This document shows, piece after piece, positions 1 through 64,000 of a stretch of DNA of 64,000 nt. Numbering within the stretch: position 1 is the first letter of the stretch; each line of letters begins with the position of its first letter. Source of the stretch: an uncultured Klebsiella sp. Lineage in GTDB: Bacteria > Verrucomicrobiota > Verrucomicrobiia > Limisphaerales > SXTU01. Under the pieces are notes generated by a model that made no database searches, was not told the origin of the DNA, and saw only the letters and a list, made by a program, of their open reading frames with translations. Where the stretch lies: the NCBI GenBank assembly GCA_964478755.1, contig CAYZJP010000006.1:5350-69349 (forward strand), read 5' to 3'. Position numbers and translations under genes: made by a program.

Positions 1-123
1 AGCGACGCAAAGAGCGCGGCGAAATCCATGCGCGTGTGCTACTGGAACGGGATGAACTTGGCGAGGCCGAAGCCGGGACTTCCCAGCACGTCACCGCTGG
101 GTCGCGTGACGAGGGGCAAGAAG

Positions 124-1905
124 TCAGGCATTGTCAAGCAGGTTGGTCTCCATCAAGCGGCGGAACACGCCTTGTTCCCGACGCGACAGTTCTTCCGGCG
201 TGCCCATCTCCGCGACTTGCCCCTCCGCCAGCACGACGACCTGGTCGGCCTGGCGCACTGTGGAGAGGCGATGGGTGATGACCACGATGGTGAGTTCTCC
301 CTGCAATTTTTCGATGGCCTCCTGGACGAAGCGCTCGTTGTCGTTGTCCAGCGAGCTGGTCGCCTCGTCGAGCAGCAGCAACGTTGGGCGGCACAGAAGC
401 GCACGCGCGAGCGTGAGCCGCTGGCGTTCGCCGCCGGAGAGGCGCACACCACGGTCGCCCACCACGGTGTCCAGACCGTGCGGCAGCCGCGCGACAAATT
501 CCTCCGCCGCCGCGGCGCGCAAAACGGATTTCAACTCGGCCTCGGTGGCGCCGGGCCTGGCCCAAAGGAGATTCGCGCGAATGGTGTCGTGAAAGAGGAA
601 CGGCTCCTGTGGAACGTGGCCAATGGAGGCCCGCCACGCGGCGAGCCGCGCACCGTCGAGCGGCTCGCCGTCCAAGAACACGCGGCCCTCGGCGGGCGTG
701 AGCAGGCCAAGCATGATGTCGGCGAGCGTGCTCTTGCCCGCGCCGGACGGGCCGACCAGCGCGGTCATGCGTCGCGCGGGCGCGACGAAGCTGACGTTCC
801 GCACCGCCGCGTGGTCTGCGGCCGGGTCGTAGCTGAACGAGACGTTTTCAAGGCGCACCTCGCGCTGGAGTTCCAGCGCGGATTGGCTTTCAGCCGACTC
901 CTCGCGGGCGGCATCGAGATCGGCGCGCAGTTTTTCCACGGCGTCGAAGGCGGGCTGGTAATGGACGACTTGCTGCCAGGTGGTTTGAATCGCACCGATG
1001 CGCGGCAGCAACCGCGTGAACACGAAGGCCATCAGCACCAGTTGTGCGGTGCCGAGCCGCGCCCACGCCACCGCCGCGTAGAGGAAGGCCATCAGCGCGA
1101 CCCAGCCGGCCAGCTCGAAGAACACACGCGAGGCGGAGAAGATGTGCCGCGAGGCGACGTAGTGCTCGGCAATGGCGTGGGTGGCGCGGCGGAACAACTC
1201 GAGATGACGGCCGCCGCGCCCGTGGCTTTTGGCCACCTTGAACCCCGCGAGATGCTCGGCGATGACAGAGTTCAACTCGGCGCGGCATTGCTGGCTGGTT
1301 TTCCCCGCCTCGTGTGCGCGACGGTTCAACGGGCGCAATATCAGCGCCATCATCAGCCCGCACCCCAGCGCCAGCGCCGTGAGCGGCGGTGATAGCATCA
1401 CCGCCACCGTAAGATGCACCAACGCCAACCCACACAGTCCGGCGAGCGCAATGCCCTGTTGCGCCGCGAAGCCGGCCTGATCCACTTCCTGCGTAAGTGC
1501 GCGGGTCAGGTCCGCCGCGCGCAGCCGCGTGAACACCAACCAGTTCACGTTGACCAGCGCCGCGTAAAGCCGGTCGCGAAGGTGTGCGATGTAGGCCGCC
1601 TCGATGCGTGCGTTGTGCTGGTCCGACACGCGGCGCAGCACCGCTTGCAACACGAGCAGTCCGACGAACGCGCACAGCACCAACTCGAAGCCCGGTGCGA
1701 CACCGAGGCCGGCGAAAACCTTGCGCCACACGTTCGCCAGGCCCGCCGCCGCCCGCACCTGGCCCAGCCCCAGCAGTTCCACCAGCGGCATCAGGAGCAG
1801 CAGACCCGCCGCCTCCAGCAATGCAACCACCAGCAACATCGCCGCAGACGTGGCGATGCGCCACCCGGCGTGGCGGAGGAAGCTGATTAGAAAAGCAGGT
1901 GGCAT
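124..1905 (-). CDS. ABC transporter, fused permease/ATP-binding protein (MsbA/PglK-like type I exporter)
   Basis: ORF 124..2172. The hydrophobic N-terminal half is followed by Walker A GPSGAGKST, signature LSGGERQRL and Walker B LLLLDEATSSLD. Start trimmed to the ATG at 1905 (MPPAFLISF), because the upstream part of the ORF runs through a terminator and the neighbouring GT2 gene. Confidence 0.85.
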   Translation of the reverse strand: MPPAFLISFLRHAGWRIATSAAMLLVVALLEAAGLLLLMPLVELLGLGQVRAAAGLANVWRKVFAGLGVAPGFELVLCAFVGLLVLQAVLRRVSDQHNARIEAAYIAHLRDRLYAALVNVNWLVFTRLRAADLTRALTQEVDQAGFAAQQGIALAGLCGLALVHLTVAVMLSPPLTALALGCGLMMALILRPLNRRAHEAGKTSQQCRAELNSVIAEHLAGFKVAKSHGRGGRHLELFRRATHAIAEHYVASRHIFSASRVFFELAGWVALMAFLYAAVAWARLGTAQLVLMAFVFTRLLPRIGAIQTTWQQVVHYQPAFDAVEKLRADLDAAREESAESQSALELQREVRLENVSFSYDPAADHAAVRNVSFVAPARRMTALVGPSGAGKSTLADIMLGLLTPAEGRVFLDGEPLDGARLAAWRASIGHVPQEPFLFHDTIRANLLWARPGATEAELKSVLRAAAAEEFVARLPHGLDTVVGDRGVRLSGGERQRLTLARALLCRPTLLLLDEATSSLDNDNERFVQEAIEKLQGELTIVVITHRLSTVRQADQVVVLAEGQVAEMGTPEELSRREQGVFRRLMETNLLDNA

Positions 1906-1977
1906 GATGGCGCGGCAGGCCGCAGAATTGCCCGCCGGCCTGCGGCGAAGATGACGCAGTCTGTCCGGCCGGCGAAA

Positions 1978-2012
1978 GAGGAAAAGAAAAAGCGCACCGG
2001 TCGGGTGCGCTT
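1978..2012 (-). terminator. Rho-independent terminator after the GT2 gene
   Basis: Minus strand: 8-9 bp GC-rich stem AGCGCACC / GGTGCGCT (1991-1998 pairs with 2004-2011) with a 5-nt loop, followed directly by TTTTTCTTTTCC. It starts about 23 nt downstream of the stop at 2036. Confidence 0.7.
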
Positions 2013-2035
2013 GAGCGGTAGGAATGATTACGATT

Positions 2036-2848
2036 TCAGCCGCCAACGATTTCGGACTTGGAACCTTGGGCTTTGGAATCGCCGTCCACCCACTTCGCCT
2101 CGATGAGCCGCAGGGACAGGAGCATTTCGGCCAGAGCACGCTGGAAGGCGTAATACCATCCGTCCCAGCCATCTAGAATCACGCCACGCGCGAACAGGGT
2201 GTAGAACATCACAACGGGCGGACCGAGCACGATAGTGCGGCGGAGGCGATCGTCGAAACCAAGTTTTTCCGTCGGAGTGCGTGCGAGCTTCTCGGCCTCC
2301 AGCTTCGCGTATCGATCCTGCGACCATACCCAGTGCGAGAACGGCTTGCGGTCGTCGTGCAAGATGCAGGTGTGCAACGCGCCAGTCGGGCCACCGGCTT
2401 GGAGCACTTGCGTGTGACCGTCCTGCACGTAGCGGCACTTGACGCGGCGGAAGAGCGCCAGCCGCGGCGGATACAGCGTGCCGCGCAAGGGCCGACCGTT
2501 GATGCAGTAGCGGAAGGAAGCTGCGTAGGCCGAGATGTCCGCCACTGAATTCAGTGTCTCGAGTTCTTCCTCGAAGCCCGCTTCCAAGATGTAGTCCGCA
2601 TCCAACGACAAGACCCATTCCGTGCGCACCTGTTCCAGGCCGAAGTTCCACTGCGCTGTATGGTGGTCGAACGGTCGCTCGACGAAGCGGACGTTCGGGT
2701 GCCGCGCCGCAATGGCCTTCGTCCCGTCGCGGCTGAGGCTGTCCACGACGACAATTTCCCGCGCCCATATGAGGCGTGCGAGGCAGCGTGCAATGTTCGC
2801 CTCCTCATTGTAGGTGATGATGAGCGGGGTGATGGAGGGGAGATTCAC
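2036..2848 (-). CDS. Glycosyltransferase family 2
   Basis: ORF 2036..3028. GT2 motifs are PLIITYNEEANIARCL and VVVDSLSRDGT, with DADY further on. Start placed at the GTG at 2848 (VNLPSITPLII), 5 nt after the upstream stop; the longer ORF would overlap the methyltransferase gene. Confidence 0.8.
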   Translation of the reverse strand: MNLPSITPLIITYNEEANIARCLARLIWAREIVVVDSLSRDGTKAIAARHPNVRFVERPFDHHTAQWNFGLEQVRTEWVLSLDADYILEAGFEEELETLNSVADISAYAASFRYCINGRPLRGTLYPPRLALFRRVKCRYVQDGHTQVLQAGGPTGALHTCILHDDRKPFSHWVWSQDRYAKLEAEKLARTPTEKLGFDDRLRRTIVLGPPVVMFYTLFARGVILDGWDGWYYAFQRALAEMLLSLRLIEAKWVDGDSKAQGSKSEIVGG

Positions 2849-2853
2849 GGAAT

Positions 2854-3492
2854 CTACGCCGGCTTGTCTGCCGCCATCACCATCGTCATCCAGAGAAATG
2901 GGACGCGACCCGCGCCGCGGAATTGGAAGTTCGAGAAACCCGCCTCGGTGAGCAACTGCGTGAATGTGCGGCGGCTCCAGAACTTGATGTGGCCGCAATC
3001 CCATAGCGGGGAGTGGTGGGAATCCCACTTGCCGGTTAAGGCGATGGCGAGGTTCTTTAAATATCCGTGGTAGGGAGTGGTGCAGATTAATCGCCCGCCG
3101 GGCTTCAAGGCGCGGTGGCAGCTCCGCACGTAGCTGCGCGGGTCGTAGAGATGCTCCACAACTTCCGTGCTGATGATGAAATCGAACGGTTCCCCGCCGA
3201 GCCGCGCGAGCAGGTCATCTGTGGCCGATACCAGCTCGAAGCGGCATTGTGGATACGCGCGCCGGGCCGTCTCAATCCCGGACTGGCTCAAGTCGGTGCC
3301 CGTCACTTGGCAGCCGAGCTTCGCAAACTCCCCGCAAGTGAAACCATTGCCGCAGCCCACATCCAGCACCCGCGCGCCAGCCAGCCGTTCGCGCGCGCCA
3401 CACAACTCAAGCACCTTCGGCATGAAATGCCGGTGCATATGAGAAGCGCCCGCACCGTGGAAGTTGTATTGGAGGTAGGCGGAATCAGCCAT
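2854..3492 (-). CDS. Class I SAM-dependent methyltransferase
   Basis: ORF 2854..3579. Motif I is VLDVGCGNGF and the post-I region is LKPGGRLI. Start trimmed to the ATG at 3492 (MADSAYLQ). Confidence 0.85.
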   Translation of the reverse strand: MADSAYLQYNFHGAGASHMHRHFMPKVLELCGARERLAGARVLDVGCGNGFTCGEFAKLGCQVTGTDLSQSGIETARRAYPQCRFELVSATDDLLARLGGEPFDFIISTEVVEHLYDPRSYVRSCHRALKPGGRLICTTPYHGYLKNLAIALTGKWDSHHSPLWDCGHIKFWSRRTFTQLLTEAGFSNFQFRGAGRVPFLWMTMVMAADKPA

Positions 3493-3508
3493 GTAAACAG
3501 TGGTGGCG

Positions 3509-4693
3509 TTACGCGCGCGAAGCCGCAAGGATGCGTGTGTATTCGTTCTGGATGCGTGTGGCCACGGCGGGCCAGGCAAAATTCCGCTCGATCAGCTCGC
3601 GTGCACGTTGCGCGAAGACAACGGGCGGCTCCGCAGACCGAAGGAGCCGTGTTAGTGAAGCGGCGACGGAGGTGACTTCCATCGGCGGAACTTCGCCCAA
3701 CTGGTGCCGTGCGACCCAGCCGGCCAGCGCCACGCCGGGCGTGACCACCACGGGCAGTCCGCCCGCCAGCGCTTCGAGGATGACGAGGCCGAAGTTCTCG
3801 GAGTGTGATGTAAGCGCGAACACATCCGCGCCCTGGAGCAGAGTTTGCTTCCAGTCGCCGGTGGCGAAGCCAACACGCCGGGTCCGCGCCGCCATGCCTG
3901 ACTCGTTGAGCAGTTGCGTAATGCGTGCTTCGTATGTCGGCGACTCAACATTGCCGGCAAGCACGAAACAAAGCGACTCGGCCTTGATCCGGGCGAGCGC
4001 GGAGATGAGAAGTTCCAACCCTTTTTTCGGGTGGACGCGAGACAGGAACAAAACAATCCGCGCTTCCGGCTTCAAGCCCAGTTTTTCCCGCAGCCGTATC
4101 CGCACGTCTGGCAGCGGAGCGGGTAGTTCGATGCCGTGTGAGGCGACAAATCCCGGTGCGCGCAAGCCCAGTCCGACCGCCTCTGCCTGTTCCTGCTCGG
4201 TCATGTAGTGGATTGCCGCCGCCCCATCCAAATTGGCACGTTCGACCAGTGCGAGGTAGATCTGTTTTTTCCAAGCACGGCACTGCAACGACCATAGGCA
4301 GAGCTGGCCCAATGGACGGCTCAAATAAGGCACGCGTTGCCGCCGGGCGGCGCACATGGCCCGGGTGGAGGCGTAGGAGAACACCGCATGCACGTGAACC
4401 AAATCGTAGCTGCGGAGGGTGCCGTCGAGCCAGCGACCGAGTGGAGATGAGCAGGCAAATTCCCGGAGCGAACGCAGGGGCGGCGAGAAGCGAGGGAAAA
4501 ATCGAACGGGAGCGCCATCGAACTCCGACAGTTGACCGAGCGGCACGTCCAAGACGCCCTCACCATCGTCATTCGTGGCGGCGATCTCAGCGTCCACACC
4601 TCGCGCCCGCAGCGCCTTGACCGTGGCCGTCACCGCGAGGCTGGGACCGCCGCGACTCGGCGAAACCGAAGGTATGACATGGAGGACGCGCAT
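3509..4693 (-). CDS. Glycosyltransferase family 4 (GT-B)
   Basis: N-terminus MRVLHVIPSVSPSRGG; C-terminal EX7E-type region SENFGLVILEALAGGLPVV. Confidence 0.85.
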   Translation of the reverse strand: MRVLHVIPSVSPSRGGPSLAVTATVKALRARGVDAEIAATNDDGEGVLDVPLGQLSEFDGAPVRFFPRFSPPLRSLREFACSSPLGRWLDGTLRSYDLVHVHAVFSYASTRAMCAARRQRVPYLSRPLGQLCLWSLQCRAWKKQIYLALVERANLDGAAAIHYMTEQEQAEAVGLGLRAPGFVASHGIELPAPLPDVRIRLREKLGLKPEARIVLFLSRVHPKKGLELLISALARIKAESLCFVLAGNVESPTYEARITQLLNESGMAARTRRVGFATGDWKQTLLQGADVFALTSHSENFGLVILEALAGGLPVVVTPGVALAGWVARHQLGEVPPMEVTSVAASLTRLLRSAEPPVVFAQRARELIERNFAWPAVATRIQNEYTRILAASRA

Positions 4694-4714
4694 TCGCACG
4701 ACCCACTTGGCCGC

Positions 4715-4912
4715 TCAAAACAGTGTGTATATGAACGGGGCCGCCGCCGTGCCCCCCAAGATGAGCAGCACGCCGATCGCCAGCAACGCCAGCAGCAATG
4801 GAATGAGCCAGTATTTCTTGTTCTCGCCGAGAAAGGCGATGAACTCTTTCACGAGGCCAGCCTGCTGCTGCTGATTGGCCCGCTCGAACTCGTTGGGTGG
4901 TTGCTCGCTCAT
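4715..4912 (-). CDS. DUF5989 / SxtK-like small membrane protein
   Basis: 65 aa starting at the internal ATG of ORF 4715..5023: MSEQPPNEF...KKYWLIPLLLALLAIGVLLILGG. It has a single TM segment and starts 4 nt after the SxtJ-like stop. Confidence 0.7.
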   Translation of the reverse strand: MSEQPPNEFERANQQQQAGLVKEFIAFLGENKKYWLIPLLLALLAIGVLLILGGTAAAPFIYTLF

Positions 4913-4916
4913 AAAA

Positions 4917-5357
4917 TCAGAATTGGCTGAAGTAGCGCCCCGGGTTGGACGTTGGCGGCGCTTCGAACCAGTAAGTTTTCGCCTGCGGGTCGGGCGTCTT
5001 GCGAATGGGCTGGCCACCGCCAAGTCGCTTCAGCAAACCGATGCCTGTCACCAGCACATAGAAAAGCAGTGCCAGCACGACGTTGCCGACGACAAGCCCG
5101 ATGCAGCAGGCCAGCCCATACCAGAGGACGTAGAACGGACCGGCCACAGCCGGCACGGCGTAAAAAAGCAGGCCAGTGCCGGCTCCGATGCCTCCAAGCT
5201 TCAGGGCGAAGCTGACGTCCGCGCCCTCGCCGCGCAACCAGCCGACGGCGAGGAAAACCAGCGCCAAGCAGGGGAAACCGATCATAAGGCTTTTCCCAAA
5301 CGTGCGACGCGCGGCCGTATCCGGGTTCCAGTTAACTTCTTTGAAGGGATTCAGCAT
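4917..5357 (-). CDS. SxtJ-like membrane protein
   Basis: 146 aa, MLNPFKEVNWNPDTAARRTFGKSL followed by several hydrophobic segments. This family is usually found next to O-carbamoyltransferases. Confidence 0.7.
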   Translation of the reverse strand: MLNPFKEVNWNPDTAARRTFGKSLMIGFPCLALVFLAVGWLRGEGADVSFALKLGGIGAGTGLLFYAVPAVAGPFYVLWYGLACCIGLVVGNVVLALLFYVLVTGIGLLKRLGGGQPIRKTPDPQAKTYWFEAPPTSNPGRYFSQF

Positions 5358-5384
5358 ACATTCGCTTTATCGGCCAAAGCAGAT

Positions 5385-6308
5385 TCAAGCCACAACCGCC
5401 AGAAACGTAGCACTTGGAAAATCGCCCGGCCCCACGGCCAGACCATCCGTTTGCAAGGCGGGTTCGTAGTGCGGCAACAAAGCCCGCAGTTTTTCCCCAG
5501 CCAAATAATGTAAACAGGACAAGGACACCTGAAGGCAAAATCGGCTGTTATGCGCGAGAAATGCATGCAGCAGCACGGATTCATGCTGGAAAAAAAGCGC
5601 GCCTGACAGGACGTGGCGATCGTAATCGTAGGGAAATAAGATGTCATGGAAGTGGACTCGCGCTCCTTTCTTGAGGCGGGGCAACCACTCCAGAATAATT
5701 CGGCTGACTTCTCCCGCTGGACCGAGTGTGTGGGTAGAGTCCACAAACAGCAGAGCTTCTGGTCCAAGCGTCTCGATATCCGTCAGCGGCAGATCTTGAG
5801 CCCGGCGGGAAATCAGGCGGATGGTGCCGTTGTCAGCTAGGTGCCTGAGGTAGATTGTCGGGTATGGTTCCACGCAGGTGATTTGCGGCTGATAGCCAGC
5901 ATGAGCAGCGGCCGCGATACACACAGCCGTTGAGACACCGCAACCCACTTGGAGAATCTCCGACGGACGTTGCGTAGCGATGTAGGCGAAGAGAAAATCC
6001 GCTTCGGCTCGTCCGTAACCGGGCTCGCCGTTTGCCTTACACGCTGCTCCGTGAACATCCACCCCTCGCAGATGCTCTACCAGTGCGGGCGTGAGACAGC
6101 CCCTAAGCATGTCCAATTGACTCTCGACCGCTGCCCCAGTCACACCCTTCATCGTATAAGGGCGACGCCACGAAGAATCCGCCCGCAGCTCGCGAAGGTT
6201 CGGGATCTCCGAGTAAAAGTGACGCGGAAGGATATCGAAGCCTGCGCGCTGTCCAAGTTCAAAACCCTTCCAGAGGCAGGCCTTGAGTAGATTTTTTAGT
6301 GGTCGCAT
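5385..6308 (-). CDS. Class I SAM-dependent methyltransferase
   Basis: ORF 5385..6449 trimmed to the ATG at 6308 (MRPLKNLL), because the upstream part of the ORF is an alternate frame of the repeat scar. SAM motif ILQVGCGVST. Confidence 0.75.
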   Translation of the reverse strand: MRPLKNLLKACLWKGFELGQRAGFDILPRHFYSEIPNLRELRADSSWRRPYTMKGVTGAAVESQLDMLRGCLTPALVEHLRGVDVHGAACKANGEPGYGRAEADFLFAYIATQRPSEILQVGCGVSTAVCIAAAAHAGYQPQITCVEPYPTIYLRHLADNGTIRLISRRAQDLPLTDIETLGPEALLFVDSTHTLGPAGEVSRIILEWLPRLKKGARVHFHDILFPYDYDRHVLSGALFFQHESVLLHAFLAHNSRFCLQVSLSCLHYLAGEKLRALLPHYEPALQTDGLAVGPGDFPSATFLAVVA

Positions 6309-6327
6309 TCGATTCCGAAAGTGTGAC

Positions 6328-6525
6328 TCAATCCAGCTTGAAGCTCTCGATGTGTTTCTTGCGCGCAGATTCATCCTGCTGGGGCTGTTCGGTGCGGCGC
6401 AGGACGCAGTTCTCCAGCACCAGCACAACCGCAAGGCACGGAAAGCCAATCACCAAGCTCCTGGCAAAAGTGCGCCGCGTCGCTAGGTCCGGGTGCCAGT
6501 TGACTTCTTTGAAGGGATTGAGCAT
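6328..6525 (-). pseudogene. In-frame chimera: sxtJ-like 5' end (~33 codons) fused to carbamoyltransferase 3' end (~32 codons)
   Basis: The 65-aa ORF is MLNPFKEVNWHPDLATRRTFARSLVIGFPCLAV + VLVLENCVLRRTEQPQQDESARKKHIESFKLD. The two halves match the N-terminus of 4917..5357 and the C-terminus of 8917..10767. Confidence 0.8.
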
Positions 6526-6528
6526 TGG

Positions 6529-7461
6529 TCAGGTGAGATTCGCCTTGTGGACAAAGAACATGTCACGCTCACTGCTGGCGTTGATCGCAGCGGCTTGCTT
6601 CATGCCCGTGGAATCAATGTGAAACGGCACATAGGACGCCAGCGCAACTTGGCTTTGCAATCCGCGCTCAAACCCCGGCAGCACTTCCAGCGTAAGGTCC
6701 GGCTTCCACTTATCAAGAATCGAAGCGAGCGCACCCAGAATCAAAGCCTCGGCTCCCTCGGCATCGATCTTGATCAGCGACCGGCCCGGACTCAGCATCG
6801 ACTCCAACGATTTAGCGGATATGATCGGGACATGGCGCTGGCGGATCTCCGAGGAGAACTGGGCAGAAAACTCCCGCAACAGGGAACCGTTGGTCAAGTG
6901 GCCTTGCGGCTCATGAAAGGCAGCGACGCCCCCCTCGGTTCCGACCGCGCACTTCAGCGCCTGCACCGCTTGGAAATCGTTCAGTTTCAAGTTCGTTTGC
7001 AGCCGCCAGTAGGCTTCATCCGAGGGCTCAAAGCAAAAGATCCTGTCCAATGATTTTCCGTGCCGTTGAAACAAGGTGGCGAAGAACAACGTGAAGATGC
7101 CGACATTGGCACCGATCTCAATGATGGTGTCGTAAGTCGGGATTCGGCTGCCAAGAGCCTGGAAAACTGAGCTTTCATAAGTGATCTCCCGGCGGAACAA
7201 GGCTTCCGCGTCAAATTCTCCCAGGTGTGGCTGAATGAGGAATTCAACATTGTGAGCCACGCGCACACGTTTGGGAGGCAGCTCAACCTCGGGCCAATGC
7301 GCGGCCTGCACACTGTTCTGCAACTGTTGGAGGTGTCGCCCCGGCGACAGACAGCGAGCGACACATGAAAGCGCCCGCAAATAGGCACCCGCAACCAGGC
7401 GGGGAGCACGTGCCACAGACTGGTGCCAATGTCTGCCGATGCTGCGATAGAGGGCTGACAT
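6529..7461 (-). CDS. FkbM family methyltransferase
   Basis: ORF 6529..7596 trimmed to the ATG at 7461 (MSALYRSI). FkbM motifs are IIEIGANVGIFT, FCFEPS and KIDAEGAE. The start overlaps the stop of the upstream fragment as TGAGATG. Confidence 0.85.
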   Translation of the reverse strand: MSALYRSIGRHWHQSVARAPRLVAGAYLRALSCVARCLSPGRHLQQLQNSVQAAHWPEVELPPKRVRVAHNVEFLIQPHLGEFDAEALFRREITYESSVFQALGSRIPTYDTIIEIGANVGIFTLFFATLFQRHGKSLDRIFCFEPSDEAYWRLQTNLKLNDFQAVQALKCAVGTEGGVAAFHEPQGHLTNGSLLREFSAQFSSEIRQRHVPIISAKSLESMLSPGRSLIKIDAEGAEALILGALASILDKWKPDLTLEVLPGFERGLQSQVALASYVPFHIDSTGMKQAAAINASSERDMFFVHKANLT

Positions 7462-7462
7462 C

Positions 7463-7759
7463 TCAGTCCAGCTTGAAGCTCTCGATGTATTGCTTCCGCA
7501 CGGACTCATCCTGCTGCGGCTGTTCGGTGCGGCGCAGGACGGAGTTCTCCAGCACGAGCGCGTCCATGTCCGACGCCATGAAGCAGCGGTAGGCATCCTC
7601 GGGCGTGCAGACGATCGGCTCGCCCCGGATGTTGAAGCTGGTGTTGATGATGACCCCGCAGCCGATCTGGCGCTTGAACTCTTTCATCAGCCGCCAGTAG
7701 CGACCGTGCCGCTCCTCGTCCACGGTCTGAAGGCGGGCGCTCATGTCCACATGTGTGAT
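7463..7759 (-). pseudogene. Detached 3' fragment (last 98 codons + stop) of a carbamoyltransferase gene
   Basis: The C-terminal part of ORF 7463..8425 reads ITHVDMSARLQTVDEERHGRYWRLMKEFKRQIGCGVIINTSFNIRGEPIVCTPEDAYRCFMASDMDALVLENSVLRRTEQPQQDESVRKQYIESFKLD. This matches the last 98 aa of 8917..10767 at 93 of 98 positions. Homology stops at about 7759, and the rest of that ORF is an alternate frame of the AT3 gene. Confidence 0.85.
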
Positions 7760-7788
7760 GATTGACAATGCAAAACTTTCCCATCCCG

Positions 7789-8892
7789 TTAACTCGGACC
7801 GAAGCGGTCCCGGAGCCAGCGGCGGACGTGTCCGGTATGCCGCTCGAAACAATAATAAATCCCCCAAGAGGCGGCGAGCACCGCAATCAGCTTGAGTATC
7901 AGGCTGACACACGAAGCCAAATCCACCTGTCTGCGACCGGGGAAATAGAATACCCATAAGCCCAGCATCACGTAGTGCGTGAGATAAAGTGTGTAGGAAA
8001 AATCCGCCCAGAACTTTCCGTGCCGTTCCAAACGGCTCACGGATTCCGAACCCGGTTGCCAAGCAGACAACACATGGACCATCAGGACAAAACCACTTGC
8101 CAGAATCAAGACAGACGTAGCCATATTCGGAATCCACCTCTGCCAAATAGTGATATTCACGGAAACGGTCCCGCTGTTCAACTGAGTCAAGACCATTCCG
8201 ATGCCGGCCAGCAAAAGTCCAACCAGCAACAAGCAGACGCGTCGCGTGACCGCCCCCAATTGATGGGCCACCGCCCCTGATAGCCAGCACCCGAGGTAAT
8301 GGACAGCGCCCATTTGGCATAGCACCGCCAAACTTGTGGCGGTCAACATAAGAAAAGCGACCCGCGCGTGGAACGATCCCGCGGTCGTGGTCGCAAGCGC
8401 GCAACCCCACAGAACATAAAACCACATTTCAAACGCCAGAGACCATAACGGCGCGTTGCCGCCAAAGACTCCGATAGTGGAAAACACTCCTTGCAATCCG
8501 AACAGATTGCCCGCCAACTCCATTCCCGATACTTCTCTTCGCTGGAGTAACGTGGCGAGCGCGGTCAGCCCCAAGGCAGGAACTAGGGGCACGTAAATAC
8601 GTGTGACGCGATCCAGCCAGTAAGCCGAGACATTGAAACGACCTTCGACAGCGCGCTGCAAAGACCGACCCCCGACCAGATAACCACTCAAAACAAAAAA
8701 TACCACAACGGCTTCGTGTCCAAGACGGGATAAGGCAAAAGCCAGTGCCGTCATCCAGCCTTTGTCATCCGAAGACAACGCGCCATATTCCAAGAAATGT
8801 GCCCCCCTGACGTGGCAGAGGAGCACCTGAAAGGCAGCCAAGAAACGGATCCAATCCAGCCAGTAATATCGATTTGTCTCAGAACAGTGCAT
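7789..8892 (-). CDS. Acyltransferase family 3 (AT3) membrane O-acyltransferase
   Basis: 367 aa, polytopic, with N-terminal AT3 signature YWLDWIRFLAAFQVLLCHV. No fused SGNH domain. Confidence 0.85.
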   Translation of the reverse strand: MHCSETNRYYWLDWIRFLAAFQVLLCHVRGAHFLEYGALSSDDKGWMTALAFALSRLGHEAVVVFFVLSGYLVGGRSLQRAVEGRFNVSAYWLDRVTRIYVPLVPALGLTALATLLQRREVSGMELAGNLFGLQGVFSTIGVFGGNAPLWSLAFEMWFYVLWGCALATTTAGSFHARVAFLMLTATSLAVLCQMGAVHYLGCWLSGAVAHQLGAVTRRVCLLLVGLLLAGIGMVLTQLNSGTVSVNITIWQRWIPNMATSVLILASGFVLMVHVLSAWQPGSESVSRLERHGKFWADFSYTLYLTHYVMLGLWVFYFPGRRQVDLASCVSLILKLIAVLAASWGIYYCFERHTGHVRRWLRDRFGPS

Positions 8893-8916
8893 TGAGAATC
8901 TCCGTGAGTCGGATAA

Positions 8917-10767
8917 CTAATCTAGTTTGAAGCTCTCGATGTATTGCTTCCGCGCGGACTCGTCCTGCTGCGGCTGCTCGGTGCGGCGCAGGACGCAGTT
9001 CTCCAGCACGAGCACATCCATGTCCGAGGCCATGAAGCAACGGTAAGCGTCCTGGGGGGTGCAGACAATCGGCTCGCCACGGATGTTGAAGCTGGTGTTG
9101 ATGATGACCCCGCAGCCGGTCTGGCGTTTGAACTCCTTCATCAGCCGCCAATATCTTCCATGCCGCTCCTCGTCCACAGTCTGGAGGCGCGCGCTCATGT
9201 CCACGTGCGTGATCGCCGGCAGCGTGGAGCGCGGCACATTCACGCGCTTGCGAAGGTCGGGATCTTTCATCAACTGCCGCTGCTCCGATGTGAGCGGAAG
9301 CCAGTGCTCTTTCTTCACGTCGGCCACCATGAGCATATAGGGCGACTCGCGGTCGTGGTCGAAATACTTCTGCACGTCCTCGATGAGCACACACGGGGCG
9401 AAGGGCCGGAAGCTCTCGCGGAACTTGATGCGCAGGTTCATCTGCGACTGCATCGCCGGGCTGCGGGCATCGCCGATGATGCTGCGCGCCCCAAGCGCAC
9501 GCGGGCCGAACTCCATCCGCCCGCTGAACCAGCCGACGACTTTTTCGGAGGCCATCTCCTGCGCGACGGCTTCGAGCAGCGCGGGCTCCTGCTCGTAAAA
9601 CGTGTAGCGGACTTGCTTCCCGTCGAGGAAGGCGCGGATTTCCTCGTTCGAGAACTTCGGGCCGAGCAGCGAGCCTTTGAGCGAATCCTTCCGCGCGGCG
9701 ACGTGCGTGCGCGGCTGGTCGAGCAACTGGTGATGGACGAAGAGCGCCGCGCCCAGCGCGCCGCCGGCATCGCCGGACGCGGGCGTGGCGAACACGTCGT
9801 CGAAGATTTTTTCCCGGAGCAATTTTCCGTTTGCGACGCAGTTGAGCGCGACGCCACCGGCGAGGCAGAGATTTTTGCTGCCGGTCAGTTCCTTCGCATG
9901 CCGGGCCATGCGCAGGACGACCTCCTCCGTGACTTTCTGAATCGAGGCGGCAATGTCCATCTCTCGCTGCGTGATGGCAGTTTCGGGATTGCGTGCAGGA
10001 CCGCCAAAGAGCGAGGCGAACTTGTCGTTCGTCATCGTGAGGCCCTGACAGTAGTTGAAATAGCTCATGTCCATCGCGAGCGAGCCGTCGGGCTTCACGT
10101 CCACGAGGTTCTTGAGGATGGTGTCCACAAAGCGCGGCTCGCCGTAGGGCGCAAGGCCCATGAGCTTGTATTCGCCGGAGTTGACCTTGAAGCCACAGAA
10201 GTAGGTGACTGCGCTGTAGAGCAGGCCGAGCGAATGCGGGAAATGCAGTGTCTTGAGAATTTTGATCTTGTTCCCCTGGCCGTGGCCGATGGTCGCCGTG
10301 TCCCATTCGCCGACGCCGTCGAGCGTGAGGATGGCCGCGTCCTCGTAGCGCGACGGGAAGAAGGTGCTGGCCGCGTGCGACTCATGGTGGCCGGTGAACG
10401 CGATGCGCTTCGTGTAGCGCCCGCCAAGCGCCTTCCGAATCTCGCGCGGAAGGTGCAGCTTGGTTTTCAGCCACAACGGCATCGCCATGAGAAAGGATTG
10501 GAAGCCTTCCGGCGCGAAGGCGAGGTAAGTCTCCAGCAGACGGTCGAACTTGAGCAGCGGCTTGTCGTAGAAGACGACGTAGTCGAGTTGTTCGGGCATG
10601 AGGCTAGCTTCGCGCAGGCAGTAGTCCACCGCGTGCGTGGGGAACTCGTGGTCGTGCTTGATGCGCGTGAAGCGTTCCTCCTGCGCGGCGGCGACAATGT
10701 CGCCGTCCACGACCAGCGCGGCGGCGCTGTCGTGGTAGAACGCGGAGAGGCCGAGGATGGCGGGCAT
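8917..10767 (-). CDS. Carbamoyltransferase (NodU/CmcH/SxtI family)
   Basis: 616 aa with GLSAFYHDSAAALV, HHESHAAS and C-terminal VIINTSFNIRGEPIV. Full-length copy of the sequence repeated at 7463 and 6328. Confidence 0.9.
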   Translation of the reverse strand: MPAILGLSAFYHDSAAALVVDGDIVAAAQEERFTRIKHDHEFPTHAVDYCLREASLMPEQLDYVVFYDKPLLKFDRLLETYLAFAPEGFQSFLMAMPLWLKTKLHLPREIRKALGGRYTKRIAFTGHHESHAASTFFPSRYEDAAILTLDGVGEWDTATIGHGQGNKIKILKTLHFPHSLGLLYSAVTYFCGFKVNSGEYKLMGLAPYGEPRFVDTILKNLVDVKPDGSLAMDMSYFNYCQGLTMTNDKFASLFGGPARNPETAITQREMDIAASIQKVTEEVVLRMARHAKELTGSKNLCLAGGVALNCVANGKLLREKIFDDVFATPASGDAGGALGAALFVHHQLLDQPRTHVAARKDSLKGSLLGPKFSNEEIRAFLDGKQVRYTFYEQEPALLEAVAQEMASEKVVGWFSGRMEFGPRALGARSIIGDARSPAMQSQMNLRIKFRESFRPFAPCVLIEDVQKYFDHDRESPYMLMVADVKKEHWLPLTSEQRQLMKDPDLRKRVNVPRSTLPAITHVDMSARLQTVDEERHGRYWRLMKEFKRQTGCGVIINTSFNIRGEPIVCTPQDAYRCFMASDMDVLVLENCVLRRTEQPQQDESARKQYIESFKLD

Positions 10768-10775
10768 CGTGATGG

Positions 10776-12056
10776 TCAGGGCTTGGCTTGAACCGGCACT
10801 GATTGCAGCAGCTTGGAACGGAGGACAGCCTCCGCGATGACTTGGTGCCCTTCGGCAGTCGGATGCGCGTCTTTCAGGAAGTGGAGCCAGCGCCCCGTTT
10901 TCTGGTGCAATTCACGCATCGGGGTCTGCGCGTCAACAAACCCGATGCCCAAGTCCTGGCAGTAACGGGAGACACGCCGGGTCGTGGCCTCGGGATCGTA
11001 TCGCTCGCTTGGAAAGGTGGCCTTGCGCAAATCGTCGTAAACTTGGGGTAGATAAGGGATGCCAGTCACGATCAGCTTCGCTCCCTGCCGATCCGCCTCG
11101 GTCTTGAGACCTTGTAGCAAGGCCTTGAACAGACGATGCTGATATTCGTGCGCGGGCGAGATTTCCTTCTCCATGACAATCTCCATGTTCGGCCACAAAG
11201 ACTGCCCTCCAACGCGCACCCTTGCGCCGATCATCAACATGAACTTCGAGCGGCGCAGTTGACGAAACGTGGCACTCTGATCACAGAGTCGGCGCACGGA
11301 CATTGCGAAGGTTAAATTGTGCCCGTATTCTTTGGCTGCCTCCTGCCGGGCAGGGATCCAGTGCTTCGGCACTAGTTTGCCCTGCTCGTCGAAGTCAAAG
11401 TAGTCGCGCTCCCGGTCGCCGCCGTAAATCCAACCGCCCCGGCCCGGCGGCAGGAGGTCATAAAAATCCGTCGCGTAAGACAGGCCGACGACCACATAGT
11501 GCGGCTTGAGGCGTGGTCCGTCGTCTCGCAGGCGGGACAAATACTGATGGAGGCTGTAGCCGGTGGTGCCTGCGTTGAACGTGCGGAAGATGTCGCTTCC
11601 GGCAGCGGCATTGAGCTGTTGCTCAAGCTGCTTGGCCCAGGTCTGGGTGGTGGAAATGCCGGTGGCGAACGTGTGCGAATCGCCCAGGATGAGCACACGC
11701 GTCTTCGCCACGTCCCCCGCCAAGTTTTCCTCACGGTCGTTCATGAAATGGGCGTTCACCCGGCCCGCAGCCACATACTCAGGAGTCCGATGAAGGTAGT
11801 CACCCGGCGCGGGCTTCCACCCCCAGTGCGGATCGTCTACCCAATGAGCCCCCTCGAAACTGGTTCGGCTCAATTCCCGCGCTTCCAGAATCCTGAACGC
11901 GGCCTCGGCGAGTATCGAGGCCAAGCCCAATCCCAGAAGCAAAGCAATCAAGCCGAAAACTAGCCGACGCCGACGAGACCGTCCTGGTTGGGGGGGCGCG
12001 TTCATATTTGCTGGGATGGGGCTGACAAAAGACAGTGCAAAATTCTCCGTGTTCAT
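10776..12056 (-). CDS. Membrane-anchored SGNH/GDSL hydrolase-fold protein
   Basis: ORF 10776..12161. It has an N-terminal TM segment (LVFGLIALLLGLGLASILA), block I VLILGDSHTF, block II FNAGTTGYS and a C-terminal DAHPTAEGH. The start is either the ATG at 12056 or the one at 12005. Confidence 0.75.
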   Translation of the reverse strand: MNTENFALSFVSPIPANMNAPPQPGRSRRRRLVFGLIALLLGLGLASILAEAAFRILEARELSRTSFEGAHWVDDPHWGWKPAPGDYLHRTPEYVAAGRVNAHFMNDREENLAGDVAKTRVLILGDSHTFATGISTTQTWAKQLEQQLNAAAGSDIFRTFNAGTTGYSLHQYLSRLRDDGPRLKPHYVVVGLSYATDFYDLLPPGRGGWIYGGDRERDYFDFDEQGKLVPKHWIPARQEAAKEYGHNLTFAMSVRRLCDQSATFRQLRRSKFMLMIGARVRVGGQSLWPNMEIVMEKEISPAHEYQHRLFKALLQGLKTEADRQGAKLIVTGIPYLPQVYDDLRKATFPSERYDPEATTRRVSRYCQDLGIGFVDAQTPMRELHQKTGRWLHFLKDAHPTAEGHQVIAEAVLRSKLLQSVPVQAKP

Positions 12057-12317
12057 CGTGCGAACGCGGGGCAAGACTAGTTGGACGCTAGACTGGAAAG
12101 CAAGCTCATCGCACTGATTTGTCAGCGGCCGCTTCTCCAATGTATTGGCCGTGCAGGGCATCGCAACCCAGCCGACTCATCGCCCTTCCCGGCCCACTGT
12201 CATCCACGGATTTGCGGTCGGCAGGGTTTCACCACCAATAGCCAAGCCACTCCCGTCACCTGGCGGCAGGGGCAGGCGCTGTCGTTTCCAGAAATCTCCG
12301 ATGGACAGGCGTCAGTT

Positions 12318-13451
12318 TCACGGCTGACTGGCTGAAGCGGCCGGCGTGCCCGGCTTGAGAATTGTTTTCTTCAATTCTTCGGCCAGCACATCGGCGCCAA
12401 GTGCCGTTACGTGGACTCCTGATTGGATGAAGCACTCTCTTCGTTGAGGGTGCTTCTCGAAGACCGCCGCGGCATCACAGATGGCAACGCCCTCTTCGCG
12501 TCCAATCGCCACAACGCGTTCGCGCCATTCTCGGACTCCATAAGTTAAATACCAGTTAGGGTCGCCGTTGTCACCGAAGCGTAAAATGACGGGTGTAGCC
12601 CCCTGCTCGCGGATGAACTTGAGATAGGCGCGCAGGGTCTTTTCAAGATTGGCCATCACATACGGGTGCTGTGTGGGGTGATGCACGGGCCGTTCACTCA
12701 AGACCGGCTCCCGATATTCTGCGGTGGCCTGCCTTTCGAACAGCTTCTTGATTCGATAATCCCACAGACGGACCAGCGCGCTGTGGCGAATCCAGAATCC
12801 GGCCTGGCCGAGATTCGTGGGCACGACGGACCAGCGCTGCTCCTTGAACAACCGGTCCAGCATGCCATGATCTTGCCGCGTGAACTGCTCAGCGGACTGC
12901 CCCTCGTTGACGCCCGCGAACAGCACGACGTAATCCGGTCGGAGCTGGGGAATCAGCCGGCGGCCCAGGGCAAACTCATGCGACAAGGCGAAACAAATCT
13001 GCCCTGCGTTCATCACCTCATCTTGGCTGTGGCCTGGCACCGCGCGTAACTTGCGCTGGAGAACACTCGGCCAGGCACCGTCTGTGTCCAGATTGTAACA
13101 GAACGTCGTCGAGCCGCCCGAGCAATAGATGCGCGTCGCCCCTTTGGGCTTGGTCGCGGGGAAGTCCTCGCGGTTGCGCAGGCCCCAGTTGTTCAGGAGC
13201 GAGTTCGAGTTATAGGCGTTGCGCCGGTGTGTGGCACCGAGTTCAGGGTCGGGCTCGTAGAGGCCGTAGCTCTTGCCAGGCACGCCATACTTGAAGTGGA
13301 TGACCACGCGCAGAGCCACTTCCCCGACCAGCAGCAGCACAACGATCAGTGCCGGCACTAGGCCAACGGCTAGCATCGCGAAGGTTCGCCTGCGATTCGG
13401 CACGAGAGGTTCGGCCGAGGATGAATTTGACTGTTCGCTATTTTGCTTCAT
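12318..13451 (-). CDS. Membrane-anchored SGNH-like protein (divergent catalytic blocks)
   Basis: ORF 12318..13634 trimmed to the ATG at 13451 (MKQNSEQ). TM segment FAMLAVGLVPALIVVLLLV; block I-like CSGGSTTF; block III-like LFAGVNEG. Confidence 0.65.
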   Translation of the reverse strand: MKQNSEQSNSSSAEPLVPNRRRTFAMLAVGLVPALIVVLLLVGEVALRVVIHFKYGVPGKSYGLYEPDPELGATHRRNAYNSNSLLNNWGLRNREDFPATKPKGATRIYCSGGSTTFCYNLDTDGAWPSVLQRKLRAVPGHSQDEVMNAGQICFALSHEFALGRRLIPQLRPDYVVLFAGVNEGQSAEQFTRQDHGMLDRLFKEQRWSVVPTNLGQAGFWIRHSALVRLWDYRIKKLFERQATAEYREPVLSERPVHHPTQHPYVMANLEKTLRAYLKFIREQGATPVILRFGDNGDPNWYLTYGVREWRERVVAIGREEGVAICDAAAVFEKHPQRRECFIQSGVHVTALGADVLAEELKKTILKPGTPAASASQP

Positions 13452-13461
13452 GGTAAACGCT

Positions 13462-15249
13462 TCAGCTCGCTGGACGGCCCGTCCAGCGTTCGAGGACGAA
13501 GATGCTCCACTTCCGATACCATGTCTGCGTGGGGACCGGTGCGTCAAGCTCGATTGTGGCAAACACTTCGCGCCACTCGCTGCCAAGCCATTGCTCGAAG
13601 GGAAATAGGAAGCCGCGCTTGGGTTGGTGGGCAATCCAGTCAGGCACCTCGGGCACGGCTTGGAGCAGAAACCGTTTGCCCGGTTGCAACCGAACCGCCG
13701 CCGGGATGCGCGCCACGGCGTCCATCACCGGCAGATCAAGGAACGGCACGCGCAATTCCAACCCGTGGGCCATGCTCATCGCGTCGCTGTCGCGCAAGAG
13801 TTGATTCCTCATGTAGCGCGTCAACTCCAGCCGGCTGACCGTGTCCTCGGGTGTGGGGTCTGCGGGAAATTCATCGCCGCCAAAATCTTCAATGGCATCC
13901 GCGCCTGTATAATGCCGAGTGAGCACGCACGCCTCCGCGGCGGTGAAGGTGCCGCGCAGCGCTGCGTAGGCCGTGTCCAGCCGCGCGGGTTGGCCCAGCA
14001 TCTCACCGAGACGGCGCAACGGCGGGCGCGCTGACCGTTGCAGCGCCGCGCGGATGCCCAAGCGCGCCGGGCCGGTCCAGTGGAGGCGGCGGTTCAGCCG
14101 CGCCAAGCGCGGCACTTCGCGGAAGGACTTGTAGCCGCCAAAGATTTCGTCTCCGCCGAGGCCGGAGAGCACAACCTTCATGCCCCGTTCGCGGGCGAAT
14201 TTGGACACGGCGAAGGTGTTCAACCCATCTATGCTCGGCTGGTCCATCGCGCGGAGGAACTGCCCGAACAAATCTCGCCCGGTCACGGCGTCCAGCGGCC
14301 ATTCCTCGTGGCGGGTTCCGAAGTGCGCTGCCGTGCGGCGCGCAAGGCCACCCTCGTCGGCCGACAAGCCCGGAAAAGTGATGGAGTAGGTATGCAGGTC
14401 AGTGCGGCCCGCCATGCGCGCCAACGCGACCAGCGCCGTCGAGTCAATCCCGCCGCTAAGAAAGACTCCGGCCGACACGTCGCTGATGAAGTGGTGCTCC
14501 ACCGAGTCGAGCAACGCACGGCGTGTGGACCGGATCGCATCCGCTTCGCCCACCGGCTCCGTGCCGAAACGCAGGGACCAGTAACGCCGCGCGTCCAGCC
14601 GCCCCTCCCGCCACACAGCCAGATGTCCGTCTTCGAGACAGCGGACGTCTCGAAGCAACGTGCGTGGTTCCGGCACTGAGCCAGTGCGGAAATAGCCATA
14701 AAGGCCTTGCGCATCCAATTCCCGTCCCACCAACCCGGAGGCCAGCAGCGCGCGCACCTCGGAGGCGAACACCAGCCGACCACGGGCTTCATGGAAGTAA
14801 AGTGGCTTGATGCCAAAGGGGTCACGTGCAAGCAGGCACGTCTTTTCTAGCTCGTCCCACAGCGCGAAGGCAAACATACCCCGCAATTTTTCCACACACG
14901 CCGGGCCATACGCTTCGTAGGCGCGGAGGATGACCTCGGTGTCCGAGTTGGAGCGGAACACTACGCCGAGCTTCTGCAAAGGTTCACGCAGCTCGCGGTA
15001 GTTGTAAATCTCGCCGTTGAAGACAATGGTGAAGCGCCCGTCCGGCGTGCTCATCGGCTGGTGCCCGGCAGGGCTGAGATCGAGGATGGACAGGCGCGCG
15101 TGCGCCAGTTCCGCGTGGCCACCCTGCGAACGGAACATTCCCTCGTCGTCGGGACCGCGATGTCGCAACGCGCCCAGCATCTTCGGGAGCACCAAAGCGA
15201 CGCGTTCAAGCGGCACGATAGTGTTCAGAATCCCGGCGATGCCGCACAT
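13462..15249 (-). CDS. Asparagine synthase (glutamine-hydrolysing) family amidotransferase
   Basis: 595 aa with N-terminal MCGIAG (Cys2 nucleophile) and PP-loop FLSGGIDS. Confidence 0.9.
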   Translation of the reverse strand: MCGIAGILNTIVPLERVALVLPKMLGALRHRGPDDEGMFRSQGGHAELAHARLSILDLSPAGHQPMSTPDGRFTIVFNGEIYNYRELREPLQKLGVVFRSNSDTEVILRAYEAYGPACVEKLRGMFAFALWDELEKTCLLARDPFGIKPLYFHEARGRLVFASEVRALLASGLVGRELDAQGLYGYFRTGSVPEPRTLLRDVRCLEDGHLAVWREGRLDARRYWSLRFGTEPVGEADAIRSTRRALLDSVEHHFISDVSAGVFLSGGIDSTALVALARMAGRTDLHTYSITFPGLSADEGGLARRTAAHFGTRHEEWPLDAVTGRDLFGQFLRAMDQPSIDGLNTFAVSKFARERGMKVVLSGLGGDEIFGGYKSFREVPRLARLNRRLHWTGPARLGIRAALQRSARPPLRRLGEMLGQPARLDTAYAALRGTFTAAEACVLTRHYTGADAIEDFGGDEFPADPTPEDTVSRLELTRYMRNQLLRDSDAMSMAHGLELRVPFLDLPVMDAVARIPAAVRLQPGKRFLLQAVPEVPDWIAHQPKRGFLFPFEQWLGSEWREVFATIELDAPVPTQTWYRKWSIFVLERWTGRPAS

Positions 15250-15257
15250 GAGCGCTT

Positions 15258-16145
15258 TCAGGCGTGAGGCCGAGTGGCGACGAGGTCGCTTCCCCCGGCC
15301 GTTTGAACGGCAGTGCCGGGCGTTTTGCCCGCAAGGTAATCCTTCACTGGCTGCAAACGAAATCCTTGCTCCAACAGAAACCTTTGGGCCGCGCCGGGTG
15401 TTATCCCGCTCTCAGGCCGTTTTTCCGCCCAGTCGTTGAACTCGAACACAACCACGGGTGCGGGTTCCTGACGCAGCAAACCGACAGCCCCCTGAAACAC
15501 GCCGAGTTCGAAACCCTCCACGTCAACCTTGATTAAATCCACCGATGATAATCCGTGCCGCGCGACTGCTGTGTCCAAACTCATGGTTGGCACCGCCACT
15601 CCGCTCCCACCGAACCGACAAGCAAGGGAACCCATTCCGAATTTAGCCTCTGGGGCGTCGTGGAACATGATGGTGTCCCCCTCCTTTTGTGTGACGGCGT
15701 AGTTTAGCGGGGTAAAATTGGCCAGCCGGTTCACCGCTGCGTTCGCGGACAGGTATTGGAAGATGGCAGGTGAAGCTTCGAATCCCAAGACCCGTCCATC
15801 CGGACAGCACGCTTGGGCCGCCCACAGCGACATGGCTCCGATGTTCGCCCCGACATCCAAGAAAGTTCCTGCCCGCCGCAGTGCCCGCTGGATTACTGCG
15901 CAGGTATCGCGGTCATAGCAGCCGTCTGTGAGCAGATGAAACGCTATCGGCTCGAGTAATGAAGGCGCCCGATAAATCAGCCCGGTCGTTTGAATCTCCA
16001 CAGATCCTGCCGACATCACCAAGTTTGTTATTGCACGGGCCAGCTTTGTCCTGCCCGGCAGGCGGTGGGGCATGCACCGTAAAAGATACAGCCAGCGAGG
16101 GATGGGTTGGCAGGCTGGAAATCTTATGGCTGAGGAACATTCCAT
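15258..16145 (-). CDS. FkbM family methyltransferase
   Basis: Motifs FLDVGANIGAMS, LGFEASP and IKVDVEGFE. Confidence 0.85.
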   Translation of the reverse strand: MECSSAIRFPACQPIPRWLYLLRCMPHRLPGRTKLARAITNLVMSAGSVEIQTTGLIYRAPSLLEPIAFHLLTDGCYDRDTCAVIQRALRRAGTFLDVGANIGAMSLWAAQACCPDGRVLGFEASPAIFQYLSANAAVNRLANFTPLNYAVTQKEGDTIMFHDAPEAKFGMGSLACRFGGSGVAVPTMSLDTAVARHGLSSVDLIKVDVEGFELGVFQGAVGLLRQEPAPVVVFEFNDWAEKRPESGITPGAAQRFLLEQGFRLQPVKDYLAGKTPGTAVQTAGGSDLVATRPHA

Positions 16146-16157
16146 GATGCACGCGGG

Positions 16158-17312
16158 CTACGGGCTCTGCGGCATCAAGCCCTTGAGACCTTTCGCCAGT
16201 TTCACAACAAACGCGTCAAACCCAAATTCCGCAATCACTTGGCGGCGGAGTTCCTCCGGCTGGGACAGAAGCGGGTGCGGATGACGGCCTTGCAAAACTC
16301 GCACCAGCGCATGGCCGATCTCGGCGACAGATGTCGGATTCACCAGCACACCGAACCGTCCGTCAGCCAGGGCGTCGGTGGAGCCGTCCCGGTTTCCTGC
16401 CACGACGGGTTTGCCGCTGGCCATGGCTTCGAGAAACACGATGCCAAATCCCTCGCCTGTGCTGGGCATGGCGAAGACATCGCACAGGCGGTAATAGTCG
16501 GGCAGTTCCGTGTCAGCGATGAAACCGGCCAGCGTGACGTGCGCTGTCAGTCCACGCACGCGGATCAGTTCGCGCAGACGCGGCAGATCATTGCCCGTCC
16601 CACCAATGAGGTAGTGGGCCTTAGGAACTTGCGCATGGATCGCCGGCAGGGCTTCCAGCAGGAGGTCGTAGCCCTTGTAGCGCTCACTGGCTGCGAGGCG
16701 GCAGAGGGTAAAAATGATTTTCTGGTCCGGGCGCAATCCGTGCCGCGTGAGGAGAGCGGATGGTTTGGGACCAGGCCGGAAGCGTTCGGCGGCGAAAGTA
16801 TTGGGCAGGATGGCAATTTTTCCGGTTGTGATTCCCTGGTCTGTGCGTAGCCGCTCGGCCGTGTAACGGCTGACGGCGAACACGCGGTCTGCGGCTTGCA
16901 AGGCGCGACGGCGCAGAGAATGAATCGGCCCCCAAACTTCGATGCCGTGCGCCACCACGGCAAAAGGCACGCCACGCAGTCTCTTCAGCAAATGAGCAAT
17001 CGGTGCAAAGTTCACGTGCGTGGTGACAATCACAGCGGGTGGACGGCGGAGGTTGGTCAGCAACAGATCGCCACCAAAGGCAAGCGACCTGCGCCATCGA
17101 GGGACATCACCGTATGATTTGATCCGCCAACGCACCGGGACGGAGCCGTCAGCAGGCGGGCCATTGAGCTTGGCGCAGGCTTGGAGCGGGTATTCAGCGA
17201 AAGCAGCCTGAAAAGCGCGGAATGCAAAAAAGGAGAAGGTTTGCAACCCTCCCCGGCTGGGTTCGAAATCCGGTGCCCATAGCTCAACGCGCGAACTGAT
17301 GTTTGATCTCAG
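16158..17312 (-). CDS. Glycosyltransferase family 4
   Basis: ORF 16158..17582. The GT4 core contains GEGFGIVFLEAMASGKPVV, and the conserved N-terminus starts at VELWAPDFEPSRGG. There is no in-frame ATG or GTG after the upstream stop at 17315, so the start is provisionally placed at the CTG at 17312 and is uncertain. Confidence 0.7.
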   Translation of the reverse strand: MRSNISSRVELWAPDFEPSRGGLQTFSFFAFRAFQAAFAEYPLQACAKLNGPPADGSVPVRWRIKSYGDVPRWRRSLAFGGDLLLTNLRRPPAVIVTTHVNFAPIAHLLKRLRGVPFAVVAHGIEVWGPIHSLRRRALQAADRVFAVSRYTAERLRTDQGITTGKIAILPNTFAAERFRPGPKPSALLTRHGLRPDQKIIFTLCRLAASERYKGYDLLLEALPAIHAQVPKAHYLIGGTGNDLPRLRELIRVRGLTAHVTLAGFIADTELPDYYRLCDVFAMPSTGEGFGIVFLEAMASGKPVVAGNRDGSTDALADGRFGVLVNPTSVAEIGHALVRVLQGRHPHPLLSQPEELRRQVIAEFGFDAFVVKLAKGLKGLMPQSP

Positions 17313-17314
17313 GG

Positions 17315-18709
17315 TTAGGGATCGGGATGAATCCCACTGCTCGAGGAATCGGCATTGGTGGCAAACGCACCATTCGCCGGTCTGTTCGGTGAGCGGGCTG
17401 GCACGGGCTTCGACTCCAAGAATTGCTTGTTTAAATGGAACATCACTGCGGCCGTGGCAAGCGACGCCGAGATGGCCACAAACGAACCCAGGAAATTGAG
17501 CAACGGCAGGCCCAGCAGCAGCCACACGGCAAACCGGTTGGTGCGCCCCTCTTGGAGACATTCGCCCGCCCTCAGATCGCACAAGGCAAGCAAGCCCCCC
17601 ATGATGATCGAGCCTATGATCAGCCCAACCCGGCCAAAATTGGCGTAAAGCTCCATGACTGGCCCAATCCCCACGCTGGTGCCATCAGGGAACTGTATGC
17701 CGGTCAACTCTCCCACGAGATTGCCACTCCCCGAAATTAGATCCTTGCCCGGCCAAAGGAAGCGCGGAATGATCGCGAAAAAAGCTGATTTGAATGATTC
17801 ACCTCGCCAGTAGTCAACCTCGCCGCGGGTCAGGCGGTTGATGGCTGCTCCCAACAGATAATTCTGGTTAAGCCGGCCATCCACCAGTTCGAACTGCGCC
17901 TCGGAGTGAGGATTAAACCAGTCGAACCTGGAAAAAGTGTCCGCGATTATCCGAGCGCGGCCCTGAAGAGCTTCACCGCCCCAGACTGAATCGCGGATAT
18001 CAACCCGGTCACGCATATACGTGACGTAGATGGACAAACCCACAAACAAAGCCACCGGCCCCAGCAGCAGCACCACGAAGCGAGGACGGAGGTTGGCAGC
18101 CACGAGGCTCACGATCAGGACGACGGAGTTGATGCCAAAGCCAATGAAGCCGCTTTGGATGATCGTGCTCGCGGGAAAAATGATCGTGCCTGCCACTAGT
18201 GCCGCCAGAAGCAGAAACGACCGCGCTTGAGCGGCCTGGTAGGCCAGAATTCCCCAAGCCGCCACGGTCAGGCTCGCCAGCGTGCTGGAAACGGCTGTCC
18301 CTGAGGGAATGAGGTTGAAGAGCGGGGCGAGCGCGTAACCGAAGACAGCACCCGCGAGAAAAATCCGCGAAGGCGAAATCCATTTTCTTTCGTTCTTGGC
18401 AGATTGTTCAGATGTCAATCTGCCGTAACTCCGCAGGATGAACCGGCTCGCCATCGCTCCCGCACACAGGCATCCCAAACTGAGCACTGCCTCGGGGAAG
18501 CCCACCGCCGTCTCCGCAGCAAATGAACTGTTGAACCACGGCAGCGCGTGCATGACTCCAGCCACGCCGTAGTTTTGGAGGAAATGCAACCAGTAGCCCA
18601 GCAACAGTCCAGCCCCTGGCGTCTTGCTTTGCAACGTCCACCAGAGGACGAAACCAGTGCAAGCCAGCAGGCCGAAAACTGCGGGGACAAGCTCGGGGTG
18701 TAGATTCAT
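17315..18709 (-). CDS. Polytopic membrane protein, putative polysaccharide polymerase (Wzy-like)
   Basis: 464 aa with about 10 or more hydrophobic segments and one large soluble loop. G+C is lower than in the neighbouring genes, and the gene sits between GT genes. The assignment rests on architecture and context only. Confidence 0.5.
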   Translation of the reverse strand: MNLHPELVPAVFGLLACTGFVLWWTLQSKTPGAGLLLGYWLHFLQNYGVAGVMHALPWFNSSFAAETAVGFPEAVLSLGCLCAGAMASRFILRSYGRLTSEQSAKNERKWISPSRIFLAGAVFGYALAPLFNLIPSGTAVSSTLASLTVAAWGILAYQAAQARSFLLLAALVAGTIIFPASTIIQSGFIGFGINSVVLIVSLVAANLRPRFVVLLLGPVALFVGLSIYVTYMRDRVDIRDSVWGGEALQGRARIIADTFSRFDWFNPHSEAQFELVDGRLNQNYLLGAAINRLTRGEVDYWRGESFKSAFFAIIPRFLWPGKDLISGSGNLVGELTGIQFPDGTSVGIGPVMELYANFGRVGLIIGSIIMGGLLALCDLRAGECLQEGRTNRFAVWLLLGLPLLNFLGSFVAISASLATAAVMFHLNKQFLESKPVPARSPNRPANGAFATNADSSSSGIHPDP

Positions 18710-19899
18710 GCGCAGGTCGCTGGTCTGGTCAGACGGCCCGTCTCCTCAGCGATACGGAGGAAATCCGCCGCCGCGTCACGCCAGTCGCGCTGGCGAAAAC
18801 TCGTGGAGAGGCAGCACGCCATCGTTTCAAGCTCCGCGCGGTGAGCGTCACACCAATTCAATCGTTCCACGAAACGCTCAGGCGAGCGAATGGGCAGCAC
18901 CCAGCCGTTCACCCCTTCGGTGATCAAATCCGTCCCCGCTCCGTTGGGCGTGGCGATCTGGGGCAGTCCCGCCGCGCACGCCTGCGCCATGACGGCAGGA
19001 AAACCGTCGTGAATGGTGGGAAAAACGAACAAATCGGCCCATGAATAGTGCGCGGGGAGTTCCCCCTGTGGCACCCGCGGAAAGAATTCAATCCGGCCCA
19101 GCAACGAGACGGCAAGGTTCATGGTCTCTAACGGCATTTTCCCGACAAAGCGGAAGCGGAAGCGCTTCTGCGGCAGTGCCCGCACAATTGCAGCGAAGTC
19201 GTGCATGCCCTTCTGGTAGGAAAAGGTGCCTACGTTCAGCACCCGCAACGGTGCTCCCGACACAATTCGTTGGCAACGTGCTTCGACCGTGCCGGGAGCG
19301 GGCTGGAATGCTGTGACACGAACACCTGACACCATCAGCCTCACCTGCGCCTGATCAAAGCCCCGGTCCAGAAACGTCTGCCGGGAGAAGCTCGACAGGG
19401 TCACTACCGCATCCGCCAGTCGGTATTCACGTTCCTCACGCGCCATGATCAACGGACTGGGCTTGTCCTGGGGCACCCCCGTGCGCTCATGCTCTGCGGC
19501 CAGCAGTTCGAATTGCGCCCTGATGTGCGCCGACCCTCGGGCCATCAGCCGTGCCCGTGCCCGCCGCGGCCCCCGCAGATGCTCCTCCGACACCCCGCTC
19601 CACGTGTAAGTCGCATCCCAGTCCTGCCCCGCCAACCGCCGCGCCAGCCACCGGCCAAACCACTCGTGCAGCCACAAATCCCGACGCAGATCGCGCCGGC
19701 GAGGATCCAGCCGGGCCCACAGGCGCACCGCCACCCCATGCGCCACGCAGCCTCGCACGTGCTCAGGCAAAAGTCCAAATCGTTTCGCTATAAAGGCCGG
19801 GTAATTCGTGAACACCGTCACGTTGTGACCGGCTTCGATCAGCGCGCGCGCCAGCTCAAACGCGTGAAAACGTCCGTGGACTCCGATCCCGATTTTCAT
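18706..19899 (-). CDS. Glycosyltransferase (GT4-like, GT-B)
   Basis: ORF 18706..20004 trimmed to the ATG at 19899 (MKIGIGVHGRFHAFE), which forms an ATGA overlap with the upstream stop. C-terminal motif IHDGFPAVMAQACAAGLPQI. Confidence 0.8.
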   Translation of the reverse strand: MKIGIGVHGRFHAFELARALIEAGHNVTVFTNYPAFIAKRFGLLPEHVRGCVAHGVAVRLWARLDPRRRDLRRDLWLHEWFGRWLARRLAGQDWDATYTWSGVSEEHLRGPRRARARLMARGSAHIRAQFELLAAEHERTGVPQDKPSPLIMAREEREYRLADAVVTLSSFSRQTFLDRGFDQAQVRLMVSGVRVTAFQPAPGTVEARCQRIVSGAPLRVLNVGTFSYQKGMHDFAAIVRALPQKRFRFRFVGKMPLETMNLAVSLLGRIEFFPRVPQGELPAHYSWADLFVFPTIHDGFPAVMAQACAAGLPQIATPNGAGTDLITEGVNGWVLPIRSPERFVERLNWCDAHRAELETMACCLSTSFRQRDWRDAAADFLRIAEETGRLTRPATCA

Positions 19900-21599
19900 C
19901 TCAACCCGTCCGGGGACGCCGATTGGAGCCGGCGCAGAAAATCGCTCCAGACGTAAAGCCGCCATGCCGTGGTGAAGTGGCAGAACATGTCTCGCAGACT
20001 CCAACTCATGGGTGGCTTGCGCAACGGCACCGGCAACTGCTCATCGAACAGCCGCTGTGCCTCGGGCGAAACGCGGTCCCGCAACCCCTCATAGCCAATC
20101 AATCCCCACATCCACCGAAGATTGATCACAAAACCCATTTTCCGACGCTCCAAAAACCAATTGGGCCAGCCCTGAAGCTGATCCTTCAATAGCGCTTTCA
20201 TTACCCCGCCGCGAGTCAACATCTCGAATGGCACGGTGCGCACGTAAGTCATCAGGTCCCAATCCACCAACGGGCACCGCACTTCGACCGCCTGCTCAGC
20301 CGAAGCTCGGTCCACCTTGGCGAAGCCGTGCCCGACCAGATGATCGGTCACCATGCTCGCTCCCCAAGCACTCATCCACGCCGGCACCGGTGGTCCACAC
20401 GGCACGTGGGTCGCCTCCACTCTCTCCCCTTCACCACCCGCATGCTTCCACATGGCCGGCCGGCCATAGCCTAGAAACACTTCATCCCCGCCATCTCCAG
20501 TGAGCAGCACGCGGCTCCGGCTGGCCACAGCGGACACCAATTCCGCCAACGGATAGAAGGAGATCATGGCCAGCGGTTCATCCTGCTGGGTCAGGCAATC
20601 GCGCAACTGCTGGCGCAAACGCCGGATGCCGGGGCGCACGACTTCGAGGGACAGGCCTATGCGTGCGGTGGCGTAGCGGGCAAACAGCTCATCGTTGCTC
20701 AACGGCAGCAGCGCCCCAAGCGTAAGCACCTTCAGCGGAGCGCAAAGCGCGCCTTGTCGTGCGATTTTGGCCGCGATGAGGGTGATGACTGTGGAGTCAA
20801 TGCCGCCCGAACAGAGCACGGCCGGCTGGGGGCTGTCCCGCAAGCGCCGCTCCACAGCTTGTTCCAGCAAATGGGCGACGGTGGCCGCCGCCTCCGCGAA
20901 CGGCTCGCCCTCATATCGCCGCCCCGCAGATGGCGCTTGAACGTGGCGTTGCCGCTCCACTCCCTGCCAATCCAATTCCACCACTTGGCCCGGAAACACC
21001 GGGGCGACGCCGCGCAACAGGCACTGATCCGGGCGAATGAAGCTCTCCCGCCAAAAAAATTCCACAGCCTCGGAATTAATCTCTGGCCTGTGCGCCTGCG
21101 CTGCGACGAGAGCCAGCACGCTGGAACCAAACAAGACTGCCTGCCCCCAGCGCGCGATGAACAGCGGCTTCTTCCCCACGGGATCTCGAGCCACGAAAAC
21201 CCGCCGGGCGCGAATGTCCACCAAGGCCAGGCTATACATACCGCGCAGCCGGTTCAGCCCCGCCAGTCCATGCAGCGCATACGCGGCGAGAATCACCTCG
21301 GTGTCGGAAGAAGTGTGGAACGGATAGGCCGCGAGATCACGCCGCAACTCCGGATAGTTGTAAATCTCTCCGTTGAAGACGACAACGAGGCCATGCTTCT
21401 GGTCCACCAGCGGTTGGGTGGCTCGCGGATCGGAATCCACAATGGCCAGCCGCGTGTGGAGCAGTTCCACTGTCCGGTCATCCGAATGCCAAACGGAATG
21501 GGAATCCGGCCCGCGTCGGTGCAAATACGGCAGCGCGCCGGTCAAGAGGCTTTGCGCAGCTCCCGGGCAGGAAAAGATTCTACCGATGAAACCGCACAT
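19896..21599 (-). CDS. Asparagine synthase family amidotransferase (second paralogue)
   Basis: 567 aa with MCGFIG at the N-terminus and PP-loop LCSGGIDS. Confidence 0.88.
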   Translation of the reverse strand: MCGFIGRIFSCPGAAQSLLTGALPYLHRRGPDSHSVWHSDDRTVELLHTRLAIVDSDPRATQPLVDQKHGLVVVFNGEIYNYPELRRDLAAYPFHTSSDTEVILAAYALHGLAGLNRLRGMYSLALVDIRARRVFVARDPVGKKPLFIARWGQAVLFGSSVLALVAAQAHRPEINSEAVEFFWRESFIRPDQCLLRGVAPVFPGQVVELDWQGVERQRHVQAPSAGRRYEGEPFAEAAATVAHLLEQAVERRLRDSPQPAVLCSGGIDSTVITLIAAKIARQGALCAPLKVLTLGALLPLSNDELFARYATARIGLSLEVVRPGIRRLRQQLRDCLTQQDEPLAMISFYPLAELVSAVASRSRVLLTGDGGDEVFLGYGRPAMWKHAGGEGERVEATHVPCGPPVPAWMSAWGASMVTDHLVGHGFAKVDRASAEQAVEVRCPLVDWDLMTYVRTVPFEMLTRGGVMKALLKDQLQGWPNWFLERRKMGFVINLRWMWGLIGYEGLRDRVSPEAQRLFDEQLPVPLRKPPMSWSLRDMFCHFTTAWRLYVWSDFLRRLQSASPDGLR

Positions 21600-21604
21600 A
21601 GTCG

Positions 21605-22636
21605 CTACGCTCCAAGGTCACCGAGCATGACTCGCAACCGGTCCGCATAAGTGTGCCCGCCCCCCGTGATGCGCGCATGGGCGGCGCGCACCAGCCGGTT
21701 TCGTTCTTCCGGCCGGCCAACCAAATCACGGGCCTTCGCGATCATCTCCGGAGGACTGCCGAAAAACACCGCGCACTCCCCTTCCGCGCCGAGCAATTCG
21801 TGATGTTCTTCGGTGTCCTCCAGCAACATGCATCCACCCATGGCCGGCACCTCAAACGTGCGCATTGCGTGACCATCACGATTCGCACGCCGCACCAAGC
21901 ACAACGAGAGTTTCGCCGCTGGCGTCACCCGGCGCAACGTGGCCAGGTCCGCCATGCCGCGTGCATATGGCCGCAGGCCCGCCTGCCGGTCCCAATACCC
22001 GCCGTAAAGTGCCACGTTCAGTCCGGCTGCGGCCAACGCTCTGACACAAGGCAGCCGGTCCGCATCCGCGCCGCCAGCGAAGATCACATCGACATCCCGT
22101 TCCTCCGGGCTGGCGCCCTCCGCCGGGAAGTGCAGCTCTGAGTTGTAACCAAACGGTAGATACCCGACCGTTCGACAGCCAAGCGCCCGGAGGTCATCCA
22201 AGTTCTTTCGCCGCGGGGAGAATACGGCATCATAGCGGGGCAGGACTTTCAGAAACCACGGCGCGAGCTGCGTGCGGTTCCACGGGTCGTCCGTGAGGAA
22301 GTTCAGGCTGGCAACTCCGCGAGACTGGATCTCTTCCAGCCCTGCGGACGACAGCGGTGCAAAACCGGTGGTGAGCAAATGCGTTGCTTTGAACTCGACG
22401 GTCCGTCGGACTGCCTCGCGGCTGAACAAGCCAAGCCGCGCCGGTCTCCTTCCCAACCGCCACATCAATGCCCGCACGAGCCGGCTCCGGCCGTGGGCCG
22501 TATCCGCGTCCAGCAGGAGTGTCTCCACACCGAGCCGCCGTGCCGCAGTGAGCAGATGCGCGCCGACATGCGCCTCCCCGCTGTTCCCCACGATCACTAG
22601 GCGAACAGTGGGCGAGCATGACTCAGTCTCGCTCAC
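21605..22636 (-). CDS. CgeB-like glycosyltransferase-fold protein (DUF3880 / Glyco_trans_1_2-like)
   Basis: 343 aa with C-terminal RTFEVPAMGGCMLLEDTEEH...RNRLVRAAHARI, typical of the CgeB-type family. The GTG start overlaps the next gene's stop as GTGA. Confidence 0.6.
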   Translation of the reverse strand: MSETESCSPTVRLVIVGNSGEAHVGAHLLTAARRLGVETLLLDADTAHGRSRLVRALMWRLGRRPARLGLFSREAVRRTVEFKATHLLTTGFAPLSSAGLEEIQSRGVASLNFLTDDPWNRTQLAPWFLKVLPRYDAVFSPRRKNLDDLRALGCRTVGYLPFGYNSELHFPAEGASPEERDVDVIFAGGADADRLPCVRALAAAGLNVALYGGYWDRQAGLRPYARGMADLATLRRVTPAAKLSLCLVRRANRDGHAMRTFEVPAMGGCMLLEDTEEHHELLGAEGECAVFFGSPPEMIAKARDLVGRPEERNRLVRAAHARITGGGHTYADRLRVMLGDLGA

Positions 22637-23661
22637 GACCGCCGCGCCCTAACGTAAACGCTGTCCGCCAACTGCCGCAGCAGCGCGCGCGTGGCCGCCC
22701 GCCCGCGCAGCCACTCGGACAACGCGATGAGCCGCCGTCGCGCCCGCCCCATCAACGGTGCGTCCGTCGCCTGCAGGCCCAGGCCAAAATAACAGTCCAC
22801 GCTCAGGTCGGCAGGCCCCACGGCCTGCCGGAACGTGTCCACCAATTCACCCGGCCGCCAATAGCGCACCTCAAATTCCCGGCCCTCACGGAAACCCCGG
22901 CGCAACTGGTGGTAAATGCTCCGCACGCCCAGCGCGTTGGGCATCTGAATGAGACACTCGCCGCCGGGCCGCAACACGCGCGCGACCTCGCCAAGGGTCT
23001 GGTGGGCGTCGGCCTTGCTGAAGTGCTGGACCACGCTGTAGGAAAACACGTTGTCGAAGGCGCCGGGACGGAATGGCAGAAAGCGTGCGTCACCAACGAC
23101 GAAGTCCGCCGCCACGCCGAGCCGCGCGCACATCCGTTTCGCCGCCAGCACCGCGCCAAGCGAGGGATCAAGGCCGACGGGCCGGTAGCCCTTGCGCGCG
23201 GCGGCCACGGACCACCGGCCCCAACTGCAGCCGATGTCCAGCAACCGCCGGCCTTCCCCCGGCGGCAGCCGCAGCTCGGGCATGGGAAACTCGGTGACTT
23301 TGCCGATGAGGTCGCGGTAGAGGATGCCGTTCGTGGCCGAGATGAGCACGGCGACGACCGGGTCCACGACCGCGCCGTTCTCCTCGCGCAGCCGCCGGGC
23401 CAGCTCGCGCTCCTCGTCCGACACGCCGACCGTGGCCAGGAACCAATCGTCGGGCCGGCGGCCCGCGAGCGCCTCGCGCGCGGCGGTGAGCGACGCATGC
23501 GCGAGTCCGATGGTTTGCGGCACGTCGTCGCGCAGGAGCACCGGCACGCCCTCCACCACCGGATACTCGGCCCCGCCGGGCGAGCGGAGGATCTCGCCGC
23601 TCCGGGTGAGCGGTTCACCCGTGCGCGGGCAGGTGAGGTTTTGCTGAAGCCAGGCGTCCAT
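22633..23661 (-). CDS. Class I SAM-dependent methyltransferase with N-terminal Trm112-like segment
   Basis: ORF 22633..23757 trimmed to the ATG at 23661 (MDAWLQQNLTCPRTGEPL...YPVVEGVPVLL). SAM motif LLDIGCSWGR. Confidence 0.8.
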   Translation of the reverse strand: MDAWLQQNLTCPRTGEPLTRSGEILRSPGGAEYPVVEGVPVLLRDDVPQTIGLAHASLTAAREALAGRRPDDWFLATVGVSDEERELARRLREENGAVVDPVVAVLISATNGILYRDLIGKVTEFPMPELRLPPGEGRRLLDIGCSWGRWSVAAARKGYRPVGLDPSLGAVLAAKRMCARLGVAADFVVGDARFLPFRPGAFDNVFSYSVVQHFSKADAHQTLGEVARVLRPGGECLIQMPNALGVRSIYHQLRRGFREGREFEVRYWRPGELVDTFRQAVGPADLSVDCYFGLGLQATDAPLMGRARRRLIALSEWLRGRAATRALLRQLADSVYVRARRS

Positions 23662-23663
23662 GT

Positions 23664-24860
23664 TCACCCTCGACCCGCCGCTGTCACAGAATGGTAAGCC
23701 GCTGCGATGCCTTCCGCCGCGCGGGCGACGGTGTAGCCCTCCATCTTTTTGCGACACTGCGTCCGCACGCTTTCCGCACCCACCAAGGGCAACGCGCGGA
23801 CCAAGGCCGCGGCCAGTGCAGATGCGGAGTCTGTCTCGCAGACCTCGCCGGTGCGGCCTGGCTCAATCAAGTCCGGCGCGCAGCCGACGGCTTCCGAGAC
23901 GATCGCAGGCAGGCCATGATGCAACGCTTCGTTGACAACCAAGCCCCAAGTTTCCCCGTGCCGGCTGGGCAGGACGAACAAATCGGCGGCGTGGTAATAC
24001 GCGCTGAGTTCGCGCTGCTGCTTGAAGCCCACATGGCGCACCGCCAACGGCGGAGCCGCATTGGCCAGCGAAAGCAAATTCCCCTTCAACTCGCCGTCAC
24101 CCACCAACAGCAGGACATAGCGCGAACGCTCGTGCTCCGGGAACTGGCGGATCGCCTCCAACAGCAAGTCTGGGCCCTTGCGCGGACTGAGTTTGCCACA
24201 GAAGACGATGACCCGCTGACCGTCGGTCACGCCGAGTTCGCGGCGCGTAGGCCCGCGTAACTCCGCCCGCGCTGCTTCATCGGTGCGGAACGGCGTCGTG
24301 TCCACGCAATAGGGCGAGCAGTAACTTTCATCACTGCCAAAACCCAGCCGACGGAAGTGCTCGCGGGAGCGCCGCCCTACGTGCAGCAGCGCAGCGCAAC
24401 GGCGATAGAACCAGCGGAGCGCCGTGTCCCGGGCCAACCGTTTCAGAAGGTTCCTTTGTTGGGCGTGGTCCGTCGTCTCGCCACGGAAGAGCACCGGCAG
24501 CCCTGCTCGCCACGCCGTGCGAAAGGCGTCGCTGTGGTAGCGCGGACTGTAGCCGACCGAGAGCACGGCGCGAGGTTGGACGCGCCGCAACACTTCGGCC
24601 AACCCACGCGTCGTCACTTGACGGTCATCGCTCGCGCCACTGTCCGCGACGCGCGAGAGGAAGACCGGCGTGCAACCCCGGAGTAGGTCCGCGTCCCAAG
24701 AGAAGCTGGCGTTGAACTCCGCGTCCCGGTAGCCGGCCATGCTGAAGTCCGAGCCATAAATCGCCGTGACTGGAATGCCGTGCGCCCGCTGCACCTCACG
24801 CCAGACGGGCGCGTGGTATTGGATCGGATGGGTTTCGATAACAGCCAGGCATGCTGTCAT
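23664..24860 (-). CDS. Glycosyltransferase family 4
   Basis: ORF 23664..25016 trimmed to the ATG at 24860 (MTACLAVIETHPIQYHAP). Motif GETWGLVVNEALHHGLPAI. Confidence 0.85.
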   Translation of the reverse strand: MTACLAVIETHPIQYHAPVWREVQRAHGIPVTAIYGSDFSMAGYRDAEFNASFSWDADLLRGCTPVFLSRVADSGASDDRQVTTRGLAEVLRRVQPRAVLSVGYSPRYHSDAFRTAWRAGLPVLFRGETTDHAQQRNLLKRLARDTALRWFYRRCAALLHVGRRSREHFRRLGFGSDESYCSPYCVDTTPFRTDEAARAELRGPTRRELGVTDGQRVIVFCGKLSPRKGPDLLLEAIRQFPEHERSRYVLLLVGDGELKGNLLSLANAAPPLAVRHVGFKQQRELSAYYHAADLFVLPSRHGETWGLVVNEALHHGLPAIVSEAVGCAPDLIEPGRTGEVCETDSASALAAALVRALPLVGAESVRTQCRKKMEGYTVARAAEGIAAAYHSVTAAGRG

Positions 24861-24973
24861 GGCGGCGCTGGGAAAATCGGTGCGCTTTGCGCACAAGCTT
24901 GCCCGATGAGGGCGGCGCGGCCAAATCCTTAAAACAGGAAGCAAATCATTGCGAACCAAGGAGAGCAGACTTT

Positions 24974-25613
24974 TCATTTTGGCTTCCTTGCCTGGGTGCC
25001 CAACGAAAAATCCCACGGCACAGGCAGTTCAATCAGATCAAACATGGGATCTCCGGAATCGCCATAACTCACCGCCTTGATGTCCACAAAACCGATTTCT
25101 AAAAGCTCCCCACGCAGCGACGCCTGATCCCAAAGCCATTGGTGGCGAGAATTACCGAAGGCTTTGCGTAAAAGACCCTCGACGCCTCGTGGCTCCCGTT
25201 CCATGCCAAGCCCCAACCGCCGCATCAGAATATGTGCCGCGTCGGGGCTGTTGTTCTGGCAATACTCATCCACCATCTCGCGAAGGTGCGGGATGAAGAA
25301 CCGGACCGCCCCCCCCGGGTGCCAGATACCGGAACACGTTCTTCAGTGCCGCACAGAAGCCTTCCCTAGTAAGGTGCTCAAAAACTTGGTCGGCGTAAAT
25401 CCGCTGGCTGACGCCGTTGGAAATCGGCAGCCCTGACACGATATCTCCATAGCGGGCCATCTTTCCCCAAGCCGGCAGCTTGAGAATCCGCGTCAGACCG
25501 GGAACTTTACTCAGCAAGAGCGTCGGGCTCTTGTCAAAATTGTGCCACCCTTCACGCGCATGCACGCCGCAACCCACCTGCACAGGGAGCAAGTCTGATT
25601 GATTCTGGTTCAT
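24974..25613 (-). pseudogene. SAM-dependent methyltransferase split by a +1 frameshift in a G8 run
   Basis: ORFs 25266..25613 (MNQNQ...VQVGCGVHAREGWHNFD...YLAPGGGG) and 24974..25276 are the two halves of one methyltransferase. Removing one G from the run at 25309-25316 gives the continuous reading YLAPGGAVRFFIPHLREMVDEY. Confidence 0.8.
25309..25316 (-). repeat. G8 (coding strand) homopolymer at the frameshift site
   Basis: Plus strand shows 8 consecutive C at 25309-25316, followed by GGG. Confidence 0.9.
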
Positions 25614-25769
25614 ATTGCAATGGTCCGCTGCCCCAATTTTAGCCTAACACTTGGTGCAAGTTTGCGCACGAGGAACAGTGCCCGCGTTGCAGGAAGAATA
25701 ACAATGCCGAAAACCTAAAACGGATCGTCAGCCAAGCGCGTCAGAACGCAGCCAATGCAAGCAGCCGAC

Positions 25770-26054
25770 TTACAGAACATTGCTTTTCACATGCGCCTCA
25801 TTTGGCTCGACCGCGATCACCCGCCCGCCCGCGCCCGCGCCCACGAGCAGGGACAGATGCAGCGCGTGTCCGCCCCAGTTTGTGCGCACATCCACCACCA
25901 CGTCTCCCGCCTGGACGAGCCGACCAAATGCCTGTTGCATCGGTTGTTCATGAGCAGAGTGCCAAGTCTCCATGCCCGTGATCGGGCTCACGCGGTAGCG
26001 CATCCCCCGCAGGGCCCGAACGCAATTCTGCGGACTGCACCATTGGGAAAGCAC
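25770..26054 (-). pseudogene. Truncated, degenerate FkbM methyltransferase remnant
   Basis: The 94-aa ORF contains GDVVVDVRTNWGGHALHLSLLVGAGAGGRVIAVEPN, a degraded version of the xDVGANIG...EP motif seen in the three intact FkbM genes. The reading frame ends after about one third of a normal FkbM protein. Confidence 0.65.
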
Positions 26055-26104
26055 AGCCGACGCACGAGATGTTTGAGAGGATTGTTCCGCATAGGCGAGC
26101 CTAA

Positions 26105-27253
26105 CTAGGCGGACTTTGCACAGTTCAACATGCGCAGCACGGGCGCGAACTGCGTCTCATAATTCCACTCATCAAGGATGCGTTGCCGCCCGCTGGCCCG
26201 TGCGGCTTCGGCCTCCACCGGGTGGTCGAGAAACCAGCTCACCGCCCCGGCGATGCTCCGGCCATCAGTCGGGTCGCAGGTGCGAGCGTAGCCCGGTTCC
26301 ACGAACAATGTGCGCCAGTCCGGAAGATCGGACACGAGTAGATTCAATCCGCAGGCGAGGTAGTCAAACGGCTTGTTCGATGCCCCGGTCATCGCGCGCA
26401 TGTTCAGGTCGCCGCTCGCAGCCGGCATGAAGGCGAGGCCGATGTCTGCACGAGCACAGTAGGGAAGCAAGTCGTGCCGACGACTGAACGCCCCGAGAAA
26501 TTTCACTCGTCCCGTTAAGTTCAGCCGCCCGGCTTCCGCCAAGAACTCCGTGATATAGTTGCGGTTGCCCTCGGTGGTGTATCCCGCGATTTCTAAGCTG
26601 ACGCGGTCTGGCAGTCGTGTGAGGGCGTGGACAACAGAGATTGGTAAGCGAAGCGCGTTGATCGAGCCGTGGTAAAAGAGCGTGCATCCGCCAACTCGTT
26701 TCCGTAATGGAAGCACATCGCGCTTGCCCGGGCAGTTCCAAACCGTCAGCACGGGGCACGCCGGGCGAACCGTCTCAGCAAATACTCGCGCCCGCTCCGC
26801 GTTGGGGAGCACGACGGCGGCGGCGCGCTGGCAGAGCCGGCGGCGCGCGCCAAGGATGCGGCGGAAGAAGGGCGTGGCATCGTTCACCGTCGGCGAATCA
26901 TGCTCATGGTAAATCACGCGCCGGCCTGGCAGCCGGCCGGCCAGCCAGGCCGCCGGGCACGTGAGAGGTTCGGACGCGTAAATCCATCGCGCACCGCTCC
27001 GCCACGAACGCCACCAAGTCCACAGGCAGAAGCCGGTGAAGTGCGCCTTCTGCCGCCAGCCGGGACCGGAGTAACGCCACCTCTCCGTGCGAATGCGCGG
27101 GTGCGGCTCAAATTGAAACGCATCCGCCTCGCCCAAAGCCCCGCTGCCGAGGAAGAGCACTTCCCAGCCGCAGTCAGCGAGAATCCGCGAGCTGTGCTCC
27201 AGAGGAGGATAGCCCGCCGGGTTGGTGTATTGGACATAGAGGATGCGCCTCAC
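26105..27253 (-). CDS. Glycosyltransferase (GT4-like)
   Basis: ORF 26105..27280. Start set to the GTG at 27253 (VRRILYVQYTNPAGYPP), which forms a GTGA overlap with the AT3 stop. Shows the GT-B C-terminal half. Confidence 0.7.
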   Translation of the reverse strand: MRRILYVQYTNPAGYPPLEHSSRILADCGWEVLFLGSGALGEADAFQFEPHPRIRTERWRYSGPGWRQKAHFTGFCLWTWWRSWRSGARWIYASEPLTCPAAWLAGRLPGRRVIYHEHDSPTVNDATPFFRRILGARRRLCQRAAAVVLPNAERARVFAETVRPACPVLTVWNCPGKRDVLPLRKRVGGCTLFYHGSINALRLPISVVHALTRLPDRVSLEIAGYTTEGNRNYITEFLAEAGRLNLTGRVKFLGAFSRRHDLLPYCARADIGLAFMPAASGDLNMRAMTGASNKPFDYLACGLNLLVSDLPDWRTLFVEPGYARTCDPTDGRSIAGAVSWFLDHPVEAEAARASGRQRILDEWNYETQFAPVLRMLNCAKSA

Positions 27254-28374
27254 GCCGGCTGCCTCCGCGCGGTGAACCATCCGTTCACGATCCTCCGGAC
27301 TTCCTCCGTGCGCCGCTCAAACAGCCACCAGACCAGATGTGATCCCGCGAGCGTGAGCGCCACGACGCCGGCATAGACCGCGAAGCCCACCGCGCCGGGC
27401 TGCCATTGCCGGCCTTGCAGCACGCCGAAGGAAAGGAAGGCGAGGAACGGGAAGTGAAAGAGGTAGAGCGTGTAGGAGGTGTTGCCAAAATACCGCGCCG
27501 GCCCGCGCCACCAACCGGTCCCGCCCGTGTCCGCCGCCAGCCGCGGCAACGTGGCCGCAAAGGCTGGCGCGATCCAGTAGTCCGCGCCCGCCAGCCCGCG
27601 CCACCGGTTCCACAAGAGCACGCCGCCCAAGCCAAGCAGCGCGCCCCAGAACACCGGAGCCGAGCGCGCCAGCTTTGCAATGCGCGAACGGCTGAACACG
27701 TAGGCCGCATATCCCGCCAGCCACATCAGGCCTGCGAGCAGAAAACCAACCGGCAGGAACACACCCGCCGCCAGCAGCAGCACGAGGAAGAACAGCCGTC
27801 CTCGCACGGGAGTCGTTCGGTGGCACATCGCGAATCCGAGGGGAAACATCAGATAATACCAGAACTCGTTCGCGAGCGACCACAGCGGGCCGTTGCTCCC
27901 GAAGGTCCGCACGACGATGGTTTGCAGAAAGCAGACATTGCCGAGCAGGGCGAGGACGCCGCTGTCCGCCGGCTCCGCCGTCGAGGGGCCGGAATGGATT
28001 CGCTCGTAATAGCGGCCATCGTAGCCCGCCCCGCCGCTCAACGTCCCGCCGGCCAGGTCCCAGCCCAGCGTCAGCGCCAGCGCCGGCAGCAGCACCAGCC
28101 AGAGCCGCGTCATCCGCCGCAGCGCGTAGTCCCCGAAGCTCCACCGGTTCGTCGCGAACCGCTCATGCACCGCGCCGCCGATCAGAAAGCCGCTCAGGAC
28201 AAAGAAGATGACCACGGCCTGGTGGCCGAAGCCCGTCAGCCCGTAGAAGGCGTCCGTCACGACGTTGCGCTCGGACACGGCGAAGTGTTCCACGAAGAGA
28301 AACGCGCGCAGGTGGCCGAGCAGGACCGCCAGCGCCGCCATGCCCCGCACGAGGTCAAGCTTGTCGAGCCGCAT
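27250..28374 (-). CDS. Acyltransferase family 3 (AT3) membrane O-acyltransferase
   Basis: 374 aa, MRLDKLDLVRGMAALAVLLGHL, polytopic, with no SGNH domain. G+C is much higher than in the paralogue at 7789. Confidence 0.85.
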   Translation of the reverse strand: MRLDKLDLVRGMAALAVLLGHLRAFLFVEHFAVSERNVVTDAFYGLTGFGHQAVVIFFVLSGFLIGGAVHERFATNRWSFGDYALRRMTRLWLVLLPALALTLGWDLAGGTLSGGAGYDGRYYERIHSGPSTAEPADSGVLALLGNVCFLQTIVVRTFGSNGPLWSLANEFWYYLMFPLGFAMCHRTTPVRGRLFFLVLLLAAGVFLPVGFLLAGLMWLAGYAAYVFSRSRIAKLARSAPVFWGALLGLGGVLLWNRWRGLAGADYWIAPAFAATLPRLAADTGGTGWWRGPARYFGNTSYTLYLFHFPFLAFLSFGVLQGRQWQPGAVGFAVYAGVVALTLAGSHLVWWLFERRTEEVRRIVNGWFTARRQPA

Positions 28375-29194
28375 GGGGTTGGGGGGATTCCCGCCGCGCC
28401 ACGACCTCGCCGTAGTTCTCGATCCGTCGCACCGGCGCGCCGTCGAGATGCTCGACCACGTAGCCGTGCCGGGCCAGCCGGTTTAGCAGGGAATCGCTGC
28501 TGGTGCCGCAGTAATGCCAGTTGTAGGGATGCACTTCTATGTAGATTCGGCGCGGGGATCGAGCGGCATCACGCAGCAGGGTATCCGCACCTTCGAGAAC
28601 CTCTTCTTCGAAGCCCTCCACGTCCACCTTGAGGATGTCCACGCGACGGTTTGCAAAATAGGTATCCAGCCGCATCACTGGCACTTCATGGGAGCCGGGT
28701 GTGCCTGCGGGCACGATCTGGTTCTGAATATCCTTCCCCCCGCTGAAGCTGATGCGTCCGTCCTGCGCGCCGACCGCCGCGTTGACAACCGTCAATTGCG
28801 ACTCCACTCCGTTGAACTTTGCATGAGTTTCCACCCATCTGTGATTCGCTGGATCAGGCTCAAACGCGATCACCCGCCCACCAGCTCCCACGCGTTTGGC
28901 TAACGCCACGGCATAAAGCCCAATGTGCGCACCCACATCTGCCACGGTATCGCCAGCCCGAAGATGGGACATGACGTGCCGCCACACGTCCGGCTCGTAG
29001 CTTTCGCCAAGATTGCGAAAGCGCGGCGCGATCAACATCCGGTCGGTGCCGTTGAGGTTGCGCTCCAGTCCTCGACGACCCAGACCGTTGACGATCCGGT
29101 CGTAAGCCGGCCGCGCCGCGTTCCACAACCAGTCCGCACGCTTCAGCCACACGCTGTGCCGCAGCCGCACACACGCCTGTTCAATCGCGTTCAT
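28355..29194 (-). CDS. FkbM family methyltransferase
   Basis: Motifs VADVGAHIGLYA, IAFEPDP and LKVDVEGFE. Confidence 0.85.
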   Translation of the reverse strand: MNAIEQACVRLRHSVWLKRADWLWNAARPAYDRIVNGLGRRGLERNLNGTDRMLIAPRFRNLGESYEPDVWRHVMSHLRAGDTVADVGAHIGLYAVALAKRVGAGGRVIAFEPDPANHRWVETHAKFNGVESQLTVVNAAVGAQDGRISFSGGKDIQNQIVPAGTPGSHEVPVMRLDTYFANRRVDILKVDVEGFEEEVLEGADTLLRDAARSPRRIYIEVHPYNWHYCGTSSDSLLNRLARHGYVVEHLDGAPVRRIENYGEVVARRESPQPHAARQA

Positions 29195-30539
29195 GTCTTA
29201 CGTCCCTCACCAGCCGTCGGTAAAGCACTGCCATCTCGCCCGCCGCCGCCGTCATCGTGCGCGGGGGCCGGATGTTCGCCCGCAACGCATCCAACCGCCT
29301 GCGATCCACCACCAAACCCCGCAGCGCAGCGGTCCAGTCCGCCTCCTGCGCTGCTTCGACCAGCAGGCCGTCCACCCCGTCGCGGACCAGTTCCGCAATG
29401 CCGCCAAGATGTGAGCCGAGAACGGGCACCCCGGCCGCGAAGGCTTCGAGCACCACCATTGGCCCTGTTTCCAGCCATTGGGAAGGCACGGCGAGCAGAT
29501 CATATCCGCGCAGAGTTTCCACCACCCGGCTGGCGGGCACGGACGAACGGAAATTGATGCGCGGGTCGCTCGCAGCGAGCTGCCGTAGCGAGTCTGCGTA
29601 AGCTTCTCCCACAGCCCCTTGGGCGATCCCGTAAACGTCCGCCGACAACTTCATCGTCGGCAGCCCTCGCACCGCTCGCACCAGCACATCAACGCCCTTT
29701 GTGCGATCCAGCCGGCCGAAAAAGGCGATGCGCAATGGCGGCTCCGCGATATCCCCTTCAGCTTTCGGTTTTCCGGTTTCCGCTCTGGCACGGCACGGCT
29801 CCTGGCACAAACCCTGTCGCGACAAGGTGATCTTCTCCGCCGGCACGTCGTTGCGAAGCAAAACCGCCCGCACCCATTCGCACACAGCCACAATGTGGTC
29901 CGCCTCGGCTAGAAACTCACGCGCACACCGTTGCCGCAGTGCTGTCAATTCTCTCGCCCTGACAGCCGTCCAAATCCCGCCCCGCATCCCGGCGCGACCA
30001 CACAGTTCGCCGGCAGCCGCCGGCACCGCTTCCAACGCCTGAACCGCCAGACGGTTCCCCCCCGCCCCCCCCAACGCCCCATCGCCGCCACAGCCCCCCG
30101 CCCATCCCCCGTCCCCCCCCTCCCCACCCCCCCCCCCCCCCGTGCCGCGCTGGCACGTGGCTGTGGGCGTGTGGTAGGTGTAAACCACCGGAATACGCCG
30201 CCGCCGAGCGGCCCGCAGCATCCGCAGCGAAACCCCACGCGTCTGAGCGTGCAGATGCACGACGGCCGGTCGTTCCTCATCAAGCACGCGCTCGAAACTC
30301 ACCGCAGCCATCGGATCCCCTTCTCCATAGAGGTCACGCAAATCGGAAATCTCCTCATTGAGACCATACCGCCGCACTCGCAAGCCAGCGTGCTCCTCCA
30401 CCGTCTCCCGTGCTGCCGGCGCGGCGATCACCGACTCGACGCCGCACTCGGCCAATCGCTGCGCGAGCGCTTCAACGTAAACCTCCGTCCCCCCGACCAC
30501 ATCAGGATAGAAGGCGAAGGGCACTTGGAGAACCTTCAC
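29181..30539 (-). CDS. Glycosyltransferase family 4 carrying an internal Gly-rich low-complexity segment
   Basis: ORF 29181..31019 trimmed to the GTG at 30539 (VKVLQVPFAFYPDVVGGTEVY), a GTGA overlap with the upstream stop. C-terminal motif ETGPMVVLEAFAAGVPVL. The central stretch GTGGGGGGEGGDGGWAGGCGGDGALGGAGG is encoded by the G-run tract. Confidence 0.75.
   Translation of the reverse strand: MKVLQVPFAFYPDVVGGTEVYVEALAQRLAECGVESVIAAPAARETVEEHAGLRVRRYGLNEEISDLRDLYGEGDPMAAVSFERVLDEERPAVVHLHAQTRGVSLRMLRAARRRRIPVVYTYHTPTATCQRGTGGGGGGEGGDGGWAGGCGGDGALGGAGGNRLAVQALEAVPAAAGELCGRAGMRGGIWTAVRARELTALRQRCAREFLAEADHIVAVCEWVRAVLLRNDVPAEKITLSRQGLCQEPCRARAETGKPKAEGDIAEPPLRIAFFGRLDRTKGVDVLVRAVRGLPTMKLSADVYGIAQGAVGEAYADSLRQLAASDPRINFRSSVPASRVVETLRGYDLLAVPSQWLETGPMVVLEAFAAGVPVLGSHLGGIAELVRDGVDGLLVEAAQEADWTAALRGLVVDRRRLDALRANIRPPRTMTAAAGEMAVLYRRLVRDVRHERD
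30057..30141 (-). repeat. G-run tract (G15, G4, G8, G5, G3, G6 ... G4, G8, G7 on the coding strand)
   Basis: The plus strand shows C runs: 15 C at 30127-30141, 8 C at 30113-30120, 8 C at 30065-30072, 7 C at 30057-30063 and several shorter ones. The run count and frame were checked against the translated ORF. Confidence 0.9.
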
Positions 30540-31531
30540 ACGGGCTGGCGAATCGCCGGGGTTCCCCGCCCAAGCAGGCGTTTGATCTGCTCGTAGAATC
30601 CGCGGCCCATCAGGGTGCCGGCCAGATGCCGCGCAACACCGGGCCGGAACAGCCATTGCGGTTGACGCCGCAAAGCCTCCCAATAGCAGCGCCGTGCGTC
30701 CGCGTCGTGATGCACGCCGAAATACTTCTCGGCAAAATCCACGTAGTGACTGGCGTAGGTGCCGGACTTGGCCAGCCACTTGGCCCGCTCCAGTGCGGGG
30801 TCCGCCTCGGTCTCGCTGAACACTTTGTCCAGCACCCACAGCACCGACGGTTCCTCGCTCTTGTTGAGCACCACCATATGATGATGATTCTGTGAGTGGA
30901 CGCGATAATCCGCCACCACCTCGTTGACGTAATAGTATTCGTGCCGGCGGGCTAGCATCACGTTGAAATACCAATCGTTGAACGCCAGCCCGTCCGGCAA
31001 GGGGCACGCGGACATCCACGCCTCGCGCCGCGCGATGGCCGTTGGGCGGCAGCTGTAGTTTTTCCTGAGGATGCGCAGCAGCTCATTGCCCTTGCGGTCG
31101 TGGGCGCCAAATTCGGAGCCGATCTTTGGCTGCGTAATTACTCCCTGCTCGTTGATGAGCGCCACGTCGCCAAAGACCAACCCCACCTCGGGATGGGCCT
31201 CGAGTTTGGGCACGGTCGCGGCCAGAAAGCCAGGCCGGTGGCGGTCATCGGGGTCAACGCGGACCAGGTATTTGCCCCGCGCCTCTCTCAGCCCTCGGTT
31301 GACCGTGACGATGTGGCCATGGTTCTTCTCGTGGACGATGACGCGCAGGCGCGGGTCGGCAAACTCGCGCAGAATCTCGAGTGTATTGTCCTTCGAACCG
31401 TCATCCACGGCGATGATCTCGAAGTCCTGACAACCCTCCTGTGCGATGATGCCGCTCAGACAGTCCGGCAGAAAGCGCCCGTAGTTGTAACACGGGACGA
31501 CGAATGAGACCAAAGGGACGCCACTGCTCAT
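30536..31531 (-). CDS. Glycosyltransferase family 2
   Basis: ORF 30536..32074 trimmed to the ATG at 31531 (MSSGVPLVSFVVPCYNYGRFL), an ATGA overlap with the upstream stop. Motifs IAVDDGSKDNT and VDPDD. Confidence 0.85.
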   Translation of the reverse strand: MSSGVPLVSFVVPCYNYGRFLPDCLSGIIAQEGCQDFEIIAVDDGSKDNTLEILREFADPRLRVIVHEKNHGHIVTVNRGLREARGKYLVRVDPDDRHRPGFLAATVPKLEAHPEVGLVFGDVALINEQGVITQPKIGSEFGAHDRKGNELLRILRKNYSCRPTAIARREAWMSACPLPDGLAFNDWYFNVMLARRHEYYYVNEVVADYRVHSQNHHHMVVLNKSEEPSVLWVLDKVFSETEADPALERAKWLAKSGTYASHYVDFAEKYFGVHHDADARRCYWEALRRQPQWLFRPGVARHLAGTLMGRGFYEQIKRLLGRGTPAIRQPV

Positions 31532-32238
31532 GCCAGCCAGTCCAAGGAAGCCTGCTTGATCACCCGCGCCGGCACTCCCGCCACGGTCGCGCCGTCCGGC
31601 ACATTCCGAATGACAACCGCACCCGCTCCAACGATGGCGTCGCGCCCGATGGTGATCTTTTCCTTCACCACCGCGCCTGCGCCGATGAACGCACCATCGC
31701 CCACGTTTACGTTGCCGCACAGCGTGGCGGCAGGATTGATGTTTACGAAGTCGCCGATCACGCAGTCGTGGGAAACGGATGCCTTCACGTTTAGGATGCA
31801 ATGCCGGCCCACGCGCACACGTGTGGTGAGGATCACGTTGGGCGCGAGCAACGTGCCCTCGCCGACCGTCACGTCGTAACCAATCTGCGCCGTCGGGTGC
31901 CGCAGCGTCCACGGACGGAGGTTCGCCTGGCGCAGGGCTTCGACCGCATGCACGATTTTCAACCGCACGGCATTGTTGCCAAAGGCGGTGATAAAATACA
32001 GCGCTCCGCGCAGTCGCGCGCGGGCCAGCTTTTCCAACGCGGGCAGCCCACCATGCACCTCGCTGTCCAGCCAAGGCCCGACCGCGCGGCTGTCGTCAAT
32101 GAAGCCCAGCAACCGGATGCGCTCCTTCGCCGCACGGAGATCGGCGAGATACGAACGCACTTCGCTGCCATGACCGCCAGCCCCGATGATAAGAACAGCC
32201 ACCTCCGAAATGCGCGGGGACGGGCTTTTCGTTTTCAC
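31528..32238 (-). CDS. NeuD/PglD-type sugar N/O-acetyltransferase (left-handed beta-helix)
   Basis: ORF 31528..32361 trimmed to the GTG at 32238. N-terminal Rossmann-like LIIGAGGHGSEV, then hexapeptide repeats ending in VPDGATVAGVPARVI. Confidence 0.8.
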   Translation of the reverse strand: MKTKSPSPRISEVAVLIIGAGGHGSEVRSYLADLRAAKERIRLLGFIDDSRAVGPWLDSEVHGGLPALEKLARARLRGALYFITAFGNNAVRLKIVHAVEALRQANLRPWTLRHPTAQIGYDVTVGEGTLLAPNVILTTRVRVGRHCILNVKASVSHDCVIGDFVNINPAATLCGNVNVGDGAFIGAGAVVKEKITIGRDAIVGAGAVVIRNVPDGATVAGVPARVIKQASLDWLA

Positions 32239-32261
32239 GCGGTATTGCTCGCGTCCACTGG

Positions 32262-33314
32262 TCAGCGCGTCACTGGGGCCATGCTGCGGGCCATGGACTC
32301 CATCAGGCCAACGAACTCCTTGTGATTCGCATCGCCGAACTGGGTCAGTTCCTTCATCCACTTGGCGTTGCGGTAGAAGATGGACTCGGGGTCCTGGATG
32401 CCGCCGTTGGTGATGGCATCCACGATTTCCTCGGCACCGAGGGCCACGTTCACGCGCGGCTGGAAGCCGGCCGCCTTCATGCGCGCGGTCGAGACATGGT
32501 AGTTGCGCGCGTCCTTGTCCGACGTGTCGAGATACTTGGGCTTCACGTGCGGGTTGATCCGCCGGAAGATGTCCACCAGGTCCACCACGCGCAGGTTCTC
32601 ATGCGCGATGTTGCAAACCAGGTGCTCCGTCCCCTTGGCCTCCGCGAAATGGACGAACGCGCGCGCGCAGTCCGAGATGTGCAGAAAGGGCCGCCATTGC
32701 AGGCCGTCGCCGAAGATGCGCACCTCGTTGTAGAGCGTGCTCATGAAGGCGAAGATGTTAATAACGAGGTCGAACCTCATGCGCGGCGAGTAGCCGTAGA
32801 GCGTGCCGTTACGCAGACTCACGGGCCGCCAGTCCGGAGTAGCAATCGAGGCGAGGAAGCGGTCCGAGTTGACTTTGGAGTGGGCATAGGCGGTAAGCGG
32901 ATTCACGAGGCCGGTCTCGTCCACTTCGCCGGGCGCCTCGCCATACACCGAGCACGACGACGAGAAAAGGAAACGTGCGCCACGGGCCTTCGCCGCCTCT
33001 GCGAGCGCCTGCGTGGCCTGGAAGTTGACCTGCTCGGTGAGCACGGGGTTCAGCTCCGCCGACGGGTCGTTCGAGATGGCCGCGAGGTGAATGACGCAGT
33101 CAATGTTCTCCAGCGCGCGCGCGCATTCCTGCTTGTCCTGCGTGAAGCGCCGCACGTCCTCACGGATAAGTTCGATGCCCGGTCGCAAGGTGCGCAGGTG
33201 CGAAGTGCCAAAGTAGCCAACGTCCACCACACGGACTTTATGGCCGCGGGCGAGCAATTTGGGGACCAACACGGAGCCGAGATAACCAGCCCCACCAGTG
33301 ACGAGGATGTTCAT
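32262..33314 (-). CDS. NAD-dependent sugar epimerase/dehydratase (extended SDR)
   Basis: MNILVTGGAGYLGS with the catalytic motif YAHSK. Start is the ATG at 33314. Confidence 0.85.
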   Translation of the reverse strand: MNILVTGGAGYLGSVLVPKLLARGHKVRVVDVGYFGTSHLRTLRPGIELIREDVRRFTQDKQECARALENIDCVIHLAAISNDPSAELNPVLTEQVNFQATQALAEAAKARGARFLFSSSCSVYGEAPGEVDETGLVNPLTAYAHSKVNSDRFLASIATPDWRPVSLRNGTLYGYSPRMRFDLVINIFAFMSTLYNEVRIFGDGLQWRPFLHISDCARAFVHFAEAKGTEHLVCNIAHENLRVVDLVDIFRRINPHVKPKYLDTSDKDARNYHVSTARMKAAGFQPRVNVALGAEEIVDAITNGGIQDPESIFYRNAKWMKELTQFGDANHKEFVGLMESMARSMAPVTR

Positions 33315-33327
33315 GTTAGAATTGCAA

Positions 33328-34080
33328 TCAGTCTTTCCGGGCCAGGCACCAGAGATGGGTGTCTTCAGGACGAACAAAGGTTGAGAGAACTGTCAGGCCG
33401 GCCGTTTTCACCGCCTCCCGCAAATCTTCATCCCGATATTTGTTGCCGTTGAATTCGGCCGGTTCGCCCGGTTGCCAGCGATGGGTGTCGGCGCGTTTGA
33501 GGCCCGTTTTGTAGAGCAGTTTCGCAGCGCGCCCCCCCAGCGAATCGCCGAACATGGTATCAGGATCCAAGCAACGCACGTCGAAGCGAAACAGCCCGCC
33601 CGATTTGAGCGTGCGATGCACCTCACGGAGGTAGTTCAGGATGATGCCGCCGTCGAAGATATGGATGAACACATCCACCGAGTAGGCGAAGTCAACCGTC
33701 CCGCCCGGGACCATGCCCAGGTCGTAGCCAGTGTTCACATACAACGAGAGTCGTGGGTCTGCGCCGGTGTTCTTTCGGGTGTAACCAATCATGGTCTCCG
33801 AAATGTCCACGCCGTAGAGCTTGCTGAATTTCACCCGCTTCTGCATCTGGCGAATCATGCGGCCCACCCCGCAGCCGACCTCCAGCAACACCGGCTGGGC
33901 GGAAAGCTGGATGTCTCTCAAGAGGATGTCCCCCGTGCTCTCGGCCAAGGCCAGGAATTTGGCCTCGTCGCCCTTGGACACGGTGTCCACCCGCGCAAAT
34001 GTTGCCTCGCGCTCATCGTTGGTGTTCCAGAATTTCCGCTGCTGTGCGGCGTAGGCTTCAAAATTTGGGTCAGCACTCAT
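33328..34080 (-). CDS. Class I SAM-dependent methyltransferase
   Basis: Motifs LLEVGCGVGR and LKSGGLF. The start is the ATG at 34080 or the one at 34113. Confidence 0.8.
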   Translation of the reverse strand: MSADPNFEAYAAQQRKFWNTNDEREATFARVDTVSKGDEAKFLALAESTGDILLRDIQLSAQPVLLEVGCGVGRMIRQMQKRVKFSKLYGVDISETMIGYTRKNTGADPRLSLYVNTGYDLGMVPGGTVDFAYSVDVFIHIFDGGIILNYLREVHRTLKSGGLFRFDVRCLDPDTMFGDSLGGRAAKLLYKTGLKRADTHRWQPGEPAEFNGNKYRDEDLREAVKTAGLTVLSTFVRPEDTHLWCLARKD

Positions 34081-35227
34081 GAGGGTTGGGAGGCGAGGGT
34101 TTTTTCTTGGCAAAGTATTCTTGCACCACGCTGAAAAGGCGGTCCATCTCCGTCTCGCTCATGACAGTGTGGATGGGAAGAGAGACCACGTTGTCCTTGA
34201 TGGCGTTGGTGAAGCTCAAATCCTGCTGCCGGTAACGGCCCCGGTAGAATTTCAGATCATGCGTGGCGGTGTAGTAGCGGCGCACGGCAATGTTCTTGCC
34301 GCCCATGTGGCGCACGAACTCCGTCGCTTCCTCGTTGAGGACGATCGGGAAATAGAGATACGGGCAGGTCACCTCGGGCGTGACCCGCATCTGCCGCAGC
34401 ATCCCACGCGACTCCAGCCCACCAAAGAACTCGCGATAATGCGCCGCGTTTTTCGCCCGGCTCGTCAAAATGAAGTCAATCTTCTCCAAGTTGCGCAGGC
34501 CCACCAGCGCACACACCTCGGTCATCTTGGAGTTCAATCCCGGAATGTCCACGTCGCCCCGGGTCTTCTCATACTGGCCAAAATCCCGAAGTCGGAGCAG
34601 GTAGTCCGCGATCTCCGGATCGCTGACAACATTACCGCCACCCTCCATCGAATTGAACACCTTCGTCGCGTGGAAGCTCACCATCTCGCTGAAACCGTAG
34701 GCACACGGAAACTTGTTGTTATACTTGGAGCCAAAAGCCGGCGCGTTGTCGAGCAAGACGGCGAGGTTCTGCGCCTTGGCCAGCGCGCCGAGTTTCTCCA
34801 AATCCACCAAGTTTCCGTAGGCCCCCACAGGCATGATCATCCGGATGTTGGGCGAGTCGGCCACGGCCTTGTCCAAGTCGAGCACCAAGCCCGCGTCCAC
34901 GTCGCAGAATACCGGCTTCAGGTTGTTGGTGACCAGCGCGTTGATCGTGCCGGAGAAGGTGAAGGACGGCACGAGCACCTCGAACGAGTCGTGCGGGCCA
35001 GCGCCGAGTTTGTGTTTCCACGCCTGAATGAGGTGGAAGAGGGCCAACTCGCCGTTGCAGTTGACCGACGGCCTGATTGGGCAGCCGAAGAACTCCTGCA
35101 GCTTCGCCTCAAACTGGCGGACATGCGGCGAATTGTTGGTGACCATCCCGGACTGGAGACACTGGGCAAACTCGGCCGAAAGCTCGGCTAGGTCCGGCAT
35201 GAAGGGGCGGACGATGTTGATCTGCAT
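34070..35227 (-). CDS. DegT/DnrJ/EryC1/StrS family sugar aminotransferase
   Basis: 385 aa with the PLP-lysine region SFHATKVFNSMEGG. Confidence 0.9.
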   Translation of the reverse strand: MQINIVRPFMPDLAELSAEFAQCLQSGMVTNNSPHVRQFEAKLQEFFGCPIRPSVNCNGELALFHLIQAWKHKLGAGPHDSFEVLVPSFTFSGTINALVTNNLKPVFCDVDAGLVLDLDKAVADSPNIRMIMPVGAYGNLVDLEKLGALAKAQNLAVLLDNAPAFGSKYNNKFPCAYGFSEMVSFHATKVFNSMEGGGNVVSDPEIADYLLRLRDFGQYEKTRGDVDIPGLNSKMTEVCALVGLRNLEKIDFILTSRAKNAAHYREFFGGLESRGMLRQMRVTPEVTCPYLYFPIVLNEEATEFVRHMGGKNIAVRRYYTATHDLKFYRGRYRQQDLSFTNAIKDNVVSLPIHTVMSETEMDRLFSVVQEYFAKKKPSPPNPHEC

Positions 35228-35362
35228 GGCGAACGGTGTAATTATAGTCGACGAACTGGAAAATCATTCTCCCTGGCGACAAACTGGAGGCGGAAGTTAC
35301 GTAAGTCAATGGCCTCGGCTTGCGAAGGCCTCAGCGAGGAATCCGACATTTCGTGCATTGGC

Positions 35363-36028
35363 TCACAAGTCACGTTGCCAGGTGATGTTCGAACGAAGCA
35401 CTTTCGCCGGAGTCCCCCCAATCAAGGAGTGCGGCGGATAATCCGCCGCGCACACCAAGGAATGACTTGCGACGACAATGCCGTCCCCCAGTCGAGCACC
35501 CTTGAGCACGCTGCTTCCATGGGCAACCCACACACGATTTCCAATGACTACGTCAGCCTGCGATGCCTGGCCATGAATTTCGTGCCAGTTCGAATCAGTG
35601 ACGAGGACGTTCCATGCACACAAGAAGTCATGACCAATCCGCACGCTGCGTTGGACCATGATGGTCGAGTTACAGGTTATCCCAGAATCCGATTCCAAGC
35701 GCTTCCCACCGATGTGCAGCGAAGCGCCTGCGGCGACGAAAATTCGCACGCCATTGCCAATCGTAAAATTGCCGTCGATTCGCAGCATACCTCCCTTGTG
35801 TATGACGATAGCCGCCGCCTCGTTTCCTCCCAAAAACGAGACCACTCGAAGGCTGCCGTTCAAAATCAGCTTGGCACCTGGCTCCTTGACTACATCGAAA
35901 GGGAAGCGGGGATGCTGACATAGTTCGATACTCCCTTTGCCCTCATCCACCAGCCGGCCAAGCCGTCGCTCCTCCAAGCCTCGCAACACTTTGCGAAACA
36001 CACGAACAGGCAAGGAGACTTTTGTCAC
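35363..36028 (-). CDS. Hexapeptide-repeat acetyltransferase
   Basis: The C-terminal half is typical of this fold: VIGNRVWVAHGSSVLKGARLGDGIVVASHSLV...LIGGTPAKVL. Confidence 0.75.
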   Translation of the reverse strand: MTKVSLPVRVFRKVLRGLEERRLGRLVDEGKGSIELCQHPRFPFDVVKEPGAKLILNGSLRVVSFLGGNEAAAIVIHKGGMLRIDGNFTIGNGVRIFVAAGASLHIGGKRLESDSGITCNSTIMVQRSVRIGHDFLCAWNVLVTDSNWHEIHGQASQADVVIGNRVWVAHGSSVLKGARLGDGIVVASHSLVCAADYPPHSLIGGTPAKVLRSNITWQRDL

Positions 36029-36167
36029 AAGAGCGGGCCGGGCTTGACCCGGCTTGACAGATCAACAATCGGTGCGGACCCGTCATCTGGGAAACCGCGA
36101 GATCTTCGCTGCCACGACGAATGAAGGCCCCGTGTTTTAGGATTAGCAGACAAGCCCATCCGGAAAA

Positions 36168-37265
36168 TCAGGCCGCATCAGAAACCCACGCGCGTTTAAG
36201 GCTCCGCCAGCGTCGTTTCGTCGGTTCCGGCAGCCGACCATAGGCTGCGTTAAGCAGGACAGGTAAGGCCGCGCTCAGGGCACGCAACTTGGCCAGAACT
36301 GTGCGTTGAGTCTCCAGAACCTTGAGCACACATTTCCACAAGTGAGGCAGGCTGCGGTGCCTCTTGAACAACAGTTTCACTGTCTTCCACTGCGTGCGCA
36401 CGAACTGCCGCTCGGCGTGGAGCAGATATTCTTGGCTGACCCCGAGGCGGCGATACTCCTTCAGGATGAAAGGCTGGACGTGGTTCAACAGATCGAGCAC
36501 CTCATCAGCCCACTCCTGTGCGCCGCTGCTCTGCACGGCGCAGGCTTCCGGAATGAAGTGGAAGCTGCAGTGCCCCTCGCAGGCGTAAAGGATGGCCAGA
36601 TGCGGAAAGGTGTTATTAAGGTTCGTGAAGAGACCGTCGCATCCAATGCGTTTGAGATCCAACTCGGCAATCCGCGCACGCCACACCGACGGCTTGAAGA
36701 TATGCGCCGGTATGCCGCAGAAGATGGAGATATCGCCGCCGCCGCATTCCAGGATGTCGCGCAGATGGTCGCTGCGCACGTCCTGTGCGTGCGGTGTGAT
36801 GCGCGCCTGCCACAGTTCGTTCATCGGCACGGAAACGCGGCCATTGAACACTATCAGCCAGTCGTCCAGAGACATCGTCGCCACATTCAGCAGAAGATAG
36901 TCCGCCGCCTCAGGGAGGGTGATCGCCGCCAGCACGCGGGCGATGCCTTCCTGCAGAGGGAAATCATCGTCGCCCAACATCCAGCAGTAGTCCGCACGCG
37001 GCATCTCGGTCCCCAGCCAGAAGAAGTGAGCATGTGCATGGACGTGCTGGTCTGGCTGCACGGCGCGCAATTGCGGCCAATCGGCAAAACGGTCTATCAC
37101 CGCCTGAGTATTGTCCGTGGAATGATTGTTGGAGACGACGACTTCGATAGCTGAACCGAACGGCTCCACTTGCCGGCGCATCCAAGCCAACGATTTCTCC
37201 AGCACTTTCGCCCGGTTGTAGGTGGGCACAAGAATGCTGAGCAACACGGGGAACTTTCTAGCCAT
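36168..37265 (-). CDS. Glycosyltransferase family 2
   Basis: ORF 36168..37334 trimmed to the ATG at 37265 (MARKFPVLLSILVPTYNRAKVL). Motifs VVSNNHSTDNT and GDDD. Confidence 0.8.
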   Translation of the reverse strand: MARKFPVLLSILVPTYNRAKVLEKSLAWMRRQVEPFGSAIEVVVSNNHSTDNTQAVIDRFADWPQLRAVQPDQHVHAHAHFFWLGTEMPRADYCWMLGDDDFPLQEGIARVLAAITLPEAADYLLLNVATMSLDDWLIVFNGRVSVPMNELWQARITPHAQDVRSDHLRDILECGGGDISIFCGIPAHIFKPSVWRARIAELDLKRIGCDGLFTNLNNTFPHLAILYACEGHCSFHFIPEACAVQSSGAQEWADEVLDLLNHVQPFILKEYRRLGVSQEYLLHAERQFVRTQWKTVKLLFKRHRSLPHLWKCVLKVLETQRTVLAKLRALSAALPVLLNAAYGRLPEPTKRRWRSLKRAWVSDAA

Positions 37266-37352
37266 GGGAAAGAAGCGTAGTTTGGAGTGTGAGCGGCGGC
37301 CATCCACTTGGCGTTTGTGCAGGCAGCTTAACACTAATTCATTGCGGAATCC

Positions 37353-39092
37353 TCAAGTGCCCTCCATCTCCAGCGGCTTCGCATACGGCTCCATCTCGGC
37401 GATGGACCGGCCGAAGGCCATTTTCGGATAGGCGTTTGCTGCGGTGGCAATGACTACCTCCAACAGGAACGGTGCGGCAGGGTCGGCCCAGCAGTCAGCC
37501 AGCGCGGCGGGAAGGTCATCAGATTCGGCGACAAGTGCGGACGGAACCCCGTAGGCTTGGGCCACCGACTTGAACGACGGGGCGGAGTAGCCCCAGAGCG
37601 TGGACTGGTAGCGCTCCTTGAAATAGGCCTCCTGAAACTGGCGCACCATGCCGTGGCACTGGTTGTTGAGCACGATCATTTTCAACGGCAACTGTTGCCG
37701 AACAACCGTCTGCAACTCTTGAATGTTGAGTTGGAAGCCGCCGTCCCCGGCGACGACCACGATGGGCCGGCTGCCGGCTGCAAGGCAGGCACCGATCGCA
37801 GCCGGCAACGCAAACCCCATCGCGCCCATGCCGCCAGAAGTGAGAAACCGCTGGCCCGGCCCGAGAACGAGCGACTGCGCAGCCCACATTTGGTGCTGGC
37901 CCACGTCCACAACGAACGCGGCGGCGACATCCGCCCGCGCGGAAACATGATGCATCAGCACGTTGGGATTGATGCCGGGCACGCCGTCCAGCTCGCGCGT
38001 ATCTGGCCATTGGGCCTTGAGCTGGCTGATGCGTCCGGTCCAGTCCGGGCGGGGCACTAGCGGACCGGGATGTTTTGCCGCGCAGGCCAGAAATGGTTGC
38101 AGCTCGCTCACGAGCGCGTGGCAGCCTTGGACCCGGTTGTTCATTTCATCCGGCTCGCAATCCACATGGTAGATGGCACGCCGCCCCTTGAAGTCGGTCG
38201 TATCGGCCCCGGTCTGGCGCACGTCCAAACGGCTGCCCAGCACGAGGAGAAAATCACTTTCACTCAAGGCGATGTTGGCCCAGCGATTTCCGTAGGAACC
38301 GATCAAACCCACACGCAACGGGTCTTCCGACGGCAAAACGTCCACCGCCATCAAGGAATGGACCACGGGCACTTGCAGACGCTGGCACCAAGCGCGAAAG
38401 CCCTCGGTGGCGCGGCCCGACCGGATGCCGCCACCGGCCAGGATCAAGGGTCGCTTCGCAGCGGCCAAGGCGGCGCAAACCCGCGACCAAAACTCCACCG
38501 ACTCCCGCGGCTCGCCCGCAATGAGCAGCGGCGGTGTGTTCAGTGCCAGCTTTTCAAGCCGACTCAAGTCCGTGATCTCTGCCCGTTGCACATCCATCGG
38601 GATATCTAGCAGCACCGGGCCAGGGCGTCCGCGCGTCGCTAGGGCGAAGGCTTCCTCTAACAGACGGGGCAGGTCGTCCGGCTGGTTGACCAGCCAGGCC
38701 GCCTTGGTCACGGGCTTCGCCATCGCCACGATGTCAGTCTCTTGAAAACCAAGCTGGCGGACGGCGCGATCACCCTTTTGCTCGTGACGGTTCACTTGAC
38801 CCGTGATGAACACGGCGGGAGTGGAATCAAAGTAGCAGCTCCCGATGGCCGTCAGCAGGTTGGTCGCCCCGGGACCACTGGTGGCCATGGCCACACCGGG
38901 CACGCCCGTGATCCGTCCATATCCCTCGGCGGCAAATCCGGCACCCTGCTCATGGTGCATGCTGACAATCTTGATCTGCGTCCGTTGGTGGAGCGAGTCG
39001 AGCAGAAAGGCGATCATCCCGCCGATCAACTCAAAGACATGAGTGACCTGCCGGCGTTCCAAATACAGCGCGATGTAATCGGCGGCTTTCAT
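37353..39092 (-). CDS. Thiamine-diphosphate-dependent enzyme, acetolactate synthase large-subunit family (YerE-like candidate)
   Basis: ORF 37353..39125 trimmed to the ATG at 39092. TPP motif GGMGAMGFALPAAIGA...VVVAGDGGFQLNIQEL. The gene lies directly downstream of the rfbF/G/H genes and the SDR. Confidence 0.8.
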   Translation of the reverse strand: MKAADYIALYLERRQVTHVFELIGGMIAFLLDSLHQRTQIKIVSMHHEQGAGFAAEGYGRITGVPGVAMATSGPGATNLLTAIGSCYFDSTPAVFITGQVNRHEQKGDRAVRQLGFQETDIVAMAKPVTKAAWLVNQPDDLPRLLEEAFALATRGRPGPVLLDIPMDVQRAEITDLSRLEKLALNTPPLLIAGEPRESVEFWSRVCAALAAAKRPLILAGGGIRSGRATEGFRAWCQRLQVPVVHSLMAVDVLPSEDPLRVGLIGSYGNRWANIALSESDFLLVLGSRLDVRQTGADTTDFKGRRAIYHVDCEPDEMNNRVQGCHALVSELQPFLACAAKHPGPLVPRPDWTGRISQLKAQWPDTRELDGVPGINPNVLMHHVSARADVAAAFVVDVGQHQMWAAQSLVLGPGQRFLTSGGMGAMGFALPAAIGACLAAGSRPIVVVAGDGGFQLNIQELQTVVRQQLPLKMIVLNNQCHGMVRQFQEAYFKERYQSTLWGYSAPSFKSVAQAYGVPSALVAESDDLPAALADCWADPAAPFLLEVVIATAANAYPKMAFGRSIAEMEPYAKPLEMEGT

Positions 39093-39103
39093 TCCGGGTG
39101 AAA

Positions 39104-40153
39104 TCAAACGGCAGCTCGCCACCAATTGGCCGTGCGACAGATGGCCTCGTTCAGAGGGATAGCCCCTTGGAGTCCCAGTTCCGTTGCGGCCCGGTTCACG
39201 TCCGGCACGTAACGGGAGGATGGCTGGCCTGGCACAGGTGATTGGTTCACCCGCACCGGCTGCGCGCAGTTCAAAGCTGTTTGCACCAACTCAGCTAGTT
39301 GCGCGATGGACACCGCTTGATTCGAACCGACGTTGTAAGCCCGTGCGGGAGTGCCTCGGACCAAGATCGTCCACAGCCACGCCACAAGATCGGCGGCGTA
39401 GAGATAGCTGCGATATGGCGTGCCGTCACCCCGCACTTGGATGGGCTGGCCCGCCAGCACGTCGCGAATGAAGTTGCCGATGGCAAACTGTCCGTCCAAC
39501 GGCAAGTGCGGACCGACGAAGGCGAAGCAGCGCGCCACCTTCACCGCGCAGTGGGTGCGCTGGGTCGCAAGCATACTCAACTGTTCCGCTGCGCGCTTGC
39601 CCTCACCGTAGGCGGATGCCACGTCCAACGGATCGGGTCCGCCACCAAAGTCTTCGGGAATATGCGTGAGATCGGACGGCTGCCGTCCGTAAACCGCACC
39701 GGAACTCACAAAGAGTAGCTTGCGCGTGCCGCGTTCAGCCGCGAACTGCAACACACGCCGAGAGCCATCCACAATCGTGTCGAACATCTCCTGCGGTTCA
39801 ACCGCCTCGTTTGTGGCCGTCCCCGCATGGATGACGTGAGAATAAATTCCGGCTGGGAAAACAAAATCACGCACATCGCCGCTGACTAGCTCGATGTCGC
39901 TCCGGCAGGTCAGGTGCGGAACCTTGGCGGCGAACACGCCGGGATTTCTGGTCAACACCACCGCCCGCGCTCCCAGACCCAGTGATTGATTCGCCCGGGC
40001 AAAACTCTCCAACAGCCAGCAGCCAAAAAACCCGGTGCCGCCGGTGATGAAAATTTGTTGACCGCGCAACTCCGCCCACAGGTCACGCGTCTGCTCCAGA
40101 ATCAAGGTCAAGTCCTCGTCGGGCAGCGGCGGGAGTGGTTGGGACAATTTCAC
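39104..40153 (-). CDS. NAD(P)-dependent sugar reductase/epimerase (extended SDR)
   Basis: Motifs FITGGTGFFGCWL and YGEGK. Sits between rfbH and the TPP enzyme. Confidence 0.8.
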   Translation of the reverse strand: MKLSQPLPPLPDEDLTLILEQTRDLWAELRGQQIFITGGTGFFGCWLLESFARANQSLGLGARAVVLTRNPGVFAAKVPHLTCRSDIELVSGDVRDFVFPAGIYSHVIHAGTATNEAVEPQEMFDTIVDGSRRVLQFAAERGTRKLLFVSSGAVYGRQPSDLTHIPEDFGGGPDPLDVASAYGEGKRAAEQLSMLATQRTHCAVKVARCFAFVGPHLPLDGQFAIGNFIRDVLAGQPIQVRGDGTPYRSYLYAADLVAWLWTILVRGTPARAYNVGSNQAVSIAQLAELVQTALNCAQPVRVNQSPVPGQPSSRYVPDVNRAATELGLQGAIPLNEAICRTANWWRAAV

Positions 40154-40159
40154 GACGAC

Positions 40160-41581
40160 TTAAGCGTGAGACATGACGAACTGGCGAATCGTGGCCAGCT
40201 CGAAGGCGAGCATTTCGTCCGTCAACCCGGGATAGGTGCCGAGGAAGAGCGCGGTGCGCATGATCGCATCGGCCCCGGCCAGCGTGCCGGCGACACGGAA
40301 GGACGAAGGACGGTCCTGTTTGAGTTGAACAAACGCGGGCTGACGCAGGAGGTTGCCGCCGAAGAGCATCCGGTTGCCGATTTTTTTTGCTTCCAAGTGC
40401 CGGGCCAATTCCGTGCGGGTGAAGGGCGCCGCCGGCTTGACGAGCAACAAGAAACCGAACCACGAGCAGTCGGTGCGATGGCCGCTAGCATCCCACATGA
40501 AGCCGTCCGGCGTCCACCCCGTCGCGTGCGTGGGCAATTGGAAGGTGAAGAATTCTTCGAGGTCGGCCAGCCCTTTGCGCAAGGCCTGCCAGTTGTCCAC
40601 GCGGGCGCGCACGAAGTCGGGCAGCTTCCGCAACTGCGCGCGGCCGATGGCGGCCTGCGGGTCCAGCGGCTTCAGGTTGTAGCCGAGGTGGCTGTAAATG
40701 TATTTGTGGTCATAGCCTTCCGGCAGTTCGCCGAGCTGCCAGCCGAAGCGCTTGTTGCAGGTGTTGTCCACGCCGCTCGCGCACCAGCAATCGCGGCCCC
40801 AGTCGCGGAAGCTCTCGACGAGCACCTTGAGCTTCATGTCCCGCACCACGTTCACCGCGCCGCCCTCGCCCATTGTCAGGTGATGCGGCGGGTAGAACGA
40901 CTGCGTGGACAGGTCGCCGAATGTGCCGGTCAGCTTGCCGTCGTAACGGCAGCCGAGCGCGTCGCAGTTGTCCTCGATGAGCCACAAGTTGTGGCGGCGG
41001 CAGAACTCCGCGACGGCCGCGAGGTCGAAGGGATTGCCCAGCGTGTGCGCCATGAAGATGGCCTTGGTCTTGCCCGGCGCGAAGGCCGCCTCAAGCTGGT
41101 CCACGCGGGCGTTGAGCGTCAGCGGATCGTTGTCAATGAACACGGGCACGCAGCCGTTCTGGAGGATGGGCGCGACGGTGGTGGGAAAACCGGCGGCGGT
41201 GGTGATGACCTCGTCGCCGGGACGCAATCGGCGGTCGCCGAGCTTGTGGCTGGTGAGCGCGGAGAAGGCGAGGAGGTTGGCGGAGGAGCCGGAGTTGACG
41301 AGGATGGATTTCTTGACGCCGAGATACGCGGCCAACTCGCGCTCAAAGGCGTCGCCTTCCGGACCGAGCGTGAGCCAGAAATCCAGCGTCGCACTGACAG
41401 CGGCCTCCACTTCGTCTTCGGTGAAGACGCGGCCCGCGTAGGGGATTGCGGTCTGGCCCGGGACGAATTCGGCCAGCCCATCGTTCGGCGTGTATCCCGG
41501 CCGGTTGGCGCAGTGCATCTGCCGGGAATACTCGCGGGTGAGGCGGAGTATTTCGGCTTTCAGTTGGGAGGGCGAGGACAT
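40160..41581 (-). CDS. rfbH: CDP-6-deoxy-L-threo-D-glycero-4-hexulose 3-dehydrase (E1; RfbH/DdhC-type)
   Basis: ORF 40160..41623 trimmed to the ATG at 41581. DegT fold in which His replaces the PLP lysine: SFYPPHHLTMGEGG here versus SFHATKVFNSMEGG in the DegT gene at 34070. Confidence 0.85.
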   Translation of the reverse strand: MSSPSQLKAEILRLTREYSRQMHCANRPGYTPNDGLAEFVPGQTAIPYAGRVFTEDEVEAAVSATLDFWLTLGPEGDAFERELAAYLGVKKSILVNSGSSANLLAFSALTSHKLGDRRLRPGDEVITTAAGFPTTVAPILQNGCVPVFIDNDPLTLNARVDQLEAAFAPGKTKAIFMAHTLGNPFDLAAVAEFCRRHNLWLIEDNCDALGCRYDGKLTGTFGDLSTQSFYPPHHLTMGEGGAVNVVRDMKLKVLVESFRDWGRDCWCASGVDNTCNKRFGWQLGELPEGYDHKYIYSHLGYNLKPLDPQAAIGRAQLRKLPDFVRARVDNWQALRKGLADLEEFFTFQLPTHATGWTPDGFMWDASGHRTDCSWFGFLLLVKPAAPFTRTELARHLEAKKIGNRMLFGGNLLRQPAFVQLKQDRPSSFRVAGTLAGADAIMRTALFLGTYPGLTDEMLAFELATIRQFVMSHA

Positions 41582-41585
41582 CGGG

Positions 41586-42707
41586 TCAAGAGCAAGCCCA
41601 CGCCAACTGGCGGGCACGGGCATCCGCCGCGTAGGCGCTGATTTGGTTGCGGGTGCGGGCTAGGGCGTCCTCTGCGTGAGCGTGGTCAGCCTGATACCAG
41701 CGCGCTGTTTCCGCCACCGCGTGGCTGAAGTCCCAGACGGGCTGCCAACCGAGCAGGTGATGCGCCTTGTCCGTGGCCACCTGGAGCAAACGGGCTTCAT
41801 GCACAGCCTGCGGGTCACTGCGGTCTTCCCAGCGGCCCGGCCAGTGGCGGAGGAATTCTTGGACCACTTCGGCCACCGTGCGGTTGGATTCGTTGTCCGG
41901 CCCGAAGTTGAAGGCGCTGCAAAACACGGCAGGCTCGAACAGCCGCAGGGCGGGTTGGGCCAACACCGCCCCGAGCCACAGGTAGCCGCTCAAGGGTTCA
42001 AGCACATGCTGCCACGGGCGGGTGGCGGTTCGGTTGCGGACGGCGATGACCTCACTCCGGCGCAGCGCACGTGCGCAGTCCGGCACGAGCCGGTCAGGGG
42101 CCCAGTCGCCGCCGCCGATGACGTTGCCCGCGCGCGCACTGGCAACCTTCACCGCCTGCGAGTCAGGGAAGAAGGATTTGCGCCATGATTGAATGGCCAG
42201 CTCGGCGGCGGCCTTGCTGGAACTGTAGGGATCGTGCCCGCCGAGCCGGTCGCCCTCCCGATAGCCATGCATCCACTCGCGGTTCTCGTAGCACTTGTCC
42301 GTGGTGACGAAGACGGCGGCGCAGGGATTCTGCAAGCCGCGCAGGGCATCAAGGACGTTTGCCGTGCCAATCACGTTCGTGGCGTAGGTTTCAAGCGGTT
42401 GCTCGTAGGACAGCCTCACCAGAGGCTGGGCAGCTAGATGGAACACAAAGTCCGGCCGGGCCGCATGAAGGGAACGGCGGACGGCGGCAACATCGCGCAC
42501 ATCGCCAATCTCGTGGCGCATCCTTGAGGCAAGGCCAAGCTGTTCAAACAACGCCGGCTCAGTGATGGGGGCCAGCGCAAAGCCATGCACGCGTGCGCCA
42601 AGCGCCAGCAGCCATTCCGCCAACCAGGAGCCCTTGAAGCCCGTGTGGCCGGAAAGCCAGACGGTGCGATTTTGATAGGCCTGTCCGAACATCACCATGT
42701 TTTCCAT
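41586..42707 (-). CDS. rfbG: CDP-glucose 4,6-dehydratase
   Basis: Motifs LSGHTGFKGSWL and YSSSK. The start is one of the ATGs at 42707, 42698 or 42692. Confidence 0.88.
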   Translation of the reverse strand: MENMVMFGQAYQNRTVWLSGHTGFKGSWLAEWLLALGARVHGFALAPITEPALFEQLGLASRMRHEIGDVRDVAAVRRSLHAARPDFVFHLAAQPLVRLSYEQPLETYATNVIGTANVLDALRGLQNPCAAVFVTTDKCYENREWMHGYREGDRLGGHDPYSSSKAAAELAIQSWRKSFFPDSQAVKVASARAGNVIGGGDWAPDRLVPDCARALRRSEVIAVRNRTATRPWQHVLEPLSGYLWLGAVLAQPALRLFEPAVFCSAFNFGPDNESNRTVAEVVQEFLRHWPGRWEDRSDPQAVHEARLLQVATDKAHHLLGWQPVWDFSHAVAETARWYQADHAHAEDALARTRNQISAYAADARARQLAWACS

Positions 42708-43465
42708 GGAGCGTCGCCCGCCTGCCACATCTGGGTGAGCATCTGCTGCTCGCGATAGGTGTCCATGCATTGCCAGAAACCGTGATGCTTGTAGGCCCGC
42801 ACCTGTCCCTGTTCAGCCAACCGACCCAACGGCTCCCGCTCCAGCACGCAATCGTCACCCGACAGATATTCGGCGATGCGCCGGTTAAGCACAAAGAAGC
42901 CGCCGTTGATATATTGGTCCTCCCTGACCTGTTTCTCCCTGAACGCCGCGACGCGCTCACCGGTGAGGACTAAATCGCCAAAGCGTCCGGCTGGCTGGAC
43001 AGCAGTGAGTGTGGCGACGGCACCCTGTCTCTGATGAAATGCGAGGGAAGCTTTGATGTCGCAGTTCGACAGCCCATCGCCGTATGTCAGGAAAAAGTCA
43101 TCTGTGTCAATGTGCGGCAGGGCGCGTTGGAGCCGGCCTCCAGTCATGGTGTTCAACCCGGTGTCGAGCAGTGTGACGGTCCAGTCCTCCTCGGCGTGCG
43201 TGTTGTGGTAGCGGACTTGTGGATTGCGCCCCAACCTGAGGGTCACGTCGCTCGTGTTCCAGTGGTAGTTCCGGAAGTAGTCCTTGATAACCTCGCCCTT
43301 GTAACCAAGGCAGAGGATGAAATCCTTGAACCCATGGCTGGCATAACCCTTCATGATGTGCCAGAGGACGGGCTGATCGCCGACGGGCACCATGGGCTTG
43401 GGGCGGAATTCAGTCTCTTCGCGCAGACGGGTGCCCAACCCGCCGCAGAGGATGACGACTTTCAT
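42692..43465 (-). CDS. rfbF: Glucose-1-phosphate cytidylyltransferase
   Basis: MKVVILCGGLGTRLREETEFRPKPMVPVG. Start computed from ORF 42692..43531, forming an ATGA overlap with the wzt stop. Confidence 0.9.
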   Translation of the reverse strand: MKVVILCGGLGTRLREETEFRPKPMVPVGDQPVLWHIMKGYASHGFKDFILCLGYKGEVIKDYFRNYHWNTSDVTLRLGRNPQVRYHNTHAEEDWTVTLLDTGLNTMTGGRLQRALPHIDTDDFFLTYGDGLSNCDIKASLAFHQRQGAVATLTAVQPAGRFGDLVLTGERVAAFREKQVREDQYINGGFFVLNRRIAEYLSGDDCVLEREPLGRLAEQGQVRAYKHHGFWQCMDTYREQQMLTQMWQAGDAPWKTW

Positions 43466-44805
43466 AAGGTGGAAGCTGCCGACAACTGCCTCGTGTGCCA
43501 AGGCAGGCGCGGGCGGATAGCGCCGATCCACATCCCGGTGTATTCCTTGCGCATCGCTCCATGGTCCACGGCATTGAATGTGAGGATTTCGTTGCGGGCC
43601 ACGCGAACGGCCCCGGCCCCGTTCAACAGAAAGACGCTCAACGAGTGGGGTCCGTCATTGAGGAAGTTTGCCGGAATGGTGAGGCAGCTTTGATAACGCC
43701 CAAAAGGATGCGGTCGCATGGCCCACTCGTCCCTACCTGCGTTGGCGGAGGGCGCGTTGGCAGTGGCGAACAGACAGCCTCCCAAGCCGGAGTTCACATG
43801 GATGCTAACCAGCACGGAAGTCCCGGCGCGTAAGACCTCGTAGTCCACCTGCACCTGGATATCCTGGTCCATGTTGGCCTCAGAGGTCACCTCGCCACTC
43901 GAAACAACACGCACGCCCCAGAGGCGCAGCGCGGCGTCCTGCGGGCATTCGTTCGCATCGCTCCATTCCACGGCACCACCGGAGGATCGCAACACGTGCA
44001 GGTATTGCTCGATGGTCTTCTCCACGGCATCGAACACGCGTAACCGGCCACGCTCCAGCAGGAGTCCCTGGCGGCACAAGGTTCGCACGACGGCCATGTT
44101 GTGGCTGACAAAGATCACCGTGCGCCCGCCACGGCTCACGTCCTGCATCTTTCCCAAGCACTTCTTCTGAAACTCAGCGTCGCCCACGGCCAGCACCTCA
44201 TCCACGATCAGGATTTCCGGCTCCAAGTGCGCCGCGACCGCGAAGGCCAGCCGCACATACATGCCCGAGCTGTAACGCTTGACCGGCGTGTCGAGAAACT
44301 TTTCAACCTCCGCAAAGGCCACGATCTCGTCGAATTTGATACGGATTTCGGCCCGAGTCATCCCGAGGATGGCTCCGTTCAGAAAGATGTTCTCCCGGCC
44401 AGTTAGCTCAGGATGAAAGCCCGTCCCGACTTCCAGCAGACTCGCCACCCGTCCTCGCAGGCGGATGCGCCCAGTGGTCGGCTCGGTGATGCGGCTCAAT
44501 AGCTTCAGGAGCGTGGATTTGCCAGCGCCGTTCCGCCCAATGATGCCAACCACCTCGCCCTGCTTTATCTCGAAGGATACATCCTTCAACGCCCAAAAAT
44601 CTTCCTCAGCGGATCTGGAAGAAGTGTTCAGCGCCTGACTCTGGCCCTCTCCGCGAGCGAGGCGGAGTGGCGAAAGCCGGCGGGCAAGATCCTTAACCTT
44701 GTCTGCAATCACATCGCGGAGAGCCGTGTAACGCTCGCGCTTCTGCTGGTGCTGGATGCGGTAGCACTTGCCAAGATTTTCAACCGTGATGATGGCTTCA
44801 GACAT
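43462..44805 (-). CDS. wzt: Polysaccharide ABC exporter ATP-binding protein with extended C-terminal domain (Wzt-type)
   Basis: Walker A GRNGAGKST, signature YSSGMYVRL and Walker B ILIVDEVLAVGD, plus about 190 extra C-terminal residues. Confidence 0.88.
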   Translation of the reverse strand: MSEAIITVENLGKCYRIQHQQKRERYTALRDVIADKVKDLARRLSPLRLARGEGQSQALNTSSRSAEEDFWALKDVSFEIKQGEVVGIIGRNGAGKSTLLKLLSRITEPTTGRIRLRGRVASLLEVGTGFHPELTGRENIFLNGAILGMTRAEIRIKFDEIVAFAEVEKFLDTPVKRYSSGMYVRLAFAVAAHLEPEILIVDEVLAVGDAEFQKKCLGKMQDVSRGGRTVIFVSHNMAVVRTLCRQGLLLERGRLRVFDAVEKTIEQYLHVLRSSGGAVEWSDANECPQDAALRLWGVRVVSSGEVTSEANMDQDIQVQVDYEVLRAGTSVLVSIHVNSGLGGCLFATANAPSANAGRDEWAMRPHPFGRYQSCLTIPANFLNDGPHSLSVFLLNGAGAVRVARNEILTFNAVDHGAMRKEYTGMWIGAIRPRLPWHTRQLSAASTL

Positions 44806-45641
44806 CAGATCACATCAGCGAAGGTCTTCTCGGTGCGCCGGAAATACCAGATGCCTAGCGCGCACATTGCGATGGTCACCAGCCAAGACGATGCCACGGT
44901 GCGCAGTTCCAGCGGGCTGGCTCCTTTCAGGCAGGCCCAACGGAAGCCCTCGATCACCCCAACCATCGGGTTCAAATCGTAGAGCCAGCGCAGATACTCA
45001 GGCACTCGTTCACTGCCGAAGCCAACAGGGGACACATACAAGCCGAATTGGACGATGAATGGCACGACATACCGGAAGTCGCGGTATTTCACGTTCAAGG
45101 CGCAGAGGAGAAGACCGGCACCTAGCGCGGCGGCAAAGGCCTGCAGGATGAAGAGCGGCAAGGTCAAGATGCGCCAGTCCGGTGTGAACTGATACCACAC
45201 CATCAACAACGCGAGCATTACGAGGGTGATGACGAAATCCACCAGGCTGGTGATCACCGAGCCGACGGGCACGATGAGCCGCGGAAAATACACCTTGGAA
45301 ATGAGCCCCGAGTTAGAGAGAAGCGAGCCGCTCGCCTCGGAAAACGCCGAGGCAAAGAATTGCCATGGCATCATCGCCGCGCTGACAAACAGCGCGTAAG
45401 GCAGGTCGGCGGGTGCCTCCAGCTTGGCGATACGGTTGAAGACCAAGGTGAACACCACCACCGTCACGAAGGGCCGGATCACCGCCCAGGCGATGCCGAT
45501 CACCGTCTGCTTGTAACGCACCAAGATGTCGCGCCAGGCCAGAATGTAGAACAACTCGCGGTAGTTCCACAGGTCGCGCCAATACTGTTGCTCGGTGCGG
45601 CCCGCCTCAATGACCAGCTCCCTAGATTTCTCGTTTGCCAT
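44805..45641 (-). CDS. wzm: ABC-2 type polysaccharide exporter permease (Wzm-type)
   Basis: ORF 44805..45653, start at the ATG at 45641 (MANEKS). Contains LAWRDILVRYKQTVIGIAWAVIRP and six hydrophobic segments. Confidence 0.88.
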   Translation of the reverse strand: MANEKSRELVIEAGRTEQQYWRDLWNYRELFYILAWRDILVRYKQTVIGIAWAVIRPFVTVVVFTLVFNRIAKLEAPADLPYALFVSAAMMPWQFFASAFSEASGSLLSNSGLISKVYFPRLIVPVGSVITSLVDFVITLVMLALLMVWYQFTPDWRILTLPLFILQAFAAALGAGLLLCALNVKYRDFRYVVPFIVQFGLYVSPVGFGSERVPEYLRWLYDLNPMVGVIEGFRWACLKGASPLELRTVASSWLVTIAMCALGIWYFRRTEKTFADVI

Positions 45642-45659
45642 GCCAGCGTTCAATCGCAG

Positions 45660-46316
45660 TCAGTAGCGGCACCAGTAGTAAGCCATCAACACGCACTCAT
45701 GCTCGAAGGCCAGCAGGCCCTCCTTGGTGCGCCACCAGTGATCCACGTCATAATCCGGGACTGCCACGGCCACCACGCTGGCCTGCATCCCGGCGGGCCA
45801 CCTCAGCCGCCGCACCAGCCACGCCTTCCGCCGTGTGGCAAATGGCGACGCGGGCAAAACCACCCGCGTTACGCGGTTGCTCCGGACCCAGCCCTGCAAG
45901 GCCACCATCTCGCTGTGCATTGTCGCCAGCTCCTCGCCGACCACGACCAACGCCGACTCCGGCACGCCGGCTTTGCCCAGCTCGTTCAACCGCCACTGAA
46001 GCCGGGGCTCGGTGATCCCGGCGCGATCCGTGGGCTGCGTCTCTTCGCGCAGTAGCACCAATCGGTCGACCTTGTGCTCCCGAAACCAGTCGATCGCACG
46101 GTCGAACGATTGCGCGCGCGCGCCGGCACTGAGTGCGACTGCGTCGGCAGAACTGAACTGGTCGGACACGACCCACCCCCGCGCCGCGATGCGCAATGCG
46201 GGCCGCCAGAAACACCCGGCGAGCACTCCCAACAGCACGCAACCCGCAGGCAGCCAGCGCAACGCCCGCCACCGGCCACCGGCGGCGGCGCCATTATTTG
46301 AGGGCGTAGAAGACAC
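45660..46316 (-). CDS. DUF218 (YdcF/ElyC/SanA-like) protein with N-terminal anchor
   Basis: 218 aa with a TM segment followed by the DUF218-type core (DAVALSAG...VDRLVLL...). Start codon is GTG. Confidence 0.6.
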   Translation of the reverse strand: MSSTPSNNGAAAGGRWRALRWLPAGCVLLGVLAGCFWRPALRIAARGWVVSDQFSSADAVALSAGARAQSFDRAIDWFREHKVDRLVLLREETQPTDRAGITEPRLQWRLNELGKAGVPESALVVVGEELATMHSEMVALQGWVRSNRVTRVVLPASPFATRRKAWLVRRLRWPAGMQASVVAVAVPDYDVDHWWRTKEGLLAFEHECVLMAYYWCRY

Positions 46317-46953
46317 TCTTGATCAGTTCCGATTGAAACGAGATGACGCCGCGTTCGTCCCGCCACCACTCCTGCCAGCGATAGCCCGGCGGGTCCACTA
46401 CCGTGACCAGCAGGCGTGTTTCCGAGCCGTGGAACAACTTGCGCCCAAGCCGGCTCAGGCGACGCGTGTGGTAAGGATCGGTCGGCACGAGGATCGTTCG
46501 CGCGCCGTTTGTTTTAGCCCACACACGAACGGCGAGAATCTCATCGTTCGTGCTGTTGACCGCGTGGCCGACCAGCTCGTGTGCGCTGCGCGGCACGCCT
46601 TCGTGTTCCAGCACGCGCCCGATCAATTCAGTTTCCGGACTGACGGTCCGTCCCAAGCTCGCGTCCTCGACAGAGAGCGCGATGTCGGGATAAAGCACCT
46701 TGGCTGTCTTGCCGTCCTTGAACAGGCGCGCGGCGGCGAATGTGCGATACTGCGCGCCGCCGCCCCGCACCATGATCGCATCGGCGTGCTCGATGGGATC
46801 GTTCACCACCCACGCGTAAATCATCCCCGTCAGCCAGCGCTCACGCGTCTGCCACGCAACGCCCGCTAGCAACGCACATCCCAGCGCGATCGCGCCCAGC
46901 CACTTCAACCAGCGCTTGCGCCGGAGGCTGACAACGGTGGAGGTGGCGGTCAT
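46294..46953 (-). CDS. DUF218 (YdcF/ElyC/SanA-like) protein with N-terminal anchor
   Basis: 219 aa with DAIMVRGGG ... NSTNDEILAVRVWAKTNGARTILVPTDPYHTRR. Confidence 0.7.
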   Translation of the reverse strand: MTATSTVVSLRRKRWLKWLGAIALGCALLAGVAWQTRERWLTGMIYAWVVNDPIEHADAIMVRGGGAQYRTFAAARLFKDGKTAKVLYPDIALSVEDASLGRTVSPETELIGRVLEHEGVPRSAHELVGHAVNSTNDEILAVRVWAKTNGARTILVPTDPYHTRRLSRLGRKLFHGSETRLLVTVVDPPGYRWQEWWRDERGVISFQSELIKSVFYALK

Positions 46954-46968
46954 CGGGGGAAAGGGACT

Positions 46969-47979
46969 TCAGCTCTGTGCGTCGGCGAGATACCAGTGCA
47001 CCGTCTCGCGGAGACCAGTCTCGAACGTGTGCGCGGGCCGCCAGCCGAGCTCGCGGTCAATCTTGGCGGCGTCAACCGCGTAGCGGCGGTCGTGGCCGGG
47101 GCGGTCTTTCACGAAGGTGATGAGCTTGCGCGAATTGCCGCCGAGCTGCGGGGCCAATTCGTCCACGAGGTCGCAGATGAGTTCCACGATGCGGAGGTTG
47201 GGCCACTCGTTGTGGCCGCCGATGCAGTAGGTCTCGCCGTTGCGTCCACGCAAAAGTGTTTGCCAGAGGGCTTGCGCATGATCGGTCACGTAGAGCCAGT
47301 CGCGGACGTTCATGCCGTCGCCGTAAACTGGAATGGGCTGACGGGCAGCCGCTTTCCCGATGACGACGGGGATGAGTTTCTCAGGGAACTGGCGCGGGCC
47401 ATAGTTGTTCGAGCAGTTCGTGATGACGGTGTCCAGGCCGTAGGTGTGGTGATACGCACGGACGAGCAGATCGCTGGCGGCCTTGCTTGCGGCGTAAGGC
47501 GAGTTCGGCGCGTAGGGCGTGGTCTCGGTGAAGTGGCCCGTCGTGCCGAGGCTGCCGAAGACTTCATCGGTGCTGACGTGCAAGAAACGCGCGCACAACT
47601 TGGAACCTAAAACTTGAAACTCGGAACTGCTCCACTGGGCGCGGCAGGCTTCGAGGAGGTTGAAGGTGCCGACGATGTTGGTCTGGATGAAGTCGCCGGG
47701 GCCTTCGATGGAGCGGTCCACGTGCGACTCTGCCGCGAGGTGCAGGACATGCGTGATGGCGTGCTCGCTCACGACGCGGAGCGTGGCGGTCTTGTCGCGC
47801 AAGTCCACTTGCTCGAAGCGATACTTTGGATGCGCGGCGACGGACTGCGCGTTCTCCAAGCAACCCGCGTAGGTGAGGCAGTCGAGGTTCACGACGCGCG
47901 CGACTTCCGGCTGCGCCACCACGTGATCGAGCACATGAGAGCCGATGAAGCCGCAACCGCCGGTGACGAGGAGGTTCAC
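46969..47979 (-). CDS. rfbB: dTDP-glucose 4,6-dehydratase
   Basis: Motifs [13 protein letters not shown] and YAASK. Start set to the GTG at 47979; the ORF track begins at the TTG at 47991. Confidence 0.9.
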
Positions 47980-47983
47980 TGGC

Positions 47984-48868
47984 TCAGGCAAGATTGCCGA
48001 TGCGCCGGAACTCGGCGGCGACGCCCTGCAGGTAATCGCGATACTCGCAACCCGGCATCTTCGCCGTGAGTGCCTCGAACTGCTCCACGCTCAGGAAGCC
48101 GCGCCGCAGGGCCGCTTCCTCCGGGCAGCCGATCTTCACACCCTGCCGCTTCTCGATGGTCTGCACATAGGCAGACGCATCATGCAAACTCGTGCTCGTG
48201 CCGGCGTCGAGCCACGCGAAGCCGCGGCTGAGGCGACGCACCGCGAGCCGTTCACGGCGGAGGTATTCCTTGTTCAAGTCGGTGATTTCCAATTCACCGC
48301 GTGGTGAGGGCTTCAGCGCCTTGGTGAGCGCGACCACCTCGTTGTCGTAGAGATACACGCCCGGCACGGCGTAGTTGCTCTTTGGCTGCCTGGGCTTTTC
48401 CTCCAGTGAAATGGCCCGACCGCTGGCATCGAATTCCACCACGCCGTAGCGCTGCGGATCGTGGACGTGATAGGCAAAGATGGTCGCTCCGCCGGCAAAC
48501 TCCGCGACGGCGCGCGGGAAGGTGTCGTCGCCGGAGAAGATGTTGTCGCCCAGGATGAGCGTCACCGCGTCGCGCCCGATGAAGGACTCGGCGATGAGAA
48601 ACGCCTGCGCGATGCCCTCGGGCTTCGCCTGCTCGCGATACTCGATGCTTACGCCCCACGCGGAGCCGTCGCCGAGAAGCTGGCGGAAGCGCGGCAGATC
48701 GTGCGGCGTGGAAATGAGGCACAGTTCACGGACGCCGCTGGCCATGAGCGTGGTCAGCGGGTAATAGACCATCGGCTTGTCATAGACGGGCTGGAGCTGT
48801 TTGCTGGCCACCAAGGTCAGTGGAAACAACCGGGAGCCTGCGCCGCCTGCGAGGATTATGCCTTTCAT
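47984..48868 (-). CDS. rfbA: Glucose-1-phosphate thymidylyltransferase
   Basis: [18 protein letters not shown]. Start is the ATG at 48868. Confidence 0.92.
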
Positions 48869-48875
48869 GGCGACC

Positions 48876-50627
48876 TCAATTCTTCCGCGTGACGATCCAG
48901 TCACCCAGCACGAGCACGTCCATCTTCGTGCGCAGGAAGCAATCGAGCGCTTCCTCGGGCCGGCAGACCACGGGCTCGTTCTCGTTGAACGACGTGTTCA
49001 GCACCATCGGCACACCGGTCAGCGCACGGTAGCTGTCGATGAGCCGGTGATAGCGCGGGTTGGTTTCCTGGTGGACGGTCTGCAACCTGCCTGAACCGTC
49101 CACGTGCGTGGTGGCCGGCACAAGCGCGCGTTTCTCAGCGCGGACTTGGAAAACTTCCATCATGAAGGGCACGTCGTCCTCCTGCTCAAACCACTCGGCC
49201 ACGTGCTCGCGCAAGATGCTCGGCGCAAACGGGCGGAAGCTCTCGCGGCGTTTGATCTTGAGGTTGAGAATGTCCTTCATGTCCGCGCGGCGCGGGTCGC
49301 CGAGGATGGAGCGGTTGCCCAGCGCGCGCGGCCCCCATTCCATGCGGCCTTGGAACCAGCCGATGACTTTGCCTTCAATGATGGCCTGCGCCGTGCGGCG
49401 GCAAAGTTCCCCTTCGTCGGCAAGATGCTCAGTGGTGCAACTCTCCGCGCGGATGTCCGCCGCCTTGCGGTCGAGAAGCATCTTCATCTCCGCTTCAGTC
49501 GCGCTCGGACCCCAGTATCCGTGGTCCATGGGCAGGCGTGTTTTCACATCGCCGAGCCGGTTGGCGACGACAAACGCGGAGCCGATGGCACCGCCAGCAT
49601 CGCCCGCCGCAGCGGGAAGATACATCCGCTTGAACGGTGACTTGAGGTAAATCTTCCCGTTTGCGACGGAGTTCATCGCGCAGCCGCCGGAAAGCGCGAG
49701 GTTCGGGCAGCGATACTTCGCGTGCAACGTGTGGAGCAGCGCGAAGAACGTCTCCTCATACATCGCCTGCGCCGATCGGGCCAAATCCTTGTGCCGCTGG
49801 TCGAGCGGCTCGCCGGCTTTGCGCGCAGGGCCGAGAAGTTTTTCCAGCTCGGGGCTGAAGACCGTGCCAATCTCGGGCGAGCAGTTGTCCCACGTGTAGT
49901 GGACGTTCTCGCGGTGGTGCCGGAAGAACTCCAAGGCGAGCTTGAACGTGCCGTCGAACTGCACACGCACGATTTGCCGCATCTGCTCCAGAAACTTTGG
50001 CTCACCGTAGGGTGCGAGACCCATGACCTTGTATTCGTCGCCGTAATGCGGAAAGCCGATGAACTGCGTGATGGCCGTGTAGAAGAGGCCCAGTGAGTGG
50101 GGGAAGTAAACCCGTCCGTCAATATGGATGCTCCCGCCGCGCCCCATGCCCCACGCCGAGCTGGCGAAATCCCCGAAGCCGTCCACCGAGAGGCACACCG
50201 CCTGGTCGAAGTTCCCGACGTGAAACGCGGAGGCGAGGTGCGCGAGGTGATGCTCGACGTGGTGCATCTGCGCACGCAGCGTCTCGCCCGGCAAGGCCGC
50301 ACGCACCGAGTCTTCGAAGGACGACGCGCGGCGGATGTTGCGGATGCGATTGAGGATCAACTTCGGGCTGGGCATCCGACGCAGCGCGTAGGCCACGCGG
50401 CGGAAATTGTTCACCGACGGATCACGGTTGATGGCGACGTGCTCGACGTCCGCGAGCTTGAGACCGTCCTCGCGCAACACGTAGCGGATCGCCTCCGACG
50501 GCATACCTGACCAGTGTTTCACGCGGCGGAAGCGCTCCTCCTCCGCGCACGCGACAAGCTTGCCATCACGCACGAGGCAAGCAGCGGAATCACCGTGAAA
50601 CGCGTTCAGTCCGAGAATGACAGCCAT
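48876..50627 (-). CDS. Carbamoyltransferase (NodU/CmcH family), second paralogue
   Basis: ORF 48876..50696 trimmed to the ATG at 50627 (MAVILGLNAFHGDSAACLV). Contains HHLAHLASAF and VLNTSFNENEPVV. It lacks the C-terminal tail found in the copy at 8917. Confidence 0.9.
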   Translation of the reverse strand: MAVILGLNAFHGDSAACLVRDGKLVACAEEERFRRVKHWSGMPSEAIRYVLREDGLKLADVEHVAINRDPSVNNFRRVAYALRRMPSPKLILNRIRNIRRASSFEDSVRAALPGETLRAQMHHVEHHLAHLASAFHVGNFDQAVCLSVDGFGDFASSAWGMGRGGSIHIDGRVYFPHSLGLFYTAITQFIGFPHYGDEYKVMGLAPYGEPKFLEQMRQIVRVQFDGTFKLALEFFRHHRENVHYTWDNCSPEIGTVFSPELEKLLGPARKAGEPLDQRHKDLARSAQAMYEETFFALLHTLHAKYRCPNLALSGGCAMNSVANGKIYLKSPFKRMYLPAAAGDAGGAIGSAFVVANRLGDVKTRLPMDHGYWGPSATEAEMKMLLDRKAADIRAESCTTEHLADEGELCRRTAQAIIEGKVIGWFQGRMEWGPRALGNRSILGDPRRADMKDILNLKIKRRESFRPFAPSILREHVAEWFEQEDDVPFMMEVFQVRAEKRALVPATTHVDGSGRLQTVHQETNPRYHRLIDSYRALTGVPMVLNTSFNENEPVVCRPEEALDCFLRTKMDVLVLGDWIVTRKN

Positions 50628-50777
50628 GCGCCGCGGAAAGAAATCAGGCCAAGCTGCCGCCCTTGGTCGGGAGCCGGAAAACTCCGGCCAGACCATGCTG
50701 GCGCACCGCGTTCGATTGTCTGTTTCGCGACACGAGGTCGGAAACCGTCTGCCCTGCCCGGCGAACCGGGCGAAAAG

Positions 50778-51308
50778 TCACTTGCCGAGGAACCGGATCA
50801 GCAGCGGCAGCAGGCCCGCCGCGCGCCGGTGCCAGTTCTCCAACTGCTTCACACGCTGGACGACGTGCGTCCGCTGCTCCGCCGACGCACTGGCGGCCAG
50901 CCGCTTGAGCCGCGCGAGCCGGTCCTCGCCGCTGTCCAAGTGCGGCTCGATTTGCTCCTTGAGGAACCCCGTCGCCAGCGCGCGCAGGCCGACTTCGGCC
51001 TCGTAACGATCGCAGCGGGAACCATTCTCGGCACTGAGACGCACCGCGCCCGTGCTGCGGAGGAATTTCAGGCCCTGGCTTGCCGAGCCTTTGCTGATGT
51101 CCAGCCGCGCGGCGATCTCGTCCAAGCTCAACGGAGCATGGGAGATGTAGAGCAAACCGTAAATCTGACCGACGGACTTGGGCAGCCCCACCACCTGCGA
51201 CAAGCCCACAAACAGTTCCACTGCCTCGGCTTCCAAAGCCGTGAGTGCAGTCGGTGCCGGAGCGCTGGCCAGGCGGCTGTTTGAGCTTTCGGTGGCGTTG
51301 AGGGCCAT
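50778..51308 (-). CDS. GbsR/MarR-family winged-helix transcriptional regulator
   Basis: LPKSVGQIYGLLYISHAPLSLDEIAARLDISKGSASQGLKFLRSTGAV. The start is the ATG at 51308 or the GTG/ATG at 51341/51338. Confidence 0.7.
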   Translation of the reverse strand: MALNATESSNSRLASAPAPTALTALEAEAVELFVGLSQVVGLPKSVGQIYGLLYISHAPLSLDEIAARLDISKGSASQGLKFLRSTGAVRLSAENGSRCDRYEAEVGLRALATGFLKEQIEPHLDSGEDRLARLKRLAASASAEQRTHVVQRVKQLENWHRRAAGLLPLLIRFLGK

Positions 51309-51344
51309 AAACGACAGGCCCGCACTCAAGCAGATCATCACTTA

Positions 51345-51366
51345 TTGTTCAATAATTTTTGAACAA
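51345..51366. promoter_or_regulatory. AT-rich perfect inverted repeat TTGTTCA-N8-TGAACAA (candidate operator/promoter element)
   Basis: TTGTTCAATAATTTTTGAACAA lies immediately upstream of the GbsR/MarR gene. It is conspicuous in otherwise GC-rich DNA. Confidence 0.45.
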
Positions 51367-51439
51367 CTCTCCAACGACACCACTTCCCAGCCAAAGTGAA
51401 GCCGAGGCCTGCACCCCCATCGAGAACCGCGCTCGGCTA

Positions 51440-52573
51440 CTACTTCAGTGCCGCGCGGATCACCGGCTCGAAGATGTCCGCCTGCCGCATGAAACCGAGG
51501 TCATTCGCGTGCGAGGCGTCCGTCGCGCCGTCGGCATCGTCGCCGTAAAGATGGTCGCCGCCGATGTAGTGCAGCTTCGCAACACCGTCCTTCTTCAACT
51601 GCTCGTAGGCGGCCCGCAACGCGGCGTGGTTGTCGTCGTGGAATTTTTTCTTCGCGGGCGTGATCCAGTCATTCGTGAAGCGCCGGTCCTCGACGAGCAC
51701 GATGGGGGTGTTGGGCCGCGACGCGCGGAGCTGTTTCACCAGCGGGATGCACTTGGCCGTCACATCCGCCGGTCCCATGTTCGGCAGGCAGTCAATCACA
51801 TACACGGCGGCGTCAATCTCCGTCAGCAGCTCGCCCACGGCGGCGTCCATGCGGCCGTTGCCGGAGAAACCGACGTTGATGACGGGCCGGTCGAAACGCC
51901 GGCCGAGAATCGCCGTATGCACCATGCCGGGCCGCGACGCACACGCGCCGTGAGTGATGGACGTGCCGTAGAAGATGATCGGCTTCTCCGTGCGCGGCGC
52001 GAGGCCCTCGAACTTCGCGCCCGCCGGCACGCCGATTTCGAGCGACTCGATGCCGTTGTAGAGCGGGAGATAGGCCGCGTATTCGCGTTCGCCGGGCGCG
52101 AGATCGCTGATGATGGTGGCCTCGACCTTCGGCGAGCTGGGCCGCGTGACGTTGACCCACTTCCATTTTTCGTCGGTGTCGCGCGCGTAGAGGTCGAGGC
52201 CGCTGACGCCGGTGGCGGGCATGTGCGGCATGGCGAGGTTCGTCTTGGAGAGCGTGTAGCGCGTGTAGATGGCCTTCGCGTCCGTCTTGAAGCGCACCAT
52301 CATGCCGGCGCTGTCGCGGCTCAGGCTCCAGACGGCGGACGTGACCTTGCCCTCGGCCTTGGCGGGCAGGCGGTCGAACCACCGCTTGCGCTCCTGATCG
52401 GCCCAGCCACGGCCCTCGACGCCCCACTTCGTCACGTCATGCCATGCAGCATCGGCGGGAATCGCATTCGCAGCAGCTTTGGGCGGCGCGGGTTTCACCG
52501 CCGGCTTGGGCGCGGGCTGCTGGGCAACAACCGTGGTGGCGAGGACGAACGCGAGGAAGAGGGCGGATCTCAT
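51440..52573 (-). CDS. Secreted SGNH/GDSL-type carbohydrate esterase
   Basis: ORF 51440..52657 trimmed to the ATG at 52573 (MRSALFLAFVLATTVVAQQ, signal-peptide-like). Blocks IIFYGTSITHG and FSGNG. Confidence 0.75.
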   Translation of the reverse strand: MRSALFLAFVLATTVVAQQPAPKPAVKPAPPKAAANAIPADAAWHDVTKWGVEGRGWADQERKRWFDRLPAKAEGKVTSAVWSLSRDSAGMMVRFKTDAKAIYTRYTLSKTNLAMPHMPATGVSGLDLYARDTDEKWKWVNVTRPSSPKVEATIISDLAPGEREYAAYLPLYNGIESLEIGVPAGAKFEGLAPRTEKPIIFYGTSITHGACASRPGMVHTAILGRRFDRPVINVGFSGNGRMDAAVGELLTEIDAAVYVIDCLPNMGPADVTAKCIPLVKQLRASRPNTPIVLVEDRRFTNDWITPAKKKFHDDNHAALRAAYEQLKKDGVAKLHYIGGDHLYGDDADGATDASHANDLGFMRQADIFEPVIRAALK

Positions 52574-52649
52574 GGCGAGGGCGGAATGTTTCTGAACTGG
52601 GTTCACGCGAGGAGTCTTGGCCGGGCGCAGGCCGGGCGTCAACGCCGTG

Positions 52650-52715
52650 TCACTCAAACAGCCCCTGAATCTCCTCCCACGTCAGGTTGTCCGCGAGGGT
52701 TTCCTCACCGCCGAG
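52650..52715 (-). pseudogene. Detached copy of the last 21 codons + stop of the SNF2 helicase gene
   Basis: Encodes LGGEETLADNLTWEEIQGLFE*, identical in protein to the end of 53293..56454. There are 7 nucleotide differences in 66 nt and all are silent. Confidence 0.8.
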
Positions 52716-52784
52716 GGCAGTGGACTCCGCTGCTGCTTCGGAGCCGGACTTGCTTGCAGTGAGAGGCATCGCTAGTTTCGGAGC

Positions 52785-52988
52785 ATGAAGTTTCGCTTGT
52801 TGGTCACGCTGGATGAACAGACGCACCGTTGGTCGGCGGTTTTCCCCGAATTGCCCGGCTGTGCCACGGCGGGCGACACTGAGGCGGAGGCTGTAGCGAA
52901 CGCCAAAGAAGCGCTCGACCTGTGGTTCGAGCCGACCCCCGTGAAACTGGCCAAAAGTGCCAAGCTGTTGGAACTCGCGGTGCCGTGA
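52785..52988 (+). CDS. hicB: HicB-family antitoxin (short, UPF0150-type, no DNA-binding domain)
   Basis: 67 aa: MKFRLLVTLDEQTHRWSAVFPELPGCATAGDTEAEAVANAKEAL. Confidence 0.8.
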   Translation: MKFRLLVTLDEQTHRWSAVFPELPGCATAGDTEAEAVANAKEALDLWFEPTPVKLAKSAKLLELAVP

Positions 52989-53202
52989 GCCGCGCTTTCC
53001 AATCCGCAACGCGAAGGAGGTCGTGCAGGTTCTCCGTCGGCACGGCTTCGCGTTGGTGGGTCAGGCCGGAAGCCATCAGAAATGGCGGCATCCCAACGGA
53101 CGGCAGGTCATCGTGGCGATGCACGGGAGCAAGCCCATCCCGATTGGCACGCTCAAGAGCATCATCGAAGGCAGTGGCTTGGGCGTGGAGGAGTTTCGGT
53201 AG
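52957..53202 (+). CDS. hicA: HicA-family mRNA interferase toxin
   Basis: KEVVQVLRRHGFALVGQAGSHQKWRHPNGRQVIVAMHGSKPIPIGTLKSII. The GTG start at 52957 overlaps hicB, and the exact start is uncertain. Confidence 0.8.
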   Translation: MPSCWNSRCREPRFPIRNAKEVVQVLRRHGFALVGQAGSHQKWRHPNGRQVIVAMHGSKPIPIGTLKSIIEGSGLGVEEFR

Positions 53203-53292
53203 TTTGGCAGCGGGTGATCAAAGCAGTGTGGAGCAGCAAGGCCAGGGACTGAGCTTTGCCAAGCCAGAAAGAGTGAAGTTGTCCCGGCCAAT

Positions 53293-56200
53293 TCACTCAA
53301 ACAACCCTTGAATTTCCTCCCAAGTCAAATTGTCCGCGAGGGTTTCCTCGCCGCCGAGCGTGGCCTTGATGATCGCGCGCTTCTTTTGCTGAAGGGCTAA
53401 AATCTTCTCCTCCACGGTGCCGCGTGCGATGAGCTTGTAGCTCGTCACCACGCGGGTTTGGCCGATGCGGTGCGCGCGGTCAGTGGCCTGGTCTTCCACT
53501 GCGGGGTTCCACCACGGGTCGAAGTGAACGACGGTGTCCGCGCCTGTGAGTGTGAGGCCCACGCCACCGGCTTTCAGGCTGATGAGGAAGACGGGAATCT
53601 TCGCGTTGCCCTGAAACTTCTCCACCACCGCGCCTCGGTTCGTGGTCGAGCCGTCGAGGTAACAGAACTCGATGTTGTCCGCCGCGAGCTTGTCCTTCAG
53701 CAGCGCGAGCATGGTGGTGAACTGGCTGAAGACGAGCACGCGATGCCCGCCGTCAATGGCCTCCTCCAGCAGTTCGCCGAACATCGCCAGCTTGCCCGAG
53801 CTGTCGTCGGTGAACTCGGCGTCCTCTATCTTGAGAAGCCGCAGGTCGCAGCAGATTTGCCGCAGCCGCAGCAGCGCATTGAGCACGACCATCTTGCTCT
53901 TCGCGAGGCCCTGCGCACCGACGGCGTCCATGACTTCCTTTTTGCTGACGGCGAGAACCTGCTTGTAAATCTCCGCCTGGTCGTCGGTGAGTTCGCAGTA
54001 GGAAACTTGTTCGAGCTTCGCGGGCAAATCTTTCGCCACCTCGGTCTTGAGTCGGCGCAGAATGAAGGGCCGCAGCCGCCGTCCGAGCCGCGCCGGCACG
54101 GCCTCGTCCTTGTCACGCGTGATGGGCTGCTCGTAGCGCTCCTTGAAGTCCGCCGCCGAGCCGAGATAGCCGGGCATGAGGAAGTCGAAGATGCTCCAAA
54201 GGTCGAGCACCGAGTTCTCCATCGGCGTGCCGGTGAGCACGAGCCGGTGCGTGGTCTGCACAGCCTTCACGGCCTGCGAGTTCTGCGTCTGGCGGTTCTT
54301 GATGTGCTGCGCTTCGTCGAGCACGAGCGTGTCGAACTCGAACTCACGATACTTCTCCGCGTCGCGCCGGATGAGCGCGTAACTGGTGATGACAAGCTGG
54401 CTCCACGCAACTTCATCGAAGCGCGCGTGGCGGCTCGCGCCGTGCAGCGCGACGGCCTTCAACTGCGGCGTGAACTTCTTCGCCTCCGCGAGCCAGTTGA
54501 AGACAAGCGAGGTCGGGCACACGATCAAGACCGGGCCGGAGAGCTTGCGGTTCGTGTGACACGAGTGGAGGAACGCGAGCGTCTGGAGCGTTTTGCCAAG
54601 ACCCATTTCGTCCGCGAGAATGCCCCCGAATTTGTTCTCGCGGAGAAACTGCAACCACGCGACGCCCTGCCGCTGATACGGACGCAACACGTCTTCGAGC
54701 GCGCCGAGCGGCGGGCAGGTGAGCTTTGTCTGGCCGCTCTGCTGCGACGCGCGTTCACGCCAGCCAGCCGCAGCTTGCACCTGCCAGCCAGGCTGCTGCC
54801 GAAGCGTGGCATCGAGGAAGCCCGCCTGCACGTCGCTGAAGCGGTAGCCGCGCGCGTGCTGCTGCGGCGCGCAGTCTCGCAGCACTTCGTTGAACTCCTC
54901 CAGCGCGCCCGTATCAATCAGCGCGATGCGGCCGTTCTTCAGGCGCGTCGTGCCGTTGCCGGAGAGAATGAGCCGCTGGATGTCGGCGGCGGAAAACTTT
55001 TCGCCGTCCGCCGAGCCGAGCGACATCTCGACATCAAACCACCGCTCGCCCGACGGACGAATCTCGAAGCGCGGTTCCAGCCGCTCGAAGTTCTTGGTCG
55101 TGCTGTGCTGCAACCGCTCTTCCAGCGAAACGTCCCATTCCTTCTGGAGACGCGGGTAATCCTTCGCGAAGAAGCGCACGACCGCGCTTTCGCCGTGGAG
55201 ATTCCAGCGCCCTTGCGCGTCGGGACCGTTGAAGCCCGCGCGCCGCATCCGTTCCGCCGCCGCGACCTCGGCACTGAAGTCACGCGTCGAGTAGCGCGTG
55301 GTGCACTTCGGGTCCGGCAGCCAGAGCGATTCGTCCTTCGCGGTCACGCCCACGGTCATGATGCGCGGGCCGTAAGCGCACTGGAGTTGGGCCTGCACCT
55401 GCGCCAGACCGCCGTTGAGCGCGAGGATGAAGCGCGGCGACTGCGGCTCCAGTGTGAATTCATCAATGCCGAAGTTCGCGTCCACCTCGCTCTCGGCTTC
55501 GAGCACGACGAGCTCCTGACTGAGGAAGAGCGGCACGCGCGTGCGCGGCAGTTTCATCGGTGCTCGGAACAGCTCGCGCCACTGCTTCGGCAGGCCCACC
55601 GGCTCCAGCGAGTCACCGCGAAACGCCCAGAGCGACTCGCCCGCGATGAGCGTGGGCGCGCGAAGATTCGACGGGAGGTTCAGGCGAATCTCCCCGGACG
55701 TTTCCAGCGTGACCTCGACGGGCACGCGCCACGAGGTCGCGCCGATGGCGAGCGGCTGGCCGCGTCCGAGCGCCACGCGCGGGTGCCCTCCGAGCGCGTC
55801 GAGCAGTTGCGTCAACTCGACGAGATTGAGCATGAGGCCGCCGGGCGTTTCGTCGCCGGCGAGTTCCTCGGCCTTGTCGAGCAGGCGCGCGTCCTCGGGC
55901 GAGAGCGCGAAGGGCTGGTTCATCGGCAGCGCGCTCAACGGCGCGCGGCCCTTGGCCCACTTGCCCTCGAACGTGACCATGACTTTCCCGCGCTCGATGC
56001 CTTGCGCGAAAGTCGGCGGGAGGATGACGGAGATTTCGAGCGGCTGGCCGTTGGCGGCGCGCTTCAGCTTCGGCCCCGGCTGCGGCTCCGGCTCGCGCGC
56101 GACGGACCGAGTCGTTCCGAACCGTGCAGGCAGTGGTGTCGCCGTGTCGCTCCCACGCGGGGCGGGCTTGTTGCTCAAAATATGATGCAGCCCCACCGCC

Positions 56201-56454
56201 ACCGAGTGCGCGCAGATGAGGCCGGCCTCGCGGGAAGCGCGGCACGTGCAGAGGTTGTCAATGTCCACCGGCCCCTTGATGACCAGCCCGGCGCGGTAGG
56301 ATGAAGTGCCTTCCTGCACGACGCCCTTGAGCAGCGGCGGCGTCCAGTTCGAGGAGAGCACGCGTTCCGAAGCCAGCAGCGACCGGGCGTTTTTGACCGC
56401 CTCCCAGCCCGCCGCCCTCGTGAAGAAGGCTTCCGTCAACTCGGTGAAACTCAT
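53293..56454 (-). CDS. SWIM zinc-finger / SNF2-family helicase fusion
   Basis: ORF 53293..56586 trimmed to the ATG at 56454 (MSFTELTEAFF). SWIM motif CTCRASREAGLICAHSVAV. Helicase motifs LADEMGLGKT, DEAQHIKN and QATDRAHRIGQ. Confidence 0.9.
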   Translation of the reverse strand: MSFTELTEAFFTRAAGWEAVKNARSLLASERVLSSNWTPPLLKGVVQEGTSSYRAGLVIKGPVDIDNLCTCRASREAGLICAHSVAVGLHHILSNKPAPRGSDTATPLPARFGTTRSVAREPEPQPGPKLKRAANGQPLEISVILPPTFAQGIERGKVMVTFEGKWAKGRAPLSALPMNQPFALSPEDARLLDKAEELAGDETPGGLMLNLVELTQLLDALGGHPRVALGRGQPLAIGATSWRVPVEVTLETSGEIRLNLPSNLRAPTLIAGESLWAFRGDSLEPVGLPKQWRELFRAPMKLPRTRVPLFLSQELVVLEAESEVDANFGIDEFTLEPQSPRFILALNGGLAQVQAQLQCAYGPRIMTVGVTAKDESLWLPDPKCTTRYSTRDFSAEVAAAERMRRAGFNGPDAQGRWNLHGESAVVRFFAKDYPRLQKEWDVSLEERLQHSTTKNFERLEPRFEIRPSGERWFDVEMSLGSADGEKFSAADIQRLILSGNGTTRLKNGRIALIDTGALEEFNEVLRDCAPQQHARGYRFSDVQAGFLDATLRQQPGWQVQAAAGWRERASQQSGQTKLTCPPLGALEDVLRPYQRQGVAWLQFLRENKFGGILADEMGLGKTLQTLAFLHSCHTNRKLSGPVLIVCPTSLVFNWLAEAKKFTPQLKAVALHGASRHARFDEVAWSQLVITSYALIRRDAEKYREFEFDTLVLDEAQHIKNRQTQNSQAVKAVQTTHRLVLTGTPMENSVLDLWSIFDFLMPGYLGSAADFKERYEQPITRDKDEAVPARLGRRLRPFILRRLKTEVAKDLPAKLEQVSYCELTDDQAEIYKQVLAVSKKEVMDAVGAQGLAKSKMVVLNALLRLRQICCDLRLLKIEDAEFTDDSSGKLAMFGELLEEAIDGGHRVLVFSQFTTMLALLKDKLAADNIEFCYLDGSTTNRGAVVEKFQGNAKIPVFLISLKAGGVGLTLTGADTVVHFDPWWNPAVEDQATDRAHRIGQTRVVTSYKLIARGTVEEKILALQQKKRAIIKATLGGEETLADNLTWEEIQGLFE

Positions 56455-56568
56455 CCGCGCGACTGTGGCGCACGTTCGGCACGGTTGGCAAAAATTTTCC
56501 AAAGCGTCGGCCCCAGGAGAGCAGACTTGCAATACGCGGCCCAAACCGTTCGTCTGCCAGAAGCACAA

Positions 56569-58584
56569 ATGCTCAACGCGACGCATTCATCCTCACTCGG
56601 CCCCCCGGCGCGAGGCATGGCTGCGCTGGCGTTGGGCTTGCAGCTCTGGTGCGCGGCGACGGCCGCGTTCGGGGCCGGCGCGGGCAGCGCGGACCCACAC
56701 GCTCATTGGTCGTTCCAGCCGGTGCGAAAGCCGGCGGTGCCGGGCGTGAAAGATTCCGGCTGGGTAAAGTCACCGGTGGACGCCTTCGTCCTCGCGAAGC
56801 TGGAGGAGCGCAAGTGGCAGCCCGCGCCCGCAGCGAGTCCGGTGGATTGGCTGCGGCGCGTTTACTTCGACCTGACGGGCTTGCCGCCGTCGCCGGAGGA
56901 AGTCGCGGCATTTTTGGCTGACCCTTCTCCCGACGCCCGCGAGCGCGTCGTGGACAAGTTGCTGGACAGCGAGCGGTATGGTGAGCGCTGGGCGCAACAC
57001 TGGCTGGACGTGGTGCGCTTCGCGGAATCCGAGGGCTTCGAGTATGACCGACACCTGCCGGACGCGTGGCGGTTCCGCGATTACGTCATCGCCTCGCTGA
57101 ACGCGGACAAGCCGTTCGACCGCTTCATCGCCGAACAACTAGCGGGCGATGAAATCGAACCGGAAAACCGCGAGTGCCAGTCCGCCTCCATCTTTCATCG
57201 CCTCGGCGCGGTGCGACGCAACGCGGGCAACCCTGACATCGCGCTAAGTCGCAACGAGGTGCTCACCGAGCGCACGGACATTGTGGGCACGGCGTTCCTC
57301 GGTCTGACGGTCGGCTGCGCGCGCTGCCACGATCACAAGCTCGAACCCATTTCGCAGAAAGATTATTACCGGCTGCAGGCCTACTTCGCCGCGACGGAGG
57401 AGCATAATGTTTCGCTCGCGACGGCGGAGGAGAAGAAAGCTTGGGAGGAGCGCAGCAAGCAGCTTCAAGGCGAAATCAACGCGCTCAAGAGCAAGGCGAA
57501 GGCCGCTGCCGGCGAGGAGCGCGTGCGGCTGATGGCGCAGATCGAAACGCTCGAAGACCAGTTGCCCGCGCCACCCGCCACCATTCCCGCCACTTGGAAC
57601 GACGCGCAGAAGCGGACGGCGATCACGGTGCTGAAGCGCGGCGTGTGGGAGCAAAAGGGCGAGCCGGTCGGGCCGCGCCCGCCTGATGTGCTCGTGGCTG
57701 ACGCGCGGCCTGAACTTGCCGCCGACGTGGCGAACCCCCGCACCCAGCTCGCGCGTTGGATCACCGACACGCACAATCCGCTCACCGCACGTGTCATGGC
57801 GAACCGCATCTGGCAGCACCACTTCGGCGTGGGCATCGTGAAGACGCCAAATGACTTTGGCCTGCACGGCGACCGGCCGAGCCATCCCGAACTGCTCGAC
57901 TGGCTGGCAACATCGTTCGTCGAGAACGGCTGGCGGTTGAAGCCGTTGCACCGGCTTATCGTGTTGAGCAACGCCTATGCGCAGGCGAGTTCGACCGCGA
58001 ACGCGACCGTCGCGCGGCTCGACCCGGAGAATCGTTTTCTGTCGCACTTCAACCGCCGCCGCCTTTCCGCCGAGGAGATTCGCGACTCGATGCTCGCCGT
58101 GTCGGGCCGGCTCAACCTCCGCACCGGCGGCCCGAGCGTGATGGTGCCCGTGGACGCCGAACTCGTGAAGCTGCTCTACAAGCCGTCGCAGTGGCAGCTC
58201 GCGAAGGACGCCACCGAGCACGACCGTCGCTCGATCTATCTCTTCGCCAAGCGCAACCTGCGCCTGCCGTTCATGGAGGCGTTCGACGCGCCTGCGCTCC
58301 AGACGACCTGCGCCCGTCGCGAGTCCAGCACGCACGCGCCGCAGGCGCTGGAGCTGTTGAACGGAAAACTCTCGAACGAACTTGCCGATGCCTTTGCGCA
58401 CCGGCTTGAGATCGAGTGCGGCGGCGACTCGCAGCGCATCGTGACCCGCGCATGTCAGCTTGCGACTGGCCGCGCGCCAACCGAGTCTGAACGCAAACTT
58501 GCACTGACGTTTCTCCGCGAACAGCCATTGCGCGAATTCGCGCTGGCGACATTCAACCTCAACGCGTTTCTCTATGTTCCCTGA
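56569..58584 (+). CDS. DUF1549/DUF1553 domain protein (PVC-type)
   Basis: ORF 56485..58584 trimmed to the ATG at 56569, followed by a signal-like N-terminus. Contains RRVYFDLTGLPPSPEE, CARCHDHKLEP and NRIWQHHFGVGIV. Confidence 0.85.
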   Translation: MLNATHSSSLGPPARGMAALALGLQLWCAATAAFGAGAGSADPHAHWSFQPVRKPAVPGVKDSGWVKSPVDAFVLAKLEERKWQPAPAASPVDWLRRVYFDLTGLPPSPEEVAAFLADPSPDARERVVDKLLDSERYGERWAQHWLDVVRFAESEGFEYDRHLPDAWRFRDYVIASLNADKPFDRFIAEQLAGDEIEPENRECQSASIFHRLGAVRRNAGNPDIALSRNEVLTERTDIVGTAFLGLTVGCARCHDHKLEPISQKDYYRLQAYFAATEEHNVSLATAEEKKAWEERSKQLQGEINALKSKAKAAAGEERVRLMAQIETLEDQLPAPPATIPATWNDAQKRTAITVLKRGVWEQKGEPVGPRPPDVLVADARPELAADVANPRTQLARWITDTHNPLTARVMANRIWQHHFGVGIVKTPNDFGLHGDRPSHPELLDWLATSFVENGWRLKPLHRLIVLSNAYAQASSTANATVARLDPENRFLSHFNRRRLSAEEIRDSMLAVSGRLNLRTGGPSVMVPVDAELVKLLYKPSQWQLAKDATEHDRRSIYLFAKRNLRLPFMEAFDAPALQTTCARRESSTHAPQALELLNGKLSNELADAFAHRLEIECGGDSQRIVTRACQLATGRAPTESERKLALTFLREQPLREFALATFNLNAFLYVP

Positions 58585-60004
58585 GCCGCGAGTCCATTCG
58601 CGCATCACCCGGACGCGCCGCGAGTTCATCCGCGATTCGGCGTGCGGCTTCGGCGGGCTGGCTCTGGCCGCGCTGCTGCACGAGGAGCAGACCCGCGCGG
58701 CGTCGGTGAACCCGCTCGCGGCGAAAACGGCGCATCTGCCGGCCTCGGCGCGTTCGGTCATCTTTCTCTACATGGCCGGCGGGCCGAGTCACATTGAGAC
58801 GTTCGATCCCAAGCCCTTGCTGAATGAACTCACCGGCCAGCCGAGACCAAAGGAGTTTGGCGAGGCGAAATACCAGTTCATCAAGAACGGCGCGAAGTTG
58901 CTCGGCACGAAGCGCACCTTTCAGAAGCACGGAAAAAGCGGCATCGAAGTCAGCGACCTGTTCCCGCACCTTGCGACGTGCGTGGACGATCTCGCCATCA
59001 TCCGCTCCTGCACCGGCGACGCCGTGGTGCATTCGGCGGCGCAGTATGAACTGCTCACCGGCCGCGTCGTGCCCGGCTACCCGAGCATGGGTTCGTGGAT
59101 GCTCTACGGCCTCGGCGCGGAGAGCCGCTCGCTGCCGGGCTACGTCGTGATGCCGGACCCGGCGGGCGCGCTCGAAGGCGGCCAGCCGATGTTCATGCAC
59201 GGCTTTCTGCCGGCGGCGTATCAACCGACGATGTTCCGGCCCGGCGGCCAGCCAGTGTTGAACTTGAATTTGCCTGACGGCGTCTCGCTGTCGCAACGCG
59301 AACGCACGCTGCGGCTCATCCGGGAATTGAATCAGGCCACGTTGCCGAAGGAAGATTTCGAGTTCGACGCGCGCATCAGCGCCTACGATCTCGCGTTCAA
59401 AATGCAGACCGAGGCGCCCGGCGTGCTCGACCTTTCGCGCGAGCCGCAGGAGACGCTCGACCTCTACGGCATCGGGAAGGAGCGCACGAACGACTACGGC
59501 CGCCGTTGTCTGCTCGCGCGACGGCTTGTCGAGAACGGCGTGCGCTTTGTGACCGTCGTGGCCGGCGGCGGCGCGGGCAACATGCAGTGGGACGCGCACA
59601 GCGACATCGAGGAAAACCACTTGCGCAAGGCCAGCGAAACCGACCTGCCCATCGCCGGTCTGTTGAAGGACTTGAAGCGCCGCGGCCTGCTCGACAGCAC
59701 GCTCGTCGTGTGGGGCGGTGAATTTGGCCGCTCGCCCGAAGCCGAGTCTGGCAGAGGCCGCGACCATCACAACCTCGGCTTCTCGATGTGGATGGCCGGC
59801 GGCGGCGTGAAAGGTGGCACGATCGTCGGCGCGACGGACCCCATCGGCCTGCACGCCATCGAGCAGCCGCATCACTTTCGGGACATCCACGCGACAATTC
59901 TCCATCAGCTCGGCCTCGACCAGCACCAGCTCACTTATCCGCACCTGGGCCGCGACGAGCGGCTCACCTTCATCGAGGGAAATGTGATCACGGACATCGT
60001 CTGA
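58574..60004 (+). CDS. DUF1501 (sulfatase-fold) protein with Tat-like signal
   Basis: Contains [21 protein letters not shown] and C-terminal [21 protein letters not shown]. Confidence 0.85.
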
Positions 60005-60014
60005 CGCCGCACCC

Positions 60015-61301
60015 ATGCGCGCCACTTCGCTCATCCGCATCGTGCAGCTCGGGATCAAGAGTCTCCTGCTGCACAAGATGCGCTCCGGCCTGACGATGCT
60101 GGGCATCATCTTCGGCGTGTGCTCGGTCATCGCGATGCTCGCGATCGGCGAGGGCGCGAGCTACGAGGCGCAGCAGGCGATCAAGAAGCTCGGCTCGAGC
60201 AACATCATCCTCCGCAGCATCAAGCCCGCGCAGGACTCCAAGACCGCCAACTCCGGGCGCAGCTACGTCAACGAATACGGCATCACCTACGGCGACGTCA
60301 CGCGGCTGGACGCCACCATCCCCGGCATCCGGCGCGTGCTGCCCATGCGCATCATCCGCGACGAGGTGCGCTTCAACAACCTCGTCCAGCAGGCCCAGAT
60401 CATCGGCACCCATCCCATCTATCCCGAGATGAGCAGCGTGGAAATCCTGCGCGGCCGTTTCCTCACCGAGACTGACGAGACGCACATGAACAACGTCTGC
60501 GTGCTCACCGTGAGCCTCGCGGAAAACCTTTTCCCCTACCAGGATCCGCTCGAGGAGGAGGTGAAGATCGGCTCGGAATACTTCACCGTCGTCGGCCTGT
60601 TGCGCGAGCGCGCCACCGCCGAGAAACGCCCGCAGTCCGGCCAGACCGAGGGCCAGCCGCTGGACAGCAACGTCTATATGCCGTTGTCCGCGACCCGCGC
60701 CCGCTTCGGCGAGACCATCATCCGCCGCTCCGCCGGCACCTACGAGGCCGAGAAGGTCCAGCTCCACCAGGTCACCGTGCAGTTTCATTCCGTGGACGAC
60801 GTGGAAACCGCCGTGCCGCAAATCCGCACGCTGCTGAAGCGCTTTCATCCCAAGAGCGACTACGAGATCATCGTGCCATTGGAGCTGCTGCGCCAGGCCG
60901 AGCAGACCAAGCACATCTTCAACATCGTGCTCGGCTCCATCGCCGCCATCTCGCTCGTCGTCGGCGGCATCGGCATCATGAACATCATGCTCGCCACTGT
61001 CACCGAGCGGACCCGCGAGATCGGCATCCGCCGCGCGCTCGGCGCGAAGAAGCAGGACATCATCACGCAATTCCTCGTCGAGACGGTCGTGCTCTCCGTC
61101 GGCGGCGGACTCATCGGCGTGGTGGTGGGCGTGCTGACGCCGCTCCTGGTGTCGCAGCTCACCGACATGAAGACCATCGTCACCCCGCTGTCCGTGCTGA
61201 TTTCCTTCAGCATCTCCGGTGCGGTGGGCGTGGTGTTTGGGATTTACCCGGCCTCGCGCGCGGCGGCTCTCGACCCCATCGAGGCGCTGCGGCACGAATA
61301 G
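60015..61301 (+). CDS. MacB/FtsX-type ABC transporter permease
   Basis: 428 aa with an N-terminal TM segment, a large periplasmic domain, and a C-terminal FtsX region ([20 protein letters not shown]). No adjacent ATPase gene. Confidence 0.8.
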
Positions 61302-61365
61302 CGGTGTCCCATGCGTCCACAGAACAGTTCGACTGCGCGCGCCCCGGCGATTATTGTTTCGCACC

Positions 61366-61755
61366 ATGAGCAAAGACGCATCGCGGGAACTGGTCGCTGA
61401 GATGGCGGGCGTTTATCGGGACGCGGAGGAGGCACGGGTCGCAAACTTCCAACGGCTCAACGCGGAATCGCATCTGCGGGATCGCCCCATCTGCGCCGGC
61501 CAGACGGTGTGGACGGTTTTTCTGGAGCCGGTCACGCCCGAGAACGCAGCCGACCATCCGGGCTACGTTCTGTTCGCGGGAGAAGTCCACGACACGCGGG
61601 AGGCGGCCTACGAAGTCGTGATCAATGGACGGCTGCAGACCTTCGAGCGCGTCCGGCTCCACCTCCGGCGAGAGGACGCTGAACAGGAGGCGCTGGTCTG
61701 CAACGCGGCCATCGCCCGTCGTCTGGCCGAGTTGCACGACGGGGAACTGGCCTGA
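61366..61755 (+). CDS. Hypothetical protein
   Basis: 129-aa ORF from the ATG at 61366 (MSKDASRELVAEMAG), with coding-like codon usage. I recognise no motif in it. Confidence 0.45.
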   Translation: MSKDASRELVAEMAGVYRDAEEARVANFQRLNAESHLRDRPICAGQTVWTVFLEPVTPENAADHPGYVLFAGEVHDTREAAYEVVINGRLQTFERVRLHLRREDAEQEALVCNAAIARRLAELHDGELA

Positions 61756-61876
61756 GCCGCTTCAACTGCCCGGTTTGGAACCGGGAAAGATTTTTACGGA
61801 CGACTCAATCCTGCCGTCGGGGAAACAAATCCGCGGGGAAATTGAAGAAGCGTGCCGTCGAGGCAATCGGACTAGC

Positions 61877-64000
61877 GTGCCTTTGAATGCGCAGCCATTC
61901 GTTCCGCCCCAGCGTCGCCGGGGCCAGCGTCGCGCACTGCTCCTGTCCCTCCTGCTCGCGGGACCGGGCTTCGCCGCCGAGTCCGCGCGCCCGGTCAGCT
62001 TCGTGAACGACGTGGTTCCCATGTTGACGAAGGCGGGCTGCAACTCGGGCGCCTGCCACGCGAAGGCGGGCATGGGTCAGAATGGATTTCAACTCTCGCT
62101 GCTCGGCTTCGAACCCCAGGAGGACTACGAGCATTTGGTCAAGGAGGCGCGGGGCCGCCGCGTGTTCGCCGCGTCGCCGGAGCAGAGTTTGTTTCTGATG
62201 AAGGCCTCCAACCGCCTGCCGCATGGTGGCGGGCAGCGGCTCGACCCGGATTCGGAAGGCTACCGGCTGTTGCGAGCCTGGCTCCAGCAGGGCACGCCGT
62301 ATGACAAGGATTCTGCGCCCAAACTCGTGTCGCTCGACGTGCAGCCGCCGCGCAAGACACTCAAGGTCAAAAGCGAGCAGCAGCTCAAGGTCACGGCGCG
62401 CTACGCCGACGGCCGCACGCGCGATGTCACGGCGGTCGCCCTCTATGAGGCCAACGACCGCGCGATGGCCGACGCCACCGAGTCCGGCCGCGTGAAGATT
62501 TATGACATCCCCGGCAACGTGGCGGTGATGGTGCGCTACCAAGGGTTGGCCGCCGTCTGCAATGTCTCCATTCCTCTTGGCGCGCCGGTGAAGCATCTGC
62601 CGCCGAACAAGAACTTCATTGACCAGTTTGTCTTCGCGAACTTGAAGCTCATCGGCGTGCCGCCCTCGCCGGTGTGTGACGACGCCACGTTCATTCGCCG
62701 CGTCTCGCTCGACATCGCGGGGCGTTTGCCGACGGTGAAGGAGGCCGAGCTGTTTCTCGCCAGCACCGACCCGGCGAAGCGCGACAAGCTGGTGGACGCG
62801 CTGCTCACCAGCCCGGACTACGCGGACTTCTTCGCGAACAAGTGGACGGCGCTGCTGAAGAACAAGCGCGACGACGCCAACGACATCACCGCGAACTTCG
62901 CCTTTCACTCGTGGGTGCGCGACAGCCTGCTGGCGAACAAGCCTTACGACCAGATGGTGCGCCAGCTTCTCGCGGCCACCGGCACCATCGCGGGCAATCC
63001 GCCCGTGGCCTGGTATAAGCGCGTGAAGCAGCCGACCGAGCAGCTCGAGGACGTGGCACAGCTTTTCCTCGGGGTGCGGATGCAGTGCGCGCAATGCCAC
63101 GACCATCCCTTCGAGCGCTGGAGCCAGCACGACTACTACAGCATGTCGGCGTTCTTCAGCCAGATCGGCCGCAAGCCCACGGCGACGGCGGGCGAGGATG
63201 TCATCTTTCACAAACGCGGCGTTGCGCAGACCGAGAACAAGAAAACCAGGCAGCCTGTGAAGCCCGCCGGCCTCGGCGAGCCGGCACTGGAAATTCCGCC
63301 TGACGAAGACCCGCGCCTGCGCCTCGCCGATTGGATGGGCAACAAAAGCAATCCATTCTTCGCGAAGGCGCTCGTGAACCGCTATTGGAAACACTTCTTC
63401 AAGCGCGGCCTCATCGAGCCGGAGGACGACATCCGCGACACGAACCCGCCGTCGAACCCCGAGCTGCTCGACGCGCTGGCGAGGCATTTCATCGAGAGCG
63501 GCTACGACTTGAAGGCCGTCGTGCGCGTCATCACGCAGTCGTCCACCTACCAGCTCAGCTCGGTGCCGAACCAGCACAACGGCGTGGACCGGCAAAACTT
63601 CTCGCACTTCTATCCGCGCCGGATGCAGGCCGAGGTGCTGCTCGATTCGATTGACCAGTTCACCGGCGCGCGCACGGACTTCGCGGACCTGCCGCCCGGC
63701 ACGCGCGCGATTGCGCTGCCGGACAACAGTTACAATCGCGGTTCAGCCTTCCTGAAAGTCTTCGGCCGTCCCGAGGGCGCGAGCGTCTGCGAGTGTGAGC
63801 GCGCCTCCTCCGCGAGCCTCGCGCAGAGCCTGCACCTGATGAACGCAAGCGACGTGAAGGCCAAGCTCGCCACGAGCGGTGGCCGTGCTGACACGCTCGT
63901 GAAAAGCGACAAGCCTGAACCGGAAAAAATCCGCGAGTTGTATCTCGCCGCCTTCGCGCGCGAGCCGCAGTCGCACGAGCAGTCCGTCGCGGAAGAATAT
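61877..64000 (+). CDS. DUF1549/DUF1553 protein with N-terminal Cys motif and Ig-like domain (3' partial, runs off the window)
   Basis: My own translation of the plus strand (this frame is not in the ORF track because it has no stop in the window) gives: signal-like LLLSLLLAGPGFAA, KAGCNSGACHAKAGMGQNGFQLSLLGF, RRVSLDIAGRLPT, CAQCHDHPFERW and NRYWKHFFKRGLIEP. Start provisionally placed at the GTG at 61877. Confidence 0.75.
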   Translation, partial: MPLNAQPFVPPQRRRGQRRALLLSLLLAGPGFAAESARPVSFVNDVVPMLTKAGCNSGACHAKAGMGQNGFQLSLLGFEPQEDYEHLVKEARGRRVFAASPEQSLFLMKASNRLPHGGGQRLDPDSEGYRLLRAWLQQGTPYDKDSAPKLVSLDVQPPRKTLKVKSEQQLKVTARYADGRTRDVTAVALYEANDRAMADATESGRVKIYDIPGNVAVMVRYQGLAAVCNVSIPLGAPVKHLPPNKNFIDQFVFANLKLIGVPPSPVCDDATFIRRVSLDIAGRLPTVKEAELFLASTDPAKRDKLVDALLTSPDYADFFANKWTALLKNKRDDANDITANFAFHSWVRDSLLANKPYDQMVRQLLAATGTIAGNPPVAWYKRVKQPTEQLEDVAQLFLGVRMQCAQCHDHPFERWSQHDYYSMSAFFSQIGRKPTATAGEDVIFHKRGVAQTENKKTRQPVKPAGLGEPALEIPPDEDPRLRLADWMGNKSNPFFAKALVNRYWKHFFKRGLIEPEDDIRDTNPPSNPELLDALARHFIESGYDLKAVVRVITQSSTYQLSSVPNQHNGVDRQNFSHFYPRRMQAEVLLDSIDQFTGARTDFADLPPGTRAIALPDNSYNRGSAFLKVFGRPEGASVCECERASSASLAQSLHLMNASDVKAKLATSGGRADTLVKSDKPEPEKIRELYLAAFAREPQSHEQSVAEEY

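Follow-up and report, generated by a model that had tools for sequence, protein, structure and literature searches.

The locus lies within a stretch of DNA of 64 kb (64,000 nucleotides), analysed as a whole and referred to here as the window; its features are listed in Table 1. In the product of the GT4 gene Pfam identified an N-terminal Glyco_trans_4_4 domain (residues 16–238, E-value 5.5e-19) and a C-terminal Glycos_transf_1 domain (E-value 3.1e-23). When the version of the protein encoded by an independent assembly (contig L001, described below), which we take as the true one, was modelled with AF2, a GT-B fold was predicted with a pLDDT of 95.3, and Foldseek matched this model to MshA, GlgM, PimA and other GT4 structures. 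The presence of both Pfam halves and the predicted GT-B fold are shared with the GT4/GT-B retaining glycosyltransferases MshA (3c4q), GlgM (6tvp) and PimA (2gej). The nearest match among the GTDB representative genomes came from a Pedosphaera sp. MAG, with 70% protein identity. The gene overlaps its neighbours at both ends, its start with the stop of the upstream gene by 4 nt and its stop with the start of the downstream gene by 14 nt. Scans of the window for Rfam families and tRNAs gave no matches.

Table 1. Features of the locus; positions are counted from the first base of the window
Feature	Position	Strand	Basis
GT4 (GT-B fold) glycosyltransferase gene, 452 aa, GTG start	29181..30539	-	Pfam, AF2, Foldseek
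Patch 1, full span of departure from L001 (133 nt, 46 ungapped mismatches, equal length)	30008..30140	-	
G-run tract, dense part of the probable error patch 1	30057..30141	-	base composition, L001 comparison
C runs of 7, 8 and 4	30057-30063, 30065-30072, 30077-30080	+	
C runs of 6, 3 and 5	30094-30099, 30101-30103, 30106-30110	+	
C runs of 8, 4 and 15	30113-30120, 30122-30125, 30127-30141	+	
Palindrome GCCGGC-TGCT-GCCGGC (true sequence, + strand), GGC-rich, site of the first sparse miscalls	30009..30024	.	true/window alignment
Short GC-rich inverted repeat GTGCC-AGCGC-GGCAC (- strand), contains GGC, abuts the abrupt edge of patch 1	30142..30156	.	sequence
Patch 2, smaller probable error patch (upstream GT2 gene; 7 substitutions, 6 amino-acid changes)	31000..31053	-	Logan comparison

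The plus strand of the G-run tract reads CCCCCCCGCCCCCCCCAACGCCCCATCGCCGCCACAGCCCCCCGCCCATCCCCCGTCCCCCCCCTCCCCACCCCCCCCCCCCCCC. C accounted for 67 of these 85 bases (0.79), compared with a mean of 0.32 (SD 0.056) for 85-nt windows across the 64 kb, the runner-up among which reached 0.53. The tract is unique in the window, where all other homopolymers are at most 8 bases long. The run lengths given for the coding strand in the original prediction, namely G15, G4, G8, G5, G3, G6 ... G4, G8, G7, proved to be exact, and the tract does lie in frame inside the GT4 gene: it is read through in the ORF 29181..31019 (minus strand) and translates as GTGGGGGGEGGDGGWAGGCGGDGALGGAGG. Its placement between the two Rossmann halves of the enzyme was incorrect, since the residues concerned (134–163) belong to the N-terminal domain. 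The flexible linker between the domains was found at approximately residues 245–268, where AF2 returned low pLDDT values.

For comparison we used six Logan contigs assembled from the public runs SRR12313479 and SRR12313480, which cover positions 22438–40820 of the window. These contigs matched the window at 18,196 of 18,383 positions and showed 53 mismatches, all of them located within patch 1 (46) and patch 2 (7). Of the independent contigs, only L001 (1645 bp, run SRR12313480) spanned the tract itself; it is a separate assembly, while the deposited contig may or may not stem from the same runs. L001 was 100% identical to the window over 1512 flanking nucleotides, and across patch 1 it consisted of ordinary coding DNA of 71% GC containing no homopolymer. 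Independent sequence of an ordinary kind at this site was the very observation that, according to the original prediction, would speak against a real tract. The tract of about 85 nt was present as described, but the comparison with L001 revealed that the abnormal stretch is longer and takes in the whole of patch 1.

Searches for further copies of the G-rich version returned little. In JGI metagenome contigs there were 0 matches to a pattern tied to the flanking sequences on either side of the tract, with which either version was detectable. The glycine-rich protein was found once only, as NCBI record P0121 (encoded on an NCBI contig of 69,762 bp), which is identical to the window version of the GT4 protein and is the sole other member of the 90% cluster of P0001. 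The full-length protein search listed no further close relative, and an exact look-up of the window GT4 protein in a contig index gave no record. Searches with short queries (the G-rich and the normal 128-aa segments) yielded distant fragments only, and they missed P0001 itself, so that they constitute a weak test.

The segment affected by patch 1 is a conserved part of the enzyme. The L001 version encodes a C-x12-C-x8-C-x2-C loop comprising C129, C142, C151 and C154, each conserved in 99–100% of 120 homologues from many phyla; the window version is devoid of C142, C151 and C154. The length of the patch segment is identical in 113 of the 120 homologues, and a run of more than two glycines within it was present in none of them (0/120), so the alignment of homologous proteins, which had been proposed as a check, argued against the tract as a real feature. 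Predictions made by AF2 with the same alignment gave pLDDT values for residues 121–160 of 94–97 for the L001 version, as against 78, 48, 66 and 69 for the window version. The cysteine loop, which lies in the N-terminal domain and is overwritten by the error patch, is an addition that distinguishes this GT4 subfamily from MshA, GlgM and PimA. A sequence search found no solved structure covering the loop; the best match to a solved structure was significant only from residue 202 on, and its weak N-terminal match ended at residue 127. On this sequence evidence, the real sequence is very probably the L001 version, which encodes the conserved four-cysteine loop of the GT4 subfamily. Given that the strain, when assembled independently, shows ordinary coding sequence of equal length at this position, we consider the tract to be a patch of sequencing errors in the deposited contig, that is, an artefact of some kind and not part of the genome of the organism, with a probability of roughly 0.9. 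The caution given in the original prediction, that a sequencing artefact might have been carried into the assembly, was supported by the ordinary sequence and equal length of L001.

The mismatches in patch 1 had a distinctive spectrum. On the coding strand 35 of the 46 were changes to G, in which the base replaced was C in 14 cases, T in 13 and A in 8, while G was kept at 53 of 55 positions. Within the dense part T was changed to G at 12 of 14 positions, A at 7 of 11 and C at 12 of 22, and G was kept at 35 of 37. There was no sign of selection in these differences, because the three codon positions were hit without bias (14/14/18) and 23 of the 31 changed codons were non-synonymous. The miscalled base was equal to the preceding base of the plus strand in 35 of 46 cases (76%) and to the following base in 21 of 46; it was equal to one of the two preceding plus strand bases in 40 of 46 (87%). 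A change to G depended on the neighbour on one side (next minus strand base G; Fisher p=3e-4) and not on the other side (p=0.82). Positions at which the true base is the same as its plus strand predecessor were wrong in only 1 of 27 cases, compared with 45 of 106 elsewhere (p=6.5e-5), and even among the miscalls other than G, 9 of 11 copied the preceding plus strand neighbour. Counted per 20 nt in the plus direction, the miscalls numbered 3, 2, 4, 7, 11, 9 and 10, followed by 0 from position 30141. The density of errors thus climbs along the plus strand and halts at 30141, like the 3′ end of a failing read.

Similar traits were observed in patch 2, located 0.9 kb from patch 1. At this site contig L034 (SRR12313480) differs from the window at 7 positions, and contig L035 (SRR12313479) confirms the 4 of these that it covers. 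At residues 160, 162 and 165 of the GT2 protein the Logan version agrees with the consensus across 44 homologues (I 30/44, A 30/44 and V 15/44, respectively), and the window residues at these positions are either outside the five commonest (S, R) or rare (A, 2/44). Patch 2 carries the neighbour signature and shows no bias towards G. An exact look-up of the GT2 protein, for which an approximate (guessed) start was used, gave no record.

Sequence-specific dephasing on Illumina instruments provides a close parallel to this spectrum. In the reads studied by Nakamura 2011 (PMC3141275), 49–61% of miscalls match the preceding base and approximately 20% the one before it; the triggers are GGC and inverted repeats, and such errors produce gaps and errors in de novo assemblies. 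Patch 1 shares with those cases the consecutive miscalls, the sharp boundary, which may be tied to nearby GGC motifs or short inverted repeats, and the copying of the preceding template base or bases in one direction only. It differs in that the errors stand in a deposited consensus and not in reads, and its collapse to a single base (C15) goes beyond the published examples. GGC and inverted-repeat motifs sit at both edges of patch 1, though such motifs are common in DNA of 63% GC. By analogy with Nakamura 2011, the inverted repeat next to the abrupt edge may have acted as the trigger or as the boundary of the errors, and the palindrome at the other edge, where the first sparse miscalls fall (30008, 30015 and 30018), could likewise have been a trigger.

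If the tract is an artefact, dephasing of a plus strand read is the origin that we favour with moderate confidence; we infer the orientation of the read, the chemistry and the assembly step. In this mechanism one or a few poor plus strand Illumina reads, ending at approximately 30140, would have been progressively dephased while passing through the GGC-rich, hairpin-prone stretch, and each call would represent the true base or else the template base just before it. With a plus strand template of 41% C the calls would collapse to C, which on the coding strand is read as G. Coverage at the site is likely to have been low, and an assembler, gap closer or polisher would have adopted the poor reads as consensus without shifting the coordinates, which would be the reason why the gene is still in frame. 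Two observations fit this account less readily: a de Bruijn assembler normally leaves a failing tail as a dead-end tip and does not join it at 30141, and the exact conservation of length is unlike a purely lagged read. An extra step, namely mapping-based consensus, polishing or gap closing, has to be assumed on both grounds.

The original prediction had named a particular artefact, poly-G arising from two-colour chemistry. Loss of signal on a NextSeq or NovaSeq instrument would require that a minus strand read was called G wherever its signal was weak and was then assembled. On such instruments a fading signal causes T and C to be called as G (fastp paper, PMC6129281), and the poly-G tails described there resemble patch 1 in the excess of the no-signal base G on one strand and in the preserved length. 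This explanation would account for the 35 of 46 miscalls that are G on the minus strand, for the retention of G at 53 of 55 positions, for the conversion of T, A and C alike, and for an onset at 30140 directly after a GGC-containing hairpin on the minus strand. However, miscalls per 20 nt along the minus strand amount to 10, 9, 11, 7, 4, 2 and 3, which is the reverse of a poly-G tail, and in contrast to such tails the true bases here remain visible in register and the miscalls depend on the neighbour. The dependence on a following G (p=3e-4), the sparing of repeated bases (1/27) and the 9 of 11 copies that are not G are not predicted by pure signal loss, and would require unusually strong pre-phasing; patch 2, moreover, carries the neighbour signature without the bias towards G. 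Thus the artefact that had been suspected was supported as such, but the specific chemistry fits less well than plus strand dephasing, and we regard it, given an artefact, as possible yet rather unlikely.

Phase variation is known to operate through poly-G tracts in glycosyltransferase genes, with examples in the lgt genes of Neisseria and the LOS and capsule loci of Campylobacter. The tract could in principle be a real allele, in which a clustered burst of substitutions turned the cysteine-rich loop into a glycine-rich one and created G15, with a phase switch, polar effects and a G-quadruplex as consequences. Like those phase-variable tracts, it is a long G run in a glycosyltransferase ORF of a polysaccharide cluster with coupled neighbours. 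It is in frame; it passes all formal G4 criteria, with a canonical motif and a G4Hunter score of 2.84; the gene overlaps of 4 and 14 nt make polarity plausible; and a reproducible frameshift associated with the G8 run at 25309–25316 lies 4.8 kb away. Tracts of the Neisseria and Campylobacter type, however, vary in length between sisters and are conserved among relatives, whereas here the sister sequence L001 and all 120 homologues are without the tract. L001 differs from the window by substitution and not by repeat length, unlike contingency loci, and with the same length and no homopolymer it left the proposed G15 phase-variation switch unsupported. The proposed G-quadruplex fared no better, since the L001 version scores 0.46 and has no G4 motif; if the tract is an artefact, both phase variation and the G-quadruplex are moot. 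A burst of 46 substitutions within 133 nt would also stand against none in the flanking ~18 kb (patch 2 apart), it would have changed C, T and A alike to G regardless of codon position, and it would have removed three cysteines conserved at 99–100% together with the predicted local structure. Copying of neighbours in a specific direction is a pattern of sequencers, and we know of no mutational process that yields such a spectrum. A real allele accordingly has a slim chance in our estimation. Slimmer still is that of a G-rich version genuinely coexisting with the other as the product of a template-dislocation-type burst, each mutation copying a neighbouring base; if true, this would mean that a zinc-finger-like cysteine loop had become a poly-glycine loop, and that a translationally coupled polysaccharide operon held a G15 contingency tract and a G-quadruplex.

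Rewriting of the loop by targeted hypermutation, for example through a diversity-generating retroelement, or by gene conversion from a G-rich donor would agree with changes so tightly clustered in one segment, of the size of a surface loop, in a conserved protein. Retroelement mutagenesis targets the adenines of a template repeat, but only 11 of the 46 changes are at A, whereas C accounts for 20 and T for 13. Neither version of the segment is repeated anywhere else in the 64 kb, which leaves no template repeat or donor there, and 87 of the 133 bases are still in register with the true sequence, which argues that the segment was not replaced. We rejected a retroelement or gene-conversion origin on the basis of the base spectrum and the missing second copy in the 64 kb, and consider it extremely improbable. 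It is equally hard to credit that the window is right and L001 wrong or chimeric. L001 is short (1645 bp), and its ends abut other contigs at branch points of the graph (29158/29181 and 30774/30802). Yet its version reproduces a motif conserved at 99–100% in 120 homologues, with pLDDT values of 94–97, and neither chimerism nor error would bring that motif back base for base at identical length. On either side of the patch L001 matches the window with 100% identity.

As a patch of miscalled bases in a consensus the tract is without biological significance, and its value is practical. The public NCBI record carries a false stretch of 133 nt and probably a second one of 54 nt. Protein databases will take up the false glycine-rich GT4 protein P0121 and, from the adjacent GT2 protein, six false residues, and such patches will rank among the top hits when MAGs are scanned for homopolymer switches, G-quadruplexes or low-complexity inserts. 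A cheap routine check is to set the contig against a second, independently made assembly of the strain and to ask of the mismatches whether they leave the length unchanged, fall without regard to codon position and repeat the neighbouring base from one side only.

The plus strand at 30057-30141 carries successive C runs of 7, 8, 4, 6, 3, 5, 8, 4 and 15 bases with spacers of one to few bases, which reproduces the G15 to G7 series predicted on the coding strand. C accounts for 67 of the 85 bases (0.79), compared with a mean of 0.32 (SD 0.056) for 85-nt windows and 0.53 for the runner-up over the 64 kb, and no homopolymer longer than eight bases was found in the 64 kb outside the tract. The tract is in frame, as had been predicted, within ORF 29181..31019 (-), where it is translated as GTGGGGGGEGGDGGWAGGCGGDGALGGAGG and forms residues 134-163 of a GT4 glycosyltransferase. 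This protein has both GT4 halves (Glyco_trans_4_4, residues 16-238; Glycos_transf_1, residues 262-423), a flexible linker at approximately residues 245-268 and a predicted GT-B fold, the nearest solved structures being MshA, GlgM and PimA. MshA was the best match among solved structures, with significant alignment confined to residue 202 onwards. The tract had been placed between the two Rossmann halves; it in fact falls within the N-terminal domain.

A search covering 5.8 billion protein clusters returned one match of equal length at 95% identity, P0001; every other match showed at most 72%. The window's own protein was represented in the collection only by its NCBI record (P0121, 69,762-bp contig). 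P0001 is encoded on L001, a 1645-bp Logan contig assembled independently from the public run SRR12313480, which aligned without gaps to 29158-30802. All 46 mismatches between L001 and the window were located in 30008-30140 (133 nt), the remaining 1512 nt being identical, and the two proteins differed only within residues 134-178, where P0001 reads GTLLRWGSEVCDGVMAECLCTACALDGRGVNRLAAHALA, as do all other family members. The original prediction had proposed an alignment of homologous GT4 proteins; 120 relatives showed a cysteine motif, C129-x12-C142-x8-C151-x2-C154, conserved at 99-100%, and a segment of the same length in 113 of them, with no glycine run longer than two in the segment of any of the 120. 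The window protein retains C129 and is devoid of C142, C151 and C154. In AlphaFold2 models built with the same alignment, the pLDDT over residues 121-160 was 94-97 for P0001 and 78, 48, 66 and 69 in the same blocks of the window version, the remainder of the protein being unchanged.

Five further Logan contigs from runs SRR12313479 and SRR12313480 were found via the neighbouring genes (see table). Together with L001 they span 22438-40820 (18,383 nt) and are the same as the window except for the tract span and seven mismatches at 31000-31053. Such near-complete identity indicates that the window and the Logan contigs are of one strain, from which the window departs in two short patches; the tract itself is spanned by L001 only. 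A JGI metagenome scan gave no match and a literature search on the runs found nothing. Contigs of SRR12313480 end and abut at 29158-29181 and 30774-30802 (overlaps of 24 nt and 29 nt), leaving the GT4 gene on its own 1.6-kb contig, and no complete GT4 is on record for a contig of SRR12313479. This suggests graph branching or low coverage around GT4 in both runs.

Coordinates of the genes, loop, probable error patch and independent contigs discussed in the text
Feature	Position in window	Strand	Description
GT4 gene	29181-30539	-	452 aa, GTG start
Cys loop C-x12-C-x8-C-x2-C (true version)	30078-30155		GT4 residues 129-154, N-terminal domain, pLDDT 94-97
Patch 2	31000-31053	-	within GT2 gene 30536-31531; 7 substitutions vs Logan
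Split ORF pieces	25266-25613 and 24974-25276	- (G8 strand)	G8 frameshift
L037	22438-28003		Logan contig, SRR12313479
L036	26736-29181		Logan contig
L002	28020-29544		Logan contig
L034	30774-40820		Logan contig
L035	31027-38344		Logan contig

The second patch lies in the GT2 gene upstream of GT4. None of its substitutions is synonymous, and they produce six amino-acid changes (I160S, A162R, V165A, A174S, W176C and V178L). At all four jointly covered sites the two independent runs concur against the window. In a 44-homologue alignment the Logan GT2 agrees with the consensus at positions 160 (I, 30/44), 162 (A, 30/44) and 165 (V, 15/44); the S and R of the window at the first two are outside the five commonest residues there, and its A at 165 occurs in 2/44. 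The remaining three sites were uninformative. This is probably a further error patch in the deposited contig and supports poor source data for that stretch.

Within the main patch (30008-30140), at 35 of the 46 mismatches the coding strand of the window has a G in place of C (14), T (13) or A (8), and a true G was retained at 53 of 55 positions. The mismatches are spread evenly over the codon positions (14, 14 and 18) and alter the amino acid in 23 of 31 affected codons, a pattern unlike that of a conserved enzyme diverging under selection. The miscalled base was the true base next on the minus strand, that is, the preceding base for a plus-strand read, in 35/46 cases; the opposite neighbour matched in 21/46 only, and 40/46 miscalls equalled one of the two preceding plus-strand bases. 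Non-G bases were converted to G at 26/40 positions when the next minus-strand base was G versus 9/38 otherwise (Fisher p=3e-4), with no effect of the other neighbour on this conversion (p=0.82), and nine of the 11 non-G miscalls likewise copied the next minus-strand base. A true base repeating its plus-strand predecessor was wrong at 1/27 positions versus 45/106 elsewhere (p=6.5e-5; mirror-image test, p=0.17). Informative positions in the dense part agreed with the true base in 31 cases, with the preceding base in 30 and with neither in eight. A CAT motif was twice displaced by one base, and every C of the C15 run, when examined by hand from the alignment, could be accounted for by the true base or by one of its two predecessors. 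Mismatches per 20 nt along the plus strand numbered 3, 2, 4, 7, 11, 9 and 10, with an abrupt stop at 30141. The patch edges coincide with short GC-rich inverted repeats containing GGC (30009-30024 and 30142-30156), motifs that are common in DNA of 63% GC.

The ordinary sequence in the independent assembly and the error-like differences support the caveat, raised originally, that the tract could be an artefact; from these sequence comparisons we put the probability that it is not a real feature at about 0.9. Given an artefact, the properties of the main patch most likely reflect dephasing during sequencing by synthesis. Dephasing produces stretches of consecutive miscalls that begin at fixed genome positions and occur in one read direction, is triggered by GGC motifs and inverted repeats, yields the preceding reference base in 49-61% of miscalls and the one before in about 20%, and is said to hinder assembly (Nakamura et al. 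2011, PMC3141275). On this presumed chemistry, a single failing read or a few of them, presumably in plus-strand orientation, would have ended near 30140; mixing of in-phase and lagged signal would make C the plurality call, since the plus-strand template in the patch is 41% C. For want of good coverage, such sequence would have entered the consensus through an assembly step that presumably preserved the coordinate register and, with it, length and reading frame. In a plain de Bruijn graph a tail of this kind would usually persist as a dead-end tip; mapping-based consensus, polishing or gap closing therefore has to be assumed. The two-colour dark-cycle poly-G artefact (PMC6129281) proposed originally would also make the tract spurious, but we consider it less likely than dephasing as the mechanism: error density declines 5' to 3' on the G-carrying strand, signal loss alone predicts neither neighbour dependence nor the sparing of repeated bases, and the second patch shares the neighbour signature (4/7) without bias towards G.

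Biological readings fared worse. The suggested phase variation would need tract-length differences between sisters and conservation of the tract; L001 shows no such length difference and relatives do not conserve the tract. The suggested G-quadruplex is formally an excellent motif in the window (G4Hunter 2.84), but the independent version scores 0.46 and lacks a canonical motif. The sole other block in the window with a G4Hunter |score| of at least 1.75 is at 50132-50157 (-1.8, C-rich plus strand). A real hypermutated allele would need an unknown mutational process mimicking a sequencer and is very improbable. Retroelement-type hypermutation was ruled out by the base spectrum and the lack of a second copy in the window. 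A biological interpretation of the tract is not supported.

The window from 22000 to 41000 and beyond contains a long polysaccharide-biosynthesis gene cluster on the minus strand, with two GT4 and two GT2 genes, a GT-like protein, an acyltransferase-3, an FkbM methyltransferase, a PglD-like hexapeptide acetyltransferase, an NAD-dependent epimerase, a SAM methyltransferase and a DegT aminotransferase. Judging from the coordinates, GT2 and GT4 share 4 nt at the GT2 stop and GT4 start, and GT4 and FkbM share 14 nt at the GT4 stop and FkbM start. Scans of the 64 kb for tRNAs and Rfam families found nothing. A minus-strand G8 at 25309-25316 interrupts what would otherwise be one ORF of 212 aa, leaving pieces of 115 aa and 100 aa, and deletion of one G fuses them (...RYLAPGGAVRFFIP...). 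The repaired protein had no Pfam match at E<=0.01. The same G8 and split are reproduced in the independent contig L037, which agrees with the window at every one of 5,566 nt, and the frameshift is therefore likely to be genuine. It may reflect a pseudogene, a phase-variable off state or programmed frameshifting, and is a more credible candidate than the tract for the switch originally envisaged.

The main value of the finding is as a warning for database use. At the genome level the closest match of the GT4 is in a Pedosphaera sp. MAG (70% identity), and homologues of the Cys-loop GT4 subfamily occur in Verrucomicrobiota, Cyanobacteria, Acidobacteriota, a Gemmataceae MAG and others. The Cys loop itself may be a metal site.

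Follow-up and report, generated by a model that had tools for sequence, protein, structure and literature searches.

A SNF2-family helicase gene, a hicB-hicA toxin-antitoxin (TA) pair and a GxDLY/SGNH esterase gene lie next to each other in the 64-kb stretch of DNA that was analysed as a whole in this study (the window). The last 21 codons of the SNF2 gene are present twice, once at the end of the gene and once detached from it beyond hicB. The features of the locus are as follows, in window positions.

51440-52573, minus strand: GxDLY/SGNH esterase gene, the native downstream neighbour (PF14606, PF14607)
52574-52649, minus strand: native intergenic region 5' of the esterase gene, with a putative promoter role
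52650-52715, minus strand: detached tail copy, 21 codons and TGA
52650-52769, minus strand: ATG ORF of 39 aa, which holds the detached tail
52716-52784, no strand: distal arm of the cassette, made of the hicB upstream region and a degenerate continuation of the tail
52785-52988, plus strand: hicB antitoxin gene, short 67-aa form (PF15919, E = 9.6e-10)
52957-53202, plus strand: hicA toxin gene, its frame open from the GTG at 52957 (PF07927)
53203-53292, no strand: 90-nt spacer from the SNF2 stop to the hicA stop, between convergent genes; proximal end of the cassette
53293-53358, minus strand: attached tail copy, the last 21 codons and stop that now end the SNF2 gene
53293-56454, minus strand: SNF2-family helicase gene, 1053 aa from MSFTELTEAFF, the putative target and homology anchor

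The SNF2 gene product matched PF08455 (SNF2_assoc), PF00176 (SNF2-rel_dom) and PF00271 (Helicase_C), and orthologues of 1053 aa were called in L081, L083, L166, L176 and L182. HicA matched PF07927 with E = 5.4e-19 over profile positions 1-57 of 58, and the PF15919 match of HicB covered the N-terminal part only. The SNF2, HicB and HicA assignments of the initial annotation were thereby confirmed by Pfam. We also agree with its description of a short 67-aa HicB without a DNA-binding domain; this form is the norm in the HicB family (more than 1000 clusters of homologues, with nearly all of the best 120 at 67 aa). In orthologous loci, hicA follows hicB with a 4-nt overlap. The hicA gene of the window has lost one base at codon 3, between 52991 and 52992, compared to five orthologues, and this 1-nt deletion, a detail absent from the initial annotation, puts out of frame the canonical start, a GTG at 52985 that overlaps with the stop of hicB. 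Gene callers skipped hicA on L081 and L082. The locus shares the HicA and HicB domains with the type II HicAB TA systems and differs from them by this frameshifted hicA start. The hicA family is under purifying selection, and synonymous differences outnumbered nonsynonymous ones among hicB codons. The hicB of the window had its nearest match in the L170 copy, which is at a different locus (21 codons differ), and not in that of L084, from which it differs at 32 codons although the context is the same. This agrees with horizontal movement.

Both tail copies encode LGGEETLADNLTWEEIQGLFE and a stop on the minus strand. They differed at 7 of 66 nt, and all seven differences, at codons 3, 10, 11, 12, 15, 17 and 19, were silent. 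At six of these sites the detached copy has G/C and the attached copy A/T, the exception being codon 3 (GGT detached, GGC attached). The two copies, their silent differences and the G/C bias had been reported in the initial annotation, and coordinates and translation bore them out. The probability that seven of seven differences are silent was about 3e-5 under random substitution and about 2e-4 with transitions weighted. The copies lie 643 bp apart, start to start. The next best direct repeats in the 3-kb region were no longer than 31 nt and 72-74% identical, and a tail profile run against the whole 64-kb window found two copies only, the known pair. The identical arrangement was present in two independent Logan assemblies (L081 and L082); therefore, it is not an assembly artefact.

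One explanation for the silent differences is that the 39-aa ORF is a functional small gene, whose peptide mimics the helicase C-terminus as a decoy or regulator and is kept by selection. The ORF has an ATG start and an intact frame, it was called by gene finders on L081 and L082, and a related ORF of 38 aa with an intact tail is found in L182. However, its tail-containing part is missing in L084 through an 84-bp difference and has decayed in L087, and the stop codon of the detached copy is lost in L004. Conservation of the N-terminal part is poor (the whole ORF is 74% identical, with the identical tail counted), and this part overlaps the hicB upstream region. The ORF had no Pfam match. The ORF is not conserved in relatives and, on sequence grounds, is probably not a real gene. 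We regard a functional peptide as very improbable.

A non-coding near-copy of a gene's 3' end that lies downstream of the gene is the layout of the VR/TR pair of a diversity-generating retroelement (DGR) and of silent pilin cassettes. The layout of the window resembles both, and the repeat could be read as a DGR template or as a silent gene-conversion donor for the helicase C-terminus. However, the differences were not adenine-specific and none altered the protein, the tail peptide was essentially invariant across orthologues, and no reverse transcriptase was listed in the gene tables around related loci. A DGR is contradicted by the substitution pattern, and programmed variation of either kind has a negligible chance of being correct.

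Next to this, the composition of the two copies was compared with that of the SNF2 gene. The GC3 of the gene was 0.855, and the mean of its 21-codon windows was 0.86. The attached 21 codons, with a GC3 of 0.667, fell in the lowest 2.1% of these windows, whereas the detached copy (0.81) was typical of the gene. The attached tail has five unusual synonymous codons (AAT, TTG, ACT, GAA and CAA). Its Gln codon CAA was otherwise found only in the attached tail of L084 and in a remnant in L178 that adjoins hicA1, both at hicBA loci. When compared with the SNF2 tails of relatives, the detached copy was as close as or closer than the attached one in 37 of 37 cases. The detached copy also continues straight into the esterase upstream region, which is conserved in L084, L083 and L001 and contains a -35-like TTGACG at 52637-52642. 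In the SGNH-context relatives, every cassette junction lies just 5' of this TTGACG region, and orthologues of the esterase follow SNF2 and a cassette in L001, L083, L084, L166 and L168. The detached copy of the window is homologous in position to those of L004, L085, L087 and L182. These results suggest that the attached end came in with the cargo and that the detached copy is the native SNF2 3' end, now displaced.

Relatives with the same architecture but other cargo were compared, in which, as in L087, L182 and L183, the SNF2 protein was at least 91% identical. L004 and L089 carry HEPN and MNT genes with a detached tail of 29 codons, and the cargo of L006 and L085 is a Gly-zipper small membrane ORF. 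Matching empty sites were found for L004 (L003, L009 and L010) and for L085 (L086 and L094). In both L004 and L085, the 3' part of the detached copy and the DNA downstream of it were the native sequence of the empty site, and the attached tail differed. The native tail at the empty sites that match L085 ends in QNLFE*, as does the detached copy of L085, whereas its attached copy ends in KELFE*. By this comparison, the detached 3' part was shown to be native and the attached end imported in these sister loci. An empty site in the window's own context (SNF2-SGNH without a cassette) was searched for among the relatives and was not found; we infer the insertion history of the window itself by analogy. 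The initial annotation had read the attached end as imported and the detached end as native, and composition, relatives, downstream DNA and the sister empty sites all support that reading. L084 has an orthologous hicBA in the same SGNH context and lacks the detached tail, so the hicBA insertion could be old. If it is old, the unselected detached copy should show nonsynonymous decay; none was seen, and this counts against the model favoured below.

The SNF2 genes of L085 and L086 diverged by 1.9% over 2750 nt but by 9.3% over the last 410 nt (Fisher p = 1.5e-12). Of the 16 informative sites in the 410-nt patch, 14 agreed with L006, the carrier of the same cassette; upstream, 11 of 21 did. The imported patch extends past the detached tail into the downstream DNA, so that this event was plain allelic replacement from a donor of the same context. 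The L085 event does not show a crossover within the tail, a point against the model favoured below.

These data bear on whether the repeat could have been made in place. In that case, slippage during replication or a staggered break would have doubled the last 66-90 bp of SNF2, either in a single ancestral event or anew with each insertion, and the genes would have landed between the copies later; both copies would be native and the silent differences would have arisen afterwards. This matches a published class of long target duplications without mobility genes. It also agrees with L182, in which hicAB is flanked by a detached tail of 22 codons and the tail copies differ at only 1 of 69 nt, and with the similar position at which several detached tails begin (nearly one point in several cassette types, near ATCATCAAGGCC). 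However, the attached KELFE of L085 departs from the native QNLFE. A dead copy should bear most of the nonsynonymous change, and yet the window differences are all silent, with five of them unusual codons in the attached copy, which is the one under selection and the GC3 outlier. We consider duplication in place rather improbable.

In the related Limisphaerales loci, small cassettes of at least four or five kinds have entered at a single conserved gene end. L087 has an array of SNF2, ORF92, a tail of about 55 codons, ORF172-hicAB, a decayed tail and the native gene, in this order, and L183 has a tail of 49 codons between two further ORFs. The lengths of the detached tails in distinct clusters were 21, 27, 29-30, 36, 40, 49 and 54-55 codons, and many cassettes had no detached tail at all. 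In L170-L175, the order is tail, hicAB, tail, hicAB2, and an SNF2 gene is absent from the vicinity; the cassette order in L178 is the reverse of that in L170. The detached tails of L006 and L085 have a degenerate 5' half in common and context-specific 3' halves, and the degenerate halves end at a common identical core of 18 nt. In the window, the tail continuation in the distal arm reads GAG TCC ACT GCC (compare AAG GCC ACG), and the arm ends at the junction of ACTGCC with CTCGGCGG. The distal arm and the position of this junction are common to hicBA cassettes in L084, L087, L170 and L182. The part of the arm upstream of hicB is presumed to be its promoter; a promoter consensus scan of the hicB upstream region found none. 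At the proximal end, the 90-nt spacer aligned weakly with L084, and relatives have unrelated extra ORFs there.

A defined recombination site could likewise explain the near-constant start of the tails and the hicBA junction, which is constant across several contexts. The SNF2 tail, with a core near AACCTGACGTGGGAGGA, would then be the attachment site for a recombinase encoded elsewhere (Xer-like, integron-like or other). The cassette would be a small circle with an attP-like mimic of the tail, and its insertion would restore the frame and displace earlier cassettes as in an integron. The repeated use of one site by different cargo, the arrays, the tail-flanked array away from SNF2, the reversed order in L178 and the shared core of L006 and L085 all speak for such a site, and the hicBA distal junction is the same in the window, L182 and L170. 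We searched for recombinases with a simple tyrosine-recombinase motif scan, which gave no match in the whole window and none within 6 kb downstream at 160 loci. The sole recombinase among more than 160 loci was a XerC/D-like neighbour in L182, 106 nt from the detached tail; the scan motifs do match this enzyme. Its position speaks for a site-specific system, but neither the window nor any other locus carries a counterpart of it. No IntI integrase was found by motif scan or in the gene tables of related loci. Single-strand DNA folding of the repeat was not significant (z from -1.24 to +1.17 for four tail copies on both strands), no RYYYAAC/GTTRRRY pair was seen in the tail by eye, and no SNF2 tail was found in viral contigs. 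The varying length of the detached tails, the cassettes without one and the imported SNF2 sequence that reaches 410 nt upstream of the tail in L085 also stand against a site-specific process, which we therefore consider unlikely.

The initial annotation had described a cargo of about 640 bp without a recombinase, and indeed the 643-bp insert contains hicB and hicA only and the scan of the window was negative. It had also likened the repeats to those of integrative elements at tRNA genes. This likeness holds for the architecture, but not for the mechanism, since the repeat lengths vary, donor-like sequence covers 410 nt in L085 and recombinases are lacking. For the same reasons, homologous or illegitimate recombination is favoured over site-specific integration.

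In our view, the cassettes rather probably enter through homology-anchored recombination, in which the helicase gene provides the anchor and the duplicated tail serves as a second arm that travels with the cargo. According to this model, the 66-bp repeats would be the scar of an integrase-less hicB-hicA cassette that entered the 3' end of SNF2 with its own copy of the tail. The cassette-borne tail would complete the helicase frame and leave the protein unchanged, and the original end of the host gene would have moved 643 bp downstream, where it would still adjoin the esterase promoter region. The process would be recombinational and not site-specific. DNA from a related genome would pair via the highly conserved SNF2 gene, and its far end would join within or just past the SNF2 tail of the recipient by homology-facilitated illegitimate recombination (HFIR), leading to a tail duplication of variable length. 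A cassette flanked by tails would have two homology arms that are present in every genome with the helicase. It could later spread by ordinary homologous recombination, through two crossovers on linear DNA or through a circle that has looped out with a single tail, in a presumably RecA-dependent manner; the circular intermediates are likewise conjectural. Such spread would be independent of the downstream genes, and repeated events would stack cassettes into arrays. TA cargo may be enriched because addiction would penalise loss by recombination between the direct repeats. The homology-anchored model accounts for L170-L175 only by adding a later rearrangement.

A further reading, possible but doubtful, is that the SNF2-tail repeat is the functional end of an undescribed class of integrase-less mobile cassettes. 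Circles of cargo and a tail of 21-55 codons would re-insert at any tail copy via host RecA or a recombinase acting in trans. If this is true, the tail acts like the attC of an integron, as a coding mimic of a host gene end, and the arrays of L170-L175 and the reversed order of L178 are products of this mobility.

How TA and other addiction modules integrate into chromosomes is still unclear according to a 2026 survey (PMC13617665). The locus would be a concrete and repeatable case of such a module moving without a transposase or integrase, and it offers matched empty sites, an array and a donor-like patch as material for further work. It also suggests a general trick, in which a conserved gene end carried on the cassette provides two homology arms from one gene, and this would allow entry into any related genome, independently of how the genes around the site are arranged there. 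An addictive cargo would guard the unstable direct repeat against loss. In annotation, a small ORF that finishes with a copy of its neighbour's C-terminus should be treated as a displaced gene end.

Integrative islands and prophages at the 3' ends of tRNA or protein genes carry a replacement end, and their decayed forms without an integrase include CIMEs. The cassettes resemble them in flanking direct repeats, a restored target, a displaced native end and tandem accretion. However, they have no integrase in or beside them, except for the XerC/D-like neighbour in L182, they are only 0.3-1 kb long, the limits of their repeats and the positions of the crossovers are variable, and donor sequence enters the gene body. 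With integron arrays, they have in common small single-function cassettes, often TA, that enter at one site with a repeat each, the newest nearest the insertion point. Unlike in integrons, there is no IntI and no attC-like fold, the repeat belongs to the coding part of a host gene, and the cassettes, mostly facing the opposite way, have what are presumed to be their own promoters.

Restriction-modification (R-M) gene units have been reported to insert with long target duplications (Nobusato et al. 2000; Furuta, Abe & Kobayashi 2010, PMC2853133). This class is recognised by an addiction module without a mobility gene, an insert of <20 kb and direct repeats of >30 bp (PMC2853133), and the window shows all three. 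The R-M repeats vary in length and align with a target that is present once in genomes with an empty site, some of them include part of a gene's 3' end, and a repeat-driven cycle of amplification and release has been proposed (PMC2853133). The single-copy target at an empty site is matched in the sister loci L004 and L085. In contrast to R-M units, the cargo here is TA pairs and small ORFs, one gene end is reused, the cassettes are arrayed, the host belongs to the Verrucomicrobiota and one repeat copy, in L085 at least, came from outside and does not duplicate the target.

Sequential displacement that leaves orphan modules is known at T6SS effector-immunity, Rhs and CDI loci (Kirchberger 2017, PMC5361080; Koskiniemi 2014, PMC3967940), and HFIR followed by ordinary homologous recombination, with no integrase, has been proposed for the T6SS/Rhs loci (PMC5361080). 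There, likewise, a conserved gene body is the anchor, and a new 3' end with a linked gene pushes the old end downstream into orphan arrays. However, the swapped 3' end at those loci is a new toxin domain, the cargo is its immunity gene and the protein changes. Here, the tail is identical as protein and would serve only as homology, and the cargo is unrelated and self-contained (TA pairs or ORFs of unknown function), mostly on the opposite strand. The SNF2 locus would extend the displacement idea to a housekeeping-type gene with an unchanged protein. The best explanation is that the SNF2-tail cassettes are a TA version of both long-target-duplication insertion and the sequential displacement of Rhs/T6SS loci.

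The 3' end of the SNF2-family helicase gene in the window adjoins a toxin-antitoxin module and a second copy of the gene end. The copy ending the gene is designated here as the attached tail, and the copy beyond the module as the detached tail. The features of this region are as follows.

51440-52573, minus strand: GxDLY/SGNH esterase gene, downstream neighbour of the detached tail
52650-52715, minus strand: detached tail, second copy of 21 codons and stop
52785-52988, plus strand: hicB, 67 aa, PF15919
52957-53202, plus strand: hicA (frame of the HicA domain), PF07927
53293-53358, minus strand: attached tail, 21 codons and stop, end of the helicase gene
53293-56454, minus strand: SNF2-family helicase gene, 1053 aa, with SNF2_assoc, SNF2-rel_dom and Helicase_C

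Both hicB and hicA lie between the tails and converge on the helicase gene. Translation showed that both tails encode the peptide LGGEETLADNLTWEEIQGLFE followed by a stop. They differed at 7 of 66 nt and all seven differences were synonymous, for which the chance would be 3e-5 to 2e-4 if substitutions were random. In a repeat search, this 66-nt pair was the sole long repeat of the region, and the whole 64-kb window contained only two copies of the helicase tail. An identical arrangement was present in two independent assemblies (L081 and L082). The 66-nt duplicate with seven silent differences, as claimed in the initial annotation, was thus confirmed by coordinates, translation and two independent assemblies. 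A 39-aa ORF containing the detached tail was judged unlikely to be a real gene. Diversity-generating retroelement (DGR) or silent-cassette variation was excluded, since the differences between the tails were silent and not adenine-specific. Upstream of this region (39100-50700) lies a polysaccharide-synthesis cluster unrelated to the finding. Its genes, assigned by eye, encode sugar epimerases/dehydratases, nucleotidyl-transferases, an aminotransferase-like protein, ABC-transporter-like ATPase and permease proteins and a carbamoyltransferase; Pfam support came from two matches only, NTP_transferase and carbamoyltransferase, on the identical contig L081.

At six of the seven differing sites, the detached tail had G/C and the attached tail A/T. 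GC3 was 0.855 for the whole helicase gene, 0.667 for the attached 21 codons and 0.81 for the detached copy, and the attached value was within the lowest 2.1% of 21-codon windows of the gene. When compared with the helicase tails of relatives, the detached copy was as close as, or closer than, the attached copy in 37 of 37. The unusual codons of the attached copy were AAT, TTG, ACT, GAA and CAA. The Gln codon CAA was found elsewhere only in the attached tail of L084 and in a remnant adjoining hicA1 in L178, both hicBA loci, and every native tail had CAG at this position. The upstream region of the esterase gene begins directly after the stop of the detached tail and was conserved in three related loci (L084, L083 and L001) from a -35-like TTGACG onward. 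Sister loci (described below), together with composition and synteny, support the earlier reading that the attached end is imported and the detached end is native. GC3 also fell mildly across the last ~40 codons of the SNF2 gene in the window. No recombination breakpoint was resolvable within this gene, because nucleotide identity to the closest relative reaches only 90.6%.

The distal junction of hicBA was constant, just before the LGGEE codons (in the window ...ACTGCC, followed across the junction by CTCGGCGG). It was found in four contexts: next to the esterase gene (window), the XerC/D-like gene of L182, a second hicBA pair (L170) and, decayed, the PQQ gene of L087. The window hicB differed at 21 codons from that of L170 and at 32 from that of L084, though L084 has the same context as the window. 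Both the constant junction and the closeness of hicB to that of L170 count in favour of homologous recombination. One base is missing at codon 3 of the window hicA (52985-52995, GTGAGCC-GCGC), where five hicA orthologues read GTGAGCCAGCG or a close variant. This loss takes the conserved GTG start, at the overlap with the hicB stop, out of the reading frame of the HicA domain; gene finders skipped hicA on identical Logan contigs. Judged from sequence, the HicA toxin of the window may be inactive, or else may start at GTG 52957 inside hicB.

Helicase orthologues were collected at 160 loci from one species-representative-genome scan and one metagenome-contig scan. The close relatives among them were Limisphaerales/Pedosphaera-type Verrucomicrobiota, and extra tail copies among the loci were confined to a clade in which protein identity was at least 91%. 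Cassettes and tail copies in related genomes were arranged as follows.

L004 (= L089): SNF2, HEPN and MNT toxin-antitoxin pair (opposite strand), 29-codon tail, secreted PQQ-like protein gene
L085, L006: small Gly-zipper membrane ORF, then a tail copy with a degenerate 5' half
L087, 7200-8830: SNF2, ORF92, tail (~55 codons), ORF172 with hicA hicB, decayed tail, PQQ gene
L182: SNF2, ORF163, hicA hicB, 22-codon tail, XerC/D-like gene
L183: 49-codon tail between two unrelated ORFs
L084, occupied, no detached tail: ORF156 and hicBA
L083/L168 and L001/L166, occupied, no detached tail: HEPN/MNT
L176, occupied, no detached tail: lipoprotein and hicBA
L005, occupied, no detached tail: PIN_10 and DUF433
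L002, occupied, no detached tail: ORF179 and fragments of hicA and a PIN gene

The two-cassette array of L087 has three tail copies of falling preservation, with the strongest decay in the most distal copy, which adjoins the native PQQ-like gene. The detached tail of L182 differs from its attached copy by 1 nt. The extra ORFs between tail and hicA (L084, L087, L176 and L182) had no homology to one another, and a Pfam scan of ORF156 of L084 and ORF172 of L087 gave no match. Cargo is not always convergent with SNF2, as ORF157 in L176 lies on the SNF2 strand. These varied occupied sites mark the helicase 3' end as a hotspot for the gain, and subsequent erosion, of small cassettes, most of them toxin-antitoxin pairs. 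Downstream of the helicase in L002 (7900-8130) are C-terminal fragments of hicA and of a PIN-domain gene, apparently left over from toxin-antitoxin cassettes that have eroded. The base loss in the window hicA fits such erosion elsewhere at the helicase 3' end.

Two further observations concern L001. On either side of its HEPN/MNT cassette (2275-2550 and 3345-3600; = L166/L167) are ~200-250 nt of extra sequence with many short palindromes, such as CCAACCCCAACGGGGTTG and ACCCCGTTGGGG. Neither L004 nor L083 has these stretches, which may represent REP- or MITE-like insertions. At 511-2274 of this MAG contig (= L167), the helicase ORF consists of an epimerase-like N-terminus fused to the C-terminal half of SNF2, probably an assembly chimera or a rearrangement.

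The last 30 helicase residues were also searched against 1.84 billion representative proteins. This search found short ORFs that join non-SNF2 sequence to tails of 21, 27, 36, 40, 49 and 54 codons. One of the proteins, P0253, is an 86-aa ORF in which unrelated sequence is fused to a 54-codon helicase tail of a diverged type belonging to another clade (…LAGEEQLAESLTWEEIQELLA), and helicase gene-end displacement may thus occur outside the close clade as well.

In L003, L009 and L010, the downstream gene of L004 immediately follows the helicase stop, and these loci are therefore empty sites. The detached copy of L004 could be aligned to the native tail of these loci and to their intergenic DNA, and has CAG in place of the TAG stop. 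For the context of L085, the empty sites are L086 and L094, with a native tail ending in QNLFE and a stop. L085 has retained a detached copy with this QNLFE end and the native downstream DNA, and its attached tail ends in KELFE. No empty SNF2-SGNH site was found among the contigs of four close SGNH homologues, which had other neighbours (carbonic anhydrase, sulfatase) or SNF2 with HEPN/MNT; the history of the window was therefore inferred from sister loci, composition and synteny. L084, with an orthologous hicBA in the context of the window, is exactly 84 bp shorter where the detached tail of the window sits. If the insertion predates the split of the window and L084, dead DNA would not be expected to encode so perfect a detached-copy peptide. 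The intact peptide would be accounted for if the copy had arrived recently or had been refreshed through recombination.

We compared the helicase gene of L085 with that of its empty-site sibling L086. The difference was 1.9% over 2750 nt and rose to 9.3% in the final 410 nt (p = 1.5e-12). L006 carries the same cassette, and within this 410-nt patch L085 agreed with it at 14 of 16 informative sites, compared to 11 of 21 upstream. The imported patch runs through the cassette and then ~90-300 nt past the detached tail; this event was therefore an allelic replacement from a donor of the same gene order, and L085 does not prove an intra-tail crossover. The detached tails of L006 and L085 have a common degenerate 5' half and differing, context-specific 3' halves, and they switch at an identical 18-nt stretch, CAACCTGACGTGGGAGGA. 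These chimeric tails show that DNA has passed between contexts that differ in gene order.

Recombination, and not an integrase, most likely drives the process. We propose that each cassette type would be born by homology-facilitated illegitimate recombination (HFIR), with the helicase gene as anchor and the far end joining within or just after the recipient tail. Later spread would occur by ordinary homologous recombination, with the helicase body serving as the first arm and the duplicated tail as the second, the latter found in every genome with this helicase. Transfer could proceed as a linear double crossover or as a looped-out circle with one tail, repeated events would stack cassettes, and addictive cargo may resist deletion by repeat-repeat recombination. 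All surviving esterase-context junctions are just 5' of the TTGACG box, which would fit selection to keep the putative promoter of the esterase gene.

A site-specific system, in which a recombinase supplied in trans acts on the helicase tail, was considered unlikely. Detached tails ranged from 21 to 55 codons, a variability that argues against it. Tyrosine-recombinase motifs (box I and box II), to which the scan was confined, were found neither in the window nor in the 6 kb downstream of the 160 loci, so that no such recombinase adjoined the cassettes there. The motifs, checked afterwards, do match the XerC/D-like tyrosine recombinase encoded at 6223-7146 of L182, 106 nt beyond the detached tail. 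Neither the window nor any other locus had a counterpart of this gene, which is probably just the native neighbour in that genome. Folding predicted no single-strand structure for the tail repeat, which also ruled out an attC-like folded site. A phage or provirus as tail carrier was rejected, since there was no IMG/VR match and no viral contig had the tail; this absence likewise speaks against a site-specific system. What keeps a trans-acting recombinase or circle integration in play is a set of two-tail hicAB arrays away from SNF2.

L170, 4373-4989 (also L171-L175): hicBA between two 64-nt SNF2-tail copies, a different hicAB pair after the distal tail
L178, 4900-5570, and L180, 750-1410: 39-nt decayed tail after hicA2, internally deleted tail remnant between the pairs

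L170-L175 thus read tail, hicA hicB, tail and second hicAB pair, and their contigs contain no helicase gene. The hicBA of L170 is the closest relative of that in the window (HicB 90% identical). Both tails of this type have a common derived ACC-to-GCC change (Thr-to-Ala codon), to which the proximal tail adds other amino-acid changes. In L178-L180, the two hicAB pairs of L170 are in reversed order and the tail remnants are decayed, which looks like cassette shuffling. Together, these loci suggest that a tail-plus-cargo unit is able to move on its own.

The recombinational reading has precedents. Restriction-modification units insert with long target duplication and without mobility genes; their repeats vary, exceed 30 bp and in some cases extend over gene ends (PMC2853133). 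Sequential displacement, described for T6SS effector-immunity, Rhs and CDI loci and attributed to HFIR and then homologous recombination, leaves arrays of orphaned 3' ends (PMC5361080, PMC3967940). The window locus differs from an integron, having neither IntI nor an attC fold, and from a classical integrative island, having no integrase in the motif scan and probably no fixed core. Long-target-duplication insertion and T6SS/Rhs/CDI sequential displacement are the closest published kinds, and the window case varies on both. Unlike in these systems, the cargo consists of toxin-antitoxin modules, the imported end is protein-identical and has only a homology role, and many cassettes have used one and the same housekeeping-type helicase end.
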